From Candidatus Nanopelagicales bacterium (lineage in GTDB: Bacteria > Actinomycetota > Actinomycetes > S36-B12): a stretch of DNA of 64,000 bases. The translations under genes and the position numbers were made by a program. The DNA is taken from contig JBILOY010000001.1 of the NCBI GenBank assembly GCA_044374195.1, positions 101,883 through 165,882 of the forward strand. The letters run 5' to 3'. Positions within the stretch are counted from its first letter, which is position 1. The number at the start of each line of letters is the position of its first letter. The notes below the pieces were generated by a model. That model made no database searches. It was not told the origin of the DNA and saw nothing but the letters and a program-made list of their open reading frames with translations. Shown piece by piece: positions 1-64,000 of this stretch.

Positions 1-936
1 GAAGCCTGCGGCGATAACCGTGACGCGAACCTCATCGCCCAGGGTGTCGTCGATGACGGCGCCGAAGATGATGTTGGCGTCGGGGTGAGCAGCGTCGCTG
101 ACCAGACGGGCAGCTTCGTTGATCTCGAACAGGCCGAGATCGCTGCCGCCGGAGATGGAGAGCAGAACTCCGCGGGCGCCGTCGATGCCGGCCTCGAGCA
201 GCGGGCTGGAGATGGCACGCTCGGCGGCCTCAACCGCACGATCCTCGCCACGAGCCGAGCCGATGCCCATGAGGGCGGAGCCGGCCGAGTGCATGACGCT
301 CTTGACGTCGGCGAAGTCGAGGTTGATCAGGCCCGGGGTGGTGATCAGGTCGGTGATGCCCGAGACGCCCTGCAGCAACACATGGTCGGCCTGGCGGAAT
401 GCGTCGATGACGGAGATGTTGCGATCCGACAGCGAGAGCAGGCGGTCGTTCGGGATGACGATCAAGGTGTCGACCTCGGCACGCAGCGCCTCGATGCCCT
501 CATCGGCCTGAGCGCCGCGACGGCGACCCTCGAAGCCGAACGGGCGGGTAACAACGCCGATGGTCAGTGCGCCGAGTGAGCGGGCGATGCGGGCCACGAC
601 GGGTGCGCCGCCGGTGCCGGTGCCGCCGCCTTCGCCTGCAGTCACGAAGACCATGTCAGAGCCGCGCAAGACCTCTTCGATCTCGCCCTCGTGATCCAAG
701 GCGGCCTTCTGGCCAACCTCGGGGTTCGCGCCGGCGCCAAGGCCCCGGGTGAGCTCACGGCCGATATCGAGCTTGACGTCGGCGTCGCTCATCAGCAGAG
801 CCTGAGCATCGGTGTTGATGGCGATGAACTCCACGCCCTTCAAACCGACCTCGATCATGCGGTTGACGGCGTTCACGCCGCCACCGCCGATGCCGACGAC
901 CTTGATCACTGCCAGGTAGTTCTGCGGAGCTGCCAC
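1..936 (-). CDS. ftsZ: Cell division protein FtsZ (3' end runs off the window)
   Basis: Manual minus-strand translation from GTG at 936: [28 protein letters not shown]...[13 protein letters not shown]...NLDFADV; RBS GAAAGGAA upstream. Not in the supplied ORF track. Confidence 0.98.
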
Positions 937-992
937 AGCCCGTTTCCTTTCGTTGGGCGTGACAGGGGAAGTCACGCTCGACCCTGGCCACA

Positions 993-1017
993 AACCCTCA
1001 ATCTCAACCTGAGGTTA
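993..1017. promoter_or_regulatory. Imperfect palindrome upstream of ftsZ, putative FtsR (MerR-type) binding site
   Basis: AACCCTCAATCTCAACCTGAGGTTA resembles the motif found upstream of actinobacterial ftsZ and bound by FtsR in Corynebacterium (from recall). Confidence 0.55.
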
Positions 1018-1150
1018 AGAATCGAGGCTGCTCGTAGCCGGCGGGAAGGTAGTGGACGGTCTGGGGGAAATGCAAGGTGGACGGGCCAGCAACTCGGATT
1101 CACGAGGGAATTTCTCAGCTCCACGAACCCCCGGACCTATTGGCCGCCTT

Positions 1151-2077
1151 CTATGACTGGAAAACTACGTCTCGGTGGTACTCCAGGAAATCTCGCTGCG
1201 CTGGCCGGAAGTCACCAACGGAGGCTCTTGAATCGATACTCCACTGGGTCAGAATCTCGGGGTTGAGCTCCCTCGAGGCTCGAATCTCCCCCGCATCCGT
1301 GAAGGTAATGAACCCCCGATCAAAGAGGTGGTCCACGTGCGGGGACAACAACAGTCCGTTATTGCCGTCAAGCTTTTCGTCGTTGCTCGACACCGACCAA
1401 GGCTTGATGTGACTCGCCCTTAAGTGCTTCACATTCGTGACGCCGGTCACCCGACATGCCTTCTCAATCAGGCGAACGTTGGACTTGAAGATCCCTTGAC
1501 CTCGTCGGGATTTCACCAGCTGAATCCCCTCAAGATCCCCGTCGAGCAACTTTGCGCGAATCTCATATTCGATGGCCGAATCCTCGTCAGGGGTTGCGAG
1601 CGGCGCGAGCGCATGTTGCAACGAATAGAGGTTGGCATTCGACAGCATGACTAACAGCTGGCCCAATTCGAACGAGATCTCCGTTAAATAGACCCCCTGA
1701 TTTCCGTTCCCGTTGTTCTGCAGTGGTGCGTACCTGGCAGCAAGTAGAGGACGAATTTGCTCCATGAAGTCCTTGGGGCTGACCGGGCGTTCAATCGCAG
1801 AAAACTCAACATCTACGAGCCATCCGATCTCGGACCAATTACCGCCTGCCCCCTGGAAATCGGGCTTGGGCGCTGTGACCGCCGGGCGCTGGACGATGCC
1901 AATCGCCCTGATCACCGTGTCACAGAAGCTGAAGACCACGTCACCTGGTCGAAGCTCGGCCATGGTGTCGTAGAAATAGTGCTTCGCGCCGTCGCTGCGC
2001 GTTTTCGGAGACCAGAGGAACCCACCAGGCACCTCAAAATCGAAGGTCTGGTTTTGGTTGACCCACCAATACCGCAC
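1151..2077 (-). CDS. EVE-HNH modification-dependent (type IV) restriction endonuclease, VcaM4I-like
   Basis: 308 aa; N-terminal YWWVNQNQTF..GGFLWSPK..PGDVVFS EVE-like domain; C-terminal RRGQGIF..CRVTG..ASHIKPW..NGLLLSPHVDHLFDRG HNH domain. Confidence 0.88.
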   Translation of the reverse strand: MRYWWVNQNQTFDFEVPGGFLWSPKTRSDGAKHYFYDTMAELRPGDVVFSFCDTVIRAIGIVQRPAVTAPKPDFQGAGGNWSEIGWLVDVEFSAIERPVSPKDFMEQIRPLLAARYAPLQNNGNGNQGVYLTEISFELGQLLVMLSNANLYSLQHALAPLATPDEDSAIEYEIRAKLLDGDLEGIQLVKSRRGQGIFKSNVRLIEKACRVTGVTNVKHLRASHIKPWSVSSNDEKLDGNNGLLLSPHVDHLFDRGFITFTDAGEIRASRELNPEILTQWSIDSRASVGDFRPAQRDFLEYHRDVVFQS

Positions 2078-2221
2078 GTCACGAGCTTAGGCTTTTGTGT
2101 CACGAGTAGCCTCCATTCCAGAATGTGCTGGAGTTCAATTCCCAGCGCAGGTCGCTGACAACGCTCGCTTGATCGTCGTTTGAGCTCAAGCCACCGAGAA
2201 TTGGGTCTCAAACTCGGTCGA

Positions 2222-2249
2222 TTAGAGGTTCGGGTCCCTCCGGGCGCAC
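2222..2249 (+). pseudogene. Degenerate 3' fragment of a tRNA (Arg-like), possible att remnant
   Basis: TTAGAGGTTCGGGTCCCTCCGGGCGCAC resembles the T-arm plus acceptor 3' strand of tRNA-Arg(ACG); no matching 5' half upstream. Confidence 0.5.
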
Positions 2250-2486
2250 TTTCACGAGGGAATCGGGCCTTGCATTCGGCTCACAGAGTGCCACTGCACC
2301 AGTGTTCGACTGAAGCTTGTCGAGCGCGTCTAGGACCGTGGGATCCAATGCGCCTATGCGTAGACGCAGGATGTCACTGCCCTCCCCCAGGCTCTCGCAC
2401 GGGTTTTTGCTGCCCCGTGGGTGATCGAGGGCAAAAAGTTTGGACCAAGGGAGAGGGAAACCAGCCCCCGGTAAATCGGACCCTGG

Positions 2487-2515
2487 AGACTGGGGGGAAA
2501 GTCTCCCCCCAGTCT
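2487..2515 (-). terminator. Hairpin downstream of the MmeI-like gene
   Basis: AGACTGGGGGGA-aagtc-TCCCCCCAGTCT, 12-bp perfect stem. Confidence 0.6.
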
Positions 2516-2530
2516 GGCGAGCCGGACCTT

Positions 2531-5296
2531 CTATGCGCGGGTCCGCTTGACGGGCTTCATGGATTTGGCGAGGTCGAGCTGCCCATCGTTCACGAGAAGC
2601 GTGTACAGGTTGAACAGGGTTGCAAGGATTGTGGTGTCGTCGGCATCTGCGGGAAGGCCATAGGCGGCGAGCACGGCCGCATCGAGAGCCCTGTGTGCCG
2701 TGGTGAGGTTTGCCGGCATGGCCAGTGGGTCGTACAGGTCGGCGAGGGATGCGTTTGGGTGCGAGGCTCGGGCATCGAGGACTGCCTCGGCGGCGGTGGT
2801 TATTGCGCTCTGCTGCGCATCGTTGACTTCCTGCCAGGGGAAGTTGTTGAGGGTGACCTGAGCTGAGATCGAGTAGTCAGATTTAAGGCGACCGGAGATG
2901 GCGTCTACCCATGTGGTGAACAGCTTGGAAGAGACGACACCGAACTGGTCCAGGGTTGCTTCGGCCACCTGAATCTTGTTCGTTGGAATGTCATCCGGCG
3001 CGAGGTACATGGTGGGTATGTACCGGCGAGTTTGGCTGGACACTTCAGGGATGGCGAGGTACTGATGACTTGGCTTGCGGATCTCTTGGAACTCGGTTGG
3101 GCGATCTGCGTCACGTCGCGTGGACGCCTTAGAAGAGGCGAGGCGTACCTTGCGAACTTCCTCCGCACGCGCTCGAATGGTGGGAGAGTTTCGCACGTCT
3201 GAAAGTTCGGCACCATGCAGCCACAAGCACCAGCGAACGCGGCCCTGGATGAACTCTTGAGAGCCGTAGATCCTTTTGAGGTAGCGGGCAGCGATGGAGT
3301 CGTTCCTTCTGATCTCATCGGCTTCCTCCGGTGAGAGGTTCGAGAGGAAGCCTCCATCGGTTGGCTGGCATCCTTTGGTGACGAATGGCGCAAGATCAGT
3401 GATCGCACTTGTTACGGGCTTGATAAGCACGTCTGCGGCATCCAGCAAATAGGCGTTGATCGTGGCAGGACTGCTCTCCAGACCGGCCTCATCGAACAAC
3501 CGGAATTTGCTGATCGGCTTTCGGGCCATTCCGATAATGACGCAGTGGACAGCGGCTTGACCAGGAGCACTGTTCCTCCAAACGAACGTCCGCCAAGCAA
3601 AGTGATATCCCACTCCGAGTCTCGTTAGAGCACTCCAGAGCACTGGTGGCTGCTGTCCTTGGGTCACGCTGTTCGTAGCAACGAATGAAGCGGCACATCC
3701 ACTGTCCGAAACGTGTCGGGCGGCGATGAGTAGCCAGTTGGCAACGAAGTCGACAGTGCCGGAGCCTGAAGCGCAGTCCCAAACTTTCTGCTGGTCAGCG
3801 GCCTGCTCGCTGCTCTGCCACGACGGTCCAAGGAATGGCGGATTTCCCATGATGAACGTGTTCGAATCAAATTCACCAACAACAGCACTCCAATCCGCAG
3901 TGAGTGCGTTCGCTTGCGCAATCTTCGCATTGCTTGAAATCGGCAATCTGTCAGGCGCCTGACCGAACTCTTCAGCGAGGCGCAGGTTTGCTTGGTGATC
4001 AACAAGGAACAGTGCGACCTCGGCGATGCGGGCAGGCCACTCCTCGAGCTCGATGCCATAGAACTGACCTAGCGACACCTTCAACCCCAGCGTCGAATCC
4101 AGCGACAACTGCGACTGGCCTGTCAGTTCAGCCAGCCGCTTCATCACCGTCAGTTCGAAGTCACGCATCTCCCTGTAGGCGATGGCGAGGAAATTTCCGC
4201 AGCCACAGGCGGGGTCGAGGAACTTCATGTCCGACAGACCGTCACGTAATTTCTGCAACTTCTTTACATCATGGAATCCGGCATCGAACTGCGTCCGCAG
4301 GTCATCAAGGAACAGCGGCCCGATGACCTTCAGAATGTTTACCTCTGACGTGTAATGCTCCCCGAGCGCACGCCTGGCTTCCTTCGACTTCACCGCCTGG
4401 AACATGGAGCCGAAGATGGCTGGCACGATCGCCGCCCAATCCACCATGCAGCATTCGACCAACTGGGCCCTGATCGTGGAGTTGAACGAAGGAATGTCCA
4501 TCCGGTCAGCGAACAGGCCGCCGTTCACGTAAGGGAAGCGAAGAAGCGTCTCATCCAACGTCGGGGGCCTATTTGCGACCGGCCGGTCCAACGTTTGGAA
4601 AAGCAAGGAGAGTTGCGCGCCTAGATCCGAACCATCCACATGTGTTCGCGTCTCTACGAACTCCAAGAACAGATTGCGTTCCCACAAGCCCGTGTCATCC
4701 CCGAAGAACAGGAACAGCATTCGTGTTAGGAACACCGATGCCTCATGGTCGGTAAACCCGATCGTGGCAATCTCGTTGTAGAGCAGTCCCATCAACTCGG
4801 CGGCGTGAGCATCAACTTCCGACTCCTTCACGCCCATTCGGGCAGTGCCGTAGCCGGCGATGAACCCGAAGCGCTCGATCTCCTTGGCCAGGTCCTTTGT
4901 AGTGATCTCGACTGCGGGCTCACCTGATGTGAGGTCGAGAACGCGAATCCTCGCGAAGTCGCTGCACACGATTGCTGCTGGCAATTCCGCCTGCGGCAAT
5001 CCCTCCAGATAGTCAAGGCACTGCTGCTCGGCAGCCGCGAGATCCTTTCCTGCCGACTTGTGTTCTACGGCGATCACGCCAGGCCAGAACAAGTCGATTC
5101 GGCCTCGGCCACCTGTGGAAGCCCGCTCGGCGCGCTTCTCGAAGATTGCGACCCGTTTACGGTCGATTCCAAACATGCCCAAGAATTCATTCCAGAAGGA
5201 CTGAGAGCCAGCGTTCTCATCAGTTTCATCCGCCCATCGGGTGGAGAACTCCCGGGCGCGATCACGGATCTCATTCCATGACGGGGGCTTAGCCAC
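2531..5296 (-). CDS. MmeI-family type IIL restriction-modification enzyme (fused REase, m6A MTase and TRD)
   Basis: ~920 aa; PD-ExK (RIDLFWPGVIAVEHKS), FPYVNGGLF, GEHYTS, motif I FLDPACGCGNFL, motif IV GNPPF, C-terminal LADLYDPLAMP. Start GTG 5296 is a best guess (track start 5341). Confidence 0.92.
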   Translation of the reverse strand: MAKPPSWNEIRDRAREFSTRWADETDENAGSQSFWNEFLGMFGIDRKRVAIFEKRAERASTGGRGRIDLFWPGVIAVEHKSAGKDLAAAEQQCLDYLEGLPQAELPAAIVCSDFARIRVLDLTSGEPAVEITTKDLAKEIERFGFIAGYGTARMGVKESEVDAHAAELMGLLYNEIATIGFTDHEASVFLTRMLFLFFGDDTGLWERNLFLEFVETRTHVDGSDLGAQLSLLFQTLDRPVANRPPTLDETLLRFPYVNGGLFADRMDIPSFNSTIRAQLVECCMVDWAAIVPAIFGSMFQAVKSKEARRALGEHYTSEVNILKVIGPLFLDDLRTQFDAGFHDVKKLQKLRDGLSDMKFLDPACGCGNFLAIAYREMRDFELTVMKRLAELTGQSQLSLDSTLGLKVSLGQFYGIELEEWPARIAEVALFLVDHQANLRLAEEFGQAPDRLPISSNAKIAQANALTADWSAVVGEFDSNTFIMGNPPFLGPSWQSSEQAADQQKVWDCASGSGTVDFVANWLLIAARHVSDSGCAASFVATNSVTQGQQPPVLWSALTRLGVGYHFAWRTFVWRNSAPGQAAVHCVIIGMARKPISKFRLFDEAGLESSPATINAYLLDAADVLIKPVTSAITDLAPFVTKGCQPTDGGFLSNLSPEEADEIRRNDSIAARYLKRIYGSQEFIQGRVRWCLWLHGAELSDVRNSPTIRARAEEVRKVRLASSKASTRRDADRPTEFQEIRKPSHQYLAIPEVSSQTRRYIPTMYLAPDDIPTNKIQVAEATLDQFGVVSSKLFTTWVDAISGRLKSDYSISAQVTLNNFPWQEVNDAQQSAITTAAEAVLDARASHPNASLADLYDPLAMPANLTTAHRALDAAVLAAYGLPADADDTTILATLFNLYTLLVNDGQLDLAKSMKPVKRTRA

Positions 5297-5433
5297 AATT
5301 CCCCCCAAACCTGAGCACGATGTCATCCTAAGCGGATCCAAACCGATCCGAAGGAGAAGGAGGAGCCGGGCCGCTTCGGGGGTAACGGCCAGGCATTCGG
5401 GTGATACCCAGCTTTAGACCGAACAAACCCTGA

Positions 5434-5850
5434 ATCCTGGGCCGCCTGTGTGAGCTTTTCCTGGCAGCGAGGAACGGCAGCCCCCACAACAAGCAAAAGC
5501 CTGGAGATGAGACCCTTCCAATGTACGAACGGTTGACTCTCGAACGAGCAGTGGTTCCGATTACCCGCGTCTTGCGAATCATCGGATACGACAGTGCCAG
5601 CCTGGATCTGGATACATCTACAGATCTGCCAACGGCGAAGACGCGGAAGACCTACTCGGTTACCTAGAAACAGCTGACGGACGCTGGTGTCCTGCCAATC
5701 GGCCCACTCGTCTCCACCAACCCGAACTACGACTTCACGGCCAACCTTGTAGCTGACGGCACTATCGAGTTCGCTGGCGTCGTCTACCAGAACGCCCCGT
5801 CCTCAGCGGCTGCCGCTCGAGGGATCAACGCGATCAATGGGTGGGACTCG
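5434..5850 (+). pseudogene. Disrupted GIY-YIG/DUF4357 (RAMA-domain)-like gene remnant
   Basis: The frame from 5434 reads ILGRLCELF..HNKQKPGDETLPMYERLTLE..RVLRIIGYD..RKTYSVT*KQLTDAGVLPIG..ADGTIEFAGVVYQNAPSSAAAARGINAINGWD; in-frame TAG 5665-5667; N-terminus missing. Confidence 0.65.
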
Positions 5851-6207
5851 CGGGGGGGTCGCGACCACTGGTGGTACCCGAAGCCTTGCCACATATCGAG
5901 CCGAGTGGCTTCAAGCAATGTCCGGCTCATTGGGTGATCCCACATTGCCGGACTAGACCCTCGGGGCGGTTGATAGCGGCTGTCTTACCGGGAGCAGCCA
6001 ATTCGGCCGCAGTTCCGTACATCGTTCTGTTGGTGTGACTACTGATGGGCTCAATAAACTACAGCGGTGTCGTACGTGAGTACGGATACCCGTTGGGCCT
6101 CAATGGGTTTCGCGGTTTCGGCAATGTCAGACCCCCCTGTCACGGTGAAGGCGCTCGGGTGAGCTTCTCCCCCGGGTTGCCGGGTCGAATCACTAGGGGG
6201 CACACCG

Positions 6208-6393
6208 ATGGCTGAAACTGAGCCGAAATCCGAGCGCGTGAACTTACGCGCCACCAAGCATCAGGTAGCGGTGCTTCGTCAGGCCTCGATGCTGGCAGGG
6301 CTGACTCTCACGTCCTACGTCCTCACGACTGCTGTGTCACGGGCCGAGCTTGAGATCCAGTCACTTACGCCAACAAATCCGGATCAGCCATAA
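6208..6393 (+). CDS. DUF1778/TacA-like ribbon-helix-helix antitoxin (short, no adjacent GNAT toxin)
   Basis: KSERVNLRAT..LRQASMLAGLTLTSYVL..A..RAE pattern. Confidence 0.7.
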   Translation: MAETEPKSERVNLRATKHQVAVLRQASMLAGLTLTSYVLTTAVSRAELEIQSLTPTNPDQP

Positions 6394-6425
6394 GTTCATC
6401 GAAGGCCGACCGCAATCTGAATGCG

Positions 6426-6683
6426 GTGTCACTCATCGTCGGCATCCCGCTGGCGATCGTCCTGTTCATTTGGGCGGGTTGGATCACTGTCACCGCGTTC
6501 GTCGGCGGGCAGGCACCGTTCTTTTTCGTCGACTTTGAGGGCGTCAATCCCATACGCGGGCTGTTCTGGCTGATCATTGTTGATCCGCTTGTACTCACGG
6601 TGGCCTATTGGATCTTCATGCTCGTGATGCTGCCGATCGGCGCGTTGGCGGCGGGTATTGGCAAGGCAACTGATCGCAAGTAG
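6426..6683 (+). CDS. Small membrane protein, hypothetical
   Basis: 85 aa with two hydrophobic segments. Confidence 0.55.
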   Translation: MSLIVGIPLAIVLFIWAGWITVTAFVGGQAPFFFVDFEGVNPIRGLFWLIIVDPLVLTVAYWIFMLVMLPIGALAAGIGKATDRK

Positions 6684-6788
6684 TCGACGGCAGAGTCACT
6701 GGTACTCACGTCACAACTCACAATGTGTAGAGATGGAAGTGCTTCCTCACCTACGCTTCCGTCAACTAACCATTGCAACGGGGGAAAC

Positions 6789-7652
6789 ATGAAGACGCAC
6801 GTGCGATCAGCACTAACGACCATTGCGATCACCGGCGTGATTACTGCCCTCACAGCAGGAGCCATGGGAGTTGCGCAGGCAGACCCGGTGACGGAGCCGA
6901 GTGGGACTCCGTCGACTATTGCACCGACGAGTAGTGCACCGGCTGAGCCGACTCCGACGGCAACGCCAGCCCCCACCTACGCACCAGGCATGGCACCGAA
7001 CGAGCACGCGGGATGGGCGATCGTTGATCCTGCGACCGGTCAGCAGACCGGCGGAGTGATCGTGTGCACGCCAGAGGTGTGCGGAAGCGGCTGGTTCGCT
7101 GGCATGCGAGTCGTCCTTCAAACTCTTCAGGACCCCGTCGAAGCTTCACGCGCGGCCAACGGAGTCGGCAACGTTGCCGGCTACCAAGGCGGCACCTACG
7201 ACTTCGCAACCGGGCAGTGGACCTACCCCGGGCAGAGCGGGTCAACCTGGCAGATTCCACTCGCGTATCCGGGCGCGGACCTTGGCGGCACGGTTAACGT
7301 CCCTTCCTGCATTGCCAACTGCCCTACCCCCGAGCCCACTGCCTCGCCGAGTGGCGATCCGAGCGAGATGCCCTCTGAGTCAGCAAGCCCGGAACCTTCG
7401 TCCTCGACTGACCCAAGCGGGGTCGTGGCCGTCGTGGCACGAGCCAACGGCTACGCCGTCACGTTCGCACCGCTAAAGAAGCGCGCCGGCGTGACGACAG
7501 TTGTCGCACGCAAGAACGGCAAGGTTGTGCAAACCTGGACCCTTCGTGCGGGCTCGAAGAAGATTAGTTTCGTGCTGCCTCGAAGCTTCAAGGGCGTTCA
7601 GCTGACGGTTTCGCAGAAGGGCTCGGCGAACACGCGCGTCATGCTCGCTTGA
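6789..7652 (+). CDS. Secreted Pro/Ser/Thr-rich hypothetical protein
   Basis: Signal peptide MKTHVRS..AQA, RBS GGGGG, PST-rich linkers, two Cys pairs, basic C-terminal domain. Confidence 0.75.
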   Translation: MKTHVRSALTTIAITGVITALTAGAMGVAQADPVTEPSGTPSTIAPTSSAPAEPTPTATPAPTYAPGMAPNEHAGWAIVDPATGQQTGGVIVCTPEVCGSGWFAGMRVVLQTLQDPVEASRAANGVGNVAGYQGGTYDFATGQWTYPGQSGSTWQIPLAYPGADLGGTVNVPSCIANCPTPEPTASPSGDPSEMPSESASPEPSSSTDPSGVVAVVARANGYAVTFAPLKKRAGVTTVVARKNGKVVQTWTLRAGSKKISFVLPRSFKGVQLTVSQKGSANTRVMLA

Positions 7653-7710
7653 GAGAGGCCAGAAAAGTTCGATCTGGTCAAAAAGTGGGGTGTGGCGTTG
7701 GATTCTGCGC

Positions 7711-8472
7711 CTAGCCGAGGCTGGGGATTTCGCGCTGGCAGACGAAGCCACCCGTGCCGTTGTTCGGCCACTGAGACCAGCCCGGGCCGTATCCGCTCGG
7801 GCATGACGCCTGGCTCGAGGTACGCCCGATTTCCTGATGCCACGGCTGCGCCGTTGGCGATTGCTCTTGTGTCGGGACGGGAAGGTCCGGGTAGTAGGTA
7901 TAGATCCACCGATCGCAGACGTATCCGCCCTTGCCGTCGCCTGGCCAATGGGCCCAGCTAGGGGTCCAGCCGGAGCTGCACTCAGCGTCGGCAGATACTC
8001 GTGCAGTTGATTGCATCGATGTCGACATGTCAGGACTGGAAGCGCCGATGATGAAGTCGGTTGTTCCCCTGTGGAAGAAGTTGCCGGCACCAAACAACTC
8101 ACCAAAACGAATGCCCTCAGCTCGGTAACTGCCAGCGGGAAGCGGGACGGTATTCCCGTCGGGATCAAGCACAAGACTGCCAACGGTCACAACTCCCTGC
8201 GTGTCGCCGGCCGCGGGCTTGTACCAATACTTGATGAGACCTGGGGTATCTGGCAGGCACACAACACCTGCCTCACAGAAGGCCAAGATGTCGCCGGATT
8301 TCCCGAGAGCTACGCCGTACGGTGAGGTCCCGTTAAATGCCATGGCAGGCTCATCGAAAGTAATCGTTACGGCACCGGAGCCTGTAGCAGTCAATTCACA
8401 AGCGGTCAGGGCCACTGCGGCAAGGAGCAGGGCAGCGCAGGTTCCTGACTTCCCGAATCGGGGCATCCTCAT
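7711..8472 (-). CDS. Putative lipoprotein with two C-terminal CxxG[WY]xP[SG]W[AS][QH]WPxxGxGG[YF]VCxR modules
   Basis: Lipobox LTAC; two homologous ~40-aa repeats. Confidence 0.75.
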   Translation of the reverse strand: MRMPRFGKSGTCAALLLAAVALTACELTATGSGAVTITFDEPAMAFNGTSPYGVALGKSGDILAFCEAGVVCLPDTPGLIKYWYKPAAGDTQGVVTVGSLVLDPDGNTVPLPAGSYRAEGIRFGELFGAGNFFHRGTTDFIIGASSPDMSTSMQSTARVSADAECSSGWTPSWAHWPGDGKGGYVCDRWIYTYYPDLPVPTQEQSPTAQPWHQEIGRTSSQASCPSGYGPGWSQWPNNGTGGFVCQREIPSLG

Positions 8473-8674
8473 TCGCGATCAACTCTCTGTAGCAATGCCC
8501 AGGACGCCGTTCATAAAAGAAAGGACACCCCTGTCTCGACAGGCACGTCCGATGGATTTCAAGGCCGGGTTTTAGGACATCCCCCCGCGTTCCTTCTCGC
8601 GCATGTCCCTTACTCAGGTTACAGTCCAGACTCAGGTTCCGCATGTTGTGAACCCCCGAGGTTCTGGAGGAACC

Positions 8675-9778
8675 ATGGCACCGCGGTCGACCAGGGTTCT
8701 CGGGATTGCACTGGCGCCAGTGCTTTTGGCGGGCGGCCTGGTCGCTGCCGCGCCTGCGTTCGCCGCCACCCAAGTGTCGTTCACCACCCCTGGTCTTTCT
8801 TCGTGGACAGTTCCCGATGATGTGACTCAGGTGACGATCACCGCGATCGGTGGCGCGGGAGGTGCTGGCCTGCGCAGTCTTGGCGGAGCTGGCTGCACGG
8901 TGACGAACGTTTACTCAGTGACGCCAGGAGATGTCTTCCGCATTTTCGTCGGTGGCGGAGGTCTGGGCGGCTCCGGAACTGTCAGCGGCGGAGGTGGCGG
9001 GTCAACCACCATCAACCTTCAGCAGATCTCCGGGATCGTGGCCGGTGGCGGTGGCGGAGGCGGTGGCTATGACAACGTCTCTCCTTCGATCGGCCCGAAC
9101 GATGGCGGTGATGGTTGTGGTTCCTTCACCTCCGGTGGCAACGGGTTGAGCCCGAATGGTCAAGGTGGAAGCAATGCTGTCGGTGGTGGCGGTGGTGGTG
9201 GTGACCCCACCACAAACGGCGGCAGCGGCCTCGCGGGCGCAGGCGGGATCGGCTTCGGAAATCCGGGCAGCGGCGGTATGGGAGACGTCTGCTCATTTGG
9301 CGATGGCGGCACAACGATTTCCTTCGGCGGCGGTGGTGGCGGCGGCGGTTACGGTGGCGGCGGAGCGGGTTCACAACAGTCCCTCGGCGGACTGGGCACC
9401 GTCTACGGAGGCGGCGGAGGCGGCGGCAGTACTGGCCCGTCGGGCGCCACGTTTTCAATTGACACAGCGCGCACCGCGAATTCACTTACTGGCAGGAATG
9501 GATCGGTACTGATCAGTTTCGGCCCGCCTGACACGGCTCCTTCATGGTTCCAGTCCTACGCGCGCGGTGCATCGGTCTCCTGCCTCGCTGGCTGGAATCC
9601 GAGTTGGGCTCAATGGCCCGGTAACGGCACGGGTGGATACGTGTGTAACCGGGAGATCTACATGACCCCGACAGGTACCTGGTCTTCGCGCTCACAACTA
9701 CTCGGTTCGGTAGCGACGCAATCAACACCCGCGCCTGCCCATGGCCCGACTCGACCGGTGATCAGCTACCGCTGCTAG
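8675..9778 (+). CDS. Secreted glycine-rich protein with one C-terminal Cys/Trp module
   Basis: RBS GGAGG; signal peptide ..APAFA; WTVPDDVTQVTITAIGGAGG..VTPG..VGGGG glycine-rich domain; C-terminal CLAGWNPSWAQWPGNGTGGYVCNRE. Confidence 0.85.
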   Translation: MAPRSTRVLGIALAPVLLAGGLVAAAPAFAATQVSFTTPGLSSWTVPDDVTQVTITAIGGAGGAGLRSLGGAGCTVTNVYSVTPGDVFRIFVGGGGLGGSGTVSGGGGGSTTINLQQISGIVAGGGGGGGGYDNVSPSIGPNDGGDGCGSFTSGGNGLSPNGQGGSNAVGGGGGGGDPTTNGGSGLAGAGGIGFGNPGSGGMGDVCSFGDGGTTISFGGGGGGGGYGGGGAGSQQSLGGLGTVYGGGGGGGSTGPSGATFSIDTARTANSLTGRNGSVLISFGPPDTAPSWFQSYARGASVSCLAGWNPSWAQWPGNGTGGYVCNREIYMTPTGTWSSRSQLLGSVATQSTPAPAHGPTRPVISYRC

Positions 9779-9802
9779 GTGGCGGCGGGGCTACGGTGAG
9801 CA

Positions 9803-9841
9803 GAATTACTGCTTGACTGTAATTCAGCAGTAGCCTAGCCT
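9803..9841 (+). promoter_or_regulatory. Promoter and operator of the TA pair (probably leaderless)
   Basis: TTGACT-17 nt-TAGCCT, 6 nt before ATG 9848; inverted repeat GAATTAC..GTAATTC overlaps the -35. Confidence 0.6.
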
Positions 9842-9847
9842 TTTGTC

Positions 9848-10165
9848 ATGAGCAGTGCCCAGCCCTTCCACGGATTCGTGAGCGTCCAGTCTCGGGGCCT
9901 CGTGGCGCTACCCGCCTCCATTCGCAAGCGTTACCGCCTTGACGAGCCGGGAGCCCAGGTCGAGATCACGGAGCGCGCCGACGGCGTACTCGAATTGCGA
10001 CCCGCAGTGGCTGTGCCGGCTGGCGAGGCGTGGTTCTGGGAGAAGCGCTGGCAGGACGGCGAGCGCGAGGTCGATGCACTCGTTTCCGCGAAAGCCATCA
10101 CCGTGACCGAGGGTGTGGATGAGTTCTTGCAGTCCCTACCGACATCGGGCGACACTGCCGGATGA
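9848..10165 (+). CDS. AbrB/MazE/SpoVT-family antitoxin
   Basis: VQSRGLVALPASIRKRY..LELRP..AWFW..WQDGEREVD; ATGA overlap with the next gene. Confidence 0.85.
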   Translation: MSSAQPFHGFVSVQSRGLVALPASIRKRYRLDEPGAQVEITERADGVLELRPAVAVPAGEAWFWEKRWQDGEREVDALVSAKAITVTEGVDEFLQSLPTSGDTAG

Positions 10166-10473
10166 AATTCGAGCGCACCTCCCGCTTCGATTCCGACTTC
10201 GCTGCCTTACCGCGTGAGCATCAGGAGCAGTTTCGTTCGCTCATTCCCGACTTTCACACTGCTACCGAGGCCTTCGTTGCCTCGGGCGGCAAGGGCGGGT
10301 GGCCGAAGCGACTTCGAGTGCACCCGATGACGAGCGCACCCGGCATTTGGGAACTCACCTGGTCGTTCGCATCCCCCGATGGCCGGGCGACGTTCGAGTT
10401 CGTTAATCGCGAAGGCGAAGTACGCGTGCTGTGGCGCCGTATCGGTGATCACTCGATCTATCGGAGACCGTGA
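10162..10473 (+). CDS. RelE/ParE-superfamily toxin (putative)
   Basis: MKFERTSRFDSDF..GIWELTW..GRATF..WRRIGDHSIY; coupled to the antitoxin. Confidence 0.75.
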   Translation: MKFERTSRFDSDFAALPREHQEQFRSLIPDFHTATEAFVASGGKGGWPKRLRVHPMTSAPGIWELTWSFASPDGRATFEFVNREGEVRVLWRRIGDHSIYRRP

Positions 10474-10516
10474 CTCTTTTCGTTTCGCCGAGCAACCAGC
10501 AAGACCGACGTCGCCT

Positions 10517-11266
10517 CTAGATAGAGGGGTCGCTCGAGTCTGCCGTGGGCGGTTCTTCCGTCGCGGCCTCGCCAGGGGCGTCCTTATTCTTTCCCTTGAC
10601 CAGCAAGACGATGGCGACGACGAAGACGGCCACGACTGCGATCGCAAGGATCACGAGGATCAGCAGCTTCGTGGCGGACCCACTGGGTTCGGATGCCGCG
10701 ACCACCGTGACATTGAAGTTTTCACTCAAGGATCCTGCGACCGTGACGGTGTTCTCGTTGACCTTCGTGGCTCCATTGCCGGTGATACTCGAGATCGGGC
10801 CCGGGAATGTGGCCGTGAAGGAGAACTGGCCCAGGCTCATGCCCTCCAGCATCGCGGCTTCGTCACCCGTGCCGCCCTGGCTTTCGCTGACCACGTTCAA
10901 GGTGAGTTCGTCGCCCGTCTTCGTCAGCGACCAAGCGTCATCGAGCTCGGAGGCCTGAACATTCGCAACCGTGCACGTGACGATGAAGTTGGTGGCGTCC
11001 TCTGACTCCACGCAGGACTGGGCCACCTCGTTGTCGACGCCCAGATCCATATCACCCGACGTTATGGCTTCCCCGAGCTGCTCCTTGGAAGTCACACCGA
11101 GGGGGGCCATTGCCTCCTTGGAGATCGCCGCCGTGAAGGCGCCGGACAAGGTCGCATCGGAATTGACCGTGAGCTTGTAGGTCACGTCGATACAGGCGGT
11201 CAGCGTCAAGATCGCCATGGTTGCCACGGCAACAAGCCCGGCTGTTCGTCGAGTACGGGTGTTCAT
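10517..11266 (-). CDS. LppM-like (DUF3153) lipoprotein with a C-terminal TM anchor
   Basis: Lipobox LTAC, LTVNSDATLSG, TFPGPI..NG, C-terminal hydrophobic helix. Confidence 0.75.
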   Translation of the reverse strand: MNTRTRRTAGLVAVATMAILTLTACIDVTYKLTVNSDATLSGAFTAAISKEAMAPLGVTSKEQLGEAITSGDMDLGVDNEVAQSCVESEDATNFIVTCTVANVQASELDDAWSLTKTGDELTLNVVSESQGGTGDEAAMLEGMSLGQFSFTATFPGPISSITGNGATKVNENTVTVAGSLSENFNVTVVAASEPSGSATKLLILVILAIAVVAVFVVAIVLLVKGKNKDAPGEAATEEPPTADSSDPSI

Positions 11267-11429
11267 GGTTCCCCCTCAGGTTTTCGCCAACTTTAGTGGG
11301 CTGCTTGGGCTTCGGAGGCTCCAGAAACCACGTGTCTGGCGTGAAGGGCGCAGTTCACGGGCTACCGAAGAATCTGCCTCAACTTGTGTTGACCCCACCA
11401 GGTGCCGATGGCGAGAACGAGGAAGAAGA

Positions 11430-11636
11430 TCATCCTCTACTCCCTTCGCCCGGGGTGCTTACATGGGCGCTGCCCCAGGTGTGATTGCAGCAGATACATA
11501 AGAAGGTGATGGCTGCGCCCTTGCGCAGCTCGAGGCCCTGGGCACCGCATGCCGGGCATAGGGGCGCACGGGTCTCGTTGTGATGCGCAACTGCCGGGCG
11601 CTTCCGTTCGTCCTGATTTCTTCGTTCGACTCTCAT
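11430..11636 (-). CDS. Possible small zinc-ribbon protein
   Basis: CPACG..CICCNHTW in a 68-aa ORF occupying an otherwise empty gap. Confidence 0.3.
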   Translation of the reverse strand: MRVERRNQDERKRPAVAHHNETRAPLCPACGAQGLELRKGAAITFLCICCNHTWGSAHVSTPGEGSRG

Positions 11637-11700
11637 GGGACCAGAGTGACGGGAGGGTCTGACATTGCTCCGCGCGTCGCCCTCGGTCTAATGCGACACT

Positions 11701-12120
11701 GTGGTCGTGTTTAAGACAATCGGTCGCCTTGCTCTCGGTGCGTTCTTGATCTTTGCCTCGATCGGGCACTTCATCTCAGCCGACGAGTTTCTCGCCCAGG
11801 TGCCGCCGTGGATGCCAGCCCCAGAGCTCGTCGTTCTGGTCTCCGGTGGGGTCGAACTCGCACTTGGCTGCGCGCTCATCTTCTTTCCAAGGAAATGGCG
11901 GCCGATTGTTGGCTGTGTGACGGCAGCGTTCTTCGTCATCATCTTCCCGGGAAACCTCTGGCAGTACTTCGAGGCCAGAGATGCTTTTGGACTCGATTCA
12001 GATTCCGCTCGACTCGTGCGGTTGCTCTTCCAGCCCGTCCTTGTTCTGTGGGCTCTTTGGGCAACCGGGGCCTTTGCCGCGTGGCGGAAGAAATCAGCAG
12101 GTTCGGCCTCATCTGTCTAG
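11701..12120 (+). CDS. DoxX-family membrane protein
   Basis: GHF..VPPWMP..SGGVELALG..IFPGN..RLLFQPVL. Confidence 0.85.
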   Translation: MVVFKTIGRLALGAFLIFASIGHFISADEFLAQVPPWMPAPELVVLVSGGVELALGCALIFFPRKWRPIVGCVTAAFFVIIFPGNLWQYFEARDAFGLDSDSARLVRLLFQPVLVLWALWATGAFAAWRKKSAGSASSV

Positions 12121-12653
12121 GCCTGGCTTAGCCCCCTAGATTCGAGAAACTCAGTGATTGTGGCCCTCACCTCGGGCCGAATCACGCTCTCGCCCCACAC
12201 CCGATCGCAGATCTCCCAGACCTGGCTGACTGCTCTCAGCTCGAGAATCTCGCAGAGCACTGCGACGTCTTGCAGATCTCGCGGGCCTCGCCCGGCTCGC
12301 GCCTTCATTGCGAGCAGATGCTCGGCCGACGCAACCTCAACACTGAGCCCCGCAACGCTGAGCATCTCCCAGCTGCGGGAATCGGCAAGTCTGGGAAGCA
12401 GCGGGGCGACTCGCGAATTGAGCCAGTCGGGAGGCAAGTCACCGCGATCTTTTGCCATCTCGTCGACGACCTCGTCGATAACACCTGATGGCGTGATGAG
12501 CGCATCGATGTCACGAGTGACCGCGCTTCTGTCATAGCCGAGGAGCATGGCGGCTCCCCCGACGATGTAGAGCTCGACTTCGAGGCCACGGGCATCAAGG
12601 CGCTCACCGAGTTCGGTGAGCAGCGCGACGATCTCATCTTTCGTCGTGAACAT
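12117..12653 (-). CDS. DUF6036/AbiEii-like nucleotidyltransferase (putative TA toxin)
   Basis: YIVGGAAM..TRDIDA..LPPDWLN..LLAMK..RDLQD; ATG at 12653 directly follows the HTH gene stop. Confidence 0.8.
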   Translation of the reverse strand: MFTTKDEIVALLTELGERLDARGLEVELYIVGGAAMLLGYDRSAVTRDIDALITPSGVIDEVVDEMAKDRGDLPPDWLNSRVAPLLPRLADSRSWEMLSVAGLSVEVASAEHLLAMKARAGRGPRDLQDVAVLCEILELRAVSQVWEICDRVWGESVIRPEVRATITEFLESRGLSQA

Positions 12654-12654
12654 C

Positions 12655-13290
12655 TCAGACCGACTCAAGAGCGCGACGGTCGAGGTAGATGCCACGCGCT
12701 CGCAGGCTAGGAATACCGTTGGCGAAGGCCTGGGCCTTGAGGCTCTTGTCACCCTTCTTTAGGCCGACCCACCAGAGTTCGTCCAGATAAAGATGATGAG
12801 CATGAGTCCACGCGGGGGCGCGCTCGAGTTTGGCTGTGCGTGCCCAGTGAACGGCCATGCCGGCGAGCAGGGCGTCAGTGCGCTGATCGCCGGTCGACTG
12901 GGGCTGGGCGAGGAAGAGGCGAACATCGGCCTGGATGGAATGCTCGTCGCGCTTCGGGTTGGTTGCCTGCAAGGCGGCGTTCACTGAGTCATTCATTCCG
13001 ATCACGTAACGCATCAGCCAGAGGTCGAGCTCGGGGCCTTCGTGCTTGGTTGCCTGAAGGCTCTCTTTCAGGGTTTTCGCGTGCGAGGCGCAGGTGCCCA
13101 GCCACGTGGCGGCGTGAACGGTGCTCTCATGAAGACGCAGAAGCTCAGCCATCCGCTCTTCGACGACACTGCCGGGAGTGAGGGAGCCGGCTTCGTAGGC
13201 GCTGATATTCGCCTGCTGGGTGCCCAGGAGGAAGGCGACGTGCGACTGGGACATACCCGCGCTTGCGCGGTATTCCCTCAACTCGTGCAC
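12655..13290 (-). CDS. XRE-family HTH protein, putative antitoxin partner
   Basis: LREYRASAGMSQ..GTQQANISAYEAG; C-terminal DALLAG..APAW..SLRARGIYLDRRAL. Confidence 0.8.
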   Translation of the reverse strand: MHELREYRASAGMSQSHVAFLLGTQQANISAYEAGSLTPGSVVEERMAELLRLHESTVHAATWLGTCASHAKTLKESLQATKHEGPELDLWLMRYVIGMNDSVNAALQATNPKRDEHSIQADVRLFLAQPQSTGDQRTDALLAGMAVHWARTAKLERAPAWTHAHHLYLDELWWVGLKKGDKSLKAQAFANGIPSLRARGIYLDRRALESV

Positions 13291-13292
13291 GG

Positions 13293-13307
13293 AGGTATTA
13301 TATACCT
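13293..13307 (-). promoter_or_regulatory. Palindromic operator overlapping a TATAAT -10 (leaderless promoter)
   Basis: AGGTAT-TAT-ATACCT; the minus strand reads TATAAT-6 nt-GTG(13290). Confidence 0.6.
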
Positions 13308-13340
13308 ATGCTTATTGCTTATATTGCTCGCTTTACGCGC

Positions 13341-13586
13341 GAGTCATGGTTCTGGAAGCGACCGTGGAGACGGGGCGAACGCGAAGTTGACGCTCATGTG
13401 AAAGCTGGAGAGATCCGAGTGACTGACGGTGTCCGGGAATTCCTCATCTCCTTGCCGGTCACAATTACAGACATCGATCTCGAAAAGGAAGAAGTCTTCG
13501 ACTCCAAGGGCGTTCGCGTCGATAACGCGTACATCGAACGTGTAATGCAAGAAGTCGAGGCCGAACTCGAGAGGCGAGCCGACTAG
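13341..13586 (+). pseudogene. Truncated or chimeric antitoxin fragment (C-terminal half paralogous to 9848..10165)
   Basis: SWFWKRPWRRGEREVDAHVKAGEIRVTDGVREFLISLP versus AWFWEKRWQDGEREVDALVSAKAITVTEGVDEFLQSLP; the AbrB DNA-binding N-terminus is absent. Confidence 0.6.
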
Positions 13587-14260
13587 CGGTCGTTCCAGAT
13601 CCTTCGGAAATACACCCGATCGTGTTCGGCATCTGCTCGAAAGTCACCGAGATACTCTGACTGAGAGATGGCGTGAAAACACCCGAGTCCCTCGAGCGTG
13701 CAGAGATTGCCACCTCTTTCTTGCGCTCGACGCGCCAGGTCGTCGTCACCCCACCACCAGCGAAGACCAGGGTCAATGGCGAAGGGCTGATTGCGCCAGA
13801 AATCTGCTCGAAGCATGAACATCCAGCCGGTTCGCTCGGTCCACTCGACGGGAATGGCTTTGACACCAATCAGTTCGCCGCCATCGGCTGCCGGATCGAT
13901 GAAGGCGAGATCGAAGCCGGCCATTTCAGCGCGCATTCTTTGAAGAGTTCCCGGATGTAATCGGATGTCGTTGTTGAGAATTGCAAGGTGAGCTCCGGAT
14001 ATCTCGCTCGCTCGTGACACCATCTCGTTCCACATTCCGTGGAGACGTTCGCGCGGTCGGGTAACGACTGTGAGTCGCACATCCGAGGCGGCGAGACTCG
14101 CCGCCCATCTCGCCGTGTCGTCAGTCGAACCGTTGTCGAAAAGCCATACCTGATCGACCTCGTCACCATTGAGCAGCGACTCAACGAGGGGCTGGGTCCA
14201 CTCCAGCGCATTGCGCACGGGGATTCCTGCGATCAACTGGCCATTCGCAGGGGGTGTCAT
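13583..14260 (-). CDS. Glycosyltransferase family 2
   Basis: IPVRN..FDNGSTDDT..WNE..ILNNDI..WWGDDDL; ATG at 14260 next to the upstream stop. Confidence 0.85.
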   Translation of the reverse strand: MTPPANGQLIAGIPVRNALEWTQPLVESLLNGDEVDQVWLFDNGSTDDTARWAASLAASDVRLTVVTRPRERLHGMWNEMVSRASEISGAHLAILNNDIRLHPGTLQRMRAEMAGFDLAFIDPAADGGELIGVKAIPVEWTERTGWMFMLRADFWRNQPFAIDPGLRWWWGDDDLARRAQERGGNLCTLEGLGCFHAISQSEYLGDFRADAEHDRVYFRRIWNDR

Positions 14261-14261
14261 G

Positions 14262-15341
14262 TCAGGAGTATTGGGCGAGATTCGCGGAGACGGTGGCGTG
14301 AACATCGGCGGGAATGTCGGTTCGCTCGAGCAGTTCTCTCCAGATGAATTGGGCTCGCTCGCGATCACCACACCACCAGGAGTTGGCGGCAAGCTCGAGT
14401 TGAACGCCCCACGCGTACATCCAGGGTTCGACGAAGAGACGATCCCCTGCCGGCAGCTCGATGGATGCGGCGCGCTCTGCCCACATGAGAGCTGCGCCGT
14501 GGGCTCCGTTCTCGCGATAGCCGCGGGCGAGGTGAACGAGCGGCTCAACTCGATGGGAGCGGAACTCCCAGGCGGTGATGTACATCTGCGCAGCAGCAGG
14601 CCAATCCCCCGCTGCTTCAAGCAGCATCCCGCACTTGTACATCGACCAGAAGATCTCCTCCTCCCAGCCGCCAAGCTCGATGCGCCGGCGATAGGCCGCT
14701 AGTGCACCCGGAACATCTCCGAGACCTTCGCGAGTCTGAGCGAGATAGAAGAACGTGCGTGCGTTATCAGGGTCCGCGTAGGCATCGCTCTCGAGAAGAC
14801 CGAGATCACGTTGCAGCTTGGTATCCCTGTTGCCTCCATCACCGATGTGGGTGATGACGATGTCGTCACACGGGGTAGCGGTGGCGCCAATCGCGGTAAA
14901 GGACAGGTACTCGTGCGTTCGTCCAATGTAGGAACATTCGAGATCGCTAGAGACGAGGTACGGCATCCGATACTGCAGGCCCGACTCAACCATGATGTCG
15001 TAGGCAGCCTCAGTTAGATCCTCCAGAGGATCAGCAGAGGTGATTCTTACCGTCATGTCGGCATCGAGCAAGAGCAGGTAGTCCGCAGTGGGCCGTGCCA
15101 ATTCGAGCAGCTCATTCCTATTGGTGGAAAAGTCGCGCCACGGCCTTGTGTGAACGTTGCCCGGAATGCCCGCGAGGGACTCCTTCACGAGTTCAACAGT
15201 GTTATCTGTCGACCCGGTATCGACGATCGTCCAGGTGTCGATCAGGCCGCGCACACTGCCGAGGCAGCGCTCGATGATGTGGGCTTCGTTGCGCACGATC
15301 ATGGCTAGGCCGATACGTGGGCGCGGTGAGTTGAGAGTCAT
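14262..15341 (-). CDS. GT2 glycosyltransferase with TPR domain
   Basis: MIVRNEAHIIERCL..VDTGSTDNT..DFSTNRN..LLDAD..THEY..FYLAQT, followed by TPR-like helices. Confidence 0.9.
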   Translation of the reverse strand: MTLNSPRPRIGLAMIVRNEAHIIERCLGSVRGLIDTWTIVDTGSTDNTVELVKESLAGIPGNVHTRPWRDFSTNRNELLELARPTADYLLLLDADMTVRITSADPLEDLTEAAYDIMVESGLQYRMPYLVSSDLECSYIGRTHEYLSFTAIGATATPCDDIVITHIGDGGNRDTKLQRDLGLLESDAYADPDNARTFFYLAQTREGLGDVPGALAAYRRRIELGGWEEEIFWSMYKCGMLLEAAGDWPAAAQMYITAWEFRSHRVEPLVHLARGYRENGAHGAALMWAERAASIELPAGDRLFVEPWMYAWGVQLELAANSWWCGDRERAQFIWRELLERTDIPADVHATVSANLAQYS

Positions 15342-15359
15342 GCTCGACCAGGTGCTGGA

Positions 15360-16040
15360 CTATCCGGCAGCGCCGGTCGGACCCATCGGGCCGGTATCGC
15401 CCTGGAAACCTGTGGGGCCCATCTCGCCGGTGTAACCGGTCGGACCGGTGTAACCGGTGTAGCCGGTCGGACCAGTGGGCCCAATCCCGCCGGGTCCAGT
15501 AGCGCCTTCCATCCCCGTGACACCCTGTGGGCCGGTGTAACCAGTCGGACCGGTGGCCCCGGCAATTCCATCTTGGCCAGCCGGACCGGCGGGACCAGTA
15601 AGACCGGTGTTGCTGCCCGTCGGGCCGGTGGCACCCGCGGTGCCGTTGGCGCCATCAGAGCCAGCGGGGCCGGACGAACCATCGGAGCCCTTCTGCCCTG
15701 CTTGACCCGCGGGGCCAGTAGCACCGGAGGTGCCATTCGCGCCCGTCGCGCCATTGGCGCCGTTGCGGCCGTTGGTTCCATCAGAGCCGGAGCTACCTGT
15801 TGCGCCTGCAGCACCACTTTGACCAGGGCTACCCGCGGGGCCAGCCGGACCGGCCGGACCCGAGCCGCCAGCAGCACCGGGTTGGCCGTTGGCGCCGGCG
15901 GCGCCGGAGGCGCCATCTGGAGCAATGATCTTGGTGACCACTGCACCACCGATCACGCCACCGATGATTGCGAGGCATGAGTTCACGAGGATGCTGCGAC
16001 GGGCAATGAAGTTCGAGAATCCACCGAGGGGCGAGCTCAA
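15360..16040 (-). CDS. Collagen-like protein with an N-terminal hydrophobic anchor
   Basis: ~60 Gly-X-Y triplets with two interruptions, Thr-rich GPT/GYT tail; RBS AAGGAG before TTG. Confidence 0.9.
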
Positions 16041-16107
16041 CGTTCTCTCCTTCTCGGTAGTCCGTACGCGCAGTTAGCTGAGGCTAGTGGGTCTTGGGAC
16101 CCTCGAG

Positions 16108-18150
16108 TCACCTTTCCGAAGGACACGCAGGATGAATAAGCGGCGAAACTTCTGCCCAGCAGCAGATCGCGAGCCGCGCGGACGAGTCGTCCCTGCCAAA
16201 AGACAGATACACGTGTGTATTCGAGTAGCAGCCACCCGCCACGAATTCCAGGCTGAGTTCCTCGATAGCGAACGGCGGGCCCATATGCACGTGTTCCCCG
16301 CAGTAGGTCACGAAGCAATGCAGATAGGTGCGTGCGGGTCGATTCGGAGAACTGAGGGAAGGCCCGACCCTGTGGGCCACGTACACCGGACCGTGCGGCG
16401 TAGCGAAGACGGGCGAACTTCCGCGCCACTCGTGTTCTGCTAATCGCGTGGGCCGCCCCACTGAGGGCACCACCTGTCGGGCGAGGAGATCCAGCCAGAG
16501 TCGCGCAAACGGCTGCGTGGACCAAACAGCGTCGAGACCGAATCCGTCACTCGGAATCACAACCCAGTTCTTCTCGTACACCGCTTCGCCGTCATCAGCG
16601 GTGAGCGGCGAGGGGATACGCCATGGACGATCGAGTGCCACGCCATTGTCGCGCTCAATAAGTTCCGAGAGGACCTGCCGGATTGCGCCCGACTTACTGT
16701 GATCGCGAATCGCTCCGAGAGTCCACCAGCCACTCCCCCGCGGGAATAGGCGCATGTCCTCAACGCCGTGCACGGGAAACAAGGGGCTCGGCGTCGTGGC
16801 TGATGAGTCATCAATCCATTGCCAGTTCGTGAAGTCGCCCTCGGACGACACGTCGACGATGCCGGTTCGCGAGCGAATCACTCCATCGCTATCGACCATG
16901 TCGTAGTGATCGTGAACAAGGTGATAGTTCACGGTTCGAACCGTCATCCGCATGTGCTCGCCGTCGCTGGCGATACTGGGATTCATCAACACCCAGCCGG
17001 AGGGCAGATCCGCCGGTGGCGCAACCGTCAGCATTTCAATCGCTGGTAGCACTCGCCAGTGGGTGACATCGCCCGTGCGATCCAATGCAGGCGCCCATGT
17101 GTCGAGTGCTTCCCGGAACTTCGCGAGATTGACATGCAGCCGGTGGTCAGCGGGCTCGAGCTCGACCGCACGTTCTCCGTGGCGAACCGCACCCGCGAAG
17201 TCGTGAAGGTGGAAGGATGCATTTGCTGCCATGTCATCGAGCCGGGAACCCCACGCCTGTGACTCGGTGAGATATTCCTCAGGCCGCCGGTCGAGTACTA
17301 GCGCTTTCTGGCAGGCCTCGAGACATTCGTCCCATCGCTCCAGCACGAAGTAGTGAAACGCAAGATCGACCCAGGGCTCTCGTCGACTCGGTGCCTCCTT
17401 GACTGCGAGCGGCAACCAATGCTCGGCTTTCTCCGGTTCGCACACGGCCAGAAATCTCAACGACTGCGCCCGCTCCGCATCCCACAGTGCGGTGGGCAGC
17501 GCTAAATGCCGATTGAACTCACGGGCTGCCTCCTCGAATCGCCCCTCGTACATGTACTCGCGTGCAAGGTAGTGGGCATTGCGGTCATTATCGGGATCCT
17601 CGGCGACGGCTAGCTCGAGAAGAGGTAGGTACTGGCCGCGATCCTTGCCCTGATCTCGAAAATGAAAGATCTGAAGACTCGTCCGGCCCTGCACTTCCTC
17701 TCCGATCGGTATGAGGACTTCATGCACGGGATATCGCCACGTGTAACCGTGACGAGTATGGATTTTGTCGCCCGCGTACTGCAGCCCCGGTTGTCCATCG
17801 TCATTCCATGACCAGGTGTACGGATAGCGGTATCTCGTCACGTGAGGATCGAATGACTTCTTCAGCTCCTCCCGCCAGCCGGACACGAGGACTTCATCGA
17901 GGTCGAGGGAGATGCACAGATCGACGTCAGCGGGAATGAGCTCAAGTGACCGATTTCGCGCATCATCGAATCGCCAGGGCGAGATCAACTCCTCGAACAC
18001 GGTCACGCCAGCTTGCCGAGCCAATTCCACCGTGGCATCGCTAGAGCCCGTGTCGAGGAGAATTCGATAATCAGCCTCGGCACACGACTCAGCCCAGGCG
18101 GCCACTGATGCCGCCTCGTTCTTGGAGATTCCGTACACGGCTACGCGCAC
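16108..18150 (-). CDS. GT2 + TPR + C-terminal beta-propeller glycosidase/phosphorylase-like domain
   Basis: YGISKNE..DTGSSD..PWRFDDARN..SLDLDE..HEVL; C-terminal NPSI..RTVNY..GVEDMRLF..EKNW..RGSSP..LEFVAG..SFGRDD. Confidence 0.85.
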   Translation of the reverse strand: MRVAVYGISKNEAASVAAWAESCAEADYRILLDTGSSDATVELARQAGVTVFEELISPWRFDDARNRSLELIPADVDLCISLDLDEVLVSGWREELKKSFDPHVTRYRYPYTWSWNDDGQPGLQYAGDKIHTRHGYTWRYPVHEVLIPIGEEVQGRTSLQIFHFRDQGKDRGQYLPLLELAVAEDPDNDRNAHYLAREYMYEGRFEEAAREFNRHLALPTALWDAERAQSLRFLAVCEPEKAEHWLPLAVKEAPSRREPWVDLAFHYFVLERWDECLEACQKALVLDRRPEEYLTESQAWGSRLDDMAANASFHLHDFAGAVRHGERAVELEPADHRLHVNLAKFREALDTWAPALDRTGDVTHWRVLPAIEMLTVAPPADLPSGWVLMNPSIASDGEHMRMTVRTVNYHLVHDHYDMVDSDGVIRSRTGIVDVSSEGDFTNWQWIDDSSATTPSPLFPVHGVEDMRLFPRGSGWWTLGAIRDHSKSGAIRQVLSELIERDNGVALDRPWRIPSPLTADDGEAVYEKNWVVIPSDGFGLDAVWSTQPFARLWLDLLARQVVPSVGRPTRLAEHEWRGSSPVFATPHGPVYVAHRVGPSLSSPNRPARTYLHCFVTYCGEHVHMGPPFAIEELSLEFVAGGCYSNTHVYLSFGRDDSSARLAICCWAEVSPLIHPACPSER

Positions 18151-18245
18151 GCCATGCTCCGCATCGCCGGTTTAGAGATCACTGCGCCATTATCCGAGTA
18201 AGCGTCGACAGCGCCCGAGCGCAGGGCTGAATCGCTATCGATGCG

Positions 18246-18836
18246 CTAATCGCCGAGCGCCTGCACCTTGATGTCTGACCAGTTGCCGAGGCGATTACGG
18301 ATCATCGCTCCCGATGGCGCCTGCGGAGCATTGGCCTTCTTCCAGGCATCCCAGCCTGCGAAGGATCCGCGGGTGCTCGGGTCGGCGAGATAACGGCGAA
18401 CATCGTCAAGGATCTGATCGTCTGTCCACGCGGAGGTGAAGGTGCGGTTCGGCTTCTTGCCCGCGGGCACTCCCGCCCTCTCTGCGGCATCAGCCCAGGA
18501 GCCGAATACCTGCAGCACGCGCACGGCAGTGGGGCCATCAATCTGCTTGCTGCTAACGAGCTCGCTGTACTTGGCGTAACTGAGGGCATCGGTACTGCCG
18601 CTGACCTGGGCCCATGCCTGGCGCAGGGCGTCGAGGATTTCGTCCTCACTCCACTTTCGGCTCGAACCGGTGCGATGACGCACAGCGAGTCTGCGTGCAT
18701 CGTCCGTCATCGCCTTGGCGAGCTGGGGCTTGGTCCAGTTCAAGGCCTTTTGGGCGTCATCGACGCTGGTGCCCGGGTGATCGGTGAGCCAGGCCACGAG
18801 GGTCAACTGGTCGCTCATCACACCACCGCTGTCCAC
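18246..18836 (-). CDS. Homing-endonuclease-associated repeat protein (two repeats, no nuclease domain)
   Basis: WSEDEILDALR..Y..GPT..FGSWADAAERAG and WTDDQILDDVR..PSG..RLGNW. Confidence 0.75.
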   Translation of the reverse strand: MDSGGVMSDQLTLVAWLTDHPGTSVDDAQKALNWTKPQLAKAMTDDARRLAVRHRTGSSRKWSEDEILDALRQAWAQVSGSTDALSYAKYSELVSSKQIDGPTAVRVLQVFGSWADAAERAGVPAGKKPNRTFTSAWTDDQILDDVRRYLADPSTRGSFAGWDAWKKANAPQAPSGAMIRNRLGNWSDIKVQALGD

Positions 18837-18916
18837 ACCCCCAGATTAGGTGCCAATTCGTTCACAAACACGAACGGACTCTTGACCAAGATCGAATCTT
18901 GAGAATAATCCTGATC

Positions 18917-19180
18917 ATGGCAATTGAGTCCCTCACCAAGGTCAAATCCCAGTTGTCCGCCCTCGTCGATTCAGTGCACAGTACCCATGAGCGGATCATC
19001 ATCACGCGTAACGGAAAGCCTGCCGCCGTCTTGATATCCCCTGAAGATCTCGAGTCGCTCGAGGAGACCATCGCGGTTCTCTCCGATCCCGATGCCATGA
19101 CCGAAATCAAGGAAGCCAGATCAGCAATTGCACGAGGCGAGACATCTGCCGCAGACGACGTTCGGATTCGCCACCTATAA
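18917..19180 (+). CDS. Phd/YefM-family antitoxin (no toxin downstream)
   Basis: KSQLSALVDSV..IIITRNGKPAAVLIS.EDLESLEET..LSDP; upstream inverted repeat CAAGAT-cga-ATCTTG. Confidence 0.9.
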   Translation: MAIESLTKVKSQLSALVDSVHSTHERIIITRNGKPAAVLISPEDLESLEETIAVLSDPDAMTEIKEARSAIARGETSAADDVRIRHL

Positions 19181-19200
19181 GAGTTTGTACCCCTCGGTGG

Positions 19201-20106
19201 CTAGTTGATCGAGCCTTCGTCGGCGAAGGGATCGGATACGGCCGGCGAGGGAGCGTTCACGGCAGGGGCCGGATCAGTGCTTGCGCCCACACTCGGAGTC
19301 GGCTTGGGCTTCTGGACCTTCTTCGGGTTCTCGTCGAAGGTTGTCGGCAGTTCGGGAGCAGAGACGTCATACATGCGAGCCCTGCGCGGCAGGAGTGCGG
19401 TGAGCACGGCGATCTTCTGATCCGCCTTCTGGTCATTGCCCCAGCGCACGACAGCACCGGAGCCGAGGGTGAAGGTGACGTCGTCGCGCGACTTCGCGGT
19501 GAGCGAGACGATCTTGCGCGAGATCTCCGGCGGCAGCTGTTGATAGATGCGCACGGCGGTGCCAAGGGCACCTGGGTTCGAGCCTTCGATGGTGAGCAAA
19601 TTCTTGGGAAGCGCGGTCGGCGAAAGGTAGGCGATGCCGTCAGCATCAATTGCCTGACCGTCAGTCGACTGAGCAACGGCTACTCGCGGGGTGACAGCGA
19701 TGACGATGTCGTTCGGGTAGCCGCGGCGCACGTCAACACTTGCGATCCATGGCAACGCGCCCTGCACGGCCGACCCAATTGCGGCGGTGTCGACCTTGGC
19801 GATGGGCTCCCCCATCGGAACGGGCGCAGCAGAGATGACCTGTTGCTGAAGTGCTTCATCAACACCGGTGACCTTGACGGCCTTGACCGCCAGCACGCTC
19901 GAGAACCACACGAGCCAGACGGCAACGAGAGCGATGGTGACGATGCTGAGAATGATGATCGCCTTCAGCGGCGACTTCCGCTTGCCCTTGCGGCGGGGCA
20001 GACGAGTGACCTTGCCGTTCTTGCTGCCTGAGCTACTTCTCGTGCTTGCGGCTCTGGTTCTGCTGCCGCTTGCCGGCTTCTTCTTGGCCGGTTTCTTCTC
20101 AGCCAC
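19201..20106 (-). CDS. ftsQ: Cell division protein FtsQ
   Basis: Basic N-tail, single TM, POTRA (VKVTG..VDVRRGYP), YDVSAPELP; downstream of murC. Confidence 0.92.
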   Translation of the reverse strand: MAEKKPAKKKPASGSRTRAASTRSSSGSKNGKVTRLPRRKGKRKSPLKAIIILSIVTIALVAVWLVWFSSVLAVKAVKVTGVDEALQQQVISAAPVPMGEPIAKVDTAAIGSAVQGALPWIASVDVRRGYPNDIVIAVTPRVAVAQSTDGQAIDADGIAYLSPTALPKNLLTIEGSNPGALGTAVRIYQQLPPEISRKIVSLTAKSRDDVTFTLGSGAVVRWGNDQKADQKIAVLTALLPRRARMYDVSAPELPTTFDENPKKVQKPKPTPSVGASTDPAPAVNAPSPAVSDPFADEGSIN

Positions 20107-21499
20107 GAGTGGCTCGCAGGAGATCGAGAACCTCGAGGCCGATCATGCCGATGTCACCGGCGCCGAGGGTCATGATGATGTCGCCGGGCTTGGCGCGATC
20201 GACCAGATGTCCGGCAACTGCTGACCAACTGGGCTCGAAGACGACTTGTTCCCTGGGCAGCGGAACATTGGCAGCCATGGTCTGACCACTGGCTCCCGGA
20301 ATCGGTGTCTCACCGGGGGCGAAGACCTCGAGCACCACGACCTGATCGGCAAGGCCCAGAGCCTCGCCGAACTCCTTGGTGAACATGGCCGTGCGGTAGT
20401 AGTGGTGAGCCTGGAAGGCGACGACAACCGAACCCTCGCCTGCGACTTCGCGGGCGGCCTTGAGGGTCGCATCGATCTCGGTCGGGTGATGGGCGTAGTC
20501 GTCGAACACTCGAATTCCGCCCACTTCACCCTTGAAATCGAAACGGCGGCGTGTGCCGGTGAAGCCGCAGATGCCCTCGGCCATGGTCGCCGGCTCCATC
20601 CCCAGGCCAATGCCGACGACGAAGGCGGCGGTGGCATTTAGGGCGTTGTGCTTGCCGGGCACCTGCACTCGTATGTGAGCGATGATCTCACCGTTATTGC
20701 TGATGTCGAAGGCCCAGCCGCGGCCCTCGAGGGTGGCGTTGACGATGCGGTAGTCGGCGCTCTCGCTCTCGCCGTAGGTGCGCACGTCGGCGTTGAGGGC
20801 CTTGGTCGTGGCGGCGAGTCTTTGCGCCCCGGGGTCATCGGCGCATACGACGGTGAAACCGGTGTTCGCATCGATGCCCATCACGAAATCGACGAAACCC
20901 TGCTCGACGGCCTCGAAGGTGCCCCAGTGATTGAGGTGATCGGCCTCGACATTGGTCACGATGCCGGCGACAGCGGGCAGGAACAAGAAAGCGCCATCGC
21001 TCTCATCGGCCTCGGCGACGAAGATATCGCCACTGCCGAGGTGAGCATTGCTGCCCGACTCATTGAGCTCACTGCCGATCGCGAAGCTCGGATCAACGCC
21101 GCAGTGCTGCAAGGCGACAGTGAGCATCGAGGTTGTCGTGGTCTTGCCATGGGTGCCGGCAACCGCGACTCCCCTACTGCCGGTCATGATCGCGGCCAAC
21201 GCCTCGGCGCGGTTCAGAATGCGCAGACCCTTGACCTGGGCAGCGGTGCGCTCGGGATTCGACTCGGGAATGGCAGTGGAGAAGATGACGGTGTCGATGC
21301 CTTCGACGTAACTGGCGTCGTGCCCCAAATGGGTGGTGACGCCGATGGCCTTGAGCGCGGTAAGTCTTCTGGAGTCCTTGGCGTCGCTGCCGCTGACCGT
21401 GACCCCGCGCTCGACAAGGATGCGCGCGATGCCTGACATGCCGGCACCGCCAATACCGATGATGTGAACGGAGCCGAGCTCGCTGACGGAAATCGTCAT
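20099..21499 (-). CDS. murC: UDP-N-acetylmuramate-L-alanine ligase
   Basis: HIIGIGGAGMSG, AGTHGKTTT, EADESD, DDYAHHPTE; start trimmed to ATG 21499. Confidence 0.97.
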   Translation of the reverse strand: MTISVSELGSVHIIGIGGAGMSGIARILVERGVTVSGSDAKDSRRLTALKAIGVTTHLGHDASYVEGIDTVIFSTAIPESNPERTAAQVKGLRILNRAEALAAIMTGSRGVAVAGTHGKTTTTSMLTVALQHCGVDPSFAIGSELNESGSNAHLGSGDIFVAEADESDGAFLFLPAVAGIVTNVEADHLNHWGTFEAVEQGFVDFVMGIDANTGFTVVCADDPGAQRLAATTKALNADVRTYGESESADYRIVNATLEGRGWAFDISNNGEIIAHIRVQVPGKHNALNATAAFVVGIGLGMEPATMAEGICGFTGTRRRFDFKGEVGGIRVFDDYAHHPTEIDATLKAAREVAGEGSVVVAFQAHHYYRTAMFTKEFGEALGLADQVVVLEVFAPGETPIPGASGQTMAANVPLPREQVVFEPSWSAVAGHLVDRAKPGDIIMTLGAGDIGMIGLEVLDLLRATRG

Positions 21500-22608
21500 G
21501 CGTGGCCTCCGCTGCTCGTCGTGCCCTTCGCAGTGCTGCCCTTGGCTACTGAGATGACGAACTCGGCCAGACGCTGATCGGCATCGCGAATGCCCAAGGT
21601 CGCGGCAGCCTCGCCCATCGCCTCGAGTTCGTCCTGATCGCTGAGCAAGTGATTGGCGGCATTCAACAGCCACTCGGTATCGAAGTCGGCGTCATCGACG
21701 ATCAAGCCACCGCCGGCCTCGACAATCGGCAGCGCATTGAGCCGCTGCTCGCCATTGCCGATGGGAAGAGGCACATAGATCGCCGGCAGGCCGACTGCCG
21801 ACAGTTCGGCGCAGGTCATGGCGCCCGCACGCGTGACGGCGAGATCAGCGGCGGCGTAGGCGAGATCCATGCGATCGATATAGGGCACGGAGATATAGCC
21901 CGGTTGCGCATTGGGCGTCTCGTTCTTGCTGCCGAAGGCATGCAGGATCCAGATGCCGTTCTTGGTGAGATCAGAAAGCGACTCGGCGATGACAGCATTG
22001 AAGTGAGCGGCGCCCTGGCTACCGCCGAAGACAAGCAGCACCTTGGCGTCGGCGGGGATACCGAAGTGATCTCGGGCTCCTTGCCTAGTGACTTGTCGAT
22101 CGAGGCCGGCGATCGCGGGGCGCAGCGGCAAGCCCATGACTGTGGCATGCGGCAACGAGCCGGGCACGGTGGTGATCACATTGCGAGTCAGGCGCGCGCC
22201 GAGCTTGTTGGCCACGCCGGCGCGGGCATTAGCCTCGTGAATGACGAGCGGGGTCTTGGTGCGTCGCGCTGCGAGATAGGTCGGCAACGAGGCATAGCCG
22301 CCGAAACCGATCGCCACATCTGCGTGAACCTCTCGAAGGATTGCCGCGGCATCGCTGACGGCGCCGCTGACCCTCGGCGTGACAAGCAGCAGATCGATGG
22401 ACGGCTTACGCGGAAGCGGGACGGCCGCGACAGTGCGCAACTCATAACCCCGCGCGGGCACCAGGGACGTCTCGAGTCCTCGATTGCTGCCGATTACCGT
22501 GATGCGCACGGCCGGATCAATACGACGAAGAGCATCAGCCAGATTCAGGGCCGGCTCGATGTGACCGGCAGTTCCGCCGGTGGCCAAGACGACGGAGAGT
22601 TCGCTCAT
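21496..22608 (-). CDS. murG: Lipid II GlcNAc transferase
   Basis: GGTAGHIEP, FGGY, FGGSQGA, GEQRLNA. Confidence 0.97.
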   Translation of the reverse strand: MSELSVVLATGGTAGHIEPALNLADALRRIDPAVRITVIGSNRGLETSLVPARGYELRTVAAVPLPRKPSIDLLLVTPRVSGAVSDAAAILREVHADVAIGFGGYASLPTYLAARRTKTPLVIHEANARAGVANKLGARLTRNVITTVPGSLPHATVMGLPLRPAIAGLDRQVTRQGARDHFGIPADAKVLLVFGGSQGAAHFNAVIAESLSDLTKNGIWILHAFGSKNETPNAQPGYISVPYIDRMDLAYAAADLAVTRAGAMTCAELSAVGLPAIYVPLPIGNGEQRLNALPIVEAGGGLIVDDADFDTEWLLNAANHLLSDQDELEAMGEAAATLGIRDADQRLAEFVISVAKGSTAKGTTSSGGHA

Positions 22609-22615
22609 GACCTGA

Positions 22616-23902
22616 TCACCGTCGCCGCAGGGACTCAGCGGTTGACCGGCGACGCAGGGCGGTGCGCGCAGCAGGCTCATTGCGAGCACAGGCGAGGAGC
22701 ATGCCGATGGCACCGAGGGTGGGAATCAAACTCGAACCGCCGTATGAGACAAGCGGCAACGGAACACCGGTGATCGGCAGCAGCCCGAGCACGGCACCGA
22801 TGTTGAGCGTGGCCTGGCCGATAATCCAGCAGCCCACGCCAGCGGCGGCGAAGCGCACGAAGCGATCCTCGGTCGTGCGCGAAAGACGGAAGATCGCGAA
22901 GGCGAGAATCGCGAAGAGCAAAACAATCGTGACGGTGCCGATCAGACCGAGCTCTTCGCCAATGACCGAGAAGATGAAGTCGGTGTGAGCCTCAGGCAAC
23001 GAGCCCCACTTCTCGCGGCTGCCGCCTACTCCCACGCCAAGAAGTCCACCGGTGCCCAGGGCCATCTGACCTTGCGTCACCTGATACGCCGCACCCAGCG
23101 GGTCAGCGTCCGGATCAAGCCAGGCGGTAAAGCGCGCCATTCGATACGGGGCGGCAAGGCTGGCGATGAGCATGCCCACTGCCGCGGCCCCCGCTGCGTA
23201 CACGAACAGCCGCATCGGAGCACCGGCAGCGAACATCATGCCGAGGAAGATCACGCCCAGGAGGAAGGTATTGCCGACATCGCCCTCGAGCACGACAAGC
23301 ACCATGAACGCCAAGGCGACTGGAAGAACAGGAACGAGCAGGCTCTTCCAGCTGTAGCGATCGCGGAGGTTACGAGCCAGTTGATCCGCGCCCCAGACAA
23401 CGAGCGCGATCTTGGCGAACTCCGAGGGCTGGAAGCGGAACGGGCCAAAGAGATCGATCCAGTTGCGCTGGCCGTTAACCGAGACACCGATCACGAGCAC
23501 CGCAACAAGGGCGACAGCGGCGAACAGCAGCAGGCCGAGGGAGATACCGCGCCAGAACTGGATGGAAGTACGCCTGGCCAGGATGAACATGCCGATCACG
23601 CCCATCACGGCGAACATCAACTGACGCGTGAACAGGGTGTAGCTGGAGCCGAAGATCTTCAGGCTCTCGATACTCGAGGCCGACAGCACCATGATCAGGC
23701 CGAGGGTCAGCAGCAGCAAGGTGGCGCCCAACAACAGGTAATAGGTGCTGAGCGGGTGGTTGAAGAGCAGGTAGACGCGGTTGGTCGGAGTTTCCCGGCC
23801 CCTACCGGCCGTCTTGGGCTGACGCGACATTGCGGGTCGCCTGCCACGTGCCGTGTCTTTGCGGCTGGCGCTGGCCGGAGCGTCCTTCTCTGTGCGGCTC
23901 AT
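22616..23902 (-). CDS. ftsW: SEDS peptidoglycan polymerase FtsW
   Basis: FQPSEFAK, LPEAHTDFIF..GEELG, GVPLPLVSYGGSS. Confidence 0.96.
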   Translation of the reverse strand: MSRTEKDAPASASRKDTARGRRPAMSRQPKTAGRGRETPTNRVYLLFNHPLSTYYLLLGATLLLLTLGLIMVLSASSIESLKIFGSSYTLFTRQLMFAVMGVIGMFILARRTSIQFWRGISLGLLLFAAVALVAVLVIGVSVNGQRNWIDLFGPFRFQPSEFAKIALVVWGADQLARNLRDRYSWKSLLVPVLPVALAFMVLVVLEGDVGNTFLLGVIFLGMMFAAGAPMRLFVYAAGAAAVGMLIASLAAPYRMARFTAWLDPDADPLGAAYQVTQGQMALGTGGLLGVGVGGSREKWGSLPEAHTDFIFSVIGEELGLIGTVTIVLLFAILAFAIFRLSRTTEDRFVRFAAAGVGCWIIGQATLNIGAVLGLLPITGVPLPLVSYGGSSLIPTLGAIGMLLACARNEPAARTALRRRSTAESLRRR

Positions 23903-25341
23903 GCGCCAGGCTCCTCGGCCAAGCGAGCCACGGCCTCAGCGAACTCGGTGCCGCGATGGGTGTAATCGCGGAACATGTCCCATGAGGCGCAACCGGGTGC
24001 GAGCAGCACGGTATCGCCGGGGCGGGCCATGGCCATCGCCTCGCGTACTGCCAATTCCATTGCCCCAGTGTCGGTGCGATCGAGGTCGACTCGCGGGATG
24101 TTCGGGGCGTGTCGGGCCAATGCGTCGGCGATCACCTGACGATCGACCCCCAGGAGGACAACTCCACGGATATGGGAGGCGGTCAGCTTCACAAGATCGT
24201 CGAATTCTTGACCCTTGGCCATGCCGCCGGCGATCCAGATGATGCTGGAGTACGCCAGCAAGGAGGTCTGGGCGGCGTGGGCATTGGTGGCCTTCGAATC
24301 ATCGATGAAGGTGACTCCCCCGATCTCGCCGACATGGGCGATGCGGTGGGCGGCAGGCACGAACTGCTCCAGGCCCTGCTGCACCGCAGTGGCGGGCACG
24401 CCGAAGGCCCTGGCGAGGGCGGCCGCGGCGAGGGCGTTGGCGACGTTATGCGGGGCGGCGGGCTGCACGTCATGAACCAGAGCGAGCTCTTGTGCCGTCG
24501 TTCGACGCTCTTCGATGAAGGCGCGATCGACCAGGTACTCATCGACAACGCCGAGCATTGAGATCGCCGGGGCGCCGAGGGTGAAGCCGATCGCCCGGCA
24601 GCCTTCGATGACGTCGGCGTTCTCGACCATCGCGAGCGTGACTGAATCCTCGACGTTGAAGATCACAGCTTCCTGCGTGCGCTCGAACACTCGTGCCTTG
24701 GCGGCGATGTACGCCTCCATCGTGCCGAAATGATCGATGTGATCATCGGCGATGTTCAAGCAGACAGACGCGACTGGACTGATGGTGTGAATGAAGGGCA
24801 ACTGCGGAGCGCCCACCTCGACGGCAATCACGTCGAGTTCGTCATGCATAACGACGTCAACGAGCGAATTGCCGATGTTGCCCGCGGAAGTCGTGCGATA
24901 CCCCGCGGCACGCAGCATTGACTCGAGCATCAGCGTGGTCGTCGTCTTGCCATTAGTGCCGGTGACGGTAAGCCAGGCCGCAGCATTGTCGGGGTGGCGC
25001 AACCGCCACGCCAGCTCGAGCTCACCCCACACCGGAATACCGCGCTCGAGTGCATCGACGATGACAGGGGCGTTGGGGCGAAGACCAGGTGACACGACGA
25101 GCAGGTCACACTCGGGCACCATGCCGTCGTAACCGAGATGAACTTCGGCATCGAGGGTTTGAAGGATCTCAGCGCGTTCACGCTGCTTCTCTCCGTCACC
25201 GGAATCGATGACGATGACGGTGGCACCGAGTTGCATGAGTGCATCGGCGCACGAGAAGCCCGCGATGCCGATGCCGGCAACGGTGACCCGCCACTGCGAC
25301 CAGTCAGAGAGCCGGTGAGCCTCGTTGATGCTCGAGCTCAC
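23899..25341 (-). CDS. murD: UDP-MurNAc-L-Ala-D-Glu ligase
   Basis: VSPG, TGTNGKTTT, DDSKATN, LLAPGCASWDMF; start trimmed to GTG 25341. Confidence 0.96.
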   Translation of the reverse strand: MSSSINEAHRLSDWSQWRVTVAGIGIAGFSCADALMQLGATVIVIDSGDGEKQRERAEILQTLDAEVHLGYDGMVPECDLLVVSPGLRPNAPVIVDALERGIPVWGELELAWRLRHPDNAAAWLTVTGTNGKTTTTLMLESMLRAAGYRTTSAGNIGNSLVDVVMHDELDVIAVEVGAPQLPFIHTISPVASVCLNIADDHIDHFGTMEAYIAAKARVFERTQEAVIFNVEDSVTLAMVENADVIEGCRAIGFTLGAPAISMLGVVDEYLVDRAFIEERRTTAQELALVHDVQPAAPHNVANALAAAALARAFGVPATAVQQGLEQFVPAAHRIAHVGEIGGVTFIDDSKATNAHAAQTSLLAYSSIIWIAGGMAKGQEFDDLVKLTASHIRGVVLLGVDRQVIADALARHAPNIPRVDLDRTDTGAMELAVREAMAMARPGDTVLLAPGCASWDMFRDYTHRGTEFAEAVARLAEEPGA

Positions 25342-26405
25342 GCGCGCACCCATTCGGCGTAGAACAAGGTGAGGCCGATGCCGATGAACAGGCCGTGAAT
25401 GATCCAAAAGCGCACGACGATCTGCACCTCGGGCCAGCCCACCATCTCGAAGTGATGATGCAGCGGGGCCATGCGGAAGATGCGGCGACCGGTGAGCTTG
25501 AAGGAGCCGACCTGGCCGATCACGCTGAGCGTGGTGATGAGGAACAGGCCGGCGATGAACGGAAGCAGCAGTTCGGTGCGTGAGAGAATCGCGAGGCCGG
25601 CAATGCCGCCACCGAGGGCCAGTGAGCCGGTGTCGCCCATGAAGATGCGAGCGGGCGAGGTGTTCCACCACAGGAAGCCAAAGCTCGCGCCAGCGGCGGC
25701 GGCAGCAACTAAAGCGAGATCAAGTGGATCAGTGGTGTTGTAACACTGGGCCGTATCGAGGAAGCCGCAGTTCTGGCCGTACTGCCAGATGCTGATCAGC
25801 ACATACGCCAGGAAGCTCATGATCGAGGCGCCGATAGCGAGTCCGTCGAGGCCGTCGGTGAGGTTAACGCCATTTGTTGTTGCGGTGATCAGGAACCACA
25901 CCCAGAGCAAGAACAGTCCGACAGGCAGCACTATCGAGGTATCGCGCACGAAGGAGATTGCCTGCGATGCGGGGGTCTCGCCCATGCTGTCGGTGATGGT
26001 GATCGACATCCACGCGAATGTGAGGGCGACGACGGCCTGACCGATGAGCTTGGTGCGCGCACGCAGGCCGGTGCTGCGCTGCTTGAAGACCTTCAGGTAA
26101 TCGTCGGCGAGACCGACAAGCCCGAGTCCGACCATTAGGTAGACCACGAGCAGGCCTGATGCGGTCAGCGGTCTCCAGGCAAGCAGATGCGCACCGAAAT
26201 AGCCGGCGACCACAGCCAAGATGATCGCGATACCGCCCATCGACGGCGTGCCCTTCTTGCCCGAGTGCTCGGGGTAGGCCTCAGTGTCGGTCGAGACGCG
26301 AATCGCCTGGGCGTAGTTACGACGGGCCAGCAGACGAATGAGGATCGGGGTGCCGATCAGCGAGAACAAGGTGGCGATACCGGCGGCGATGACTACGAGT
26401 CTCAT
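25338..26405 (-). CDS. mraY: Phospho-MurNAc-pentapeptide transferase
   Basis: KKGTPSMGG, NLTDGLDGL, IFMGDTGSL, MAPLHHHFE. Confidence 0.97.
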   Translation of the reverse strand: MRLVVIAAGIATLFSLIGTPILIRLLARRNYAQAIRVSTDTEAYPEHSGKKGTPSMGGIAIILAVVAGYFGAHLLAWRPLTASGLLVVYLMVGLGLVGLADDYLKVFKQRSTGLRARTKLIGQAVVALTFAWMSITITDSMGETPASQAISFVRDTSIVLPVGLFLLWVWFLITATTNGVNLTDGLDGLAIGASIMSFLAYVLISIWQYGQNCGFLDTAQCYNTTDPLDLALVAAAAAGASFGFLWWNTSPARIFMGDTGSLALGGGIAGLAILSRTELLLPFIAGLFLITTLSVIGQVGSFKLTGRRIFRMAPLHHHFEMVGWPEVQIVVRFWIIHGLFIGIGLTLFYAEWVRA

Positions 26406-27781
26406 GCCACACCGCCATTCCAGGCCGACAGGGCATCGGCAACTCGCTCCAAGGCTATTCCCCGGGATGCCTTGACCACGATGACGTCACCGGTGATGGC
26501 CTCGGTCGTGACGATGCTCACTGCGTCCTCGATTGAGGTGACGAGATCTGACTTCAGGCCAGCAGCGAGAGCTGCCTCGTGCATGGGGATCAGTGCATCA
26601 CCTATACACACGAGTCGATCGATGCCCATTGAGTGGGCGGCGCGACCGAGTGACGCGTGCTCCTCGCGCGATATCTCCCCCAGTTCGCGCATCTCGCCGA
26701 GCACTGCCCAACTGCGACGTCCGGCGGCCATCGACGCAGTAGCAGCCAGTGCTGCACGCATCGATTCAGGGTTGGCGTTGTAACTGTCGTTGACAAGAGT
26801 GATGTTGTTTCCGAGCTCGCGCACCTCCATGCGCCATTTGCTGTCGAGCCCGGCAATACGTAGACCAGCCGCGACGACATCGAGGCTGATGCCGAGGGCG
26901 AGTGCAACGGAGGCCGCAGCCAGGGCGTTCTGCACGAAGTGCTCGCCGTGCACCTTCATCGTGACGGGCTCTGACTGGTTGTCGTGCGTAAGGGTGAAGG
27001 ACGGGCGGGCAGCTGCGTCGACGCGCACGTCAGTGGCGCGCACATCGCAGCCGACGGACCTGCCAAAGGTGACAACGTCCGCCTTCGTATCGTCGACCTT
27101 GGCCATGATGAGCGGTTCGTCGCCGTTGAGGATCGCGAAACCCCCGGGCGGCAACTCCTCAATGAGCTCGCCCTTTGCTCGGGCAATGGCCTCGCGGCTG
27201 CCGAGCAACTCCATATGCGCCGTGCCGATATTGACGAGCACACCGACCGTCGGGCGCGCTATCTCGGCGAGATAGCGAATCTGGCCTTCGCCGCGCATGC
27301 CCATCTCGAGCACCAGGTACTTGGTGCTCTCATCGGCCCGCAGGATGGTCAGCGGAACTCCGACCTCAGTGTTGAAAGAGCCCTCCGGGCACACGGTCGG
27401 GCCGTCAACGGCGAGCAAGCCTGCGATGAGCTCCTTCGTGCTCGTCTTTCCGCTCGAGCCCGTGATCCCGATGACAGTGCACGTGAGAAGAGTCGAGCGA
27501 ACCCAATGCGCAAGGCGACCGAGGGCCATCACCGGATCATCAACGACGATGCATGGCTGATCGAGTATGCGATCAGAAAGGACAGCGGTAGCGCCAGCAG
27601 CAATGACCTCGGCCGCAAAGTCATGGCCGTCAGCGCGCTCGCCCTTGATAGCGACGAATAGGCAGCCCGGCGTGATGTCGCGCGAGTCGACACGCACGTC
27701 GGTGATCATGTCGTCGGCGGACAGGTGGTGAGCGATGCCATGCGTCGCATCGCAGATATCGGCGACGGTCAGCGCGATCAT
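26402..27781 (-). CDS. murF: UDP-MurNAc-tripeptide-D-Ala-D-Ala ligase
   Basis: ITGSSGKTSTKE, NDSYNANPESM, VLGEMRELG, VKASRG. Confidence 0.97.
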   Translation of the reverse strand: MIALTVADICDATHGIAHHLSADDMITDVRVDSRDITPGCLFVAIKGERADGHDFAAEVIAAGATAVLSDRILDQPCIVVDDPVMALGRLAHWVRSTLLTCTVIGITGSSGKTSTKELIAGLLAVDGPTVCPEGSFNTEVGVPLTILRADESTKYLVLEMGMRGEGQIRYLAEIARPTVGVLVNIGTAHMELLGSREAIARAKGELIEELPPGGFAILNGDEPLIMAKVDDTKADVVTFGRSVGCDVRATDVRVDAAARPSFTLTHDNQSEPVTMKVHGEHFVQNALAAASVALALGISLDVVAAGLRIAGLDSKWRMEVRELGNNITLVNDSYNANPESMRAALAATASMAAGRRSWAVLGEMRELGEISREEHASLGRAAHSMGIDRLVCIGDALIPMHEAALAAGLKSDLVTSIEDAVSIVTTEAITGDVIVVKASRGIALERVADALSAWNGGVA

Positions 27782-29277
27782 GCGGTCGCTCCGTGCACAT
27801 CAGCGAGTGCGCCACGGGCGACAACGCGATCATCGAAATCGGTGACGACTCCTGCGACGTCCTGCCCGCTCTCATGACCCTTACCCAAGATCGCGACCGT
27901 ATCGCCGGGCCCCGCCTCGGCGATGGCCTCGAAGATGGCGAGCGCACGATCGCCGGTCTCGCGGATTTCAGCCCGCTGATCTGCCGGCACTGTCATGACT
28001 CCCTCACGCACGGCCGCCCTGATCGCGGCCGGATCCTCTGAACGTGGATTGTCGTCGGTGATCCAGACCGAGTCAGCCAGGCGCGCCGCGAGGGCGCCCA
28101 TCTCAGGGCGCTTACCGCGATCGCGATCACCACCGGCACCGATCACCGCAATGAGACGACCGCCACCACGGGCCGCCGTCAGCGCACGTTCGACTGCATC
28201 GGGGGTATGCGCATAGTCGACGAGCACGCGCACCGGGTAACCGGCGGAAACATCCTCCATGCGGCCGGGCACGGCTATCTGTGACCACGAACGCGCGATG
28301 TCAGCCGCGGAGATGCCGATACTGCGCAGCATGGCGAAGGCACATACGGCATTGGCGCGGTTGAAGGCGCCGGGCAGATGGAATTCGATCTCGCAGCTCT
28401 CGCCGGGGCCGGTGATCGTGATGGCCTGCGCTGACTCGGTCACCGACCAGTCAGCGGCCTTGCCCTCTGCCGACCAGGTCACATGCTCGAGTGTGCACAT
28501 GCCGGCCAGCCGGACACCCCATTCGTCGTCGATGCCGATGACAGCACGCTTGGCATGCGCGGGCGTGAACAACGTGGCCTTGGCGAGGAAGTAGTTCTCC
28601 ATCGAGCCGTGATAGTCGAGGTGATCTTGGGTGAGATTCGTGAACCCCGCGACGTCGAAGATCAGGCCGTCGACGCGATGCTCACTCAGTGCATGACTCG
28701 AGACCTCCATCGAGACAGCAGTGACGCCCTTTTCGCGCATCTCGGCGAGAAGTTCGTGCAGGTCGGTTGATTCAGGTGTCGTACGCGAACCCGAGTGCAT
28801 CTCACCGGCGATGCTCACGCCGACCGTGCCGATAACGCCGGTACTCGCACCTGATGTGCGCAGGGCCGCATCGAGCAGATGGGTCACGGTGGTCTTGCCA
28901 TTCGTGCCAGTGACACCCAGCATCGTGAGCGCGTCAGCGGGCCGGCCGTGCGCGCGTGCCGCGAGCTCACCCAGGTGGGCGCGCGGACTCTCGATCACGA
29001 GCACCGGGACGCCGAGATCAGTGCACTGCGCGAGTCCTGCGGGATCAGTGAGGATCGCGACAGCACCACTGGCTACTGCGCTCGCGGCAAAATCAGCGCC
29101 GTGATGCACGTGGCCTGGCAGTGCAGCGAAAAGGTCTCCAGCACGAACAGCACGCGAGTCGAGGGTGACACCGGTGATCATCAGGTCGTCAGTGGCCGGC
29201 GCCCCGGCCCATTGCACTGCTTCGATCAGCCCGGCCAGGCGCACCGGGGCCGATGTGGGCCGCTCCATGCGCGCCAT
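27778..29277 (-). CDS. murE: UDP-MurNAc-dipeptide-meso-DAP ligase
   Basis: TGTNGKTT, MEVSSH, VDYAHTPD, DNPR (DAP-type), GKGHE. Confidence 0.96.
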   Translation of the reverse strand: MARMERPTSAPVRLAGLIEAVQWAGAPATDDLMITGVTLDSRAVRAGDLFAALPGHVHHGADFAASAVASGAVAILTDPAGLAQCTDLGVPVLVIESPRAHLGELAARAHGRPADALTMLGVTGTNGKTTVTHLLDAALRTSGASTGVIGTVGVSIAGEMHSGSRTTPESTDLHELLAEMREKGVTAVSMEVSSHALSEHRVDGLIFDVAGFTNLTQDHLDYHGSMENYFLAKATLFTPAHAKRAVIGIDDEWGVRLAGMCTLEHVTWSAEGKAADWSVTESAQAITITGPGESCEIEFHLPGAFNRANAVCAFAMLRSIGISAADIARSWSQIAVPGRMEDVSAGYPVRVLVDYAHTPDAVERALTAARGGGRLIAVIGAGGDRDRGKRPEMGALAARLADSVWITDDNPRSEDPAAIRAAVREGVMTVPADQRAEIRETGDRALAIFEAIAEAGPGDTVAILGKGHESGQDVAGVVTDFDDRVVARGALADVHGATA

Positions 29278-29281
29278 CTCG

Positions 29282-31099
29282 CTAGCCGTTCTTGCTGTAC
29301 TTGAGCGGCATTTCCGGAGCGACTGTTCCGGTCGGAGGCACATGACGAGTCTTCAGGGCACTCATCATCACCTCCTTGAACACCGGCGCTGCGAGCTGGC
29401 CGCCGAAGCGGCCGACCTGCGGCTTCACAATGGTGACAGCAACAACGAGTTCAGGCTTGTCAGCGGGGGCCACACCGACGAACGACGCGATGACGTCACG
29501 ACCATAACCACCGGGCACGGCCACCTGCGCGGTGCCGGTCTTGCCTGCTACGCGATAGCCGGGGATGCGGGCCTTCGGGGCCGTGCCGTTCTCGGAGACG
29601 ACGTTCTCGAGCATCGCAAGAACGGTCTTCGCTGTCTTGGGGCTGACCACCACTGTCTCCTCGGGTGTCGCACCCGGGGTAACGGTGCCATCAGGTGCCG
29701 TGATGGACTCGATAAGACTGGGAGTCACGCGCTTGCCATCGTTGGCGATGGTTGCGTACACACTCGCCACGTGAACGGCATTCATGCTCATGCCCTGGCC
29801 GAACACCATCGACGGGAAGCTGGTCTGCGACCATTCCTTGTAGGGCATCAAGCTGCCCTTGCTTTCGCCCGGGAAACCGAGGCCGGTGGGCTGGCCCATC
29901 CCGAACTTGCGCAGGTACTGATTGAACGTGCGCGAGCCAATGCGCTCGGAGGCAAGGATCGTGCCGAGGTTGCTCGACCTCGCGAGAACTCCGGTGAGAG
30001 TCAGATACCAGGTGCCATGCGGGACATCGTCATTGAAGACCTTGTCACCACGCTTGAGCGTGCCCGGAATGGTGAAGCGAGTGTTAGGAGTCGCGGCGCC
30101 CTGATCGATCACTGCTGCCATCGTCATCGTCTTGGCCGTGGAGCCAGGCTCGAAGACGTCACTGAGCGCGCGGTTACCGAGATCACTCGAGCGCGACTTC
30201 GAGATGTCATTGGGATCAAAGGTCGGAACAGTGGCGAGGGCGAGGATCTTGCCGGTGTGCGGATCCATCACCACGACAGAGCCGCTCTCCGCGCGGGACT
30301 CGGCGACCTTGTCGGCTAGTGCCTTCTGCGCGGCGTACTGAATATCGCGGTCGATGGTGAGTGTGATGTTCGAACCCGCCACAGCATCGACCTTGGAGTG
30401 CTGTGCCGTGGGGATTGCACGACCACCTTGACCGCGCTCATAGGTCTGCTCGCCGTCGGTACCCGCAAGAACATCCTGGAAGCCGCTCTCGAGACCGCCA
30501 AGGCCCTTGCCGTCTGCGCCAACAAAGCCCACGAGTCCGGCGGCCAGGCTGCCCGAGGGATACACACGCTTGGACGTGCCTTCCTTCAAGATCCCTGGCA
30601 GTCCGAGATCGGCAATGCGCTGCCAGTTCTCCGGGGTGATGTTCTTGGCCACGTAGACGAAGCGGCGGTCGCCAGTCAGTCGAGCGGCAAGTGCTGTCGG
30701 GTCGACCGCGAGGATCGGAGCCATCGCGGTAGCCGCAGCGACTGGGTCGGCGATGAGAGTCTGGTCAGCTGTCACGTTGTAGGCCTGCACCGTGACAGCC
30801 AAGGGATTGCCGGCTGCATCGGTGATGGCACCGCGCGTCGCCGGCAGCGAGATCTCCTTCAGCCGCTGGTTGGTGGCCTCGCTGGCGAGTGCCGAACCGC
30901 GGAAGGCCTGCAACTCCACAAGACGACCGATGAACACTGTAAGCACGAGCGCGACGATGACGAGAATCGCGGTGCTGCGCTTTCGGTGATCGCTGAGGGT
31001 TATCCACTCGCGATCCACGCCTCCACGGAAATCTGAAGAACTGCCGGAGCGGGATGGACGAGGCCGGGTCGGGCTCTGATTCATCGTTGACCGACTCAT
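29282..31099 (-). CDS. ftsI: Class B penicillin-binding protein FtsI
   Basis: EPGSTAK (SxxK), SSN, GKTGTA. Confidence 0.95.
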   Translation of the reverse strand: MSRSTMNQSPTRPRPSRSGSSSDFRGGVDREWITLSDHRKRSTAILVIVALVLTVFIGRLVELQAFRGSALASEATNQRLKEISLPATRGAITDAAGNPLAVTVQAYNVTADQTLIADPVAAATAMAPILAVDPTALAARLTGDRRFVYVAKNITPENWQRIADLGLPGILKEGTSKRVYPSGSLAAGLVGFVGADGKGLGGLESGFQDVLAGTDGEQTYERGQGGRAIPTAQHSKVDAVAGSNITLTIDRDIQYAAQKALADKVAESRAESGSVVVMDPHTGKILALATVPTFDPNDISKSRSSDLGNRALSDVFEPGSTAKTMTMAAVIDQGAATPNTRFTIPGTLKRGDKVFNDDVPHGTWYLTLTGVLARSSNLGTILASERIGSRTFNQYLRKFGMGQPTGLGFPGESKGSLMPYKEWSQTSFPSMVFGQGMSMNAVHVASVYATIANDGKRVTPSLIESITAPDGTVTPGATPEETVVVSPKTAKTVLAMLENVVSENGTAPKARIPGYRVAGKTGTAQVAVPGGYGRDVIASFVGVAPADKPELVVAVTIVKPQVGRFGGQLAAPVFKEVMMSALKTRHVPPTGTVAPEMPLKYSKNG

Positions 31100-31109
31100 G
31101 GTGGATGGA

Positions 31110-31826
31110 CTATCCGATCGCGGTGGCGCTCAGGCCAGCGTCGTTCTTCGCGATCTTTGCCTTCTTGCCGGGCTTACCGGTGCGCGCCGCCTTCGGTGCC
31201 TCAGTGACGTCGATGATTTCGCCCCAGGCGGTGTCCTCGGGCGTCGCGGTGGTCACATTTGCGTCATCGGTGGCCGGGTCATAGTTCGGGCCAACAGCCG
31301 CGGGGAATTCGCTGCTGACTGCGCCGTTGTCAACTGCTTCGACTGCGGTGAGATCAGCAGGGGTCGACAGTCGCGGAAGCTGCGCATTGGGTGAGACATT
31401 CGCCCCATTGGGCTTGCCGAGGATCGAGCCGTCACCGAGGTTCAAGAAGACAGGGTTCCGGCTCGGCTGCATACCCAGGGCGAGTGCCTTGGCCTCCAGG
31501 TTCGCCGGGCTCGACATGGCGTCGACTTCCTTGGCGAGTGCCTGCGCCTCGACGGTGAGCTCGGACTTCTGTGTCTGCAGCTCGCTGACGACGAAAGCGC
31601 CGGAGGCGAGAGAGGTATTGATGACGAGCATCACGATCAGGCCAGCACCGAGCAAGCCACCGACGAGCAGGGCGAAGACTCCCCTGCTGGCCTTTTCGGC
31701 GCGAAGCGGTGAGACGATCTTCAGCTCGGGCCGGGAAAGCTTGCGAGCCTTGGCGCCTTGGGTGGCGTACTCAGTTGCTGTCGACTCATTGATCGGATCA
31801 ACGAGCTTGCGGGCGTTCGCGCTCAT
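31110..31826 (-). CDS. ftsL: FtsL-like cell division protein
   Basis: TM plus coiled coil plus A.ALGM; located between rsmH and ftsI. Confidence 0.8.
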
Positions 31827-32779
31827 GCGGCCACCGCCACTTTCTCAGCAGCACGAACACGGACTGATGCAGCACGCGGGTTCGACTCGATCTCAGACTC
31901 GGAGGCCATCTCGGCGCCGCGAGTGATCAGGCGCAGCCACGGCTTCATCGAGTCGGGAACGATCGGCAGATCGCGGGGCGCCTTGGACTCTGCACCTTGG
32001 GCGAGCGCCTGCTTGACGATGCGATCCTCGAGTGACTGGTACGACATCACGACGATGCGGCCTCCGAGGCTCAGGGAATCGAGCGCTGCGGGGATGGCTG
32101 CGCGCAGAACGTCGAGTTCGCCGTTGACCTCGATGCGCAGGGCCTGGAAGGTGCGCTTGGCCGGGTTGCCGCCGGTGCGACGAGCAGCCTGCGGGATCGC
32201 CTCGCGAATGAGCTCGACAAGGCGGGCAGAGTTGGTGAACGGCTCACGTGCGCGTTCGTCGACGATGCGCGAGACGATGCGGGTGGCGAACTTCTCCTCG
32301 CCGAACTCGCGGAGCACGCGCACGATATCGCCGGCCGGGTAGGTGTTGAGGATCTCGGCTGCCGTGAGTTCGGTGGTCGGATCCATGCGCATGTCGAGCG
32401 GTGCGTCGTTGGCATAGGAGAAGCCGCGATCGATCTCGTCGAGCTGCATCGAGGAGACACCGAGGTCGAACAAGATGCCCTGGACTGCAGGAATGCCGAG
32501 CGACTCGAGGACTTCAGGAAGCTCGTCGTAGACCGCGTGCACGAGGGTGGTTCGGCCGCTGAACGGTGCGAGACGCTCCTCCGACAGGCGCAGGGCCTCC
32601 GGATCGCGATCAAGACCGACGAGGTGGATGTCCGGGAACTGAGTGAGTGCCTGCTCGGCGTGACCACCAAGACCCAAGGTTGCGTCGACCAGCACGGCGC
32701 CTGGGGTCTCCAGCGCCGGGGCGAGCAATGCCAGCACGCGGTCACGCATGACCGGGATGTGGCGGGTGGAGGTCGTCAT
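31823..32779 (-). CDS. rsmH: 16S rRNA m4C1402 methyltransferase
   Basis: [33 protein letters not shown]. Confidence 0.97.
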
Positions 32780-32781
32780 GA

Positions 32782-32913
32782 TCAGGCCCAGGTCCCGACG
32801 ATCGAGTTGAGACCGGCCATGACGGCGACGGTGAGAGCAGCGGAGGCGACGAGAACACCAGCGGTGCGAGCGGTGGACGGTACCCGCTGTACCTGGCTGA
32901 TCAAGGTGCTCAT
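32782..32913 (-). CDS. Unannotated 43-aa small membrane protein
   Basis: [43 protein letters not shown]; RBS GAAAGG; stop 2 nt before the rsmH ATG. Confidence 0.6.
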
Positions 32914-32979
32914 GTCGTGCCTTTCGCGTCGCGGTGGTGGTGCGGGCCTTGCTGCTTACTTCTTTGGTTGGTGCTGATC

Positions 32980-33078
32980 GATCCGCGTAGCCAGGTCCCC
33001 GCCCGCTTTCTCAAGCGGTTCTGGCACCGGGGAAGTGGTGTCAGAGCGGAGGCGGGAGGAGACCTCACCGCGCGGATC
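32980..33078 (-). ncRNA. mraW RNA motif (cis-regulatory)
   Basis: Between mraZ and rsmH; minus strand contains CTCTGACACCACTTCCCCGGTGCCAGA with the hallmark CUUCCCC loop and flanking stems; boundaries approximate. Confidence 0.8.
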
Positions 33079-33080
33079 TC

Positions 33081-33512
33081 TTAGAGAATTCCCGGCACGA
33101 CCTCCTCGCTGATTCCGGAGAAGCCCTCTTCCTGGCCTGCCAGGTAGGTCTCCCAGCTGGTGGCATCCCAGATCTCGACGGTGATGCCGTTGCCGACGAC
33201 CACAACGTCGCGGTCCAGGCCGGCGTACTCGCGCAGCGCTGCAGGCATGGTGATTCGACCCTGGCGATCAGGAATCTCGTCGGATGCCCCGGAGAACAGC
33301 ACTCGCAGGTAAGCCCGGACCTGGGCGTCAGAACGGGAGGCCTCGTTCAGGCGCTCAGCGTGGGCCGCGAACTCGGCCGCCGGCCAGACCACGATCGAAC
33401 GGTCCTGGCCCTTGGCCAAGACGACACCTGCTGCCAGCCCCTCACGGAACTTGGCGGGGAGGACGAGCCGGCCTTTGTCATCAAGGCGCGGTGAGTGTGT
33501 CCCCAGGAACAT
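33081..33512 (-). CDS. mraZ: Transcriptional regulator MraZ
   Basis: MFLGTHSPRLDDKGRLVLP, DRQGRI, EIWD. Confidence 0.97.
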   Translation of the reverse strand: MFLGTHSPRLDDKGRLVLPAKFREGLAAGVVLAKGQDRSIVVWPAAEFAAHAERLNEASRSDAQVRAYLRVLFSGASDEIPDRQGRITMPAALREYAGLDRDVVVVGNGITVEIWDATSWETYLAGQEEGFSGISEEVVPGIL

Positions 33513-33560
33513 CTTCCGCACCTCCAGCCCCACTCGTCACCCTGGAACCTCCAGGTGACG

Positions 33561-33594
33561 CCACTGTACCCCACTTCCCTCCACCGTCAACCAC
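33561..33594 (-). promoter_or_regulatory. MraZ direct binding repeats
   Basis: Four GTGG at an exact 10-nt period (CCAC at 33561/33571/33581/33591 on +). Confidence 0.8.
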
Positions 33595-33621
33595 CTCGAC
33601 CCAATTTCCTGAGATTTCCCT

Positions 33622-33740
33622 CCACCTCATTACGGGCTCCCTCAGGGGCACCCGCCACCTCATAACGAGTTCCCTCAGGGGCACCCGCCACCTCATAACG
33701 AGTTCCCTCAGGGGCACCCGCCACCTCATAACGGGCTCCC
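33622..33740. repeat. 33-bp tandem repeat, ~3.6 copies
   Basis: CCACCTCAT[A/T]ACG[A/G]G[T/C]TCCCTCAGGGGCACCCG; no spacers. Confidence 0.95.
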
Positions 33741-33781
33741 CCTTCCCCCTCCACCCGGACCCGAATGGGGGGCACGTGCAA

Positions 33782-33808
33782 AAAACCCGCCCCTCGGGGG
33801 CGGGTTTT
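33782..33808. terminator. Intrinsic terminator hairpin (possibly bidirectional)
   Basis: AAAACCCGCCCCTCGGGGGCGGGTTTT. Confidence 0.8.
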
Positions 33809-33858
33809 AGTGGAAAAGCGCTGAATCGATGGGCAAAGCCCTCTTCAGGCGACTGCGA

Positions 33859-34413
33859 TCAGACGGTGCTGGGGGGCGGAGCACGATGGATGGAGGGCAG
33901 ATCGACTACCCAGTCGTGGACCACGCTCGTGCGCAGCACGACATCCTGCAGAGATCTATTGGCCGGACTGAAGATCACCCAGATCAGCCCAATCGGGAAG
34001 ACGATGCAAAAGATCGAGCGCAGCGCAGCTACCGGCAGCCGCACACGCTGGCCTGAGTAGTTGATGACGCGCAGGCCCATGATGTGCATGCCCAGGCTGC
34101 GTCCGGTGGTGCCCCAGGCATAAGTCCAGGCCAACCAGATCAGCAAGAAGCCACCGGCCACCGACCAGCCGAACTGCGGCAAGGTGGCGCCCTGGACCCG
34201 CTCGATGATCAAGCGCACCAACGCGATGACGAGATTGATCAAGAAGATCAGGGCGATCACTGAGCCGATGTCGATGAACGCCGAGAGCGCTCGCGAGATG
34301 AAGCCGGCCCGGTGACCTTGATAGGGACGCGCATCTTTGGGAACGGACGCGTCGACATCGAGACCGGGCTCGCCTGCATCGATTCGGCGCTTGTACTCGC
34401 TGAAGGAGGTCAC
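33859..34413 (-). CDS. RDD-family membrane protein
   Basis: AGFISRALSAFID, GRSLGMHIMGLRV, RSLQD. Confidence 0.88.
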   Translation of the reverse strand: MTSFSEYKRRIDAGEPGLDVDASVPKDARPYQGHRAGFISRALSAFIDIGSVIALIFLINLVIALVRLIIERVQGATLPQFGWSVAGGFLLIWLAWTYAWGTTGRSLGMHIMGLRVINYSGQRVRLPVAALRSIFCIVFPIGLIWVIFSPANRSLQDVVLRTSVVHDWVVDLPSIHRAPPPSTV

Positions 34414-34970
34414 GTGGGCTCCCCGGAGTATTCGGCGGCGATCTCGCCGGGCGCCGTGGTCTTGCGGGCCTTGCGGCGCAACATGATCGTGTCGACAACC
34501 TTTTGCACGAGATCATCAGCATCAATGGCCTGCATGCGCGTGGTGTTCATGGCATCGGTAGCGATACCGCCTGTCGACTGGCGAATGATCTGAGGCAGAT
34601 CAATCTCGTCGATGATGTAGTTCGCGAGATCAATCAGCGGCAGACGATCGATGATCTTCTCGAGATCAGCCTGCGCGACGATTTCGTCGATGTCGACGCG
34701 ATCGAGCACGATCTCGGTGAGGTTCATGCGCCCGATAACCGCGTTGACCGCATATGGCACGACCTTGTCGAGGGCCGAGTTCACCAGCGCCGAGTTCGCT
34801 ACCGTCGAGACCGTGGAGCTCACCGTCTGCTCTGCCACGGCGAACAGCGCGAACATGGCCGAGGTCGAGATCTCGACGACCGCGCCCAGGGGGTTCGCGG
34901 CCGCAGAGCCAGGGCGTGGCTCGAAGACGATGACCTCGGTGGCTTCACTCACCTCACCATCCTCTCGCAT
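34410..34970 (-). CDS. Hypothetical protein coupled to the RDD gene
   Basis: VDID-like repeats, IDLPQIIRQST; GTGA overlap with the RDD gene. Confidence 0.75.
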   Translation of the reverse strand: MREDGEVSEATEVIVFEPRPGSAAANPLGAVVEISTSAMFALFAVAEQTVSSTVSTVANSALVNSALDKVVPYAVNAVIGRMNLTEIVLDRVDIDEIVAQADLEKIIDRLPLIDLANYIIDEIDLPQIIRQSTGGIATDAMNTTRMQAIDADDLVQKVVDTIMLRRKARKTTAPGEIAAEYSGEPT

Positions 34971-35005
34971 GCCTCGGGGATGGGGAAAGGCAGTACATTC
35001 GAGGA

Positions 35006-36238
35006 ATGCGAGTAGTGAAATGGGTCAGCATCGTCGTAGCCAGCATCATCGTGATCGCCATGATCAGCACGATCTGGGTGATCTCGGCTCACAAGCTCTC
35101 GGTATCGCGCGCGCAGGCCAAGATCGCTGCCTTCTATGTGCCCCCGACTCCCCTGCCTGCCGAGCTCGGCACGGTGATACGCACTGAGCCCCTAGGCGTC
35201 GAGGTGCCCGGCGCAACAGCTCTGCGATTCCTCTACACCTCGCAGCATCCTGACGGCACCCCCGCCGCATCCAGCGGAATGATCTTCATCCCCACCGCCC
35301 CCGCTCCGGCCGAAGGCCGACCAGTGGTCGCGTGGGCGCACGGCACCCTTGGGATGGGTGATGCCTGCGCACCCTCGCGCTCCGACAAGCCGCTGGGCGA
35401 CACCGCGAACTGGCTCGATCAGATGATCAGCCTCGGCTACGTGGTGGTAGCCACCGATTACTCCGGCTTCGGTACACCCGGGCCGAACCTGTATCTCGTC
35501 GGACAAGCCGAGGCACGCGATGTGGTGAACTCCGTGCGGGCCGCGCGCAATATTCCTGAGGCCGCCGCAGGAAGCGAGTGGATTGTCTGGGGCCATTCCC
35601 AAGGTGGTCATTCAGCGTTATGGACGGGCCACCTCGCGAAGGAGCTCGCACCTGAGCTCACCTTGAAGGCGGTTGCCGCCGCGGCCCCGGCCGCAGAACT
35701 ACCAGACATCATCGATGCGCAGTGGCAGACAGCTGTCGGCTGGGCCATCGGACCCGAGGTCGTATCGTCGTGGCCGTACTACTACCCGAATCTCACCGCC
35801 GAAGGGTTCGTCTCGCCCGCCGGCCTGCGCAACACCGAACGCCTCGCGAATGAGTGCATCGTTTCCGCAGCCCTCGAGGGCTTCGTGCGCACTGACTTCG
35901 GCCAGGACTACTTCGAGCAGAAGCCCACCAACAATCCGTCGTGGGCGGCCGCGGCTAAGGACCAAACTCCGGCACCGCTGCCCGCATCGATGCCAGTGTT
36001 CGTTGCGCAGAGCATTGCCGACACCGTCGTACTGGCCTGGCCCAATGCAGTGCTGCAGAACGAGTGGTGCGCTGCAGGGTCCGATATCACGATGGCGTGG
36101 CTTGGCGTGGTGTCACATCAGGACACTGCAATGACCGTGGGGCCCGAAGCTGTTGCGTGGATCGACGATCGGTTCAACGATCGACCGACAACACGTACGT
36201 GCAATGTGCCACCGCCAGTAGCCCCCGCAGCAAACTGA
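35006..36238 (+). CDS. Secretory lipase (LIP-family alpha/beta hydrolase)
   Basis: VVAWAHGT, ATDY, GHSQGG nucleophile motif. Confidence 0.88.
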   Translation: MRVVKWVSIVVASIIVIAMISTIWVISAHKLSVSRAQAKIAAFYVPPTPLPAELGTVIRTEPLGVEVPGATALRFLYTSQHPDGTPAASSGMIFIPTAPAPAEGRPVVAWAHGTLGMGDACAPSRSDKPLGDTANWLDQMISLGYVVVATDYSGFGTPGPNLYLVGQAEARDVVNSVRAARNIPEAAAGSEWIVWGHSQGGHSALWTGHLAKELAPELTLKAVAAAAPAAELPDIIDAQWQTAVGWAIGPEVVSSWPYYYPNLTAEGFVSPAGLRNTERLANECIVSAALEGFVRTDFGQDYFEQKPTNNPSWAAAAKDQTPAPLPASMPVFVAQSIADTVVLAWPNAVLQNEWCAAGSDITMAWLGVVSHQDTAMTVGPEAVAWIDDRFNDRPTTRTCNVPPPVAPAAN

Positions 36239-36787
36239 TTACTCCGCGGTGAGTGGCCCGTTCTTGGCCTGCGGGAAGTAGTTCTGCCCGATACCCGAAC
36301 TGCGCTTAGGAACCATGACCGACCGGAACCACGAGACGATCTCGTCGCCATGTTGATTCAGGCCGCGAGTCTTCATCCGCACGATGCCCATCTCAGGACG
36401 CGATGAGCTCTCGCGCACATCGAGGCAGATCGACTCTGCGTAGATGGTGTCGCCGATGTACACCGGATGCGTGAGCTTGATGTCTGTCCAGCCGAGGTTA
36501 GCGACGGCGTTCTGGCTCATATCGATGACCGACAGGCCCAGCACCAATGCAACGGTCAGGCCGGAGTTCACGATGATGCGTCCGCCGGTGATCGGATTCG
36601 ACTCCGCCAGGTGAGCATTGAAGTGATTTTGATTCGTATTGCAGGTCAGCTGCGTGAACCAGGTGGAGTCGGTCTCGGAGATCGTGCGACCGAAGGGATG
36701 CTGGTAGGTAGTGCCCACCTCGAAATCCTCGAGGAAACGGCCGAGCTGCGCGGGGACGATGTTGGTCATGCGAGCATCCTGCCGCAT
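36239..36787 (-). CDS. MaoC-family dehydratase
   Basis: GRFLEDFEVG..GRTISETD..PVYIGDTIYAES. Confidence 0.88.
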   Translation of the reverse strand: MRQDARMTNIVPAQLGRFLEDFEVGTTYQHPFGRTISETDSTWFTQLTCNTNQNHFNAHLAESNPITGGRIIVNSGLTVALVLGLSVIDMSQNAVANLGWTDIKLTHPVYIGDTIYAESICLDVRESSSRPEMGIVRMKTRGLNQHGDEIVSWFRSVMVPKRSSGIGQNYFPQAKNGPLTAE

Positions 36788-36831
36788 GAATGGTCAGTGC
36801 AGCGAGGGTTGGGGTGTGAGGTGCGCGACTG

Positions 36832-37227
36832 CTATTCGCCGTTGCGCTCGCGCCAGCGCTCTTCCATGCGATCCATGAAGCCGGGCTTGGCGGGCTTCGA
36901 TGGCTTCGACTTGGCTGCAGGCTGGCCGGACTCGCCCTCTGCTGCGGCGACAACAACCGTCTGGGTGGTGAATGCCGAATAGGTCAGCAGGGCACCCACG
37001 AGCATCACGACGAAGCCGACAACACCCAGCGCGATGATCATGGTGGCGACGCCGGCGAGCACGAGGCCCATGCCGGCAATCACTGCAAGCACGCCCACAG
37101 CAGCCTTGCCGCGCGAGGCGCGACCGGCAGTGCTCGTGCGAAGGTTGTTCGCGAAGGTGGGATCCTCGGCGTAGAGGGCACGCTCCATCTGCGCAAGAAG
37201 GTTCTGCTCATGATCGGAGAGCGGCAT
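36832..37227 (-). CDS. DUF3040 membrane protein
   Basis: MPLSDHEQ..QMERALYAEDP..FMDRMEERW. Confidence 0.92.
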   Translation of the reverse strand: MPLSDHEQNLLAQMERALYAEDPTFANNLRTSTAGRASRGKAAVGVLAVIAGMGLVLAGVATMIIALGVVGFVVMLVGALLTYSAFTTQTVVVAAAEGESGQPAAKSKPSKPAKPGFMDRMEERWRERNGE

Positions 37228-37329
37228 CGTGACTCCTTCGTTGCTAGCAGTGGTCGGCGGGAACCGCCTTGCCCATAAATATATGCGGGGATCCCGACAT
37301 TGGAAACCCCAGCACCCCCTCGTGGCGGA

Positions 37330-38568
37330 CTAATCCTCGTCGTCGACCTCGTATTCCACGAGGCGAGCCGGCCGCACGGCCTGGGCGCCGAACCGGGCCC
37401 TGAGGGAGTCGACCGCCAACTCGGCCTCCCGGTGCCCTAATTCGGGCTCCCCGAGGGCCAACTGGTGGCTCGCCTCGCCAGCGGGGATCAGGCCCTCCGC
37501 CTTGATCCCGACCAGGCGAATGCGGGCCCGCTGGAGGCCCAGGGCCTCGTAGAGCTTCCGTGAGGTGTCGTAGAGCTCCTTGCCGACGTCGGTCGGGCTG
37601 GCCAGGGTGCGTGAGCGGGTGATCGTGGTGAAGTCGGAGAACCGCACCTTCAGGGAGATCGTGCGCGCGACATACCCAGCTCGGCGCAGTCGACCACCCA
37701 CCTGATCGGCGAGCGCACGCAGGTGCGCGTGGATCACCTCGGGGTCATCGACATCACTTCCGAAGGTCTCTTCATTGCTAATGCTCTTCTCCGGCTCATG
37801 CGGGAGCACTGACCGTTCGTCGCGGCCCCACGAGAGCTCATAAAGGTGAGCACCCGTGGCATCACCGACAGCGCGCTGCAAGGTGGCGACCGGAGTGTTG
37901 GCGATATCGCCGACCGTGCGCAGGCCCAGGCGCACGAGTTGCTCCTCGGTCTTCTCGCCCACACCCCACAGTGCGCCGACCGGCAGCGGATGCAAGAACG
38001 CGATGACCTCGTTCTGCGGGATCACCAGCAGGCCGTCGGGTTTGCAGCGCGTGGAACCGAGCTTGGCCACGAACTTGCTGCTCGCGACACCGACCGAGCA
38101 GGTGATGCCCTGCTCATCAGACACGCGCGAGCGAATGAGCTCGCCAATTGAGGTGGGCGAGCCAAGGCGGCGCACGGCGCCGGAGATGTCGAGGAATGCT
38201 TCGTCAAGACTCAACGGTTCGACCAACGGCGTGATCGACGCGAAGATCGCCATCACGCCACGACTCACCTCCGCATACAAGCCATGGTCGGGCTCGATGA
38301 AGATCGCATTCGGAGCGAGCCTGCGCGCACGCGAGTACGGCATCGCTGAATGAATGCCCAGGGCTCGTGCTTCATAAGTTGCCGACAGCACGACTCCCCT
38401 GCCTGCACTGCCGGCAACCACCACGGGCAGCCCGTGCAACTCAGGGCGCGTGCGCAAGGACACCGACGCATAGAAGGCGTCCATGTCGACATGCAAGATC
38501 GTGCAGCCGGTGTCGTCGGTGCCCAGGCCGAGTGCACCCTGCTGGCGGCGCACCTGGTTACGGCTCAT
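37330..38568 (-). CDS. dinB: DNA polymerase IV (Y-family)
   Basis: HVDMDAFYASV, YEAR..G, SLDEAFLD, KPDG; catalytic residues intact. Confidence 0.95.
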   Translation of the reverse strand: MSRNQVRRQQGALGLGTDDTGCTILHVDMDAFYASVSLRTRPELHGLPVVVAGSAGRGVVLSATYEARALGIHSAMPYSRARRLAPNAIFIEPDHGLYAEVSRGVMAIFASITPLVEPLSLDEAFLDISGAVRRLGSPTSIGELIRSRVSDEQGITCSVGVASSKFVAKLGSTRCKPDGLLVIPQNEVIAFLHPLPVGALWGVGEKTEEQLVRLGLRTVGDIANTPVATLQRAVGDATGAHLYELSWGRDERSVLPHEPEKSISNEETFGSDVDDPEVIHAHLRALADQVGGRLRRAGYVARTISLKVRFSDFTTITRSRTLASPTDVGKELYDTSRKLYEALGLQRARIRLVGIKAEGLIPAGEASHQLALGEPELGHREAELAVDSLRARFGAQAVRPARLVEYEVDDED

Positions 38569-38669
38569 GTGCTCATCATCCTGTGCTCGCTTTCGAGAGT
38601 GCGGCATTCAACGACGGACCGAATCTCGAGGTGCTTGCAGGGGGTCGGTGCCTGGATTATTGTCCCGCC

Positions 38670-39494
38670 GTGGCAGTCATCCTCGCGTTGCTGACGAGCG
38701 TGTTCTACGGCGTAGCCGACTTCACCAGTGGTCATCTGACCAAGAGAGTCTCGGCGTTTGCCGTGGCAGGTGGAGCCGCTCTCGTGGCCGCCCTCATCTT
38801 CTTGGTCCTGGGCCTGAGATCCGACCTGATGATCTTCGACAAGGTCGACTTCCTCGCCGGCATCGTCGCCGGCGTGCTGTTCTTCGTCGGCAACATCTTG
38901 TACCTGAAGGCACTCTCCCAGGGCAGCATGGGCGTGATCGGCGCCGTGGCCACCTTGATGGTGCTCGTGCCGCTCATCTGGGATATCCGCAACGGGCAGA
39001 TGCCGAGCACGATTGCCATCATCGGGGTTCTTGTCACGCTGACCGGCATCATCCTTCTCGGCGCTCCGGAGATGAAGGGGGGCGCCTCCCTCGGCCCGGT
39101 TTTCCTGGCATCGATCGCCGCACTGTTCTTCGGGATCTCGCAGGTGGCATTGAATCTTGGCAGCCAGGCCAATGTTCTCGGAACGGTCTTCCTGACTGAG
39201 CTCGTGACCGTGGTGATCGTCGTGGTGCTCGCACTGTTCGCGCGTTCCACCGGCGGAATGGACAAGAAGGCGGTGCCGCTGATTCTGGCCATCGGACTTC
39301 TCGAGGCCCTGGCCCTGCTCAGTTTCTCCACGGCCACGACCGGTGGCAACGTGGCCATCGTGTCGGTGCTCTCCGGACTCGATCCGATCGTGCTCGCGAT
39401 CCTGGCCTTCTTCATCGTTAAGGAGCGCATGACCCGGGTGCAGGTCATCGGCTTCATCATTGTCATCGGCGGAAGCTTCCTGGTCTCCTTCTAG
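38670..39494 (+). CDS. EamA/DMT-family transporter
   Basis: ~10 TM segments with two-fold internal repeat; start trimmed to GTG 38670. Confidence 0.85.
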   Translation: MAVILALLTSVFYGVADFTSGHLTKRVSAFAVAGGAALVAALIFLVLGLRSDLMIFDKVDFLAGIVAGVLFFVGNILYLKALSQGSMGVIGAVATLMVLVPLIWDIRNGQMPSTIAIIGVLVTLTGIILLGAPEMKGGASLGPVFLASIAALFFGISQVALNLGSQANVLGTVFLTELVTVVIVVVLALFARSTGGMDKKAVPLILAIGLLEALALLSFSTATTGGNVAIVSVLSGLDPIVLAILAFFIVKERMTRVQVIGFIIVIGGSFLVSF

Positions 39495-39514
39495 CCGAGC
39501 GCCTTCGCGGTAAG

Positions 39515-42500
39515 TCATTCGCTAGCACCGGGGCTGCGATGCCAGAGCGCTGACGAGGGCTTGCGCACATCGCCGCCGGCCGGCCGCACGTCGGCATACG
39601 GCGACTGGCGGTAGCCACTGGAGTGCACGAGCACTCGCCTGCGCGAGGTGTCGACTTCGGGCTGGTCACCGTCGATCATCTGCCATACCGCGGCTGCGCC
39701 ACCGGCCCGCCAGACCTCGCGCACCCGACCGAGTTCCCAGCAGCCGGTGGCGCGCACCGAGACCCCGCGCGGGCCGGTACGCCGTACGAATCCGCGAATG
39801 AGCATCACCCAGGAACCGAATACCTCGCTCGCGAAGTCGCCCTGGGCATCATCGAAGAAGGTGGCATCGACCGGGCCGGTGGAATCGTCGAGGGTCACGA
39901 AGATGACGCGACGACCGCTGCGCACGGGTGGGGTCTGCACCGAGACCTTCACCCCGGCGATCAGCACCTGCTGCTGCGACCTGCAGTTCAGCAGTGAATC
40001 AGCATGCGTAGCGCCGATCGAGGTCAGCAGATCGGAATAGAACTCCATGACGTGATGACTGACATCCATGCCGAGAACATCGATCTCGGCGCGTACGCGA
40101 TCAGCGGCACTCATCTCGGGCAGGCCCGACGGTGCGAGATTGGCAGGGTCGTCAGCGAGATCGAAGGTGAGTTGCGCCGTGCTCACGCCAGTGCCCATGC
40201 GCTCGAGATCAGCAACCTGCAACAGGAGATCACGCCGAGTGAGTGCACCACGCCGCTGCGTGCCGCCGAATCGATACAGCGAGTCGAAGGCTCCCGCGAC
40301 TACGAGGTTCTCGGCCACCGGCCGCGAGACGCGCGCACGATGCCACAGGTCAGCCAGCGAGGTGTACGGGCGCCCGTTGATCACCCGCTCGACTTCGTCG
40401 TCGCTGATGCCCTTCACATCGCTGAGCGGAAGGCGGATGCCCTGCTTGCCTTCACTATCGACGACGAGTCGGTAGACGTCATCGGAGTCATTGACGTCGA
40501 GACCGTGGATCTCGACACCGAAGTGACGCGCATCATCGAGAATCAGCCGCTTCGGATACATGCCCGGGTCATGGGTGAGCAGACCCGCGTAGAACGCGGC
40601 CGGGTAGTGAGTCTTCAGCCACGCGGATTGATACGTGGGCAGGGCGAAGGCTGCGGCATGGGCCTTGCAGAATCCGAAGGAGGCGAAGGCACGCAATACC
40701 TCCCAGACCTGCTCGACGACATTGAGTCGATAGCCGCGACGCAACGCGGCGGGATAGAACCAGGCGCGCACATCGTCGAGCCCCTCGGAGGAACCCATCG
40801 ATCGGCGGATCTCATCAGCCTGCGCCAGTGAGCAGCCGGTGAACACCGCGAGGATGCGCAGCACCTGCTCGTGGAAGACCACGACTCCGTAGGTCTCCTC
40901 CAGCGCGGGGCGCAGATCATCGTGCAAGTACTGCGCCTCGCACCAGCCCTGACGAGCGCGCAGGAAGGGAGTGATCATGTCGGACTTCACCGGGCCGGGA
41001 CGAAAGAGCGAGATATCGGTGATGAGATCGCCGAAGGTCTCGGGCGCGAACTTGCCGATGAGCTCGCGCTGCCCCGGCGACTCGATCTGGAAGCAGCCCA
41101 GGGTGCGCGTGGTGCGAATGAGCTCGAAGGTCGCCGGATCATCGAGCCCATCAGAGTCGAGCTCGATGACCTCACCTGTCACCCGCTCGGTCTCGGCAAT
41201 GGCATGTGCCATCGCGGACTGCATGCGCACGCCGAGCACATCGAGCTTGAGCAGACCCATGCGCTCGACGTCGTCCTTGTCGAACTGACTCATCGGGAAG
41301 CCGGCAGCGCTGCGCTCAACCGGCGTGCGATCGAGCAGCGTCGCATCGGAGAGCAGCACCCCGCATGGATGCAGCGCCACATGGCGCGGCAAGCCGTCAA
41401 GACCCTCGACCAGTGAAAGGAAGGAATCGAGCTCGCCGCGTGCGGCCATGCGACCGAATCCGGATGAACGCAGCTCGGGAAGATCGGCAAGCGCTGCACG
41501 CGCCTTACTGGCACGAATATGCGGGAACGACTTTGCGAAAGCACCGACCTCACCTGGTGGCATGCCGAGTGCTGCTCCGACATCGCGGATCGCGTGACGC
41601 ACCCGGTAGGTCTCCATCATCGACACGCAGGCGCAGCGCTCCTCGCCGAACCGCTCGAGGATCCAGTCGTAGATCTCCTCGCGACGCGCGGACTCGACAT
41701 CGATGTCAATATCGGGCAGTTCGCGCCGCAGCGGAGAGAGAAAGCGTTCCATCAGCAGCCCGTGGCGAATCGGGTCAACGCCTGAGATACCAAGCAGATG
41801 ATTGACGAGACTGCCAGCACCGGAGCCTCGTGCGGCCACGCGCACACCACGATCACGAATCAACGCCACCACTTCAGCGACCGTGATGAAGTAGCCGGCG
41901 AAGCCGACCTCGGTGATCGTGCGCAGCTCAGCCTCGAGTCGATCGGCCGCCTTCACGCGCTCGCTCTCGCGCGAATAGATACGCGGAATGGCATCGAGGC
42001 AGCGCGATCGCAGCAGCGCATCGGCATCATGATCAGAAGCTTTCCCGCCCAGGGAGATCTCGAGCTCGGGAACGAAGACTCCCCCGATACCGAGGTCAGC
42101 GGCCGGATCGAGGGCACACTGCTCGGCTACCGCCATGGTCTCGTACCGCAGTGCTGCGGCGCTGGTTCCCGCAGCACGCGCAATCTCTTGCGCGATCTGC
42201 GTGAGCTCGGCTGATGACTTCAGATAGGCCTCGCCGTTATCGCGTTCGACCTGCGCGGAGGTCAGCGGAACCAGGCGCCGTGCAGCGTCGAGGACATCAG
42301 CAATACGTGCCTGCTCGCTATCGCGATAACGCACCGCATTGGTCAGCACAGCACGCACCTGCTGCTGGCCGGCGAAGGCAAGAAGCCGTGCGGCATGCGA
42401 GGTGGAGTGACGATGACCTGAACGCCTGCGATGGGAGGCAACTGCAATACGCAGATCAGCGCCGAAGATCTCGCGCCACTGATCAAGTAAGCGTGCAGCC

Positions 42501-42988
42501 GCGCGCTCGCCCTGGGCATGTAGCTGCTGGGCAACCTCGGAGTCGGCACCGAGGAGAGCGATAACACCTGCGTGATGCTCACCGAGTGCTTCATAGCTGA
42601 GCACGGTGCGACCGCGCACCTCATGCGCAGCACTGACTAGTCGGCAGAGTGAGGCCCAACCCTGTGCACCGCGGGCGAGAAGTACTACGCGCGCACTGCC
42701 CTCATCGACAAAGGCGCCGCCGCGAGCAGGAGTACGCCGACCAGCGGTGACTACGGGTGCCGCATGAGCCGACTCAATGGCCAGATCGACTCCGAGGATC
42801 GGTGCGATGCCTGCACGCTGACAGGCCAGTGCCCAGCGCACTGCGCCGTAGACGCCGTCGCGATCAGTGAGTGCAGCGAATTGCTGGCCGTGCTCGGCTG
42901 CGCGCTCGATCAATGCATCGGGGGTCGATGCCCCGTATTGCAGGGAGAATCCGCTTGCCACCTGGAGGTGAGCCCAGGGCTGTTTCAT
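39515..42988 (-). CDS. dnaE2: Error-prone DNA polymerase III alpha subunit (DnaE2)
   Basis: PHP domain, RGSGAGS, PDIDIDVES, FGFCKAHA, OB fold; C-terminus LWHRSPG. Confidence 0.93.
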   Translation of the reverse strand: MKQPWAHLQVASGFSLQYGASTPDALIERAAEHGQQFAALTDRDGVYGAVRWALACQRAGIAPILGVDLAIESAHAAPVVTAGRRTPARGGAFVDEGSARVVLLARGAQGWASLCRLVSAAHEVRGRTVLSYEALGEHHAGVIALLGADSEVAQQLHAQGERAAARLLDQWREIFGADLRIAVASHRRRSGHRHSTSHAARLLAFAGQQQVRAVLTNAVRYRDSEQARIADVLDAARRLVPLTSAQVERDNGEAYLKSSAELTQIAQEIARAAGTSAAALRYETMAVAEQCALDPAADLGIGGVFVPELEISLGGKASDHDADALLRSRCLDAIPRIYSRESERVKAADRLEAELRTITEVGFAGYFITVAEVVALIRDRGVRVAARGSGAGSLVNHLLGISGVDPIRHGLLMERFLSPLRRELPDIDIDVESARREEIYDWILERFGEERCACVSMMETYRVRHAIRDVGAALGMPPGEVGAFAKSFPHIRASKARAALADLPELRSSGFGRMAARGELDSFLSLVEGLDGLPRHVALHPCGVLLSDATLLDRTPVERSAAGFPMSQFDKDDVERMGLLKLDVLGVRMQSAMAHAIAETERVTGEVIELDSDGLDDPATFELIRTTRTLGCFQIESPGQRELIGKFAPETFGDLITDISLFRPGPVKSDMITPFLRARQGWCEAQYLHDDLRPALEETYGVVVFHEQVLRILAVFTGCSLAQADEIRRSMGSSEGLDDVRAWFYPAALRRGYRLNVVEQVWEVLRAFASFGFCKAHAAAFALPTYQSAWLKTHYPAAFYAGLLTHDPGMYPKRLILDDARHFGVEIHGLDVNDSDDVYRLVVDSEGKQGIRLPLSDVKGISDDEVERVINGRPYTSLADLWHRARVSRPVAENLVVAGAFDSLYRFGGTQRRGALTRRDLLLQVADLERMGTGVSTAQLTFDLADDPANLAPSGLPEMSAADRVRAEIDVLGMDVSHHVMEFYSDLLTSIGATHADSLLNCRSQQQVLIAGVKVSVQTPPVRSGRRVIFVTLDDSTGPVDATFFDDAQGDFASEVFGSWVMLIRGFVRRTGPRGVSVRATGCWELGRVREVWRAGGAAAVWQMIDGDQPEVDTSRRRVLVHSSGYRQSPYADVRPAGGDVRKPSSALWHRSPGASE

Positions 42989-43042
42989 CGTGAACCGCAC
43001 ATCAGTAATCGCATCTCGCCAGCAGTGAAGAAAAGGGGATGC

Positions 43043-43089
43043 CAGTGAGCTGGATTCGACACGGGAGGACGCCCGAATCCAGCTCACTG
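43043..43089. repeat. 16-bp perfect inverted repeat between the HEPN gene and dnaE2
   Basis: CAGTGAGCTGGATTCG-15 nt-CGAATCCAGCTCACTG. Confidence 0.85.
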
Positions 43090-43158
43090 ACGCACTCGGG
43101 CCCGGAGCACCCGAGGTGACTCGGCAGCGGGGGCTGCCGAAAGTTACCTAGGAGATAT

Positions 43159-43572
43159 CTAGGAAATACCGAGGATCGACACGATGCGCACGAGGAAGGC
43201 ATCCGCATCGCGTACGAGGTCATTGGCCTCACGGACGGAGATGCACTTCACGCCGGCCTCGGCGGCCGAGCGCTTCTTGGCGCTCACGGCGAAGAACTGC
43301 GACCACTCGGTGAGCTCAGGGGCAACGGTAGGCAGAACTGCCCAGACACTGCGCACCTGACGGCGGCGGTGATCGGGGCCGGTGCGAGCAGCGACCACCG
43401 CAGCAGCAGCGCGCAGTGCGCACAGATGTGCGGCGACGTAGCGCTCAGCCGGATCGGTGGAGATATGCGCCTCGGTCAGGCTGCGCCTGGCCAAGATCAC
43501 GAGGTCATAGGTAGACGTGGGAAGGCTCTGCACGGGGGTAACTACGGGTGCTGCCAGGGTCATGGTCGACAT
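43159..43572 (-). CDS. SAV_6107-like HEPN domain protein
   Basis: ERYVAAHLCALRAAAAV..SVWAVL..VAPELTEW..FA..R.AAEAG..REANDLVRDA.AF. Confidence 0.88.
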   Translation of the reverse strand: MSTMTLAAPVVTPVQSLPTSTYDLVILARRSLTEAHISTDPAERYVAAHLCALRAAAAVVAARTGPDHRRRQVRSVWAVLPTVAPELTEWSQFFAVSAKKRSAAEAGVKCISVREANDLVRDADAFLVRIVSILGIS

Positions 43573-43591
43573 TGATTTCTCCGTCTGCTCG

Positions 43592-43867
43592 CTAATCGAT
43601 AACCCGCAGCAACCTCCAGCGATCGGAGGTCACGCACAGGTCGTACACACCGGATGACCCGGTACGCGTGATGGCTTCGACCCGCCAGACGGTGCGCCGC
43701 GCCGGCGCCCCGTGACCCTTCCCGTGGTGTGACCACCACGGCACTGCCTCGACCCAGGACTCGAGTACCTCGCGCACGAGATACCGCCGACCCCGCCAGC
43801 TGAAATCAACCGGCCCCTGCCCATCCGAATGCACCTGCACCCGGCCGTAGTAGCGATGACTCACCAC
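43592..43867 (-). CDS. DUF6504 protein (resembles a stand-alone ImuB C-terminal domain)
   Basis: P..FSWRGRRYLVREVLESW...PWW..WRVEA..GVYDL..WRLLRVID. Confidence 0.82.
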   Translation of the reverse strand: MVSHRYYGRVQVHSDGQGPVDFSWRGRRYLVREVLESWVEAVPWWSHHGKGHGAPARRTVWRVEAITRTGSSGVYDLCVTSDRWRLLRVID

Positions 43868-43889
43868 TACCTCGCATTCAGATCACCAC

Positions 43890-43930
43890 CCTGAGACCGG
43901 GCCCGGGGTCGAGGCGGGCCCGGTCTCAGG
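43890..43930. repeat. 16-bp perfect hairpin in the 5' leader of the DUF6504-HEPN-dnaE2 unit
   Basis: CCTGAGACCGGGCCCG-9 nt-CGGGCCCGGTCTCAGG. Confidence 0.85.
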
Positions 43931-43974
43931 TGGTGCCACCGGGTAACCGCGACATCACCCGGTGATCGATCTAT

Positions 43975-43990
43975 TCGAACACCTGTTCGA
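43975..43990. promoter_or_regulatory. LexA (SOS) box
   Basis: TCGAACACCTGTTCGA, matching the actinobacterial consensus TCGAAC-N4-GTTCGA. Confidence 0.92.
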
Positions 43991-43998
43991 ATACGAGA

Positions 43999-44020
43999 AC
44001 AGTATCCCCCACCCCTGACA
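43999..44020 (-). promoter_or_regulatory. RecA-NDp / PafBC-type DNA-damage promoter
   Basis: Minus strand TGTCAG-N10-TACTGT fits TGTC[AG]G-N10-TANNNT. Confidence 0.7.
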
Positions 44021-44046
44021 TCGTCAATCCCCTCCCCGAAAACACC

Positions 44047-44079
44047 CCTGCCCGCCGCGGTGACCGTGGCGGGCAAGGG
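44047..44079 (-). terminator. Hairpin after the CoA-disulfide reductase gene
   Basis: CCCTGCCCGCCGCGG..CCGTGGCGGGCAAGGG followed by GTGTTTT on the minus strand. Confidence 0.55.
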
Positions 44080-44100
44080 TCGATCAGTCGTTCAGGGGCG

Positions 44101-45759
44101 TCAGACTCGAACCGTCTCCAGGGCTGCCGCCGGGGAGTTCGACCAGGTCTTGTAGCCACCGTCGAGGTTGGCCGCCTTGATGCCTAGCTCACGAAGGAGA
44201 GTCGAGGCGGTGTGCCCGCGCTGGCCGACCTGGCAGGTGACGATGACGTTCTCCTTCGGAATCTCTGCGAAGCGCTCGCGCAGCTCATCGACGGGAATGT
44301 TGACCGCACCGTCGATATGGCCGGCAGTGAACTCCACGGGCGTGCGCACGTCGATGAGCGTCGCGCCATCAGACATGCGATCGGCCAGCTCGTTCCATTG
44401 CACGCTCTCGGTGAGACCACTAAGGATGTTGTCGGCCATGTAGCCGAGCATGTTGACGGGATCCTTCGCCGAGCCGAAGGGCGGCGCGTAGGCAAGCTCG
44501 AGATCGGCAAGCTCAGGCGCAGTGAGGCCGGTGCGAATCGCGGTGGCAATGACGTCGATGCGCTTGTCTACACCTTCGCGACCAACACCTTGCGCACCAA
44601 GAATCTCGTGACTGACCGGGTCGATGATGACCTTGAGCATCATCGATTCAGCGCCCGGGTAGTAACCCGCATGGGAGCCGGGATGCGAGTGCAGGATCAC
44701 GAAATCGCGACCCGCGGCACGCAAACGCTTCTCGTTCCATCCGGTGGTCGCGACAGCAAGGTCGAAAACCTTCACGATCGCGGTTCCGATGGTCGGCACC
44801 TCGCGTACGGGGCGACCGTTGATGTGATCGGCAACAACGCGACCTTGGCGATTGGCGATATTGGCAAGGGGCACGAGCACTGCCTCGCCGTCGAGGGCAT
44901 CGTTCTTCTCGGCAGCATCGCCAATGGCGTAGATCGCCGGATCATTGGTGCGATTGAACGCATCGGTCTTGATGCCGCCGCGTGCGCCGACCTCGAGATC
45001 GCATGCCTTAGCCAGCGTTGTATCGGGGCGCACGCCGATGGCGAGGATCACCAGATCGGCGGCGACAACACTTCCGTCAGCAAGCGTGACTGTCTGACCG
45101 TTAGCACTCTCCTGGATCGAGGAAAGTCCGACGCCCAGGCGCAGGTCAACGCCGTGGCGACGCAGCTCATCGGCCACCGGAAGTGCCATCTCGGGATCGA
45201 GCGGTGCGAGTACTTGATCCATCGCCTCGACGAGCGTGGTGGGAATTCCCTTGTGAATGAGATTCTCGGCAGTTTCGACACCGATGAAGCCGCCGCCGAT
45301 CACGACCGCGTGCTTGGGCTTGCGGGCAACTGCGTCGGCGATGCGCGTGACGTCTTCGACCGTGCGCAGCGTGAGCGCGAGTTCGATGCCGGGCAGCGGC
45401 GGTACTACCGGTTGTGCACCAGGGCTCAGCACCAGGTAGTCGTACTCGAGGTCGTAAGTCTCGCCGGTCGCAAGATCGCGCACGGTCAAGGCCTTGGCCG
45501 CGCGGTCGATGCCGATGACCTCGCTCTGCACGCGAACGTCAAGACGGAAGCGGGCATGCAGGCTCTCTGGAGTCTGAAGCAGCAGGTCGGACTGCGCCGC
45601 GATCACTCCGCCGACAAAGTAGGGCAAACCGCAGTTGGCGTAGGAGACATAGGAGCTGCGCTCGAGCACGATGATCGAGGCCTCGGGATCAAGCCTGCGA
45701 CTACGGGTGGCCGCTGACATGCCGCCTGCGACTCCACCGATGATGACAATGCGCTTCAT
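44101..45759 (-). CDS. CoA-disulfide reductase with a C-terminal rhodanese domain
   Basis: GGVAGG, SYANCGLPY, GGGFIG, YAPPFG, DVR..E..GHI..CQVGQRG. Confidence 0.92.
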   Translation of the reverse strand: MKRIVIIGGVAGGMSAATRSRRLDPEASIIVLERSSYVSYANCGLPYFVGGVIAAQSDLLLQTPESLHARFRLDVRVQSEVIGIDRAAKALTVRDLATGETYDLEYDYLVLSPGAQPVVPPLPGIELALTLRTVEDVTRIADAVARKPKHAVVIGGGFIGVETAENLIHKGIPTTLVEAMDQVLAPLDPEMALPVADELRRHGVDLRLGVGLSSIQESANGQTVTLADGSVVAADLVILAIGVRPDTTLAKACDLEVGARGGIKTDAFNRTNDPAIYAIGDAAEKNDALDGEAVLVPLANIANRQGRVVADHINGRPVREVPTIGTAIVKVFDLAVATTGWNEKRLRAAGRDFVILHSHPGSHAGYYPGAESMMLKVIIDPVSHEILGAQGVGREGVDKRIDVIATAIRTGLTAPELADLELAYAPPFGSAKDPVNMLGYMADNILSGLTESVQWNELADRMSDGATLIDVRTPVEFTAGHIDGAVNIPVDELRERFAEIPKENVIVTCQVGQRGHTASTLLRELGIKAANLDGGYKTWSNSPAAALETVRV

Positions 45760-45808
45760 TTAGTCCTCCGCTGCTGACCTGCGCCAGGTGACCCTGGGTG
45801 ATCCCAGT

Positions 45809-45824
45809 ATACCCCCTGGGGTAT
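45809..45824. promoter_or_regulatory. CsoR/CstR/RicR-family operator
   Basis: Palindrome ATACCCCCTGGGGTAT ~50 nt upstream of the CoADR-rhodanese gene. Confidence 0.65.
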
Positions 45825-45867
45825 CAGAATACCGCAGGGCTCCTCCGGGATGCCACCGAGGACCGAG

Positions 45868-47034
45868 CTACGGAGAGATCTGCGGGGAGGCCTCGGCCTC
45901 AGGCCCGCGCACGTACTTCATGATCCCGTAGATCGCCGCGGCGATCGGGACGCCGATCAGGGCCCCGACGATGCCGAAGTAGGCCGCCGCGACAGCGGTC
46001 ACGAGCACGATCGCCACCGGATGCAGGCTCACGGAATGCCCCAGGATCAGCGGCTGGAGCACATTGCCCTCGATCTGGCCGATCACGAAGATCAGCACGA
46101 TCACCAGCGCACCAGCCAGCGGGCCGTTGCTGATGAAGGCCACCGCTGCTGCGAGCAGCATCGCGAGTGGCGCACCGATGTAGGGAATGAAGGCACCGAA
46201 GAAGACGATGACGCCCAGCGGTACTGCCAGCGGCACGCCCATGATGAGCAGCAGGATCGTCACGAGAACCGCATTACTCATCGCGACAAGCAGGATTCCG
46301 CGCGAGTACTGCGAGAACGCATTCCAGCCAATGCGAATCGACTGCGCGCTCACCTCGCGATTGCGAGCGGGGATCCAGCGAGCGATCCAGGCGAGGATCT
46401 CGGCCGGCTGGATCAAGATGAAGATGAGCACGAAGAAGCCGGCCGCGGCTGCGGTGGCCAGGCTGACGATGCTGCCCAGGCTTGTGAGCACGCCGAGCGC
46501 GATGTTGCCGCCACTCTCGCGAATGAAGGTCTGCACCGACGAATAAACAGAGGACAGATCGGCATCACTGAGGCTCAGTGGGCCATTGCGCAGCCAGTCA
46601 TCAAGGCTTGCCACGCCATCGGCGATGGTGTCACCAATACCGGAGAACTGCTGAACCGCGGAGAGGCCAATGAAGAAGAGCACGACAAGCAGCGCGATGG
46701 AAAAGACCGCAAGCGCGATGATGCCCGCCAGCCAGCGCGGCATGTAGGTGGCGAGCTTGTTCGTGAGCGGAAGAAGCCACGCACCGACGAGGAAGGCGAA
46801 GAACAGTGCGAGTAGCAGTGTCTGAAGCGGCGCGATGAACCACACGAGCCCTGCGATGACCAGCGCGACCGCGATCACCCGCCAGGCGTAGCCACCCATG
46901 CGTCGCATCTGGGGTGAGACTCCATCAGACGTGGGGTAGGCCTCCGGCGGAGCCGGCCGCACTGGCTGCGTGTTGTCGTCGTCCTTTGCCACCGGATCTC
47001 CCCACATTGAAGCGATACGGCAACGGTAGTGCAC
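45868..47034 (-). CDS. AI-2E (PerM) family transporter
   Basis: FIPYIGA, QIEGNVLQP, LHPV..GALIGVP; true start probably downstream of 47034. Confidence 0.88.
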   Translation of the reverse strand: MHYRCRIASMWGDPVAKDDDNTQPVRPAPPEAYPTSDGVSPQMRRMGGYAWRVIAVALVIAGLVWFIAPLQTLLLALFFAFLVGAWLLPLTNKLATYMPRWLAGIIALAVFSIALLVVLFFIGLSAVQQFSGIGDTIADGVASLDDWLRNGPLSLSDADLSSVYSSVQTFIRESGGNIALGVLTSLGSIVSLATAAAAGFFVLIFILIQPAEILAWIARWIPARNREVSAQSIRIGWNAFSQYSRGILLVAMSNAVLVTILLLIMGVPLAVPLGVIVFFGAFIPYIGAPLAMLLAAAVAFISNGPLAGALVIVLIFVIGQIEGNVLQPLILGHSVSLHPVAIVLVTAVAAAYFGIVGALIGVPIAAAIYGIMKYVRGPEAEASPQISP

Positions 47035-47040
47035 GCACCT

Positions 47041-48369
47041 CTATCTACTGCGGCGACCGCGACTGCTTGAACCAGAACGAGATGCGCCGGCTCCGGTGCC
47101 CGCTGGGCGACCGGTGCCTGATCCTGAAGCGCGACGGCGACGATGAGGCGCAGCGGGCTTCGCAGTGACAGGTGCCTCAGGGGCGGGCTTGACGTACTCA
47201 GCACGCTCACCGCGCATCGCCAGTAGTTCAGGAGCATCGGGGCGAACCTTGGTGAAGGTCGGCTTGATACCGGCCTGCTTTGCAAGGGTGCGCACCTCGC
47301 CGAGTTGATCGGGGGTCGCCACGGTCACGACAGTACCGGCGGCGCCTGCACGAGCAGTACGACCGGAACGGTGCGTGTAAGCCTTGTGTTCGGCGGGCGG
47401 ATCAACGTGCACGACGAGTTCGACGTCATCGACGTGAATGCCGCGGGCGGCGATATCGGTTGCGACGAGCACACTGGTGCTGCCGTCCTTGAATGCTGCG
47501 AGATTTCGATCGCGAGCTGACTGCGAGAGATTGCCGTGCAGGTCAACTGCCGGGATCCCCGCTGCGGTGAGCTGCCTGGCGAGCTTCTTGGCCTGGTGCT
47601 TGGTACGCATGAAGAGCACGGAACGGCCAGTGCCTGCCGCGAGCTCGATGACGACCGCCGACTTATCGGCCGCGGTCACGGTAAACACGTGATGCTCCAT
47701 GTCGGGCGCCGGCGCATCGATCGGGTCGACGGCATGGGTGATCGGATTGTCGAGGTAGCGCTTGACCAGCACATCGACGCCGCGATCGAGGGTGGCCGAG
47801 AACAGCAGGCGCTGACCCTCATTCGGCGTGCGATCCATCAGCCGCTTGACGCCGGGCAGGAAGCCGAGGTCAGCCATGTGATCGGCCTCGTCGAGAACGG
47901 TCACCTCGACCATGTCGAGCTTGCAGTGACCTTGGGCGATGAGATCCTCAAGACGACCGGGGCACGCAATGACGATGTCGGCACCGGACTTCAGCGCAGC
48001 AACCTGCTTGCCCTGGCTGACGCCGCCATAGATGGTCGTGCACTTCAGGCCAACGGAGTGAGCGAGTGGCTCGACCACGGCGAGCACCTGATTGGCGAGT
48101 TCACGGGTCGGCACGAGCACCAGGCCACGCGGACGAGTGGGTGCACTTTTCTTGCCGGCAAGTGCGGCAACAAGCGGAATCGAGAAAGCAAGAGTCTTGC
48201 CCGAGCCGGTGCGACCACGGCCGAGCACATCGCGGCCGGCGAGGCTATCGGGAAGAGTCGCGGCCTGGATCGGGAAGCACTCAACAAGGCCTTGCTTGGA
48301 GAGGGTGTTGACAAGGGGAAGGGGAACGCCGAATTCGGCAAAAGTATTCATGTGCTTCGAGTCTGACAC
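47041..48369 (-). CDS. DEAD-box RNA helicase
   Basis: TGSGKT, PTRELA, DEAD, SAT, ARGIH, HRSGRTARAG. Confidence 0.96.
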   Translation of the reverse strand: MSDSKHMNTFAEFGVPLPLVNTLSKQGLVECFPIQAATLPDSLAGRDVLGRGRTGSGKTLAFSIPLVAALAGKKSAPTRPRGLVLVPTRELANQVLAVVEPLAHSVGLKCTTIYGGVSQGKQVAALKSGADIVIACPGRLEDLIAQGHCKLDMVEVTVLDEADHMADLGFLPGVKRLMDRTPNEGQRLLFSATLDRGVDVLVKRYLDNPITHAVDPIDAPAPDMEHHVFTVTAADKSAVVIELAAGTGRSVLFMRTKHQAKKLARQLTAAGIPAVDLHGNLSQSARDRNLAAFKDGSTSVLVATDIAARGIHVDDVELVVHVDPPAEHKAYTHRSGRTARAGAAGTVVTVATPDQLGEVRTLAKQAGIKPTFTKVRPDAPELLAMRGERAEYVKPAPEAPVTAKPAAPHRRRRASGSGTGRPAGTGAGASRSGSSSRGRRSR

Positions 48370-48553
48370 ATGAGGCTCACATCACTAAATGCACGAGGAA
48401 ATCCCTCTACGATTCGACCATGGCGAAGACAGCGATCGACACAGCAATCGCCAAGCTCTCTCTTCGGCTTCACCCGTCACGACAGCCAGCTTCACGAGCA
48501 GACAACGCGTTTCGCTCCCCTGACTAGATCGTTCGCCTGTCTAGTGTTATCAG

Positions 48554-49657
48554 GTGATCTCGAGACGCCTGCTGCCTGCGCTGACCCTCGTGGGTCTCCT
48601 GGCCGCCTGCAGCACTTCCCCGACCGCGGCACCTGATGCATCACCAAGCTCGAGTGCACCTGCACCCTCAGTGAGCGCCTCTGCGACTCCGACGCCCAGC
48701 CCCACTCCGGTACCGACCTCGCCGCTGACGGGTCTTCCCGAGACAACTCCGTCACCTGTGCTGGTCGTAAAGCTCGACAACACGCGCAATGCTCAGCCGC
48801 ACGCCGGGCTCAAGGATGCAGACATTGTCTACATCGAAGAAGTCGAGTACGGCATGACGCGCATTGCTGCAGTGTTCTCCAGCATCATCCCTACGAAGAT
48901 TGGTCCGGTTCGCTCGGCACGCATCACTGACATCGATCTGCTCGCGCAATATGGCACGCCCGCCTTCGCGTACTCGGGTGCGCAGCGCAAGATGTATCCA
49001 GCCATCGACGGCGCATCGCTGATCGACGTGTCGCCGCGCAAGGGCGCGGAGGGCTATGCGCGCGACTTCGATCGTCGCGCACCGTATAACTACTTCCTTG
49101 ATGGCGCCGTCGCAATCGAGCGTGCGCCCGATGCCTCACTCAATCGCGATATGGGCTTCGTGTTCTCCCCCGAGATTCCTGCCGGTGGCTTGCCCAACAC
49201 CAAGGCCAAGATGACGTGGGGCTCCGCGAAGGCGATGTTCACCTTCGACCCGCTCACCGGGCTCTACAAGGTGAACCTCAACGGCGAGCGAGCAAAAGCC
49301 GAGGAAGACGACCTGGGCCAGAACGCGGCCACCGTCGTGATCCAGTACGTCAAGCAAGAGCCCTCGAAGTACTTCGACAAGGGCGGCGGAAACACCCCGC
49401 ACGCGGAGACCATTGGCACGGGCACCGCCACGGTGCTGCGCGATGGCTACTCGTACGACGTCACCTGGAACCGCCCCTCGGCGGACGTGGGCACCACCTT
49501 CACGATGGCCGATGGCACGCCCATGGCGTTCAAACCCGGTCAGCAGTGGGTCGTGCTGCTCAATAAGAAGACTCCGGCCACCTTGTTCCCCAAGCCGGTG
49601 CCTGATGCGTCCGCACTGCCCTCCGGCAGCGCTAGCCCGAGCCCCTCTGCCAGCTAA
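48554..49657 (+). CDS. DUF3048 lipoprotein
   Basis: Lipobox LAAC; SPLTG..VVKLDN..ADIVY.E.VE..TR..GPVRSAR. Confidence 0.88.
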   Translation: MISRRLLPALTLVGLLAACSTSPTAAPDASPSSSAPAPSVSASATPTPSPTPVPTSPLTGLPETTPSPVLVVKLDNTRNAQPHAGLKDADIVYIEEVEYGMTRIAAVFSSIIPTKIGPVRSARITDIDLLAQYGTPAFAYSGAQRKMYPAIDGASLIDVSPRKGAEGYARDFDRRAPYNYFLDGAVAIERAPDASLNRDMGFVFSPEIPAGGLPNTKAKMTWGSAKAMFTFDPLTGLYKVNLNGERAKAEEDDLGQNAATVVIQYVKQEPSKYFDKGGGNTPHAETIGTGTATVLRDGYSYDVTWNRPSADVGTTFTMADGTPMAFKPGQQWVVLLNKKTPATLFPKPVPDASALPSGSASPSPSAS

Positions 49658-49674
49658 CTGCCTACACTGGCCGC

Positions 49675-50475
49675 ATGAGCGTGCGGATCTATACGGGGCC
49701 GCACTCTGACCGTGGCGGCCCGCCCACCGGCTGGATCCCCTACCTGCCCTGGGGCCTGGCCTTCGCCACGATCCTCGGCCAAATCATCTGGATCCTCGTC
49801 TCGGGTACCCCTCGCGTGGCGCTCACCATGTTCACGGTCGTCACCTTCTTTCTTGCATCTGTTACGCATGCCTACATCTCGCGCGGCCTGGCCTGGGCGG
49901 CGAGCTACACCGGCATCACCGTGGCCTTCGGCTGGGCGATCGAGTTCCTCGGCATCACGACCCAATTCCCGTTCGGCGAGTACCAGTACGAGAACCTGCT
50001 GGGCCCGACTCTCATGGGCGTGCCACTGGTGATCCCGCTGGCGTGGTCGATGATGGCCTACCCCTGCCTGCTGGCGGCCGAGCGACTGTCGAGCACCTAT
50101 CTCGGCACCGCGATTCTCGGTGGCATCCTGCTGGCCTCGTGGGATCTCTTTCTCGATCCGCAGATGGTCGGCGAGGGCTACTGGACCTGGGCTGACACCG
50201 GCTGGGAGTTGCCGGGCATTCCCGGTATCCCGCTGCAGAACTTCCTGGGCTGGCTGCTCGCATCAGTCGTGCTGATGGCGTCGTTGTCCAGGCTGCCGCG
50301 CAAGGTTGCACGCGATGGCGTGCCGACGATGATGCTGATTTGGATCTACGCCTCCAATGTGTTCGCAGCCCTCGTCTTCTTCGGCAAGCCGGGCGTGGCG
50401 ATCTGGGGGCTGGTGTGCATGGGCATCGTGATGGTGCCGTGGATGTGGCGGATTTGGAGCGAACCGCAATGGTGA
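49675..50475 (+). CDS. cruF: CruF-like carotenoid 1,2-hydratase
   Basis: E..G..T.FPFG.Y.Y..GVPL.IPLAW, WDLFLDP, IPLQNFLGW. Confidence 0.82.
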   Translation: MSVRIYTGPHSDRGGPPTGWIPYLPWGLAFATILGQIIWILVSGTPRVALTMFTVVTFFLASVTHAYISRGLAWAASYTGITVAFGWAIEFLGITTQFPFGEYQYENLLGPTLMGVPLVIPLAWSMMAYPCLLAAERLSSTYLGTAILGGILLASWDLFLDPQMVGEGYWTWADTGWELPGIPGIPLQNFLGWLLASVVLMASLSRLPRKVARDGVPTMMLIWIYASNVFAALVFFGKPGVAIWGLVCMGIVMVPWMWRIWSEPQW

Positions 50476-50539
50476 GCTGGATGAACTCGTGCGAACCGCA
50501 ATGGTGAGCTGGATGAACGCGAGCGAACCGCAATGGTGA
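50459..50539 (+). repeat. 32-bp tandem repeat (~2.5 copies) at the cruF/glycosyltransferase junction, MIRU-like
   Basis: GCGAACCGCAATGGTGAGCTGGATGAAC(TCGT/GCGA) at 50459 and 50491, partial at 50523. Confidence 0.93.
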
Positions 50540-51645
50540 TGCGTCGGATCGTCACTGTGGGTTCACTCGCGGCGATCGGCATAGCGGCGCACACCGCTTA
50601 CAACCTGCGCGAGCTGCGTCGACCTGCCCCGGTGAATTCAGATCTCGACGAGCCGGTCTCGGTGATCATCCCCGCGCGCAATGAGATCGCGCATATCGAG
50701 GCCACCGTGCGCAGCGTGCTCGCGCAAGAGCGCGTGTTGAATCTGCAGGTCATCGTGCTCGATGATGGCTCGACGGATGGCACCGCTGAGGTTCTCGCCT
50801 CGATCATCGACCCACGTCTGCTCGTCATCACAATGCCCGATTCCGAGCTGCCGCAGGGCTGGCTCGGCAAGCCCTATGCCTGCTACCGCGCGAGCACGAT
50901 GGCGATCGGCGAGATCTTGGTATTCGTCGATGCCGATGTGCTGCTCGAGCCCGATGCCGTCGCGTCATCGGCCGAGCACCTGATTCGCGAGGGCATGAGC
51001 CTGGTCTCGCCGTATCCGCGTCAGCTCGCCGGTAGCTGGCTCGAGTACCTCGTCCAGCCTCTCGTCACCTGGTCATGGGCATCGACGATGCCCCTCGGCT
51101 GGGGTCGGCGAACTCAGCGCCCATCGCTCTCCGCGGCGAACGGCCAGTTCATCGTGATGTCCGCCGCTGCGTATCGCCGCATCGATGGTCACGCCGCGGT
51201 GAAGGACGAAGTCATTGAGGACGTCGCATTGATGCGCGCGGTCAAACGCGATGGCGGTCTCACCGAGACCATGGATGGCTCGCAGATCGCGCAGTGCCGG
51301 ATGTACGAGGGCACGGAAGCTGTCGTGAATGGCTACTCGAAGTCACTGTGGGCGGCATTCAATGGGCCTGCAGGCTCGGCGGCCGTGAATGCCCTTCTCG
51401 TCGGCGCCTTCGTCGTGCCCGCAGTGGGCATGATCGCGGCGCGCGATCGCACGACGCGTCGCATCGGCGCACTCGGTTACGCCGCGGGCGTGCTGAGTCG
51501 CACCCTGGTCGCGCAACGCACCGGCGAGTCACTCGCAGCCGCCGCTGCCCAACCCGCTTCCATCGCAGCCTTCACTGCACTGAACGTGATCTCCTGGCGC
51601 CGTCATCTTCAGGGCACGGCATCGTGGAAGGGCCGCTCGGTATGA
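50533..51645 (+). CDS. Carotenoid glycosyltransferase (GT2, CruG/CrtQ-like)
   Basis: IPARNE, DDGSTD, GWLGK, VDAD, ANGQF, IEDV, WKGR; located in the crt operon. Confidence 0.85.
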   Translation: MVMRRIVTVGSLAAIGIAAHTAYNLRELRRPAPVNSDLDEPVSVIIPARNEIAHIEATVRSVLAQERVLNLQVIVLDDGSTDGTAEVLASIIDPRLLVITMPDSELPQGWLGKPYACYRASTMAIGEILVFVDADVLLEPDAVASSAEHLIREGMSLVSPYPRQLAGSWLEYLVQPLVTWSWASTMPLGWGRRTQRPSLSAANGQFIVMSAAAYRRIDGHAAVKDEVIEDVALMRAVKRDGGLTETMDGSQIAQCRMYEGTEAVVNGYSKSLWAAFNGPAGSAAVNALLVGAFVVPAVGMIAARDRTTRRIGALGYAAGVLSRTLVAQRTGESLAAAAAQPASIAAFTALNVISWRRHLQGTASWKGRSV

Positions 51646-53138
51646 GCCGCGTGATCGTGATCGGCGGTGGCGTGGGCGGCATGGCCACCGCAGCCCGCCT
51701 GTCGGTCAAGGGTCACACTGTCACGCTGATTGAGCAGTCCGGTCGACTCGGCGGCAAACTCGGTCGTTACGAGCGCGAGGGCTTCGTCTTCGATACCGGG
51801 CCATCACTGTTCACCCTGCCTGCCGTCTATCGCGATCTCTTCCTCAAGACCGGCGGCGCCCTCGAGGATGCCGTTGACTTGCAGGAGATCGATCCCGCTT
51901 TCGGCTACCACTTCGCCGACGGCACGAGTGTTGTCATCCCAGGGGTAAATTCGGCACGTGCAGCCGATGCAATGCAGGAAGCCTTCGGCGGCACGGCGGG
52001 CGCTGACTGGCGCGCCTTCACCGAACGAGCCGGCGCAATGTGGCGCATTACCCGCGAGCCGTTTCTGCAGTCACCGCTGCCCGACTGGCGCACGTTGATG
52101 TCGCTGGCCCGCAACCCCGGCGATGTTCGCACGATCGCTCCGTTCTCGAACCTTCGCAAGCTCGGGCGCGAGTACCTGAAGGATCCTCGCCAGCGCCAAT
52201 TGCTCGATCGCTACGCCACTTACACCGGCTCCGATCCGCGGCAGGCGCCAGCAGTGCTCGCCACGATCCCCTATATCGAGCAGACCTTCGGTGCCTGGCA
52301 TCTCGGCGGCGGTGTCAGCGATCTTGCCCGCGCACTTGAGCACAGACTCGGCGAGCGCGGTGTCACCGTGCGCCTGAATACGTCGGTCTCGCGCATCACA
52401 TTGAAGGAAGGCGTAGCCAGCGGTGTCGAGCTCGCTGACGGCAGTGCAATCGAAGCCGAGATCGTGGTAGCCAATGCCGATGCATCACAGGTGTACGGCA
52501 CCCTCGTCGACGATCCGCGCGCAACCAAGGCCGAGGAACGACTGGCCAAGGCAACGCCTTCTCTCGCCGGTTTCGTCATGCTGCTGGCCGTCGATGGCCG
52601 CACCGACGGTCTGCACCATCACAATGTGTGGTTCCCGAAGGACTACGACATGGAGTTCGACGACATCTTCGGCCGCAACCCCTGCCCCCCGCGCGATCCC
52701 GCGATCTACGTGTGTGCGCCTGATGACCCGCGTATGCGCCCGAGCGACGACACCGAGTCATGGTTTGTCCTGGTCAATGCACCGCGCCATTCGACGACTG
52801 GCGCCGAGGGCGCGATCAACTGGGATGCACCGGGCCTCGCCGATTCATATGCCACGCATGTGCTCGATCTGCTCGCTGCACGCGGCATGGATGTTCGCGA
52901 CCGCATCCGATGGAGCGAGATTCGCACCCCTGCTGATCTCGAACGCAGCACACGTGCCCCCGGCGGATCCATCTACGGCACCTCGAGCAATGGCTCGCGC
53001 GCGGCATTCCAGCGACCGGCCAATCAGTCGGAGATTCCGGGGCTTTATCTCGTCGGCGGCTCGTCGCATCCGGGTGGCGGATTGCCGCTGGTTGGTATGG
53101 GTGCCGAAATCGTCGCCGAGATCATCGGCCGGGCTTAG
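51642..53138 (+). CDS. CrtI-family desaturase, probably CrtD (3,4-desaturase)
   Basis: GGGVGG, FDTGPS, RYATYTGSDP, GGSIYG, HPGGGLP; ATGA overlap with the GT gene. Confidence 0.85.
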   Translation: MSRVIVIGGGVGGMATAARLSVKGHTVTLIEQSGRLGGKLGRYEREGFVFDTGPSLFTLPAVYRDLFLKTGGALEDAVDLQEIDPAFGYHFADGTSVVIPGVNSARAADAMQEAFGGTAGADWRAFTERAGAMWRITREPFLQSPLPDWRTLMSLARNPGDVRTIAPFSNLRKLGREYLKDPRQRQLLDRYATYTGSDPRQAPAVLATIPYIEQTFGAWHLGGGVSDLARALEHRLGERGVTVRLNTSVSRITLKEGVASGVELADGSAIEAEIVVANADASQVYGTLVDDPRATKAEERLAKATPSLAGFVMLLAVDGRTDGLHHHNVWFPKDYDMEFDDIFGRNPCPPRDPAIYVCAPDDPRMRPSDDTESWFVLVNAPRHSTTGAEGAINWDAPGLADSYATHVLDLLAARGMDVRDRIRWSEIRTPADLERSTRAPGGSIYGTSSNGSRAAFQRPANQSEIPGLYLVGGSSHPGGGLPLVGMGAEIVAEIIGRA

Positions 53139-54044
53139 CTACTTGGCGTGAACGCCGAGACCAAGGGCCTCGTAGACCTGCCGAGTCGAGGTTGAGCGGT
53201 TCAGCGTGTAGAAGTGAATGCCCGGGGCACCCATGTCGAGGAGTTCTTGCGCCATCTCGGTCGCGACCTCGACACCGAGGGCACGCACAGCATCGGAGTC
53301 GTCGGCGATCGCATGGAAGCGGGCGGCGAGCTCCTGCGGGAATTGCGCTCCAGAGAGTGCCGCGAAGCGCTCGATCTGTGACACGTTGGTGACGGGCATG
53401 AGGCCGGGCACGATCGGCATCGTGCAGCCGTGCACCGCACTGCGATCGCGCAGACGCGCGTAATCCTCCGCGCGGAAGAAGAACTGGGTGATCGCGAACT
53501 CGGCGCCGGCGTCCTGCTTCATCGCGAGAACCCGGGCATCCTGCTCGAGGTCAGGTGACTCGGGGTGACCCTCGGGGAAGGCGGCCACGCCAATGCTGAA
53601 GGTGCCGAGCGACTCGATGAGCTCGACGAGTTCGGTGGCATTACTCAGGCCATCGGGGTGCGCATGCCAGTCGGCCTCCGGCCCGCCGGGCGGATCGCCG
53701 CGCAGGGCCAAGATCGTGTTGATGCCCGCATCGGCGTACTGCCCGATTACTCCACGCACCTCATCGCGGCTAGCGCCGACGCAGGTCAGGTGAGCGACGG
53801 GAAGAAGGGTGGTCTGTTCCGCGATCTCCTGGGTGATGCGCACCGTGCGGTCACGGGTGGAGCCACCGGCGCCGTACGTCACCGAGACGAAGCTCGGGCT
53901 CAGTGACTCGAGGTCACGCACGGTCTCCCAGAGGGCACTTTCGCCCTCGTCGGTCTTCGGCGGGAAGAGCTCGAAGGAAAAGGAGCGCTCGCCCTCGGCC
54001 AGTGCTTGCCCCAAGGGCACGCGGTCGGCAGAGATCTCGGGCAT
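53139..54044 (-). CDS. metF: 5,10-methylenetetrahydrofolate reductase
   Basis: SFELFPPK, SVTYGAGG, AHLTC, ALRGD, ITQFFF, HFYTLN. Confidence 0.95.
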   Translation of the reverse strand: MPEISADRVPLGQALAEGERSFSFELFPPKTDEGESALWETVRDLESLSPSFVSVTYGAGGSTRDRTVRITQEIAEQTTLLPVAHLTCVGASRDEVRGVIGQYADAGINTILALRGDPPGGPEADWHAHPDGLSNATELVELIESLGTFSIGVAAFPEGHPESPDLEQDARVLAMKQDAGAEFAITQFFFRAEDYARLRDRSAVHGCTMPIVPGLMPVTNVSQIERFAALSGAQFPQELAARFHAIADDSDAVRALGVEVATEMAQELLDMGAPGIHFYTLNRSTSTRQVYEALGLGVHAK

Positions 54045-54059
54045 GGGGGCAAGCCTACG

Positions 54060-54121
54060 GTGCGTGCCCGCATGGGGCATGCAGGGAGAGAGAGTGCGTG
54101 CCCGCTTCGGGCATGCAGGGA
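54060..54121. repeat. Two 28-bp palindromic direct repeats between the divergent metF and crtE
   Basis: GTGCGTGCCCGC(ATG/TTC)GGGCATGCAGGGA at 54060 and 54094. Confidence 0.85.
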
Positions 54122-54147
54122 ACAAGGGGCTCCCGTAGGCTGGCGGG

Positions 54148-55218
54148 GTGACTTCGCCCCTGGACGCTGCTGATCTTCGGGCCCGGGTGCAGCCGCTGAT
54201 CGATACTGCACTGGCCGAGCAGGGTGAGATCTTGACCTCGGTCGGCGATGACCTCACCCCCATGATCGAGTCTTTGCAGGGTCTGCTGGCCGGCGGCAAG
54301 CGCCTACGCCCGGCTTTTTGCTACTGGGGCTGGCGCAGCACCGGATACGACCCGGCCCTCGATGACCAAGCGATGAAGGCTGCTGCCTCACTGGAATTCC
54401 TGCAGGCGTGCGCCCTCATCCATGACGACGTCATGGATGGCTCCGATACCCGTCGCGGCATGCCCGCAGCGCACCGTAGGTTCGCGCACCTGCACCGTGG
54501 CGAGGGTTGGTCGGGCTCCCCCGAGAACTTCGGCCTGGGCGCGGCGATCTTGCTCGGCGATCTCTGCCTGTCGTGGGCTGACGAAATGCTTCTCGGCAGC
54601 GGCATGCCGGCCGAGGCCACTAATCGCGCAAAGGCCGTGTACGACCTGATGCGTACCGAACTCATGGCCGGTCAGTACCTCGATCTTCTCGAGCAGGCAC
54701 GCGGCGGCGGCTCAGTCGAGCGCGCACTGCGCGTCGTGCGCTACAAGTCGGCGAAGTACACGATCGAGCGTCCGTTGCATGTCGGCGCAGCGCTCGCGGG
54801 AGCCTCAAGCGAGGTCGTCGACGCTCTGTCGGGCTATGGCCTGCCGCTCGGCGAGGCTTTCCAGCTGCGCGACGACATCCTTGGCGTCTTCGGCGATCCG
54901 GCCGAAACAGGCAAGCCGGCCGGCGATGATCTTCGCGAAGGAAAGCGCACCGTTCTCATTGCCATCGCACATGAGCGTGCGAACCCCCATCAGGAGCGCA
55001 CCTTGCGTGAACTCGTCGGCGATCCGGGCCTCGATGCCTCCGGCGTCACCGAACTGCGCACGATCATCGCTGATACCGGCGCACTCGAGTACACCGAGAA
55101 CCTGATCACCGAACTTTTGGCTACGTCACTCTCTGCGGTCGCCCATCCGGGCATCACTGCGGAGGGCCAGGAGATCCTCACCCAGCTCGCATATGCGGCA
55201 ACCAAGCGATCGGTCTGA
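54148..55218 (+). CDS. crtE: Geranylgeranyl diphosphate synthase (IdsA/CrtE)
   Basis: GGKRLRP, LIHDDVMD..RRG, GQYLD, FQLRDD, DDLREGK. Confidence 0.9.
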   Translation: MTSPLDAADLRARVQPLIDTALAEQGEILTSVGDDLTPMIESLQGLLAGGKRLRPAFCYWGWRSTGYDPALDDQAMKAAASLEFLQACALIHDDVMDGSDTRRGMPAAHRRFAHLHRGEGWSGSPENFGLGAAILLGDLCLSWADEMLLGSGMPAEATNRAKAVYDLMRTELMAGQYLDLLEQARGGGSVERALRVVRYKSAKYTIERPLHVGAALAGASSEVVDALSGYGLPLGEAFQLRDDILGVFGDPAETGKPAGDDLREGKRTVLIAIAHERANPHQERTLRELVGDPGLDASGVTELRTIIADTGALEYTENLITELLATSLSAVAHPGITAEGQEILTQLAYAATKRSV

Positions 55219-55219
55219 C

Positions 55220-56770
55220 ATGAACGCGCTCTCCCGCTGGATCCCCACCGGCACTCCTCGCACCGTGAGCGGCGCGACCGACAACGTCGTGATCGTGGGT
55301 GCTGGCCTTGCCGGCCTTTCTGCCGCAATGCGCCTGGCAGGTGCGGGGCGCAAGGTCACGGTCATCGAAAGCGAGTCTGTGCCCGGCGGTCGTGCAGGGC
55401 GTCTGAACCTGACATCACCCGATGGCGTCTTCCGTATCGACACCGGCCCCACCGTGCTGACCATGCCCGATCTCATCGCCGACTGCTTCGACTGCCTGGG
55501 CGAGGAGATGAGCGACTGGCTGACCCTCGAGCCGGTGGCGCCGCTGTATCGCTCGTTCTATCCCGATGGCTCAGTACTCGACGTGCACTCGAATGTCGAC
55601 GAGATGGCCGCTGAGATCGAGTCCGTGATCGGTCCTGACGAGGCTGCCGGGTATCGCCGCTACGTCGACTTCGTCTCCAAGCTCTACAAGTACGAGATGA
55701 AGGACTTCATCGACCGCAATATTGACTCCCCACTTGACCTGCTGACTCCCGATCTCGCCAAGCTCGTCGCAATCGGCGGTTTCCGCAAGCTCGCACCGAA
55801 GGTGCGCGAGTTCATGAAGGATCCTCGTACCGAGCGCATCTTCTCCTTCCAGGCGATGTACGCCGGACTCTCGCCGTATGACGCCTTGGCGATCTACGCC
55901 GTGATCGCCTACATGGATTCAGTTGCAGGTGTCTTCTTCCCCAAGGGTGGCATGCACGCACTGCCCGAGGCGATGGCCAAGGCAGCCGAGAAGCACGGTG
56001 TGACGTTCATGTACAACACGACGGTCACCTCCGTCGAGACTTCAGGCAACCGCGCGGTTGCCGTTCTCACCTCAAATGGCGAGCGCATTCCCGCCGACAC
56101 CGTCGTACTCAACCCTGACCTGCCCGTCGCCTACCGCGATCTGCTCGGCAAGGAGCCGTGGTCGGTCCGCCGCCTGAACTACTCCCCCTCCTGCTTCCTG
56201 CTGCTTGCCGGCTCGAGCGCCAAGTACACGAAGACCACTCACCACAACATCCACTTCGGCAAGTCGTGGCGTGGCGTGTTCGATGAGCTCATCGACAAGC
56301 AGCAGCTGATGAGCGATCCGAGCATCCTCGTCACTAATCCCACGTATTCAGATCCCGATCTCGCACCCGCGGGCAAGGAGATCTACTACGTGCTCTTTCC
56401 GACGCCGAACCTCGATGCCGACATCGACTGGCGCGTCGAGGCTCCTCGTTACCGCGACCACATGGTCGAGATGCTCGAGAAGCGCGGCTACATCGGCTTC
56501 GGCGATGCCATCGAGGTTGAGAGCACGACATCCCCGCTCGACTGGCAGGCACGCGGCATGGAGCGCGGCGCTCCGTTCGCGGCCGCGCACTCCTTCTTGC
56601 AGACCGGCCCGTTCCGGCCGAGCAACATGTGGGGCGAGAACGTCGTATTCACCGGTTCGGGCACACAGCCAGGTGTCGGCGTGCCGATGGTGCTGATCTC
56701 CGGCCGACTCGCGGCCGAGCGCATTACCGGTGTCGATCGCTCGTATTCATCGCGCGCCCGTAGGGTCTAA
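55220..56770 (+). CDS. crtI: Phytoene desaturase
   Basis: VGAGLAGL, DTGPTVLTMP, PGVGVPMVLISG. Confidence 0.9.
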   Translation: MNALSRWIPTGTPRTVSGATDNVVIVGAGLAGLSAAMRLAGAGRKVTVIESESVPGGRAGRLNLTSPDGVFRIDTGPTVLTMPDLIADCFDCLGEEMSDWLTLEPVAPLYRSFYPDGSVLDVHSNVDEMAAEIESVIGPDEAAGYRRYVDFVSKLYKYEMKDFIDRNIDSPLDLLTPDLAKLVAIGGFRKLAPKVREFMKDPRTERIFSFQAMYAGLSPYDALAIYAVIAYMDSVAGVFFPKGGMHALPEAMAKAAEKHGVTFMYNTTVTSVETSGNRAVAVLTSNGERIPADTVVLNPDLPVAYRDLLGKEPWSVRRLNYSPSCFLLLAGSSAKYTKTTHHNIHFGKSWRGVFDELIDKQQLMSDPSILVTNPTYSDPDLAPAGKEIYYVLFPTPNLDADIDWRVEAPRYRDHMVEMLEKRGYIGFGDAIEVESTTSPLDWQARGMERGAPFAAAHSFLQTGPFRPSNMWGENVVFTGSGTQPGVGVPMVLISGRLAAERITGVDRSYSSRARRV

Positions 56771-56773
56771 CCC

Positions 56774-58228
56774 GTGTCGAACGGCCGGGCTTTCGTGCTG
56801 CGCCACGGCCTGGCCGGCCTGGCGGGCACAGCGCTCGTTGCCGTAGGCGCACTCGGCATCGGCTGGCTGCCACTCGAGACGAATCTGCTCGCCAATCCGC
56901 TGGTCGAGGCACTGCGCGGATCCCTGACCGGATCCCTGGTCGCGCGTGGTTTCGTCTTCATCGGCCTCGCAGTACTGCTGCAGGCCTGGCTTGTGCTTGG
57001 CGCCGAGCTTCGCGTCGCGCATCGCACTCGCGACATACTCGGTGTGCTCGCGCTCTGGTCTATTCCCCTGCTGCTTGCGCCGCCGATGTTCAGCCGTGAC
57101 GTCTACTCGTATTACGTGCAAGGTCGCCTGCTGGAGTCAGGGATTGATCCCACGACCAATGGCGTCGCCAGTGTCTCGGGCTGGTTCCAGGACGGCGCTG
57201 ACCCGATGTGGGCCGAGGCGCCGACGCCGTACGGCCCGCTGTTCTTGATGATCGAGCGTGCGGTGGCCTCCTTCGCTCACCCGAATGCTTACCTCGCCGG
57301 AATCCTGTTCAGGCTCGTGGCTGTCGTCGGTGTCGTGCTGCTGGCGTTCTACGTGCCGCGGCTGGCCCGCAGCCTCGGAGTTAACGAGGGTCGCGCCTTG
57401 TGGCTCGGCGTGCTCAATCCGTTGATCCTCATGCACTTCATCTCCGGTGCCCACAACGATGCCCTCATGGTCGGCCTGCTCGTTGCCGGCCTGAGCCTGG
57501 CTGTCTGCAATCGATGTGTGTGGGGTGGCGTGCTCGTGGCCGGTGCCGCGTGCGTAAAGCCGATAGCGCTCGTCGCTCTGCCGTTCGTCGGCCTGCTGTG
57601 GGCAGGAATGAACTCGAGTTGGTGGGCGCGCATCAAGGCTTGGCTGATCACCGCACTTGTCGCCGCCATCACGATCGTGTGTGTCTATCTCGTCGCCGAC
57701 ACCGGCTACGGCGTGATCAGCGCTGCCTTCAGCACCCCCTCGGGTGTGCTCACCTGGCTCTCACCCTCGACCGCGATCGGCCAGATCGTCGGTTACGCAA
57801 CCACGTGGCTGGGCATCACCGCTGACGGCATGGGGGCGGTCACCGTGGTGCGCGCCATCGCGAGCATCGCCGCCCTGGGCATCGTGGCCTGGCTCATCCT
57901 GCGCCCAGGCACCCGAAATCCCGTGCGCGGTGCGGCCCTCGCACTCGGGACGCTCGTGGTTTTGGGACCCGTGATCCAGCCCTGGTACCTGCTGTGGTTC
58001 CTACCGCTCTTCGCCGCCGCCGGACTCTCTGCTCGTGAAACTCAGATCGCAGTTCTCGCCACGGCCGCCTTTACTGTGCACGCAATGGTGGAGAGCAGCG
58101 CAACATCCGATAACTTCCTCGACGTGACTGATGGCATTACCTTCCTGCTCGCCGTGGCGATTACTGCGGTGATCTTGCTCGCGAGCCCGCGCGAGCGCAG
58201 GCTCGTCCTCGGTGGTGACCCCGCATGA
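56774..58228 (+). CDS. MptA/MptB-like polyprenol-phosphomannose alpha-1,6-mannosyltransferase (GT-C)
   Basis: FSRDVYSY, TPYGPLF, NPL..H...GAHND, PWY. Confidence 0.85.
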   Translation: MSNGRAFVLRHGLAGLAGTALVAVGALGIGWLPLETNLLANPLVEALRGSLTGSLVARGFVFIGLAVLLQAWLVLGAELRVAHRTRDILGVLALWSIPLLLAPPMFSRDVYSYYVQGRLLESGIDPTTNGVASVSGWFQDGADPMWAEAPTPYGPLFLMIERAVASFAHPNAYLAGILFRLVAVVGVVLLAFYVPRLARSLGVNEGRALWLGVLNPLILMHFISGAHNDALMVGLLVAGLSLAVCNRCVWGGVLVAGAACVKPIALVALPFVGLLWAGMNSSWWARIKAWLITALVAAITIVCVYLVADTGYGVISAAFSTPSGVLTWLSPSTAIGQIVGYATTWLGITADGMGAVTVVRAIASIAALGIVAWLILRPGTRNPVRGAALALGTLVVLGPVIQPWYLLWFLPLFAAAGLSARETQIAVLATAAFTVHAMVESSATSDNFLDVTDGITFLLAVAITAVILLASPRERRLVLGGDPA

Positions 58229-59196
58229 GCAAGCGAGATCTCGATGAGGCCGGCATCACCGGGGCGCAGATGCGCGAGTCGTACGAACTGTGCCGCGAGC
58301 TGAACAAGAAGTACGGCCGCACGTACTACCTCGCCACCTTGCTGCTGCCCCCGGGCAAGCGTCCCTACGTGCACGCTCTCTATGGATTCGCCCGCTACGC
58401 CGACGAAATCGTCGATGACCTCAACTCCACTCTCACCGACGAACAGAAGGCCGAATGGCTGCGCGGATGGGGCGAGGGGTTCTTGGCTGATGTGGCGCGC
58501 GGTCACTCCGATGACCCAGTGTGCCGCGCAGTTGTCGACACCGTGCTGCGCTGGGATATCCCGCTCGAGTACTTCACGGCCTTCCTGCACTCGATGACCA
58601 TGGATCTCACCGTCACTGAGTACCGCACCTTTGATGATCTCTACGAGTACGTCTACGGCTCCGCCGCAGTCATTGGCTTGCAGATGGTGCCGATTCTGGA
58701 GCCCGAAGCTGCCGAGGCCTTCGATCGAGCGCGCGACCTCGGCATTGCCTTCCAGCTCGCGAACTTCATCCGCGATGTTAACGAGGATCTCGATCGCGGA
58801 CGCGTCTACCTGCCGCTCGACGAGCTGGCTGAGTTCGGCGTGACGCGTGCCGATCTCGAAAAGCGCGAGGCAACACCTGCAGTCAAGGCTGCGCTCGCTG
58901 GGCAGATTGCTCGGGTCAAGGATCTCGAGGAGCGCTCACGTTCCGGTATCGCGCTGCTGCATCCGTCATCGCGTGACTGCATCGAGGCAGCACGCATTCT
59001 GTACTGCGGCATCGTCGACGAGGTCGTCAATCAGGATTACGAGGTGTTCCGCACCCGGGCCACCGTGCCGATGCGCCGACGACTGGCCGTCGCGTTGCCC
59101 GCCTGGCGTCGAGCGCGCGCCGCGCGCAAGAAGTTCGGCCCCGGCCACGTGCAGGGCATCAGCCCCGGCGATACCACCGTGGAGGCCCGGCCATAG
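58225..59196 (+). CDS. crtB: Phytoene synthase
   Basis: ALYGFARYADEIVD, AFQLANFIRDV.ED..RGRVYLP. Confidence 0.93.
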   Translation: MSKRDLDEAGITGAQMRESYELCRELNKKYGRTYYLATLLLPPGKRPYVHALYGFARYADEIVDDLNSTLTDEQKAEWLRGWGEGFLADVARGHSDDPVCRAVVDTVLRWDIPLEYFTAFLHSMTMDLTVTEYRTFDDLYEYVYGSAAVIGLQMVPILEPEAAEAFDRARDLGIAFQLANFIRDVNEDLDRGRVYLPLDELAEFGVTRADLEKREATPAVKAALAGQIARVKDLEERSRSGIALLHPSSRDCIEAARILYCGIVDEVVNQDYEVFRTRATVPMRRRLAVALPAWRRARAARKKFGPGHVQGISPGDTTVEARP

Positions 59197-59542
59197 GAGT
59201 GCGCTGCACTCCCCTGCGCCCCCAGAAGACCCACAGCGACAGCGACATCAGCACGATCGCGAAGCCGAAGAGGAGATCCTCGACCGGTGCGAACGCGAGG
59301 CGACCATCGCCGATGAAGGGCGGCGGACCTTCCACCGGCGAGGTGCTGCCAATGATCGCGTCACCGTCGTACTTCACGATGCCGAAGCCGGTGAACATGC
59401 CGTTGGTGATGAGCTGGAAGAACACGATGATTGCGTACGAGGCCCAGAAGATCTTGCGGGTGACCAGCCTGGTGCGCAGGATCCAAAGGTCGAGAGAGAT
59501 CATCACGATTACGGCAACGACGCCCAGTTGGGTGTAGGTCAT
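59159..59542 (-). CDS. Heterodimeric lycopene cyclase subunit (CrtYd-like)
   Basis: MTYT..DL..IVKY..APVEDLLFGF; 3' end overlaps the 3' end of crtB. Confidence 0.82.
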   Translation of the reverse strand: MTYTQLGVVAVIVMISLDLWILRTRLVTRKIFWASYAIIVFFQLITNGMFTGFGIVKYDGDAIIGSTSPVEGPPPFIGDGRLAFAPVEDLLFGFAIVLMSLSLWVFWGRRGVQRTPMAGPPRWYRRG

Positions 59543-59874
59543 GGTGACTCCTCGTCGCCGGCCCGCCAGCCCCTCACCGAGCGCACGGCCTCGAAGGTCA
59601 GGATCGAGGCGAGCGGGATCACGATGAAGAACAGCACCTCGTCGAGCGGCACGGCCGGCGGGATGAAGATGCCCAATATCCGGTTCTGGTCGAATGACCA
59701 GTGTTCGGCCGCGACCGCATAGGCATCCCAAAGGAAGAAGACGACGACGACTGGCGCGATCGAGAGCAGCAGTCGCTTCCATCGACGCAGCACGCGGGTG
59801 CGCATCATGATCTCGAGCCAGCCGGAGCCGATGAGCACGAAGCCCAGGACGGCGACATAGGACAGGCGACTCAC
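59539..59874 (-). CDS. Heterodimeric lycopene cyclase subunit (CrtYc-like)
   Basis: FFLWD..A..HWSFD..G..VPLDEVLFF. Confidence 0.85.
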   Translation of the reverse strand: MSRLSYVAVLGFVLIGSGWLEIMMRTRVLRRWKRLLLSIAPVVVVFFLWDAYAVAAEHWSFDQNRILGIFIPPAVPLDEVLFFIVIPLASILTFEAVRSVRGWRAGDEESP

Positions 59875-59922
59875 CCCCCAAGTATGGTCGCTTCACGCGC
59901 AAGGGTGGCGGAGAGGATCGAC

Positions 59923-60447
59923 ATGCGACAGGCAGGGCTGCTGGGTGCCGAGTGCACCGGCAAGACCTCGGTTGCTAGTGCCCTGGCCGCTGAGCTCAGC
60001 GCGATTCACGTGCCCGAAGCGCTGCGCTCCTTCGTCGAGACTCGAGGGCGAGTGCCAGCAGTGGAGGATCAGGCCGGCATTCTGAGCGAGCAGCGCGCCG
60101 GCGTGCAGATGGCTCGCCTTGATCACCCTGACTCACTCCTCATCTGCGACCCGCTTGCCTTGATGACCGCGATCTACTCGATTGCCTACTTCGATGACTC
60201 GAGCCTGCTCGCCGATGCGATCGAGGATGCGCGCACCTATGACCTCATTTGGTGGTGCCGACCTGACCTTCCCTGGACTCCTGACGGCAACCAGCGCGAC
60301 GGCGAGGAGCGCCGCAGCCAGGTCGACGCGCTGATTGGGCAGATCGTCACTGAAGCCGGGCTCACTGTGGTCGAGCTGCACGGCAGCATCGACACCCGCA
60401 TACGTGAGGCGATCAACAGCGTGCAGGGGCGTGTGACTCCCGAGTAG
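59923..60447 (+). CDS. NadR/Ttd14-like AAA_28 P-loop ATPase/kinase
   Basis: GAECTGKTS, VPE..R, LICD, YDL..PDLPW..DG.QRD. Confidence 0.8.
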   Translation: MRQAGLLGAECTGKTSVASALAAELSAIHVPEALRSFVETRGRVPAVEDQAGILSEQRAGVQMARLDHPDSLLICDPLALMTAIYSIAYFDDSSLLADAIEDARTYDLIWWCRPDLPWTPDGNQRDGEERRSQVDALIGQIVTEAGLTVVELHGSIDTRIREAINSVQGRVTPE

Positions 60448-60476
60448 GGGTCGCTACGACACCTAGACTCGCGTGG

Positions 60477-62345
60477 ATGGAGACCCCTGCGCGCGGAAGC
60501 CTTGTTGGCACCGTTGTCGATGGTCGCTATGAGGTTCGCGCGATGCTCGCCCGCGGCGGCATGGCCACCGTCTACGAAGCCGTCGATCTCCGACTCGACC
60601 GGGTCGTGGCCCTCAAGGTCATGCATGCTCACCTAGCCGATGATCCTGACTTCGTCAGCCGCTTCGAGCGCGAGGCCAAGGCCGCTGCACGCCTGACCCA
60701 CCCGCACGTGGTCGGGGTGTACGACCAGGGCAAGGCCGACGGTCATGTCTACCTCGCGATGGAATACGTGCCGGGGCGCACCCTGCGCGATGTGATGAAG
60801 CAGTTCGGTCCGCTGACCCCCGAGCAGTCGCTCGTGCTGCTCGACCCGATCCTCGAAGCTCTTGAGGCTGCGCACGGCGCCGGCTTCGTCCATCGCGACA
60901 TCAAGCCCGAGAACGTGCTCATCTCCGATGACGGTCGAGTCAAGGTTGCCGACTTCGGCCTGGCTCGCGCAGTCGAGACCAGCAATGCGAGCGCAACCCA
61001 GGGCATGATCATCGGCACCGTCGCGTATCTCTCCCCCGAGCAGGTCGAGCGCGGCGACGCCGACGGCCGCTCCGATGTCTACGCTTCGGGCATCCTGCTG
61101 TTCGAGATGATCACCGGCCAGGTGCCCCACGCCGGTGACAGCCCACTCTCGGTCGCCTACAAGCACGTGAACTCCGATGTGCCTGCGCCGTCGACGGTGA
61201 ATTCCGCAATTCAGCCTGATGTCGATGCGCTCGTGATCACCGCAACTCGTCGTGATCCCGAGGCCCGTTACCCCGATGCCGCAAGCTTCCTGGCTGATGT
61301 TCGCCGGGTGCGCGCCACGCTTCCGCGCCCTCGCCCCTTCACTGATTCGCGCGACACTCTCGTGGTCGATGCGTCGATGACCCAACGGATTGCCGCCGGT
61401 GCGCGCCCCCCGCAGCAGCAACAGCAGCCAGCGGCGCCGATCGAGTATCGCCGATCGCGCAAGGGACGCTGGATCGCTCTGATCGTCGCCATCGCCGTGC
61501 TGCTCGCCGCCCTCGGTGGCTGGCTCATCGCCGGCAGCATCCTCGCGCCCAAGGTGCCTGTGCCGAGCATCGTCGGTCTCACCCAGACGGAAGCCCAGTC
61601 CACTCTCGCCACCGCTGGACTCACCCTCGCCGTCAGCGAGCAGCAATTCAGCGAGAACGCACCCAAGGACACTGTCATCAGTTCTGACCCCGCACCAGGC
61701 GGCGAGGTCGCGGAGGGCGGCACGGTTGATGCCGTGATCTCCAAGGGCCCCGAGCGCTACGCCGTGCCTGATGTCACGGGTATGACACCTGACGCCGCCG
61801 TCACTGAGATCACCGCAGCGAAACTCGTGGCCGGCGCGCAAACTCAGGTCTTCGACGACACGGTGGCCGTCGGTTCAGTCGCCGGCACCGACCCCAAGAT
61901 CGGCACCTCGGTCAAGCCCGGTACTTCAGTGAGCATCCTGATCTCCAAGGGCCCCAAGCCGGTGCCCGTCCCCGACATCGACGGCAAGAAGTCGGCGGTC
62001 GCGCAGGCAGCACTTACCGAGGTCGGCCTGATCCCGGTGATCACCGAGAAGTACTCCGAGAAGGTGCCCGAGGGCCAGGTCATCAAGGTGACCCCGAAGC
62101 CCGGCACTGTCGTGAACTCGGGCACTGAGGTCGAACTCGTGGTCTCCAAGGGCCCGCCGCCTGTCGAGGTGCCCACGCTCGTCGACCTGCGCAAGTCGCA
62201 GGCGATCGCGATCTTGAAGAAGCTCGGTTTGGTGCCGAAGGTCATCTCGGCCGGCTTTACGCCGCTCAATCGCGTGTTCAGTCAGGATCCGCCTGCAGGA
62301 ACGATGATCCCCAAGGGCAGCGTCGTCACCATCAGGATTGTCTGA
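60477..62345 (+). CDS. pknL: Ser/Thr protein kinase with PASTA domains (PknL-like)
   Basis: ARGGMATVY, HRDIKPEN, DFG, TM, four PASTA repeats; syntenic with mptA-like and aroG genes. Confidence 0.9.
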   Translation: METPARGSLVGTVVDGRYEVRAMLARGGMATVYEAVDLRLDRVVALKVMHAHLADDPDFVSRFEREAKAAARLTHPHVVGVYDQGKADGHVYLAMEYVPGRTLRDVMKQFGPLTPEQSLVLLDPILEALEAAHGAGFVHRDIKPENVLISDDGRVKVADFGLARAVETSNASATQGMIIGTVAYLSPEQVERGDADGRSDVYASGILLFEMITGQVPHAGDSPLSVAYKHVNSDVPAPSTVNSAIQPDVDALVITATRRDPEARYPDAASFLADVRRVRATLPRPRPFTDSRDTLVVDASMTQRIAAGARPPQQQQQPAAPIEYRRSRKGRWIALIVAIAVLLAALGGWLIAGSILAPKVPVPSIVGLTQTEAQSTLATAGLTLAVSEQQFSENAPKDTVISSDPAPGGEVAEGGTVDAVISKGPERYAVPDVTGMTPDAAVTEITAAKLVAGAQTQVFDDTVAVGSVAGTDPKIGTSVKPGTSVSILISKGPKPVPVPDIDGKKSAVAQAALTEVGLIPVITEKYSEKVPEGQVIKVTPKPGTVVNSGTEVELVVSKGPPPVEVPTLVDLRKSQAIAILKKLGLVPKVISAGFTPLNRVFSQDPPAGTMIPKGSVVTIRIV

Positions 62346-62795
62346 TCAGCCGAGCGCGTAGCCCTCGTGCTCAAGTAGTGCCCGCTTGAGATCAAGTCCG
62401 TAGGCGTAACCGCCAAGCCCAGTGCTCGCCACAATGCGATGGCACGGCACGAACAGCATCACCGTGTTCAGTGCGCAAGCCGTGCCTGCTGCTCGCGCGG
62501 CGCCGGGATGACCTGCACGTGAGGCAAGATCGCCGTACGTGAGCACCTCACCCGCGGGGATGGTGCGCATGGCCTGCCAGGCGCGCATTCGGAAATCAGG
62601 GCCATGCTGCAGCACAGGTGCTTCGTCGAGAGCTGCGATGTCACCATCGTTGTAGCGCTGCATGATGTCGGTGAGCCACGGGACTTTGCTTCCGCCTGCG
62701 CGCTGATCGCTAAGTCGAGCCGAGATGATCGCGTTGTCGTCGACGACAACTTCCATCACACCGTGCGGGATTCGAAACCGCGTGGCCTGCGCCAT
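62346..62795 (-). CDS. ogt: Methylated-DNA-protein-cysteine methyltransferase
   Basis: IPAGEVLTYG, ARAAG.A, PCHR, K..LL.HE. Confidence 0.92.
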   Translation of the reverse strand: MAQATRFRIPHGVMEVVVDDNAIISARLSDQRAGGSKVPWLTDIMQRYNDGDIAALDEAPVLQHGPDFRMRAWQAMRTIPAGEVLTYGDLASRAGHPGAARAAGTACALNTVMLFVPCHRIVASTGLGGYAYGLDLKRALLEHEGYALG

Positions 62796-62797
62796 GA

Positions 62798-64000
62798 CTA
62801 CTTCGCGAGCAGCATGTCAGCGACGAGGAAGGAAAGCTCGAGGCTCTGCTCCCTATTCAGTCGCGGATCGCAGGCAGTCTCGTAACGGTCACCGAGATCG
62901 CTCTCGAGAACGCCACCGGTGCCGCCCACACACTCGGTGACATCGTCACCGGTGAGCTCGATGTGAATGCCGCCGGGAACGGTTCCGAGTGCGTGGTGCA
63001 CCTCAAAGAAGCCCTTGACCTCATCGACGACATCGTCGAAGACACGAGTCTTGTGACCTGTGGTCGCCTCGCGGGTATTGCCATGCATCGGATCACAGAC
63101 CCACACGACCGGAATGCCGGAGTCGCGCACTGCAGAAACGATCGCGGGCAGTGCTTCGCGCACCTTGCCTGCACCCATGCGGGTAATCAGAGTGAGACGA
63201 CCGGGCACGCGCTCGGGGTTGAGCAACTCGCACATCTGCACGATGTCAGCGGGGTCAGCGGTCGGGCCGACCTTCACGCCGATCGGGTTATGGATCACCG
63301 AGGCGAAGTGCACGTGAGCGCCGTCGACCTGGCGGGTGCGCTCACCGATCCAGAGGAAGTGACCTGACACGTCATAGGCATTGCCGGTGCGCGAGTCGAT
63401 GCGGGTGAGCGCACGCTCGTAGTCGATGGAGAGTGCCTCATGCGCGGCGTAGAAGTCGACGCGCTGGAACTCCTCCGGGTCAGCCCCGCAGGCAGTCATG
63501 AACGACAGCGCGCGATCGATGTCGCCGGCCATCTGGTCGTAGCGCTGGCCCGCGGCGGAGTCACGCACGAAGTCCTGATTCCAGGAGTGAACCTGGCGAA
63601 GGTCGGCGTATCCGCCCTGGGTGAACGCACGCACGAGGTTAAGCGCTGCGCTCGAGGCGTTGTAAGCACGAACAAGGCGCTGCGCGTCGGGGCGACGCGA
63701 GGCCGGCTCGAACTCGATGGCGTTCACGGCATCGCCGAAGTAGGAGTTGAGCTCGACACCCTCGCGAGTCTCATGAGCCTTGCTACGGGGCTTGAAGTAC
63801 TGACCCGCGAGGCGGCCGACCTTGATGACGGGCAGCGACGCCGCGTACTGCAACACGACCGCCATCTGGAGCACGGTCTTCAGGCGAGCTCGGATGCTCT
63901 CGGCGTTGTTGGCCTCGAAGGTCTCGGCGCAATCGCCGCCCATAAGCACGAAGGCCTCACCGCGCGAGGCGGCGGCCAGCTGGTGCATGAGCTTGTCGCA
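62798..64000 (-). CDS. aroG: Class II DAHP synthase (5' end outside the window)
   Basis: GGDCAETF, GRLAGQYFKPRS, WIGERTRQ, DPMHGNT, ETACDPRLN. Confidence 0.95.
   Translation of the reverse strand, partial: CDKLMHQLAAASRGEAFVLMGGDCAETFEANNAESIRARLKTVLQMAVVLQYAASLPVIKVGRLAGQYFKPRSKAHETREGVELNSYFGDAVNAIEFEPASRRPDAQRLVRAYNASSAALNLVRAFTQGGYADLRQVHSWNQDFVRDSAAGQRYDQMAGDIDRALSFMTACGADPEEFQRVDFYAAHEALSIDYERALTRIDSRTGNAYDVSGHFLWIGERTRQVDGAHVHFASVIHNPIGVKVGPTADPADIVQMCELLNPERVPGRLTLITRMGAGKVREALPAIVSAVRDSGIPVVWVCDPMHGNTREATTGHKTRVFDDVVDEVKGFFEVHHALGTVPGGIHIELTGDDVTECVGGTGGVLESDLGDRYETACDPRLNREQSLELSFLVADMLLAK

Follow-up and report, generated by a model that had tools for sequence, protein, structure and literature searches.

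A putative surface-attaching domain on unrelated exported proteins of one uncultured family of freshwater actinobacteria

LysM, SLH, LGFP, GW, WxL, ChW and the choline-binding repeats are short autonomous modules that are joined by linkers to unrelated exported passengers. The wall-binding modules of Gram-positive bacteria occur singly or in tandem, sit mostly at a terminus and are often lineage-specific and expanded. Dockerin is a duplicated calcium-binding helix pair. Small carbohydrate-binding modules such as CBM1, CBM5/12 and CBM10 consist of a tiny β-sheet with conserved aromatic residues, and some of them are stabilised by disulfides. The domains called 'choice-of-anchor' were named for their pairing with varied C-terminal anchors. 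The module described here resembles the Gram-positive wall-binding modules in its short, single or tandem, mostly terminal and linker-joined use, but it differs from them in the lack of any sequence match, in a predicted fold for which no match came up, in its one conserved Cys pair and in its acidic to neutral character. It appears to be a new domain family with a job of a known kind. Its carriers are abundant actinobacteria of lakes; to our knowledge, they are known just from metagenome-assembled genomes and their cell surface is nearly undescribed. Full-text searches of the literature for such surface proteins, for their C-terminal domains and for the motif SWAQW returned no description of the module. 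The passages matched in a study on small-genome, low-GC members of the order (PMC12817590) do not mention such a domain.

The window, i.e. the whole analysed stretch of 64,000 nucleotides, encodes two exported proteins, P0001 and P0002, in which the initial annotation had noticed three copies of a Cys/Trp motif. Translation of the window and a motif search recovered all three at the positions reported. The features are as follows.

7711..8472, minus strand: gene of P0001, a lipoprotein of 253 aa (translation of the window)
8398..8472, minus strand: signal peptide of P0001 with the lipobox L-T-A-C (aa 1-25; Cys25), by sequence inspection
7876..8037, minus strand: module copy 1 of P0001, short form (core nt 7903-8016; HMM 97.8 bits)
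7714..7860, minus strand: module copy 2 of P0001, short form (core nt 7726-7842; HMM 84.8 bits)
8603..9778, plus strand: gene of P0002, a Gly-rich exported protein of 391 aa (translation of the window)
8675..8764, plus strand: putative Sec-type signal peptide of P0002 (MAPRSTRVLG...APAFA), by sequence inspection
9524..9697, plus strand: module copy of P0002, short form plus last hairpin (core nt 9545-9658; HMM 93.2 bits)

P0001 consists of a leader with lipobox, a β-sandwich N-domain with a conserved Cys pair and two short-form modules. The motif copies lie at aa 165-190 and 224-249 (the nucleotide ranges of the cores include the Q..R prefix); copy 1 is followed by the linker YTYYPDLPVPTQ, and copy 2 ends 4 residues ahead of the stop codon. 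In an alignment of 26 homologues, the lipobox Cys (judged on full-length homologues), C66/C72 and both modules were kept. The AlphaFold model built from these 26 rows showed the β-sandwich at aa 30-144 with a pLDDT of about 90 and the two modules as three-stranded units with a pLDDT of just 60-76. In a Foldseek search of the PDB, the full model gave weak rows of antibody Fab (Ig sandwich) with a best E of 2.2e-3 and a TM of 0.21; as these were the only ones, the N-domain is probably a generic β-sandwich. Given that P0001 is already lipid-anchored, a retention tag would not be needed in this protein.

The likely true start of P0002 is the internal Met at nt 8675. Its motif is located at aa 327-352, and against Pfam the protein gave only a weak Gly_rich_2 match below the cut-off (E 0.15). 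The N-terminal parts of P0001 and P0002, described earlier as unrelated, indeed show no similarity (best BLASTP E 0.38). The initial annotation had further proposed a C-terminal module of about 40 residues. A repeated module exists, but the window copies represent a shortened version (the short form) of a domain that is about 68 residues long. A C-terminal position is usual across the carriers, but the P0002 copy is followed by a tail of about 28 residues, and N-terminal and stand-alone copies were found as well.

The six-frame translation of the window's genome comprises 3.89 million residues. The exact motif of the initial annotation occurred three times there and never in the reversed sequences. 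The looser core W..[WY].{5}GG..C.R was found 13 times in the forward sequences, but not once in the reversed sequences or in any of five residue shuffles. An HMM of the three copies was run, as had been suggested, against the 46,383 six-frame ORFs of this genome (2.41 Mb, 98% complete) and matched 12 ORFs with 13 copies in total at E≤0.002, hence not just the two genes of the window. An evident signal peptide or lipobox was present in 10 of the 12 ORFs; the other two, L001 and L005, are fragments with identical last 26 residues. A match to a characterised domain, and an occurrence in two genes only or mostly in cytoplasmic proteins, had been named beforehand as speaking against the proposal; neither came up.

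The clear passenger matches in the window's genome were a YVTN β-propeller, He_PIG Ig-like domains, and Big_3_5 together with pentapeptide repeats. Sub-threshold matches comprised a choice-of-anchor-R-like domain, a glycosylhydrolase-like repeat protein and Lcl_C, with NCBIfam 'choice-of-anchor' models reached below threshold by two passengers; several passengers gave no match whatever. The genes of P0001 and P0002 are part of an accessory stretch of about 18 kb that separates ftsZ (1-993) from ftsQ (19201-20106). This DNA also encodes an HNH nuclease, an MmeI-family restriction-modification gene, a TacA-like antitoxin, a third exported protein (6723-7652), an LppM-like lipoprotein, glycosyltransferases and a TPR protein. 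The remaining module genes of this genome lie amid housekeeping genes or, upstream of the window, inside that same division cluster. Across some 75 kb flanking the module genes in this genome, no recurring neighbour pointed to a processing enzyme, receptor, machinery or scaffold.

The module was compared with other tags in the same genome. Against its 13 copies, sortase (PF04203), SLH and LGFP were found 0 times each and LysM once. Sortase was encoded by 13 of the 18 other family genomes, which rules out the module as a simple sortase replacement as a rule; one genome had neither. In contrast to LPXTG sortase substrates, the carriers have no LPXTG-like motif with a hydrophobic tail, and the window's genome is without sortase. 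Their C-termini end in a β-strand (...W.V) and show no hydrophobic tail, transmembrane tail or LPXTG-like motif.

Carriers beyond this genome were collected with a profile built from its 12 copies, which was searched against 1,835,955,588 representatives of 50%-identity clusters. It matched 1375 representatives at E≤1e-3 and 675 at E≤1e-10. Among the best 150 of the 1375, the module was flush with the C-terminus in 133 proteins, while one residue followed it in 11 and two residues in six; 145 contained one copy and five contained two. A signal-peptide-like start was seen in 108 of the 136 Met-started proteins among these 150 by a crude hydrophobicity test. The expectation that many proteins with signal peptides and unrelated passengers would carry the module was thus confirmed in the window's genome and among the cluster representatives. 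A set of 261 proteins was formed from the 150 best representatives and 111 proteins from a second database. In 252 of them, the module ended within 3 residues of the C-terminus, while 4-30 residues followed in two and more than 30 in seven.

The passengers were very diverse. A total of 238 N-terminal regions of this set fell into 79 BLAST clusters. The 16 residues preceding the module were richer in Pro (11.9% vs 5.1%) and Ser (19.3% vs 12.2%) than the N-terminal regions. Propellers of the YVTN and RCC1 types are among the passengers listed, along with Ig-like domains (He_PIG, Big_3_5), Flg_new, pentapeptide repeats, Lcl_C and a Gly-rich domain; no enzyme, including glycoside hydrolases, was on this list. 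The source databases name the carriers only 'hypothetical protein', 'YVTN family beta-propeller protein' or 'RCC1 family protein'. Precomputed Pfam accessions on the carriers referred to passenger families only, namely lactonase/YVTN propellers, Lcl_C (PF07603), and PF00415, PF09479 and PF07581, which we take to be RCC1, Flg_new and Glug. Apart from the usual layout, a tandem form is found in the P0001 family, and in a third subtype the module lies directly behind the signal peptide, with a further 80-350 residues, Lcl_C among them, on its C-terminal side.

The position at the extreme C-terminus of unrelated exported proteins is shared with the T9SS CTD, PEP-CTERM and LPXTG systems. A C-terminal sorting or secretion signal like the T9SS CTD, which would be read and perhaps removed by a dedicated machinery, would explain that the module ends no more than 2 residues from the C-terminus in all of the best 150 representatives and no more than 3 in 252 of 261. 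This explanation is nevertheless very improbable. The T9SS CTD is always terminal, whereas the module has internal and N-terminal copies and is followed by more than 30 residues in seven of 261 proteins. The P0001 family has an internal tandem copy, other copies directly follow a signal peptide with 80-350 residues behind them, and some are solitary. Such internal, N-terminal and solitary copies make a cleaved sorting signal unlikely. Moreover, the carriers already possess Sec or lipoprotein leaders, and no conserved machinery gene adjoins the module genes in the window's genome.

The alignment of the module gave a full domain of about 68 residues with the consensus P.P..QQFG.P..G.C........LNW.G....GGW..SWAQW.NGG.GG.VC.R.L.Y......W.V. 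In the short form, a loop that comprises about 17 residues is missing, and often the last hairpin as well. W43, G49 and C53 are invariant, and Q8, C18, S39, W40, N45, G47, G50 and R55 are at least 90% conserved. On the basis of this conservation, C18 and C53 probably form a single disulfide, and the conserved Trp, Gln, Asn and Arg residues may form a ligand site on an exposed face. The median pI of the module is 4.9 (acidic to neutral). This differs from many modules that bind anionic wall polymers and counts against a role in envelope retention.

Structure prediction followed by Foldseek had been suggested as a check and yielded a confident model without a match to a solved structure. For a long-form copy (L004), AlphaFold2 reached a pLDDT of 94.1 and a pTM of 0.78 with a 73-row alignment. 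The model comprised strands at residues 6-11, 37-41, 50-60 and 65-68 and a short helix at 18-21. The module is accordingly modelled as an autonomous fold of about 45-70 residues, with a three- to four-stranded antiparallel sheet and a short helix. A homodimer prediction for two module copies scored 0.02 against a mark of 0.42, a value that speaks neither for nor against a dimer.

No named family could be assigned to the module from Pfam, NCBIfam or PDB sequences, in line with the initial annotation. Pfam and NCBIfam left the module region uncovered in the two window proteins (E≤1), and no model lay over the module in nine further proteins of the window's genome (E≤0.1). With Pfam at E≤1e-5, 148 of the 150 representatives were without any family, and the other two matched in passenger domains only. 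When 73 isolated module copies were compared with Pfam at E≤10, just four unrelated families appeared with one match apiece, none of them a CBM or a dockerin. Profiles of LysM, SLH, LGFP, ChW, GW/SH3, CW_binding, WxL and PG_binding gave no significant match to the module, and neither did a profile search of PDB sequences. The best PDB sequence match was the chromo barrel of MRG701 with E 0.36 over 25 profile positions; it was not significant, and a chromo-barrel identity was rejected. ESM Atlas contained no usable match for the L006 protein.

Fold comparisons gave the same picture. The best E of the module model was 1.7 in Foldseek against the PDB and 1.9 against the viral models of BFVD. VIA-align against 48,161 chains reached a best Z of 2.5 (rmsd 3.1 over 54 residues), and the re-examination of the best 1000 Foldseek entries gave a best Z of 2.2. 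The VIA-align and second-look results contained no SH3- or chromo-like chain, and none of the fold searches pointed to a wall-binding or carbohydrate-binding fold. The modelled domain may represent a new fold, with the limit that absent matches are no proof for a domain of just 69 residues.

The module was found to be restricted to one family. Among 30 relatives, it was present in 15 of 18 genomes of the same family and in none of the 12 from other families. Two family genomes had 30 matches each, with such a genome comprising about 2.3 Mb. In a sample of 300 species genomes of the order (E≤1e-5), 56 of 88 within the family were positive and 0 of 212 in nine sister families; a sample of 400 genomes across the phylum contained none. 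The genera of the family differed strongly (g1 5/5, g7 16/17, g5 6/15, g9 1/11 and g23 0/5). In a named species collection, 63 loci with 75 copies were detected, all of them in metagenome-assembled genomes. Their titles mostly read Candidatus Nanopelagicales, Actinomycetota, Actinomycetes/Actinomycetales or 'uncultured actinobacterium'; the labels 'uncultured Bifidobacteriaceae' and, in one case, 'Rubrivirga' are doubtful. The predicted occurrence in a single lineage was thus borne out by the genome samples of the family, order and phylum, and judging from these sequences, the module family seems to be limited to one uncultured freshwater actinobacterial family, in which it is found on exported proteins. 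The 32 of 88 family genomes without a module match, as well as the missing likeness to wall-binding folds, count against envelope retention, and so do the lipid anchor of P0001, the low pLDDT of the short-form copies in its model and the sortase of most other family genomes.

This distribution also bears on whether the module is an outward-facing lectin or adhesin for an external glycan or surface, such as algal or cyanobacterial polysaccharide, chitin, particles or other cells. The module is small, β-rich and near-neutral with conserved Trp, Gln, Asn and Arg residues, and its tiny β-sheet and conserved aromatic residues are reminiscent of small CBMs. The membrane-anchored P0001 shows two copies at its distal end, and secreted stand-alone copies exist. 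However, modules for common glycans usually spread habitat-wide, which is at odds with 0 of 212 sister-family and 0 of 400 phylum genomes; given the restriction to one family, a lineage-specific ligand fits better than a common environmental one. The module also differs from small CBMs in that no HMM matched it (no Pfam CBM in the 73 copies even at E≤10), and neither a glycoside hydrolase nor another enzyme is among the passengers listed. Overall, we consider an outward-facing lectin or adhesin unlikely.

Dockerin-like protein-protein docking with a scaffold or S-layer-like lattice on the surface, or self-assembly, would account for the restriction to one family equally well, as a lineage-specific protein partner suits it no less than a glycan does. 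The resemblance to dockerin lies in a conserved C-terminal module of about 60-70 aa on many unrelated passengers within one organism, with up to 30 matches per genome. Unlike dockerin, though, the module is predicted to be β-rich, and no dockerin profile matched it. Among 148 large ORFs whose start resembles a signal peptide, a crude scan revealed no cohesin-like partner and no obvious repeat-bearing scaffold. The self-repeat test within that scan returned 0 for all ORFs, even for the He_PIG protein with its two Pfam-matched repeats, and probably did not work. No partner recurs beside the module genes of the window's genome either. Docking is regarded as unlikely, slightly more so than a lectin or adhesin.

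Stand-alone copies form a further group. Among ten small module ORFs fetched from family genomes, seven consisted of a signal peptide and the module and nothing more. Some of these copies are kept across species, with L089, L090 and L093 in one group and L091 and L092 in a second; a stand-alone copy, L002, is also present in the window's genome. The stand-alone copies have no passenger to hold, which is a point against envelope retention. One 21.5 kb IMG/VR contig with phage genes for a primase, an HNH protein, the small and large terminase and a portal contained a frame of 87 codons, in which a signal-peptide-like start is followed by a short-form module. As this frame comprises nothing else, it suggests that the module alone acts at the envelope. 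With the phage ORF as query, the IMG/VR scan returned the same contig only. The remaining IMG/VR scans yielded no module; they require an exact pattern match, so that absence there is weak evidence. A tblastn search of 50,697 GenBank phage records found no module.

The solitary copies, together with those behind a signal peptide and the phage copy, indicate that the module is more than a passive C-terminal tag. A bolder possibility is that the module is an unseen fold and the shared address tag of a family-specific surface display, with a dedicated envelope receptor (a glycopolymer or scaffold protein) for which free proteins of signal peptide and module would compete. We regard this as improbable. 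If it were true, these free proteins, including that of the phage, could remodel or mask the surface, e.g. in superinfection exclusion or receptor masking.

The explanation that we tentatively prefer, at slightly less than even odds, is that the module is a self-folding, disulfide-stapled unit that tethers exported proteins to a lineage-specific envelope polymer, the binding being putative. The carrier would first be exported by the Sec or lipoprotein route. The module would then act as a small lectin-like unit, in which Trp, Gln, Asn and Arg may make non-covalent contact with an envelope polymer of the cell itself. This target could be a glycopolymer of the wall or a peptidoglycan feature specific to the family. 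By this binding, the very diverse passengers would be kept on the cell surface via the Ser/Pro-rich linker. An autonomous surface-attaching binding domain fits the exported carriers, the linker, the terminal yet movable site and the tandem and solitary forms. It is equally consistent with unrelated, non-enzymatic passengers, conserved aromatic and polar residues and the strict restriction to one family. The latter, together with the phage-borne copy, favours a target in the own envelope over an environmental glycan.

For protein-family databases, the module is a clean and large family outside Pfam and NCBIfam, with a confident model and no structural neighbour. For the organisms, it means that one unnamed domain tags a substantial share of the exported proteins of these actinobacteria. 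With its ligand identified, a labelled module would be a handle for staining or capturing cells of the lineage. The identity of its ligand would reveal how the surface coat is built, i.e. the interface with phages and grazers.

The two module-bearing genes of the window, lipoprotein P0001 and the glycine-rich exported protein P0002, are not the only carriers of the Trp/Cys module at this site. Directly upstream of the window, the conserved division cluster of locus L078 contains two further inserted module genes, L006 and L003, the latter of which encodes a beta-propeller. The genes here run from ileS through AbiEii toxin, an unknown gene, L006, yggT, sepF, a ylmE-like gene, RHH, L003, Cu-oxidase_4 (PgeF-like) and then ftsZ at the window start. 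Between ftsZ and ftsQ, approx. 18 kb are occupied by accessory genes. Coordinates of this region (window positions, except for L078):

G000:C56:90000-101882 (window's genome): locus L078, directly upstream of the window
1-993, minus strand: ftsZ
1151-19200: accessory stretch with an HNH nuclease, a TacA-like antitoxin, three exported proteins, an LppM-like lipoprotein, a gene pair of HTH and DUF6036 nucleotidyltransferase, two GT2 glycosyltransferases and a TPR protein
2531-5341: MmeI-family restriction-modification gene, within the accessory stretch
6723-7652, plus strand: third exported protein, Ser/Thr/Pro-rich
19201-20106, minus strand: ftsQ

Contigs from four other lake metagenome runs left 1335-6003 nearly without coverage and covered most other parts. 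In other lake metagenomes, contig joints skipping 118–263 nt were numerous at 9061-9330, within the glycine-rich stretch of P0002, and therefore this region differs in length between populations. The third exported protein adjoins the P0001/P0002 pair and does not contain the module. Its C-terminus gave a weak ricin-B-like match (E 0.032) that fell below the cut-off.

Elsewhere in the genome, module-bearing frames without a signal peptide were found on contig C35, namely, L001 (G000:C35:37148-37564) and L005 (G000:C35:22566-22718). Their final 26 residues are identical, which suggests remnants or a duplication that was only partial.

One short-form module was also found in a phage contig. It follows a signal-peptide-like start in a small frame (L085:3370-3633) of an IMG/VR contig (G706) encoding a primase, an HNH protein, small and large terminase subunits and a portal protein. 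This contig was the only viral match found, and it was recovered again with its own ORF as query; the remaining IMG/VR scans, which needed an exact pattern match, and tblastn against 50,697 GenBank phage records gave no match to the module.

Sortase (PF04203) was not found in the whole genome, which is 98% complete; among 18 further genomes from the family, 13 have it. Seven of ten small ORFs fetched from family genomes (L089-L094, L098) encode nothing beyond a signal peptide followed by the module. These proteins are conserved, and the window's genome contains one of this kind (L002, G000:C56:167226-167540). A pure anchor role of the module does not explain such signal-peptide-plus-module proteins.

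Follow-up and report, generated by a model that had tools for sequence, protein, structure and literature searches.

In Clostridioides difficile, the collagen repeats of the spore protein BclA3 are glycosylated on Thr and Ser by SgtA, an enzyme of 358 aa with a GT-A domain followed by TPR repeats. According to the report on this system (PMC7157674), SgtA puts O-GlcNAc on Thr of the BclA3 repeats, and further glycosyltransferases (GTs) are presumed to extend the glycan. A preliminary description of the locus treated here had invoked GT2-TPR enzymes acting on BclA-type proteins of both Bacillus and Clostridioides: the Clostridioides precedent agrees with that report, and nothing was found for Bacillus. 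In phages, genes of PHROG 13126 (annotated as 'beta-1,4-glycosyltransferase', moron/AMG) follow Thr-rich collagen-like fibre genes, for example in Actinomycetia phage DSL-LC01. These phage copies are mostly of about 355 aa, and occur alone or fused to a gtC-like GT2 or to a methyltransferase.

The four-gene cassette

The window (the whole stretch of 64,000 nucleotides that was analysed) carries four co-oriented genes on the minus strand, in the order gtA, collagen, gtB, gtC. According to the ORF calls, the genes are separated by gaps of 67, 18 and 1 nt; the gene set, orientation and gaps match the preliminary description to the base. The most likely product of the cassette in this lake actinobacterium is a collagen-like fibre that is coated with sugars and anchored in the membrane. 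The features of the cassette are as follows:

16108..18150, minus strand: gtA, 680 aa, GTG start; GT2, TPR repeats and GH130-like propeller (ORF, PHROG 13126, TPR Pfam)
17107..18150, minus strand: gtA N-half, residues 1-348; predicted SgtA/SunS-type GT2-TPR module, DTGSSD and DLDE (DXD) motifs (PHROG 13126, alignment)
16108..17115, minus strand: gtA C-domain, residues 346-680; predicted five-bladed beta-propeller of GH130/GT108 type (AF2 and structure search)
16047..16053, minus strand: Shine-Dalgarno box GAAGGAG, 6 nt ahead of the collagen TTG (read from the sequence)
15360..16040, minus strand: collagen-like protein, 226 aa, TTG start (PF01391, E 2.1e-26, 4 stretches)
15927..16040, minus strand: N-terminal anchor, residues 1-38; n-region, R14-R15, polar and two hydrophobic residues, 21 uncharged residues with GGxxGG, Lys (alignment)
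15363..15914, minus strand: collagen domain, residues 43-226; conserved GSNTG interruption and aromatic-rich C-terminal third (alignment A4)
14262..15341, minus strand: gtB, 359 aa, ATG start; predicted GT2-TPR protein glycosyltransferase, DTGSTD and DAD motifs (Pfam, PHROG, AF2)
13583..14260, minus strand: gtC, 225 aa; single-domain GT2, with its ATG inside the longer frame 13583-14674
13491..13505, minus strand: possible operon end; terminator-like hairpin about 80 nt past the gtC stop

None of the four frames is disrupted, and in a congener the equivalent collagen start codon is ATG. The terminator-like hairpin was not above chance (one site found versus 3.1 in shuffles).

Genome comparison recovered the identical four genes, in identical order, in other genomes. 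Complete copies are found in three actinobacterial genera as well as in lake metagenomes: the cassette is conserved in genomes G004, G227 and G219 (G376 has a three-gene form) and at metagenome loci L185, L187, L188 and L190, while metagenome loci L191-L194, L196-L198 and L200 form a rearranged class. Every complete copy keeps the collagen gene inside. Related strains in four lake metagenomes retain the cassette with collagens that differ by whole triplets, and the collagen genes of these contigs carry in-frame 9-nt indels, each corresponding to one G-X-Y unit. Because the same four genes recur in the same order and the collagen indels are in-frame, the cassette is more than a chance arrangement. 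No description of it was found in the literature searched and, within that literature, the earlier suggestion of an undescribed system holds.

The cassette sits in a variable island, and its horizontal acquisition, proposed earlier, is supported by a patchy distribution (the gtA C-domain is present in 6/390 genomes of the order), by chromosomal contexts that differ between genomes of the three genera, and by a GC3 of 0.63-0.69 versus 0.77-0.83 in flanking core genes. Among the 14 other island ORFs scanned against PHROG, only helix-turn-helix and HNH genes matched, and none of the 14 matched a phage structural family. The same island also encodes a restriction enzyme of type IIG and has an AbiEii-like gene; this neighbourhood is the only hint of the phage-receptor masking suggested earlier, which no result supports.

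Glycosyltransferases and their linkage to collagen genes

Pfam returned only TPR matches for gtA (TPR_2, E 3.9e-11), at residues 175-344; the GT2 part was revealed by PHROG 13126 (E 9.4e-103, residues 1-348, whole profile covered). Thirteen full-length relatives were found (56-81% identity), and stored stretches with relatives of the N-half number about 770 for viruses and about 1600 for genomes. Invariant columns of the N-half were D33 T34 G35 S36 D38 and D83 L84 D85 E86 (alignment A1). A relative is named 'glycosyltransferase involved in cell wall biosynthesis' by one source.

For the gtA C-domain, an AlphaFold2 model of residues 346-680 was obtained at pLDDT 89.5, and its top Foldseek matches were all GH130 (from E 7.8e-10). 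The best PDB match was the GH130 structure 9gph (Z 23.4, rmsd 3.2 A, 263 residues aligned), compared with Z of about 18 for Leishmania MPT (GT108) and about 17 for GH43. The domain had no Pfam GH130 match; 693 relatives of it were found, and its G-x-E-D-x-R motif aligns to GIEDAR of Lin0857. The propeller named in the preliminary description is thus real, with a GH130-like five-bladed fold, and because of it the three GT genes give four predicted sugar-handling modules. Since the known GH130 enzymes are mostly phosphorylases and hydrolases, this domain may have a degradative role.

The gtB product matched PF00535 (E 3.9e-10), with TPR matches under their Pfam cut-offs, and PHROG 13126 (E 4.2e-29). 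Its invariant residues are D41 T42 G43 S44 D46 and D93 A94 D95 (alignment), and the DXD motifs are intact in both gtA and gtB. The gtB AF2 model (pLDDT 92.7) was closest to the peptide glycosyltransferases ThuS/SunS (Foldseek E 4.6e-18, TMq 0.66), and the next class followed at E 1e-7, eleven orders worse. The gtC product matched PF00535 (E 3e-12) and aligned over its full length with residues 352-576 of P0031, a GT2-TPR-GT fusion of 579 aa (E 5e-7); judged by sequence, it is a homologue of the second domain in phage GT2-TPR-GT fusions. Its nearest Atlas clusters were small viral GT2 proteins, which is a lead only. Hydrophobic segments were found in none of gtA, gtB and gtC, and no gtA 19-mer reached 1.6.

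For genome loci, a collagen-like ORF was scored as directly upstream when it lay at most 300 nt upstream on the same strand. Of 80 genome loci with GT2-TPR homologues, 50 had such an ORF and 60 had one within 3 kb; Bacillota accounted for 74 of the 79 non-actinobacterial genome loci. At 80 viral loci, a collagen ORF was directly upstream in 18 and within the flanks in 38, always on the GT strand. Collagen-ORF density at up to 2 kb from the GT versus farther away was 2.22 versus 0.06 per 10 kb in genomes (36x) and 1.08 versus 0.27 per 10 kb in viral loci (4x). The median proportion of Thr at Y in GT-linked collagens was 0.57-0.59, and it was at least 0.25 in 45/45 viral and 59/60 genome ORFs. 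The preliminary description had allowed that the GT homologues might be unlinked to collagen genes elsewhere: they are linked, and the association of GT2-TPR genes with Thr-rich collagen genes bears out the proposed dedication of these GTs to collagen.

The collagen-like protein and its proposed export

The collagen contains 60 G-X-Y triplets with two interruptions. Position Y holds Thr in 19/60 triplets (32%, under the 57-59% median of GT-linked collagens) and Ser in 6/60. The protein ends in ...GPTGAAG-stop, with neither a C-terminal domain nor a trimerisation domain, and has a single hydrophobic 19-mer (residues 17-35, Kyte-Doolittle mean 2.24); the anchor, Thr-rich triplets and missing C-terminal globular domain noted earlier were all confirmed. 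If triple-helical, the collagen domain would be about 50 nm long (184 residues x 0.286 nm, the rise per residue in collagen structures).

In alignment A4 (the window collagen and 10 homologues), R14, R15, G28, G31 and G32 were invariant in 11/11 sequences. Arg-Arg lay ahead of a Gly-rich membrane helix in 13/13 anchor sequences, which represent only two or three clades. Their Arg codons vary synonymously and the flanking residues vary, yet Lys replaces neither Arg in the 13 sequences. The uncharged stretch of this set spans 21-28 residues (mean hydropathy 1.1-2.0); that of the window, with 21 residues and a mean of 1.96, resembles a membrane anchor more closely than it does a typical Tat h-region. 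No clear signal-peptidase site was seen in the collagen N-terminus, where the sole I-I-A is followed by Pro. The Pfam Tat-signal model matched 0/8 N-termini and also missed a control, the unrelated contig L203, where a textbook Tat leader (MTNRRSFL...ANA/ANA) is carried by a Thr-rich collagen and a GT2-TPR-propeller gene of 678 aa is present. A hydrophobic segment ahead of the collagen domain was found in 0/66 Bacillota-linked ORFs, and the one hydrophobic flag among 45 viral collagen ORFs was at residue 263, not N-terminal. Arg-Arg with a membrane helix is a Tat-like feature absent from phage and Bacillota collagens. TatC is encoded in the genome, and the Tat route, a carrier of already folded proteins, is tentatively favoured for collagen export; Arg-Arg could also be a plain positive-inside signal.

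Proposed mechanism, alternatives and known systems

The four genes probably form one self-contained, horizontally mobile cassette whose product would be a collagen-like fibre, O-glycosylated and tethered to the cytoplasmic membrane. From the genes, folds, linkage and conservation, the best reading is cytoplasmic O-glycosylation followed by export of an anchored fibre of about 50 nm. Within the cytoplasm, either or both of the GT2-TPR modules (gtB, gtA N-half) would hold the unfolded collagen chain via the TPR arm and add the first sugar to Thr/Ser at Y of G-X-Y, as SgtA does on BclA3. The glycan would be extended by gtC and by the GH130-like domain of gtA, which may add a beta-linked hexose from a sugar-1-phosphate or GDP-sugar. 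The chain would be exported via the N-terminal Arg-Arg and Gly-rich helix, which would then tether it; three chains would form a triple helix of about 50 nm passing through the wall, with the GGxxGG helix substituting for the missing trimerisation domain. Such a fibre might act as a surface coat, in adhesion or as a defence against phages or grazers.

The same glycosylated fibre may instead be held by an ordinary Sec/SRP type II signal anchor, with Arg-Arg only setting the N-in orientation; the chain would be glycosylated unfolded and threaded via SecYEG, and the helix would fold outside. This is a serious though somewhat doubtful alternative. Cytoplasmically glycosylated adhesins such as HMW1 cross by Sec, the length and hydropathy of the uncharged stretch are typical of a membrane helix, and the Pfam Tat model found no match (an uninformative result, given the failure on L203 noted above). 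It is opposed by the lack of any Lys substitution at the Arg pair despite varying codons and flanks, by a Lys after the helix in window-type sequences that resembles a Sec-avoidance charge, and by the clear Tat leader of L203 on a collagen beside the same kind of enzyme; moreover, with co-translational insertion, soluble GTs in the cytoplasm could hardly reach the chain.

The remaining alternatives change the role of the genes. It is improbable that the GTs make or decorate a polysaccharide of the cell wall or a polymer akin to teichoic acid beside an unmodified collagen. In favour of this reading, GT2 enzymes act mostly on glycans or lipids, a relative bears the cell-wall name given above, and lake-phage papers interpret such GTs as modifiers of DNA or the cell wall (PMC10202952). 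Against it, the cassette contains no gene for a flippase, polymerase, lipid carrier or transporter, no GT has a membrane segment, the gtB fold matches peptide glycosyltransferases, and collagen genes accompany every complete copy and the GT family at large. A decayed prophage piece, in which the collagen would come from a tail-fibre gene that had been truncated and the GTs would be phage morons without a present role, would accord with the collagen matching 27 PHROG families (mostly tail fibres), the PHROG 13126 matches of gtA and gtB, the viral look-alikes of gtC, the island location and lower GC3, and the single block of collagen genes and a PHROG 13126-type GT in DSL-LC01. The tail-fibre matches are confined to the G-X-Y repeats, however, the scanned island ORFs include no phage structural family, cellular copies conserve the Arg-Arg anchor, which viral collagen ORFs lack, and four intact frames persist across three genera in different contexts, all of which makes this reading very unlikely. 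Least probable is a collagen domain that stays cytoplasmic (N-out, C-in) as a membrane-tethered intracellular scaffold, which would explain the substrate access of soluble GTs without further steps. Two Arg lie N-terminal of the helix, whose C-terminal flank is close to neutral in net charge; because of the Arg-Arg position and the positive-inside rule, the N-terminus is expected inside and the collagen outside.

Among known systems, the predicted type II layout of the anchored fibre is akin to that of the vertebrate transmembrane collagens XIII, XVII, XXIII and XXV, in which a short cytoplasmic N-terminus is followed by a single membrane helix and by an extracellular collagen rod that presumably folds from the membrane outward; sequence kinship does not extend beyond G-X-Y, and coiled-coil nucleation regions, hydroxyproline and ER-based modification are features of the animal proteins. 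The gtA propeller is common to GH130 beta-mannoside phosphorylases/synthases and Leishmania GT108 (9gph, 7fip, 5b0p, 9erg, 6q4x; Z 23.4 to 17.5), at 9-15% identity, but here it is fused to a protein glycosyltransferase within a collagen cassette. The glycocin S-glycosyltransferases SunS/ThuS (PDB 7msn, 7msk), gtB's best structural match over its whole length, likewise join a GT2 domain to an arm of helical repeats, which holds the peptide substrate; their substrate, Cys of small bacteriocin precursors, is unlike collagen repeats, and the NCBIfam SunS model gave gtB 42 bits against a cut-off of 350, over residues 5-96 only. The PHROG 13126 profile is common to the gtA N-half and gtB, but its name implies a glycan target that does not fit the gene context here, and phage collagens are long fibres without the membrane anchor of the window collagen.

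The SgtA/BclA3 system resembles the cassette in having a soluble enzyme of about 358 aa beside a G-X-Thr-rich collagen gene. The gtB product has the size and domain order of SgtA, and a kinship of the two is suggested by architecture, by fold class and by the gene context. Unlike BclA3, an exosporium collagen-like glycoprotein, the window collagen is short and headless with an N-terminal Arg-Arg membrane anchor, and, in contrast to the SgtA system, the cassette combines a pair of GT2-TPR modules with a GH130-like module and an additional GT2. No sign of spores was seen in the lake actinobacterium, unlike C. difficile, and the predicted fibre system would be a cell-surface relative of a system previously studied only on Clostridioides spores.

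Genomic setting and layout of the cassette

The collagen-like gene and three glycosyltransferase genes form a four-gene cassette on the minus strand, in the order gtA, collagen, gtB, gtC. Its layout had been described exactly in the preliminary description: co-oriented genes for a GT2-TPR-propeller fusion, a collagen, a GT2-TPR protein and a GT2 protein, separated by gaps of 67, 18 and 1 nt. The cassette sits in an accessory island of about 18 kb (window 994-19200) within the cell-division cluster, in a 2.4-Mb assembly of 62 contigs (98% complete). The window DNA was found in part in lake-water metagenome runs, and none of the 24 runs listed as carrying it was an RNA run.

Features of the island and its borders (window coordinates)
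1-993: FtsZ, one border of the island
1151-2077, minus strand: HNH_2 nuclease, far end of the island
2531-5341, minus strand: MmeI-like type IIG restriction-methyltransferase, full length, with all five MmeI Pfam domains (PADLOC E 0)
12117-12752, minus strand: DUF6036/AbiEii-like nucleotidyltransferase, overlapping the helix-turn-helix gene
12655-13290, minus strand: helix-turn-helix protein, partner of the DUF6036/AbiEii-like gene; the pair lies directly downstream of gtC
13583-14260, minus strand: gtC, 225 aa, single-domain GT2 protein, taken from an internal ATG of a longer open frame
14262-15341, minus strand: gtB, 359 aa, GT2-TPR protein
15360-16040, minus strand: collagen, 226 aa
16108-18150, minus strand: gtA, 680 aa, GT2-TPR and GH130-like propeller fusion
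18246-18836, minus strand: 196-aa conserved protein separating the cassette from ftsQ, with 78% identity to its counterpart in the congener G004 and only weak matches (HTH_PafC, HNH_repeat, EndoU)
19201-22611: FtsQ (ftsQ 19201-20106), Mur ligase and MurG-type GT28, the other border

The island also contains several lipoprotein-like or anchored ORFs without a family. The helix-turn-helix and DUF6036/AbiEii-like pair at 12117-13290 has the appearance of an abortive-infection or type IV toxin-antitoxin system, and the 196-aa protein could be a regulator of the cassette. PADLOC matched none of the four cassette proteins, and no tRNA genes were present in the window. GC content was 57-59% around 1-7 kb, against about 64% elsewhere, and the GC3 of the four cassette genes was 0.63-0.69, against 0.77-0.83 in ftsQ, murC and ftsZ. 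A promoter and terminator scan gave one promoter-like and one terminator-like site, neither exceeding shuffled sequences.

The collagen gene has a TTG start with a GAAGGAG box 6 nt upstream, and its repeats matched Pfam PF01391 (E 2.1e-26, 91.9 bits against a cut-off of 27.2). The protein contains a single strongly hydrophobic stretch (residues 17-35) and 60 G-X-Y triplets with two interruptions; position Y is occupied by Thr in 19 and by Ser in 6 of the 60 triplets, and 9 of the 184 residues of the collagen domain are charged. The final residues are still G-X-Y triplets, in agreement with the earlier observation that the protein ends without a globular domain. The BclA-type C-terminal globular trimerising domain and N-terminal exosporium-targeting region are both absent from this collagen, whose N-terminus is an Arg-Arg membrane anchor.

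Distribution, linkage to collagen genes and origin

gtA has few full-length relatives (13 protein clusters, 56-81% identity). They were found in two of the eight other genomes of the genus, in one case merely as a fragment at a contig end, and order-wide in 6 of 390 genomes including this one: the congener G004, 3 of 13 genomes in a second genus and 1 of 93 in another family. The neighbourhood search proposed for the four-gene cassette recovered all four genes in the genomes G004, G227 and G219 and loci of the window type in metagenomes (L185, L187, L188 and L190); the neighbours agree wherever the available sequence is long enough. In G004, gtA, a 256-aa collagen gene, gtB and gtC adjoin the same ftsQ-adjacent gene; in G227 the cassette adjoins a GGDEF-EAL gene and nrdJ/nrdR. 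Genome G376 carries the propeller gene, a 154-aa collagen gene and gtB, followed by an HNH_2 gene (locus L183, 3711-4628) whose product is 49% identical to that of the window 1151-2077 gene; standing directly behind the cassette in a genome of another family, this gene may travel with the cassette or with a restriction system. The gtA fragment of genome G003 lies away from ftsQ. Behind the cassette, G004 has a different gene set at this position, encoding secreted proteins of the TIG, Big_9/cadherin-like and beta-propeller-repeat types. Because gene content after the cassette differs in G004, the gap between ftsQ and ftsZ appears to be a hot spot for variable islands in the genus.

When metagenomes were scanned with the gtA C-domain (residues 346-680), 64 loci were confirmed among 263 pattern matches. 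Those of the window type were L185 (93-97% identical), L187, L188 and L190; eight loci (L191-L194, L196-L198 and L200) formed a second cassette class with the order propeller gene, gtB, collagen, and many remoter GT2-TPR-propeller fusions adjoined other collagen-like ORFs. A collagen-like ORF was present in 29 of the 64 loci, many of which were short. Contigs 85-99% alike from four lake metagenomes span the whole stretch and link the collagen gene to gtB. Within the collagen gene these contigs differ by 9-nt indels at 15834 and 15891 (insertion in runs X4 and X5, deletion in X2); since each indel is one whole G-X-Y unit, fibre length varies among strains.

In the alignment of collagen homologues, all window-type collagens (15363-15914, minus strand; columns 160-175) are interrupted at the same site by GPTGSN[T/S]G, and those of the second class by GPLGG. 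The C-terminal third of the window-type proteins is enriched in Tyr, Phe or Trp at position X (GYTG, GFQG, GYWG). The common interruption may form a kink and the aromatic third a tip or self-association region.

Linkage was counted around relatives of the gtA N-half (residues 1-348), which were found at 39-55% identity in about 770 stored viral stretches and about 1600 genome stretches; the best 80 loci of each set were used. An ORF counted as collagen-like with 12 or more consecutive G-X-Y triplets, or with a total of 25 or more in runs no shorter than six. The genome loci comprised 1 actinobacterial, 74 Bacillota, 3 Bacteroidota and 1 Mycoplasmatota locus and 1 unlabelled locus, and the viral count omits two loci with tandem GT modules. 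The preliminary description had made its interpretation depend on GT homologues being linked to collagen genes elsewhere, and across these best 80 viral and best 80 genome loci the linkage is real and wide (see the following table).

Collagen-like ORFs near GT2-TPR genes (best 80 viral of about 770; best 80 genome of about 1600)
Anywhere in the flanks: viral 38/80 (all on the GT strand); genome 61/80
Within 3 kb of the GT: genome 60/80
Ending at most 300 nt upstream of the GT, same strand: viral 18/80; genome 50/80
Collagen ORFs per 10 kb, within 2 kb of the GT versus beyond: viral 1.08 versus 0.27; genome 2.22 versus 0.06
Median Thr share at position Y in linked collagens: viral 0.59; genome 0.57
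Same-strand collagen ORFs with a Thr share of at least 0.25 at Y: viral 45/45; genome 59/60

The linked collagens are charge-poor. In 50 of the 79 loci from gut Bacillota MAGs (L090-L168), the GT2-TPR gene stands behind a collagen gene rich in Thr. Lake phage DSL-LC01, whose genome is complete, groups this GT with two annotated collagen genes, all co-oriented in a single block; the consulted part of the paper on this phage makes no mention of collagen (PMC10611076), and lake-phage papers, in the sections available, take these GTs as DNA or cell-wall modifiers (PMC10202952; PMC7029224). Literature searches covering main texts found no paper joining collagen-like proteins and GT2-TPR enzymes in phages, none joining SunS, SgtA and collagen, and none on a system of this type from freshwater actinobacteria.

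A deep split divides the GT2-TPR modules in two: the gtB type occurred only in actinobacterial cassettes and metagenome contigs, and the gtA type also includes viral and Bacillota sequences. A GT phylogeny had been proposed for placing the cassette enzymes relative to viral and Firmicutes homologues. With the gtB type as root, IQ-TREE (22 viral and 14 genome rows) recovered the viral (support 96), Bacillota (99) and cassette gtA (100) sequences each as one group. This quick run placed the cassette gtA N-half beside viral rows with a support of 34, and FastTree, on 40 viral rows out of 94 and 30 genome rows out of 79, gave a different sister, Bacillota and metagenome rows (support 98). Horizontal spread of the cassette, suggested earlier, is supported by its patchy distribution, differing insertion contexts and GC3.

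Glycosyltransferase and propeller domains

Pfam matched the GT2 family (PF00535) in gtB (E 3.9e-10, with TPR matches) and gtC (E 3e-12), and TPR repeats only in gtA. The PHROG 13126 profile covered residues 1-348 of gtA (positions 1-357 of 394, E 9.4e-103), the match that identifies this N-half as GT2, and residues 9-339 of gtB (E 4.2e-29). An AlphaFold2 model of gtB (27-sequence alignment, pLDDT 92.7) consists of a GT-A sheet (residues 10-165) followed by ten helices, and the gtA N-half has the same domain layout. In both, the nucleotide-binding DTGS.D and DXD motifs are invariant columns. Foldseek aligned the gtB model over its full length with the glycocin S-glycosyltransferases ThuS/SunS (7msk/7msn; E 4.6e-18 to 9.5e-18, TMq 0.66); those ranked next, at E about 1e-7 and including OGT and GmaR, spanned the TPR part alone or the GT-A part alone. 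The NCBIfam SunS model TIGR04195 scored 42.1 bits on gtB (residues 5-96 only), against a cut-off of 350. The full-length fold match and the score far under the cut-off thus place gtB in the SunS fold class but outside the SunS family.

Over its whole length the gtC protein matches the second domain of a GT2-TPR-GT fusion of 579 aa (E 5e-7; HxMWN, NxD and WWxGDxD in common), an architecture found in most of the approximately 100 gtA N-half relatives listed; the Atlas clusters closest to gtC consist of small viral GT2 proteins, which is a lead only. As no hydrophobic 19-mer in gtA, gtB or gtC scored above 1.32, all three enzymes should be soluble and cytoplasmic. Phage and metagenome GT2-TPR modules have different fusion partners in clusters P0016-P0120 and loci L033-L035, L045-L047 and L059-L063: gtC-like GT2 domains (proteins of about 575-612 aa), methyltransferases (about 520 aa) or, in proteins of about 680 aa, the GH130-like propeller. 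In some phages (L008, L009, L055, L057, L064, L071 and L078) the GT2-TPR module is repeated in tandem, with two or three copies. The varied fusions look like a modular toolkit for fibre glycans.

The C-domain of gtA has 693 relatives, many fused to GT2-TPR, methyltransferase or sulfotransferase domains. Its model (pLDDT 89.5) is a five-bladed beta-propeller, closest to 9gph (Z 23.4, rmsd 3.2 Å over 263 aligned residues). The 21 top structural entries (Z 23.4 to 20.1) were all GH130 mannoside phosphorylases, hydrolases or synthases, followed by Leishmania GT108 mannosyltransferases (Z about 18) and GH43 (Z about 17). Sequence matches to GH130, BMT and Lin0857 were all weak: Pfam GH130 (PF04041) left the window's domain unmatched and hit 1 of 28 relatives (E 0.039), and PF12141 (BMT) hit 2 of the 28 (E 0.0045). 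The C-domain alignment shows full or almost full conservation of residues G117, E119, D120 and R122, and the G-x-E-D-x-R motif aligns with GIEDAR of Lin0857 in a weak profile match (whole-sequence E 0.002). In GH130 enzymes the Asp of this motif is the catalytic residue.

Membrane anchor, possible export route and relation to SgtA/BclA3

Eleven collagens of both cassette classes, 43-73% identical to the window's, share invariant Met1, Arg14-Arg15, Gly28, Gly31 and Gly32. The motif R-R-[S/T/N]-[L/I/V]-[L/I] was present in 13 of 13 sequences, preceded by 9-15 residues and followed by 21-28 uncharged residues, then directly by Lys in the window's class. The Arg-Arg codons vary (CGT CGC, AGG CGG, CGA CGA, CGC CGC, CGA CGC, CGG CGC), as do the flanking residues. 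Of the 66 collagen-like ORFs in the genome loci (mostly Bacillota), none has a hydrophobic stretch ahead of the repeats, and 1 of 45 viral collagen ORFs was flagged for a hydrophobic stretch, located internally at residue 263. A homologue search with residues 1-48 alone, a piece too short for the protein database used, gave 17 candidates, none of which scored.

Two other readings of the protein were rejected. A prophage tail fibre is very unlikely: the PHROG matches of the collagen are confined to its repeats, and phage structural families were matched by none of the 14 other island ORFs scanned. A lipoprotein anchor was rejected on the evidence of the homologues, in which the Cys at residue 22 is replaced by Ala or Gly.

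The anchor has the pattern of a twin-arginine signal, and export by the Tat route is a tentative reading that falls somewhat short of probable. TatC (PF00902) is encoded on contig C26 of the same genome (E 3.9e-65, above cut-off). The metagenome locus L203 encodes a 330-aa collagen (619-1611) with a textbook Tat leader (MTNRRSFL...ANA/ANA), an N-terminal domain and Thr-rich triplets, with a 678-aa GT2-TPR-propeller gene (2070-4106) downstream, and is independent support for the Tat reading. Tat transports folded proteins; by this route, soluble glycosyltransferases in the cytoplasm could act on a triple helix that is later exported. The Pfam Tat-signal model, at E up to 10, matched none of eight N-termini, among them the textbook-like L203 leader. 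Against Tat, however, the hydrophobic stretch is long and strongly hydrophobic, a usable signal-peptidase site was not seen in the window's collagen, and few clades are represented among the anchor sequences. A Sec type II anchor is an alternative only slightly less likely than Tat. By either route the collagen should face outward, because the Arg pair lies on the N-terminal side. The invariant GGxxGG helix face might be the trimerisation nucleus that the collagen otherwise lacks.

A combined reading was also considered, which as a whole we regard as less likely than not. The collagen triple helix would be glycosylated and folded in the cytoplasm and then exported by Tat, with an uncleaved twin-arginine signal-anchor whose GGxxGG helix would serve as trimerisation nucleus in place of the globular domain of other bacterial collagens. 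The GH130-like module would extend the protein-bound glycan as a sugar-phosphate-dependent transferase, and the enzymes would be shared, and perhaps exchanged, with phages of lake actinobacteria. If true, bacteria would have an equivalent of the transmembrane collagens of animals, made by a route undescribed for any collagen. A search for work joining collagen-like proteins and GT2-TPR enzymes with Tat export found none among the papers listed, mostly on Legionella.

GT2-TPR collagen O-glycosylation has been worked out in one spore-former; here lake actinobacteria that do not sporulate have the same enzyme type, coupled with a minimal collagen that bears its own membrane anchor. This compact four-gene system could be used to ask by what means Thr glycosylation stabilises triple helices poor in proline and charge, how trimers form when a collagen has no head domain, and whether Tat can carry a folded glycoprotein rod. 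For PHROG 13126 (about 770 viral and about 1600 genome stretches, in phages and gut Bacillota), the label of cell-wall or DNA glycosyltransferase would change to that of predicted collagen-fibre glycosyltransferase, and a GH130-like domain is placed in predicted protein glycosylation. The same enzyme family acting on the same kind of fibre in host and phage is a possible contact point in lake phage-host ecology.

The reference system is the Clostridioides difficile pair SgtA (CD3350)/BclA3, SgtA being the one characterised enzyme of this layout encoded beside a collagen gene. As reported in the available part of its description, SgtA (358 aa; GT-A residues 1-260, TPR 262-358) uses UDP-GlcNAc to attach beta-O-GlcNAc to Thr, and to Ser as well, in peptides of the BclA3 collagen repeats and requires Mn2+; that study did not find the glycan-extending enzymes (PMC7157674). 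The cassette GT2-TPR proteins are likely homologous to SgtA, given 74 Bacillota homologues at 39-48% identity, and by analogy the cassette may work like SgtA/BclA3, with GlcNAc-type transfer to collagen Thr/Ser predicted for its GT2-TPR modules. Like SgtA, gtB is a predicted soluble enzyme of about 358 aa with GT-A followed by TPR, a layout shared by the gtA N-half, and in both systems a GT gene adjoins a collagen gene rich in G-X-Thr. Unlike SgtA/BclA3, the cassette would be a vegetative cell-envelope system in actinobacteria, with a minimal, self-anchored collagen, two initiator-type modules and a GH130-like module in a protein-glycosylation context.
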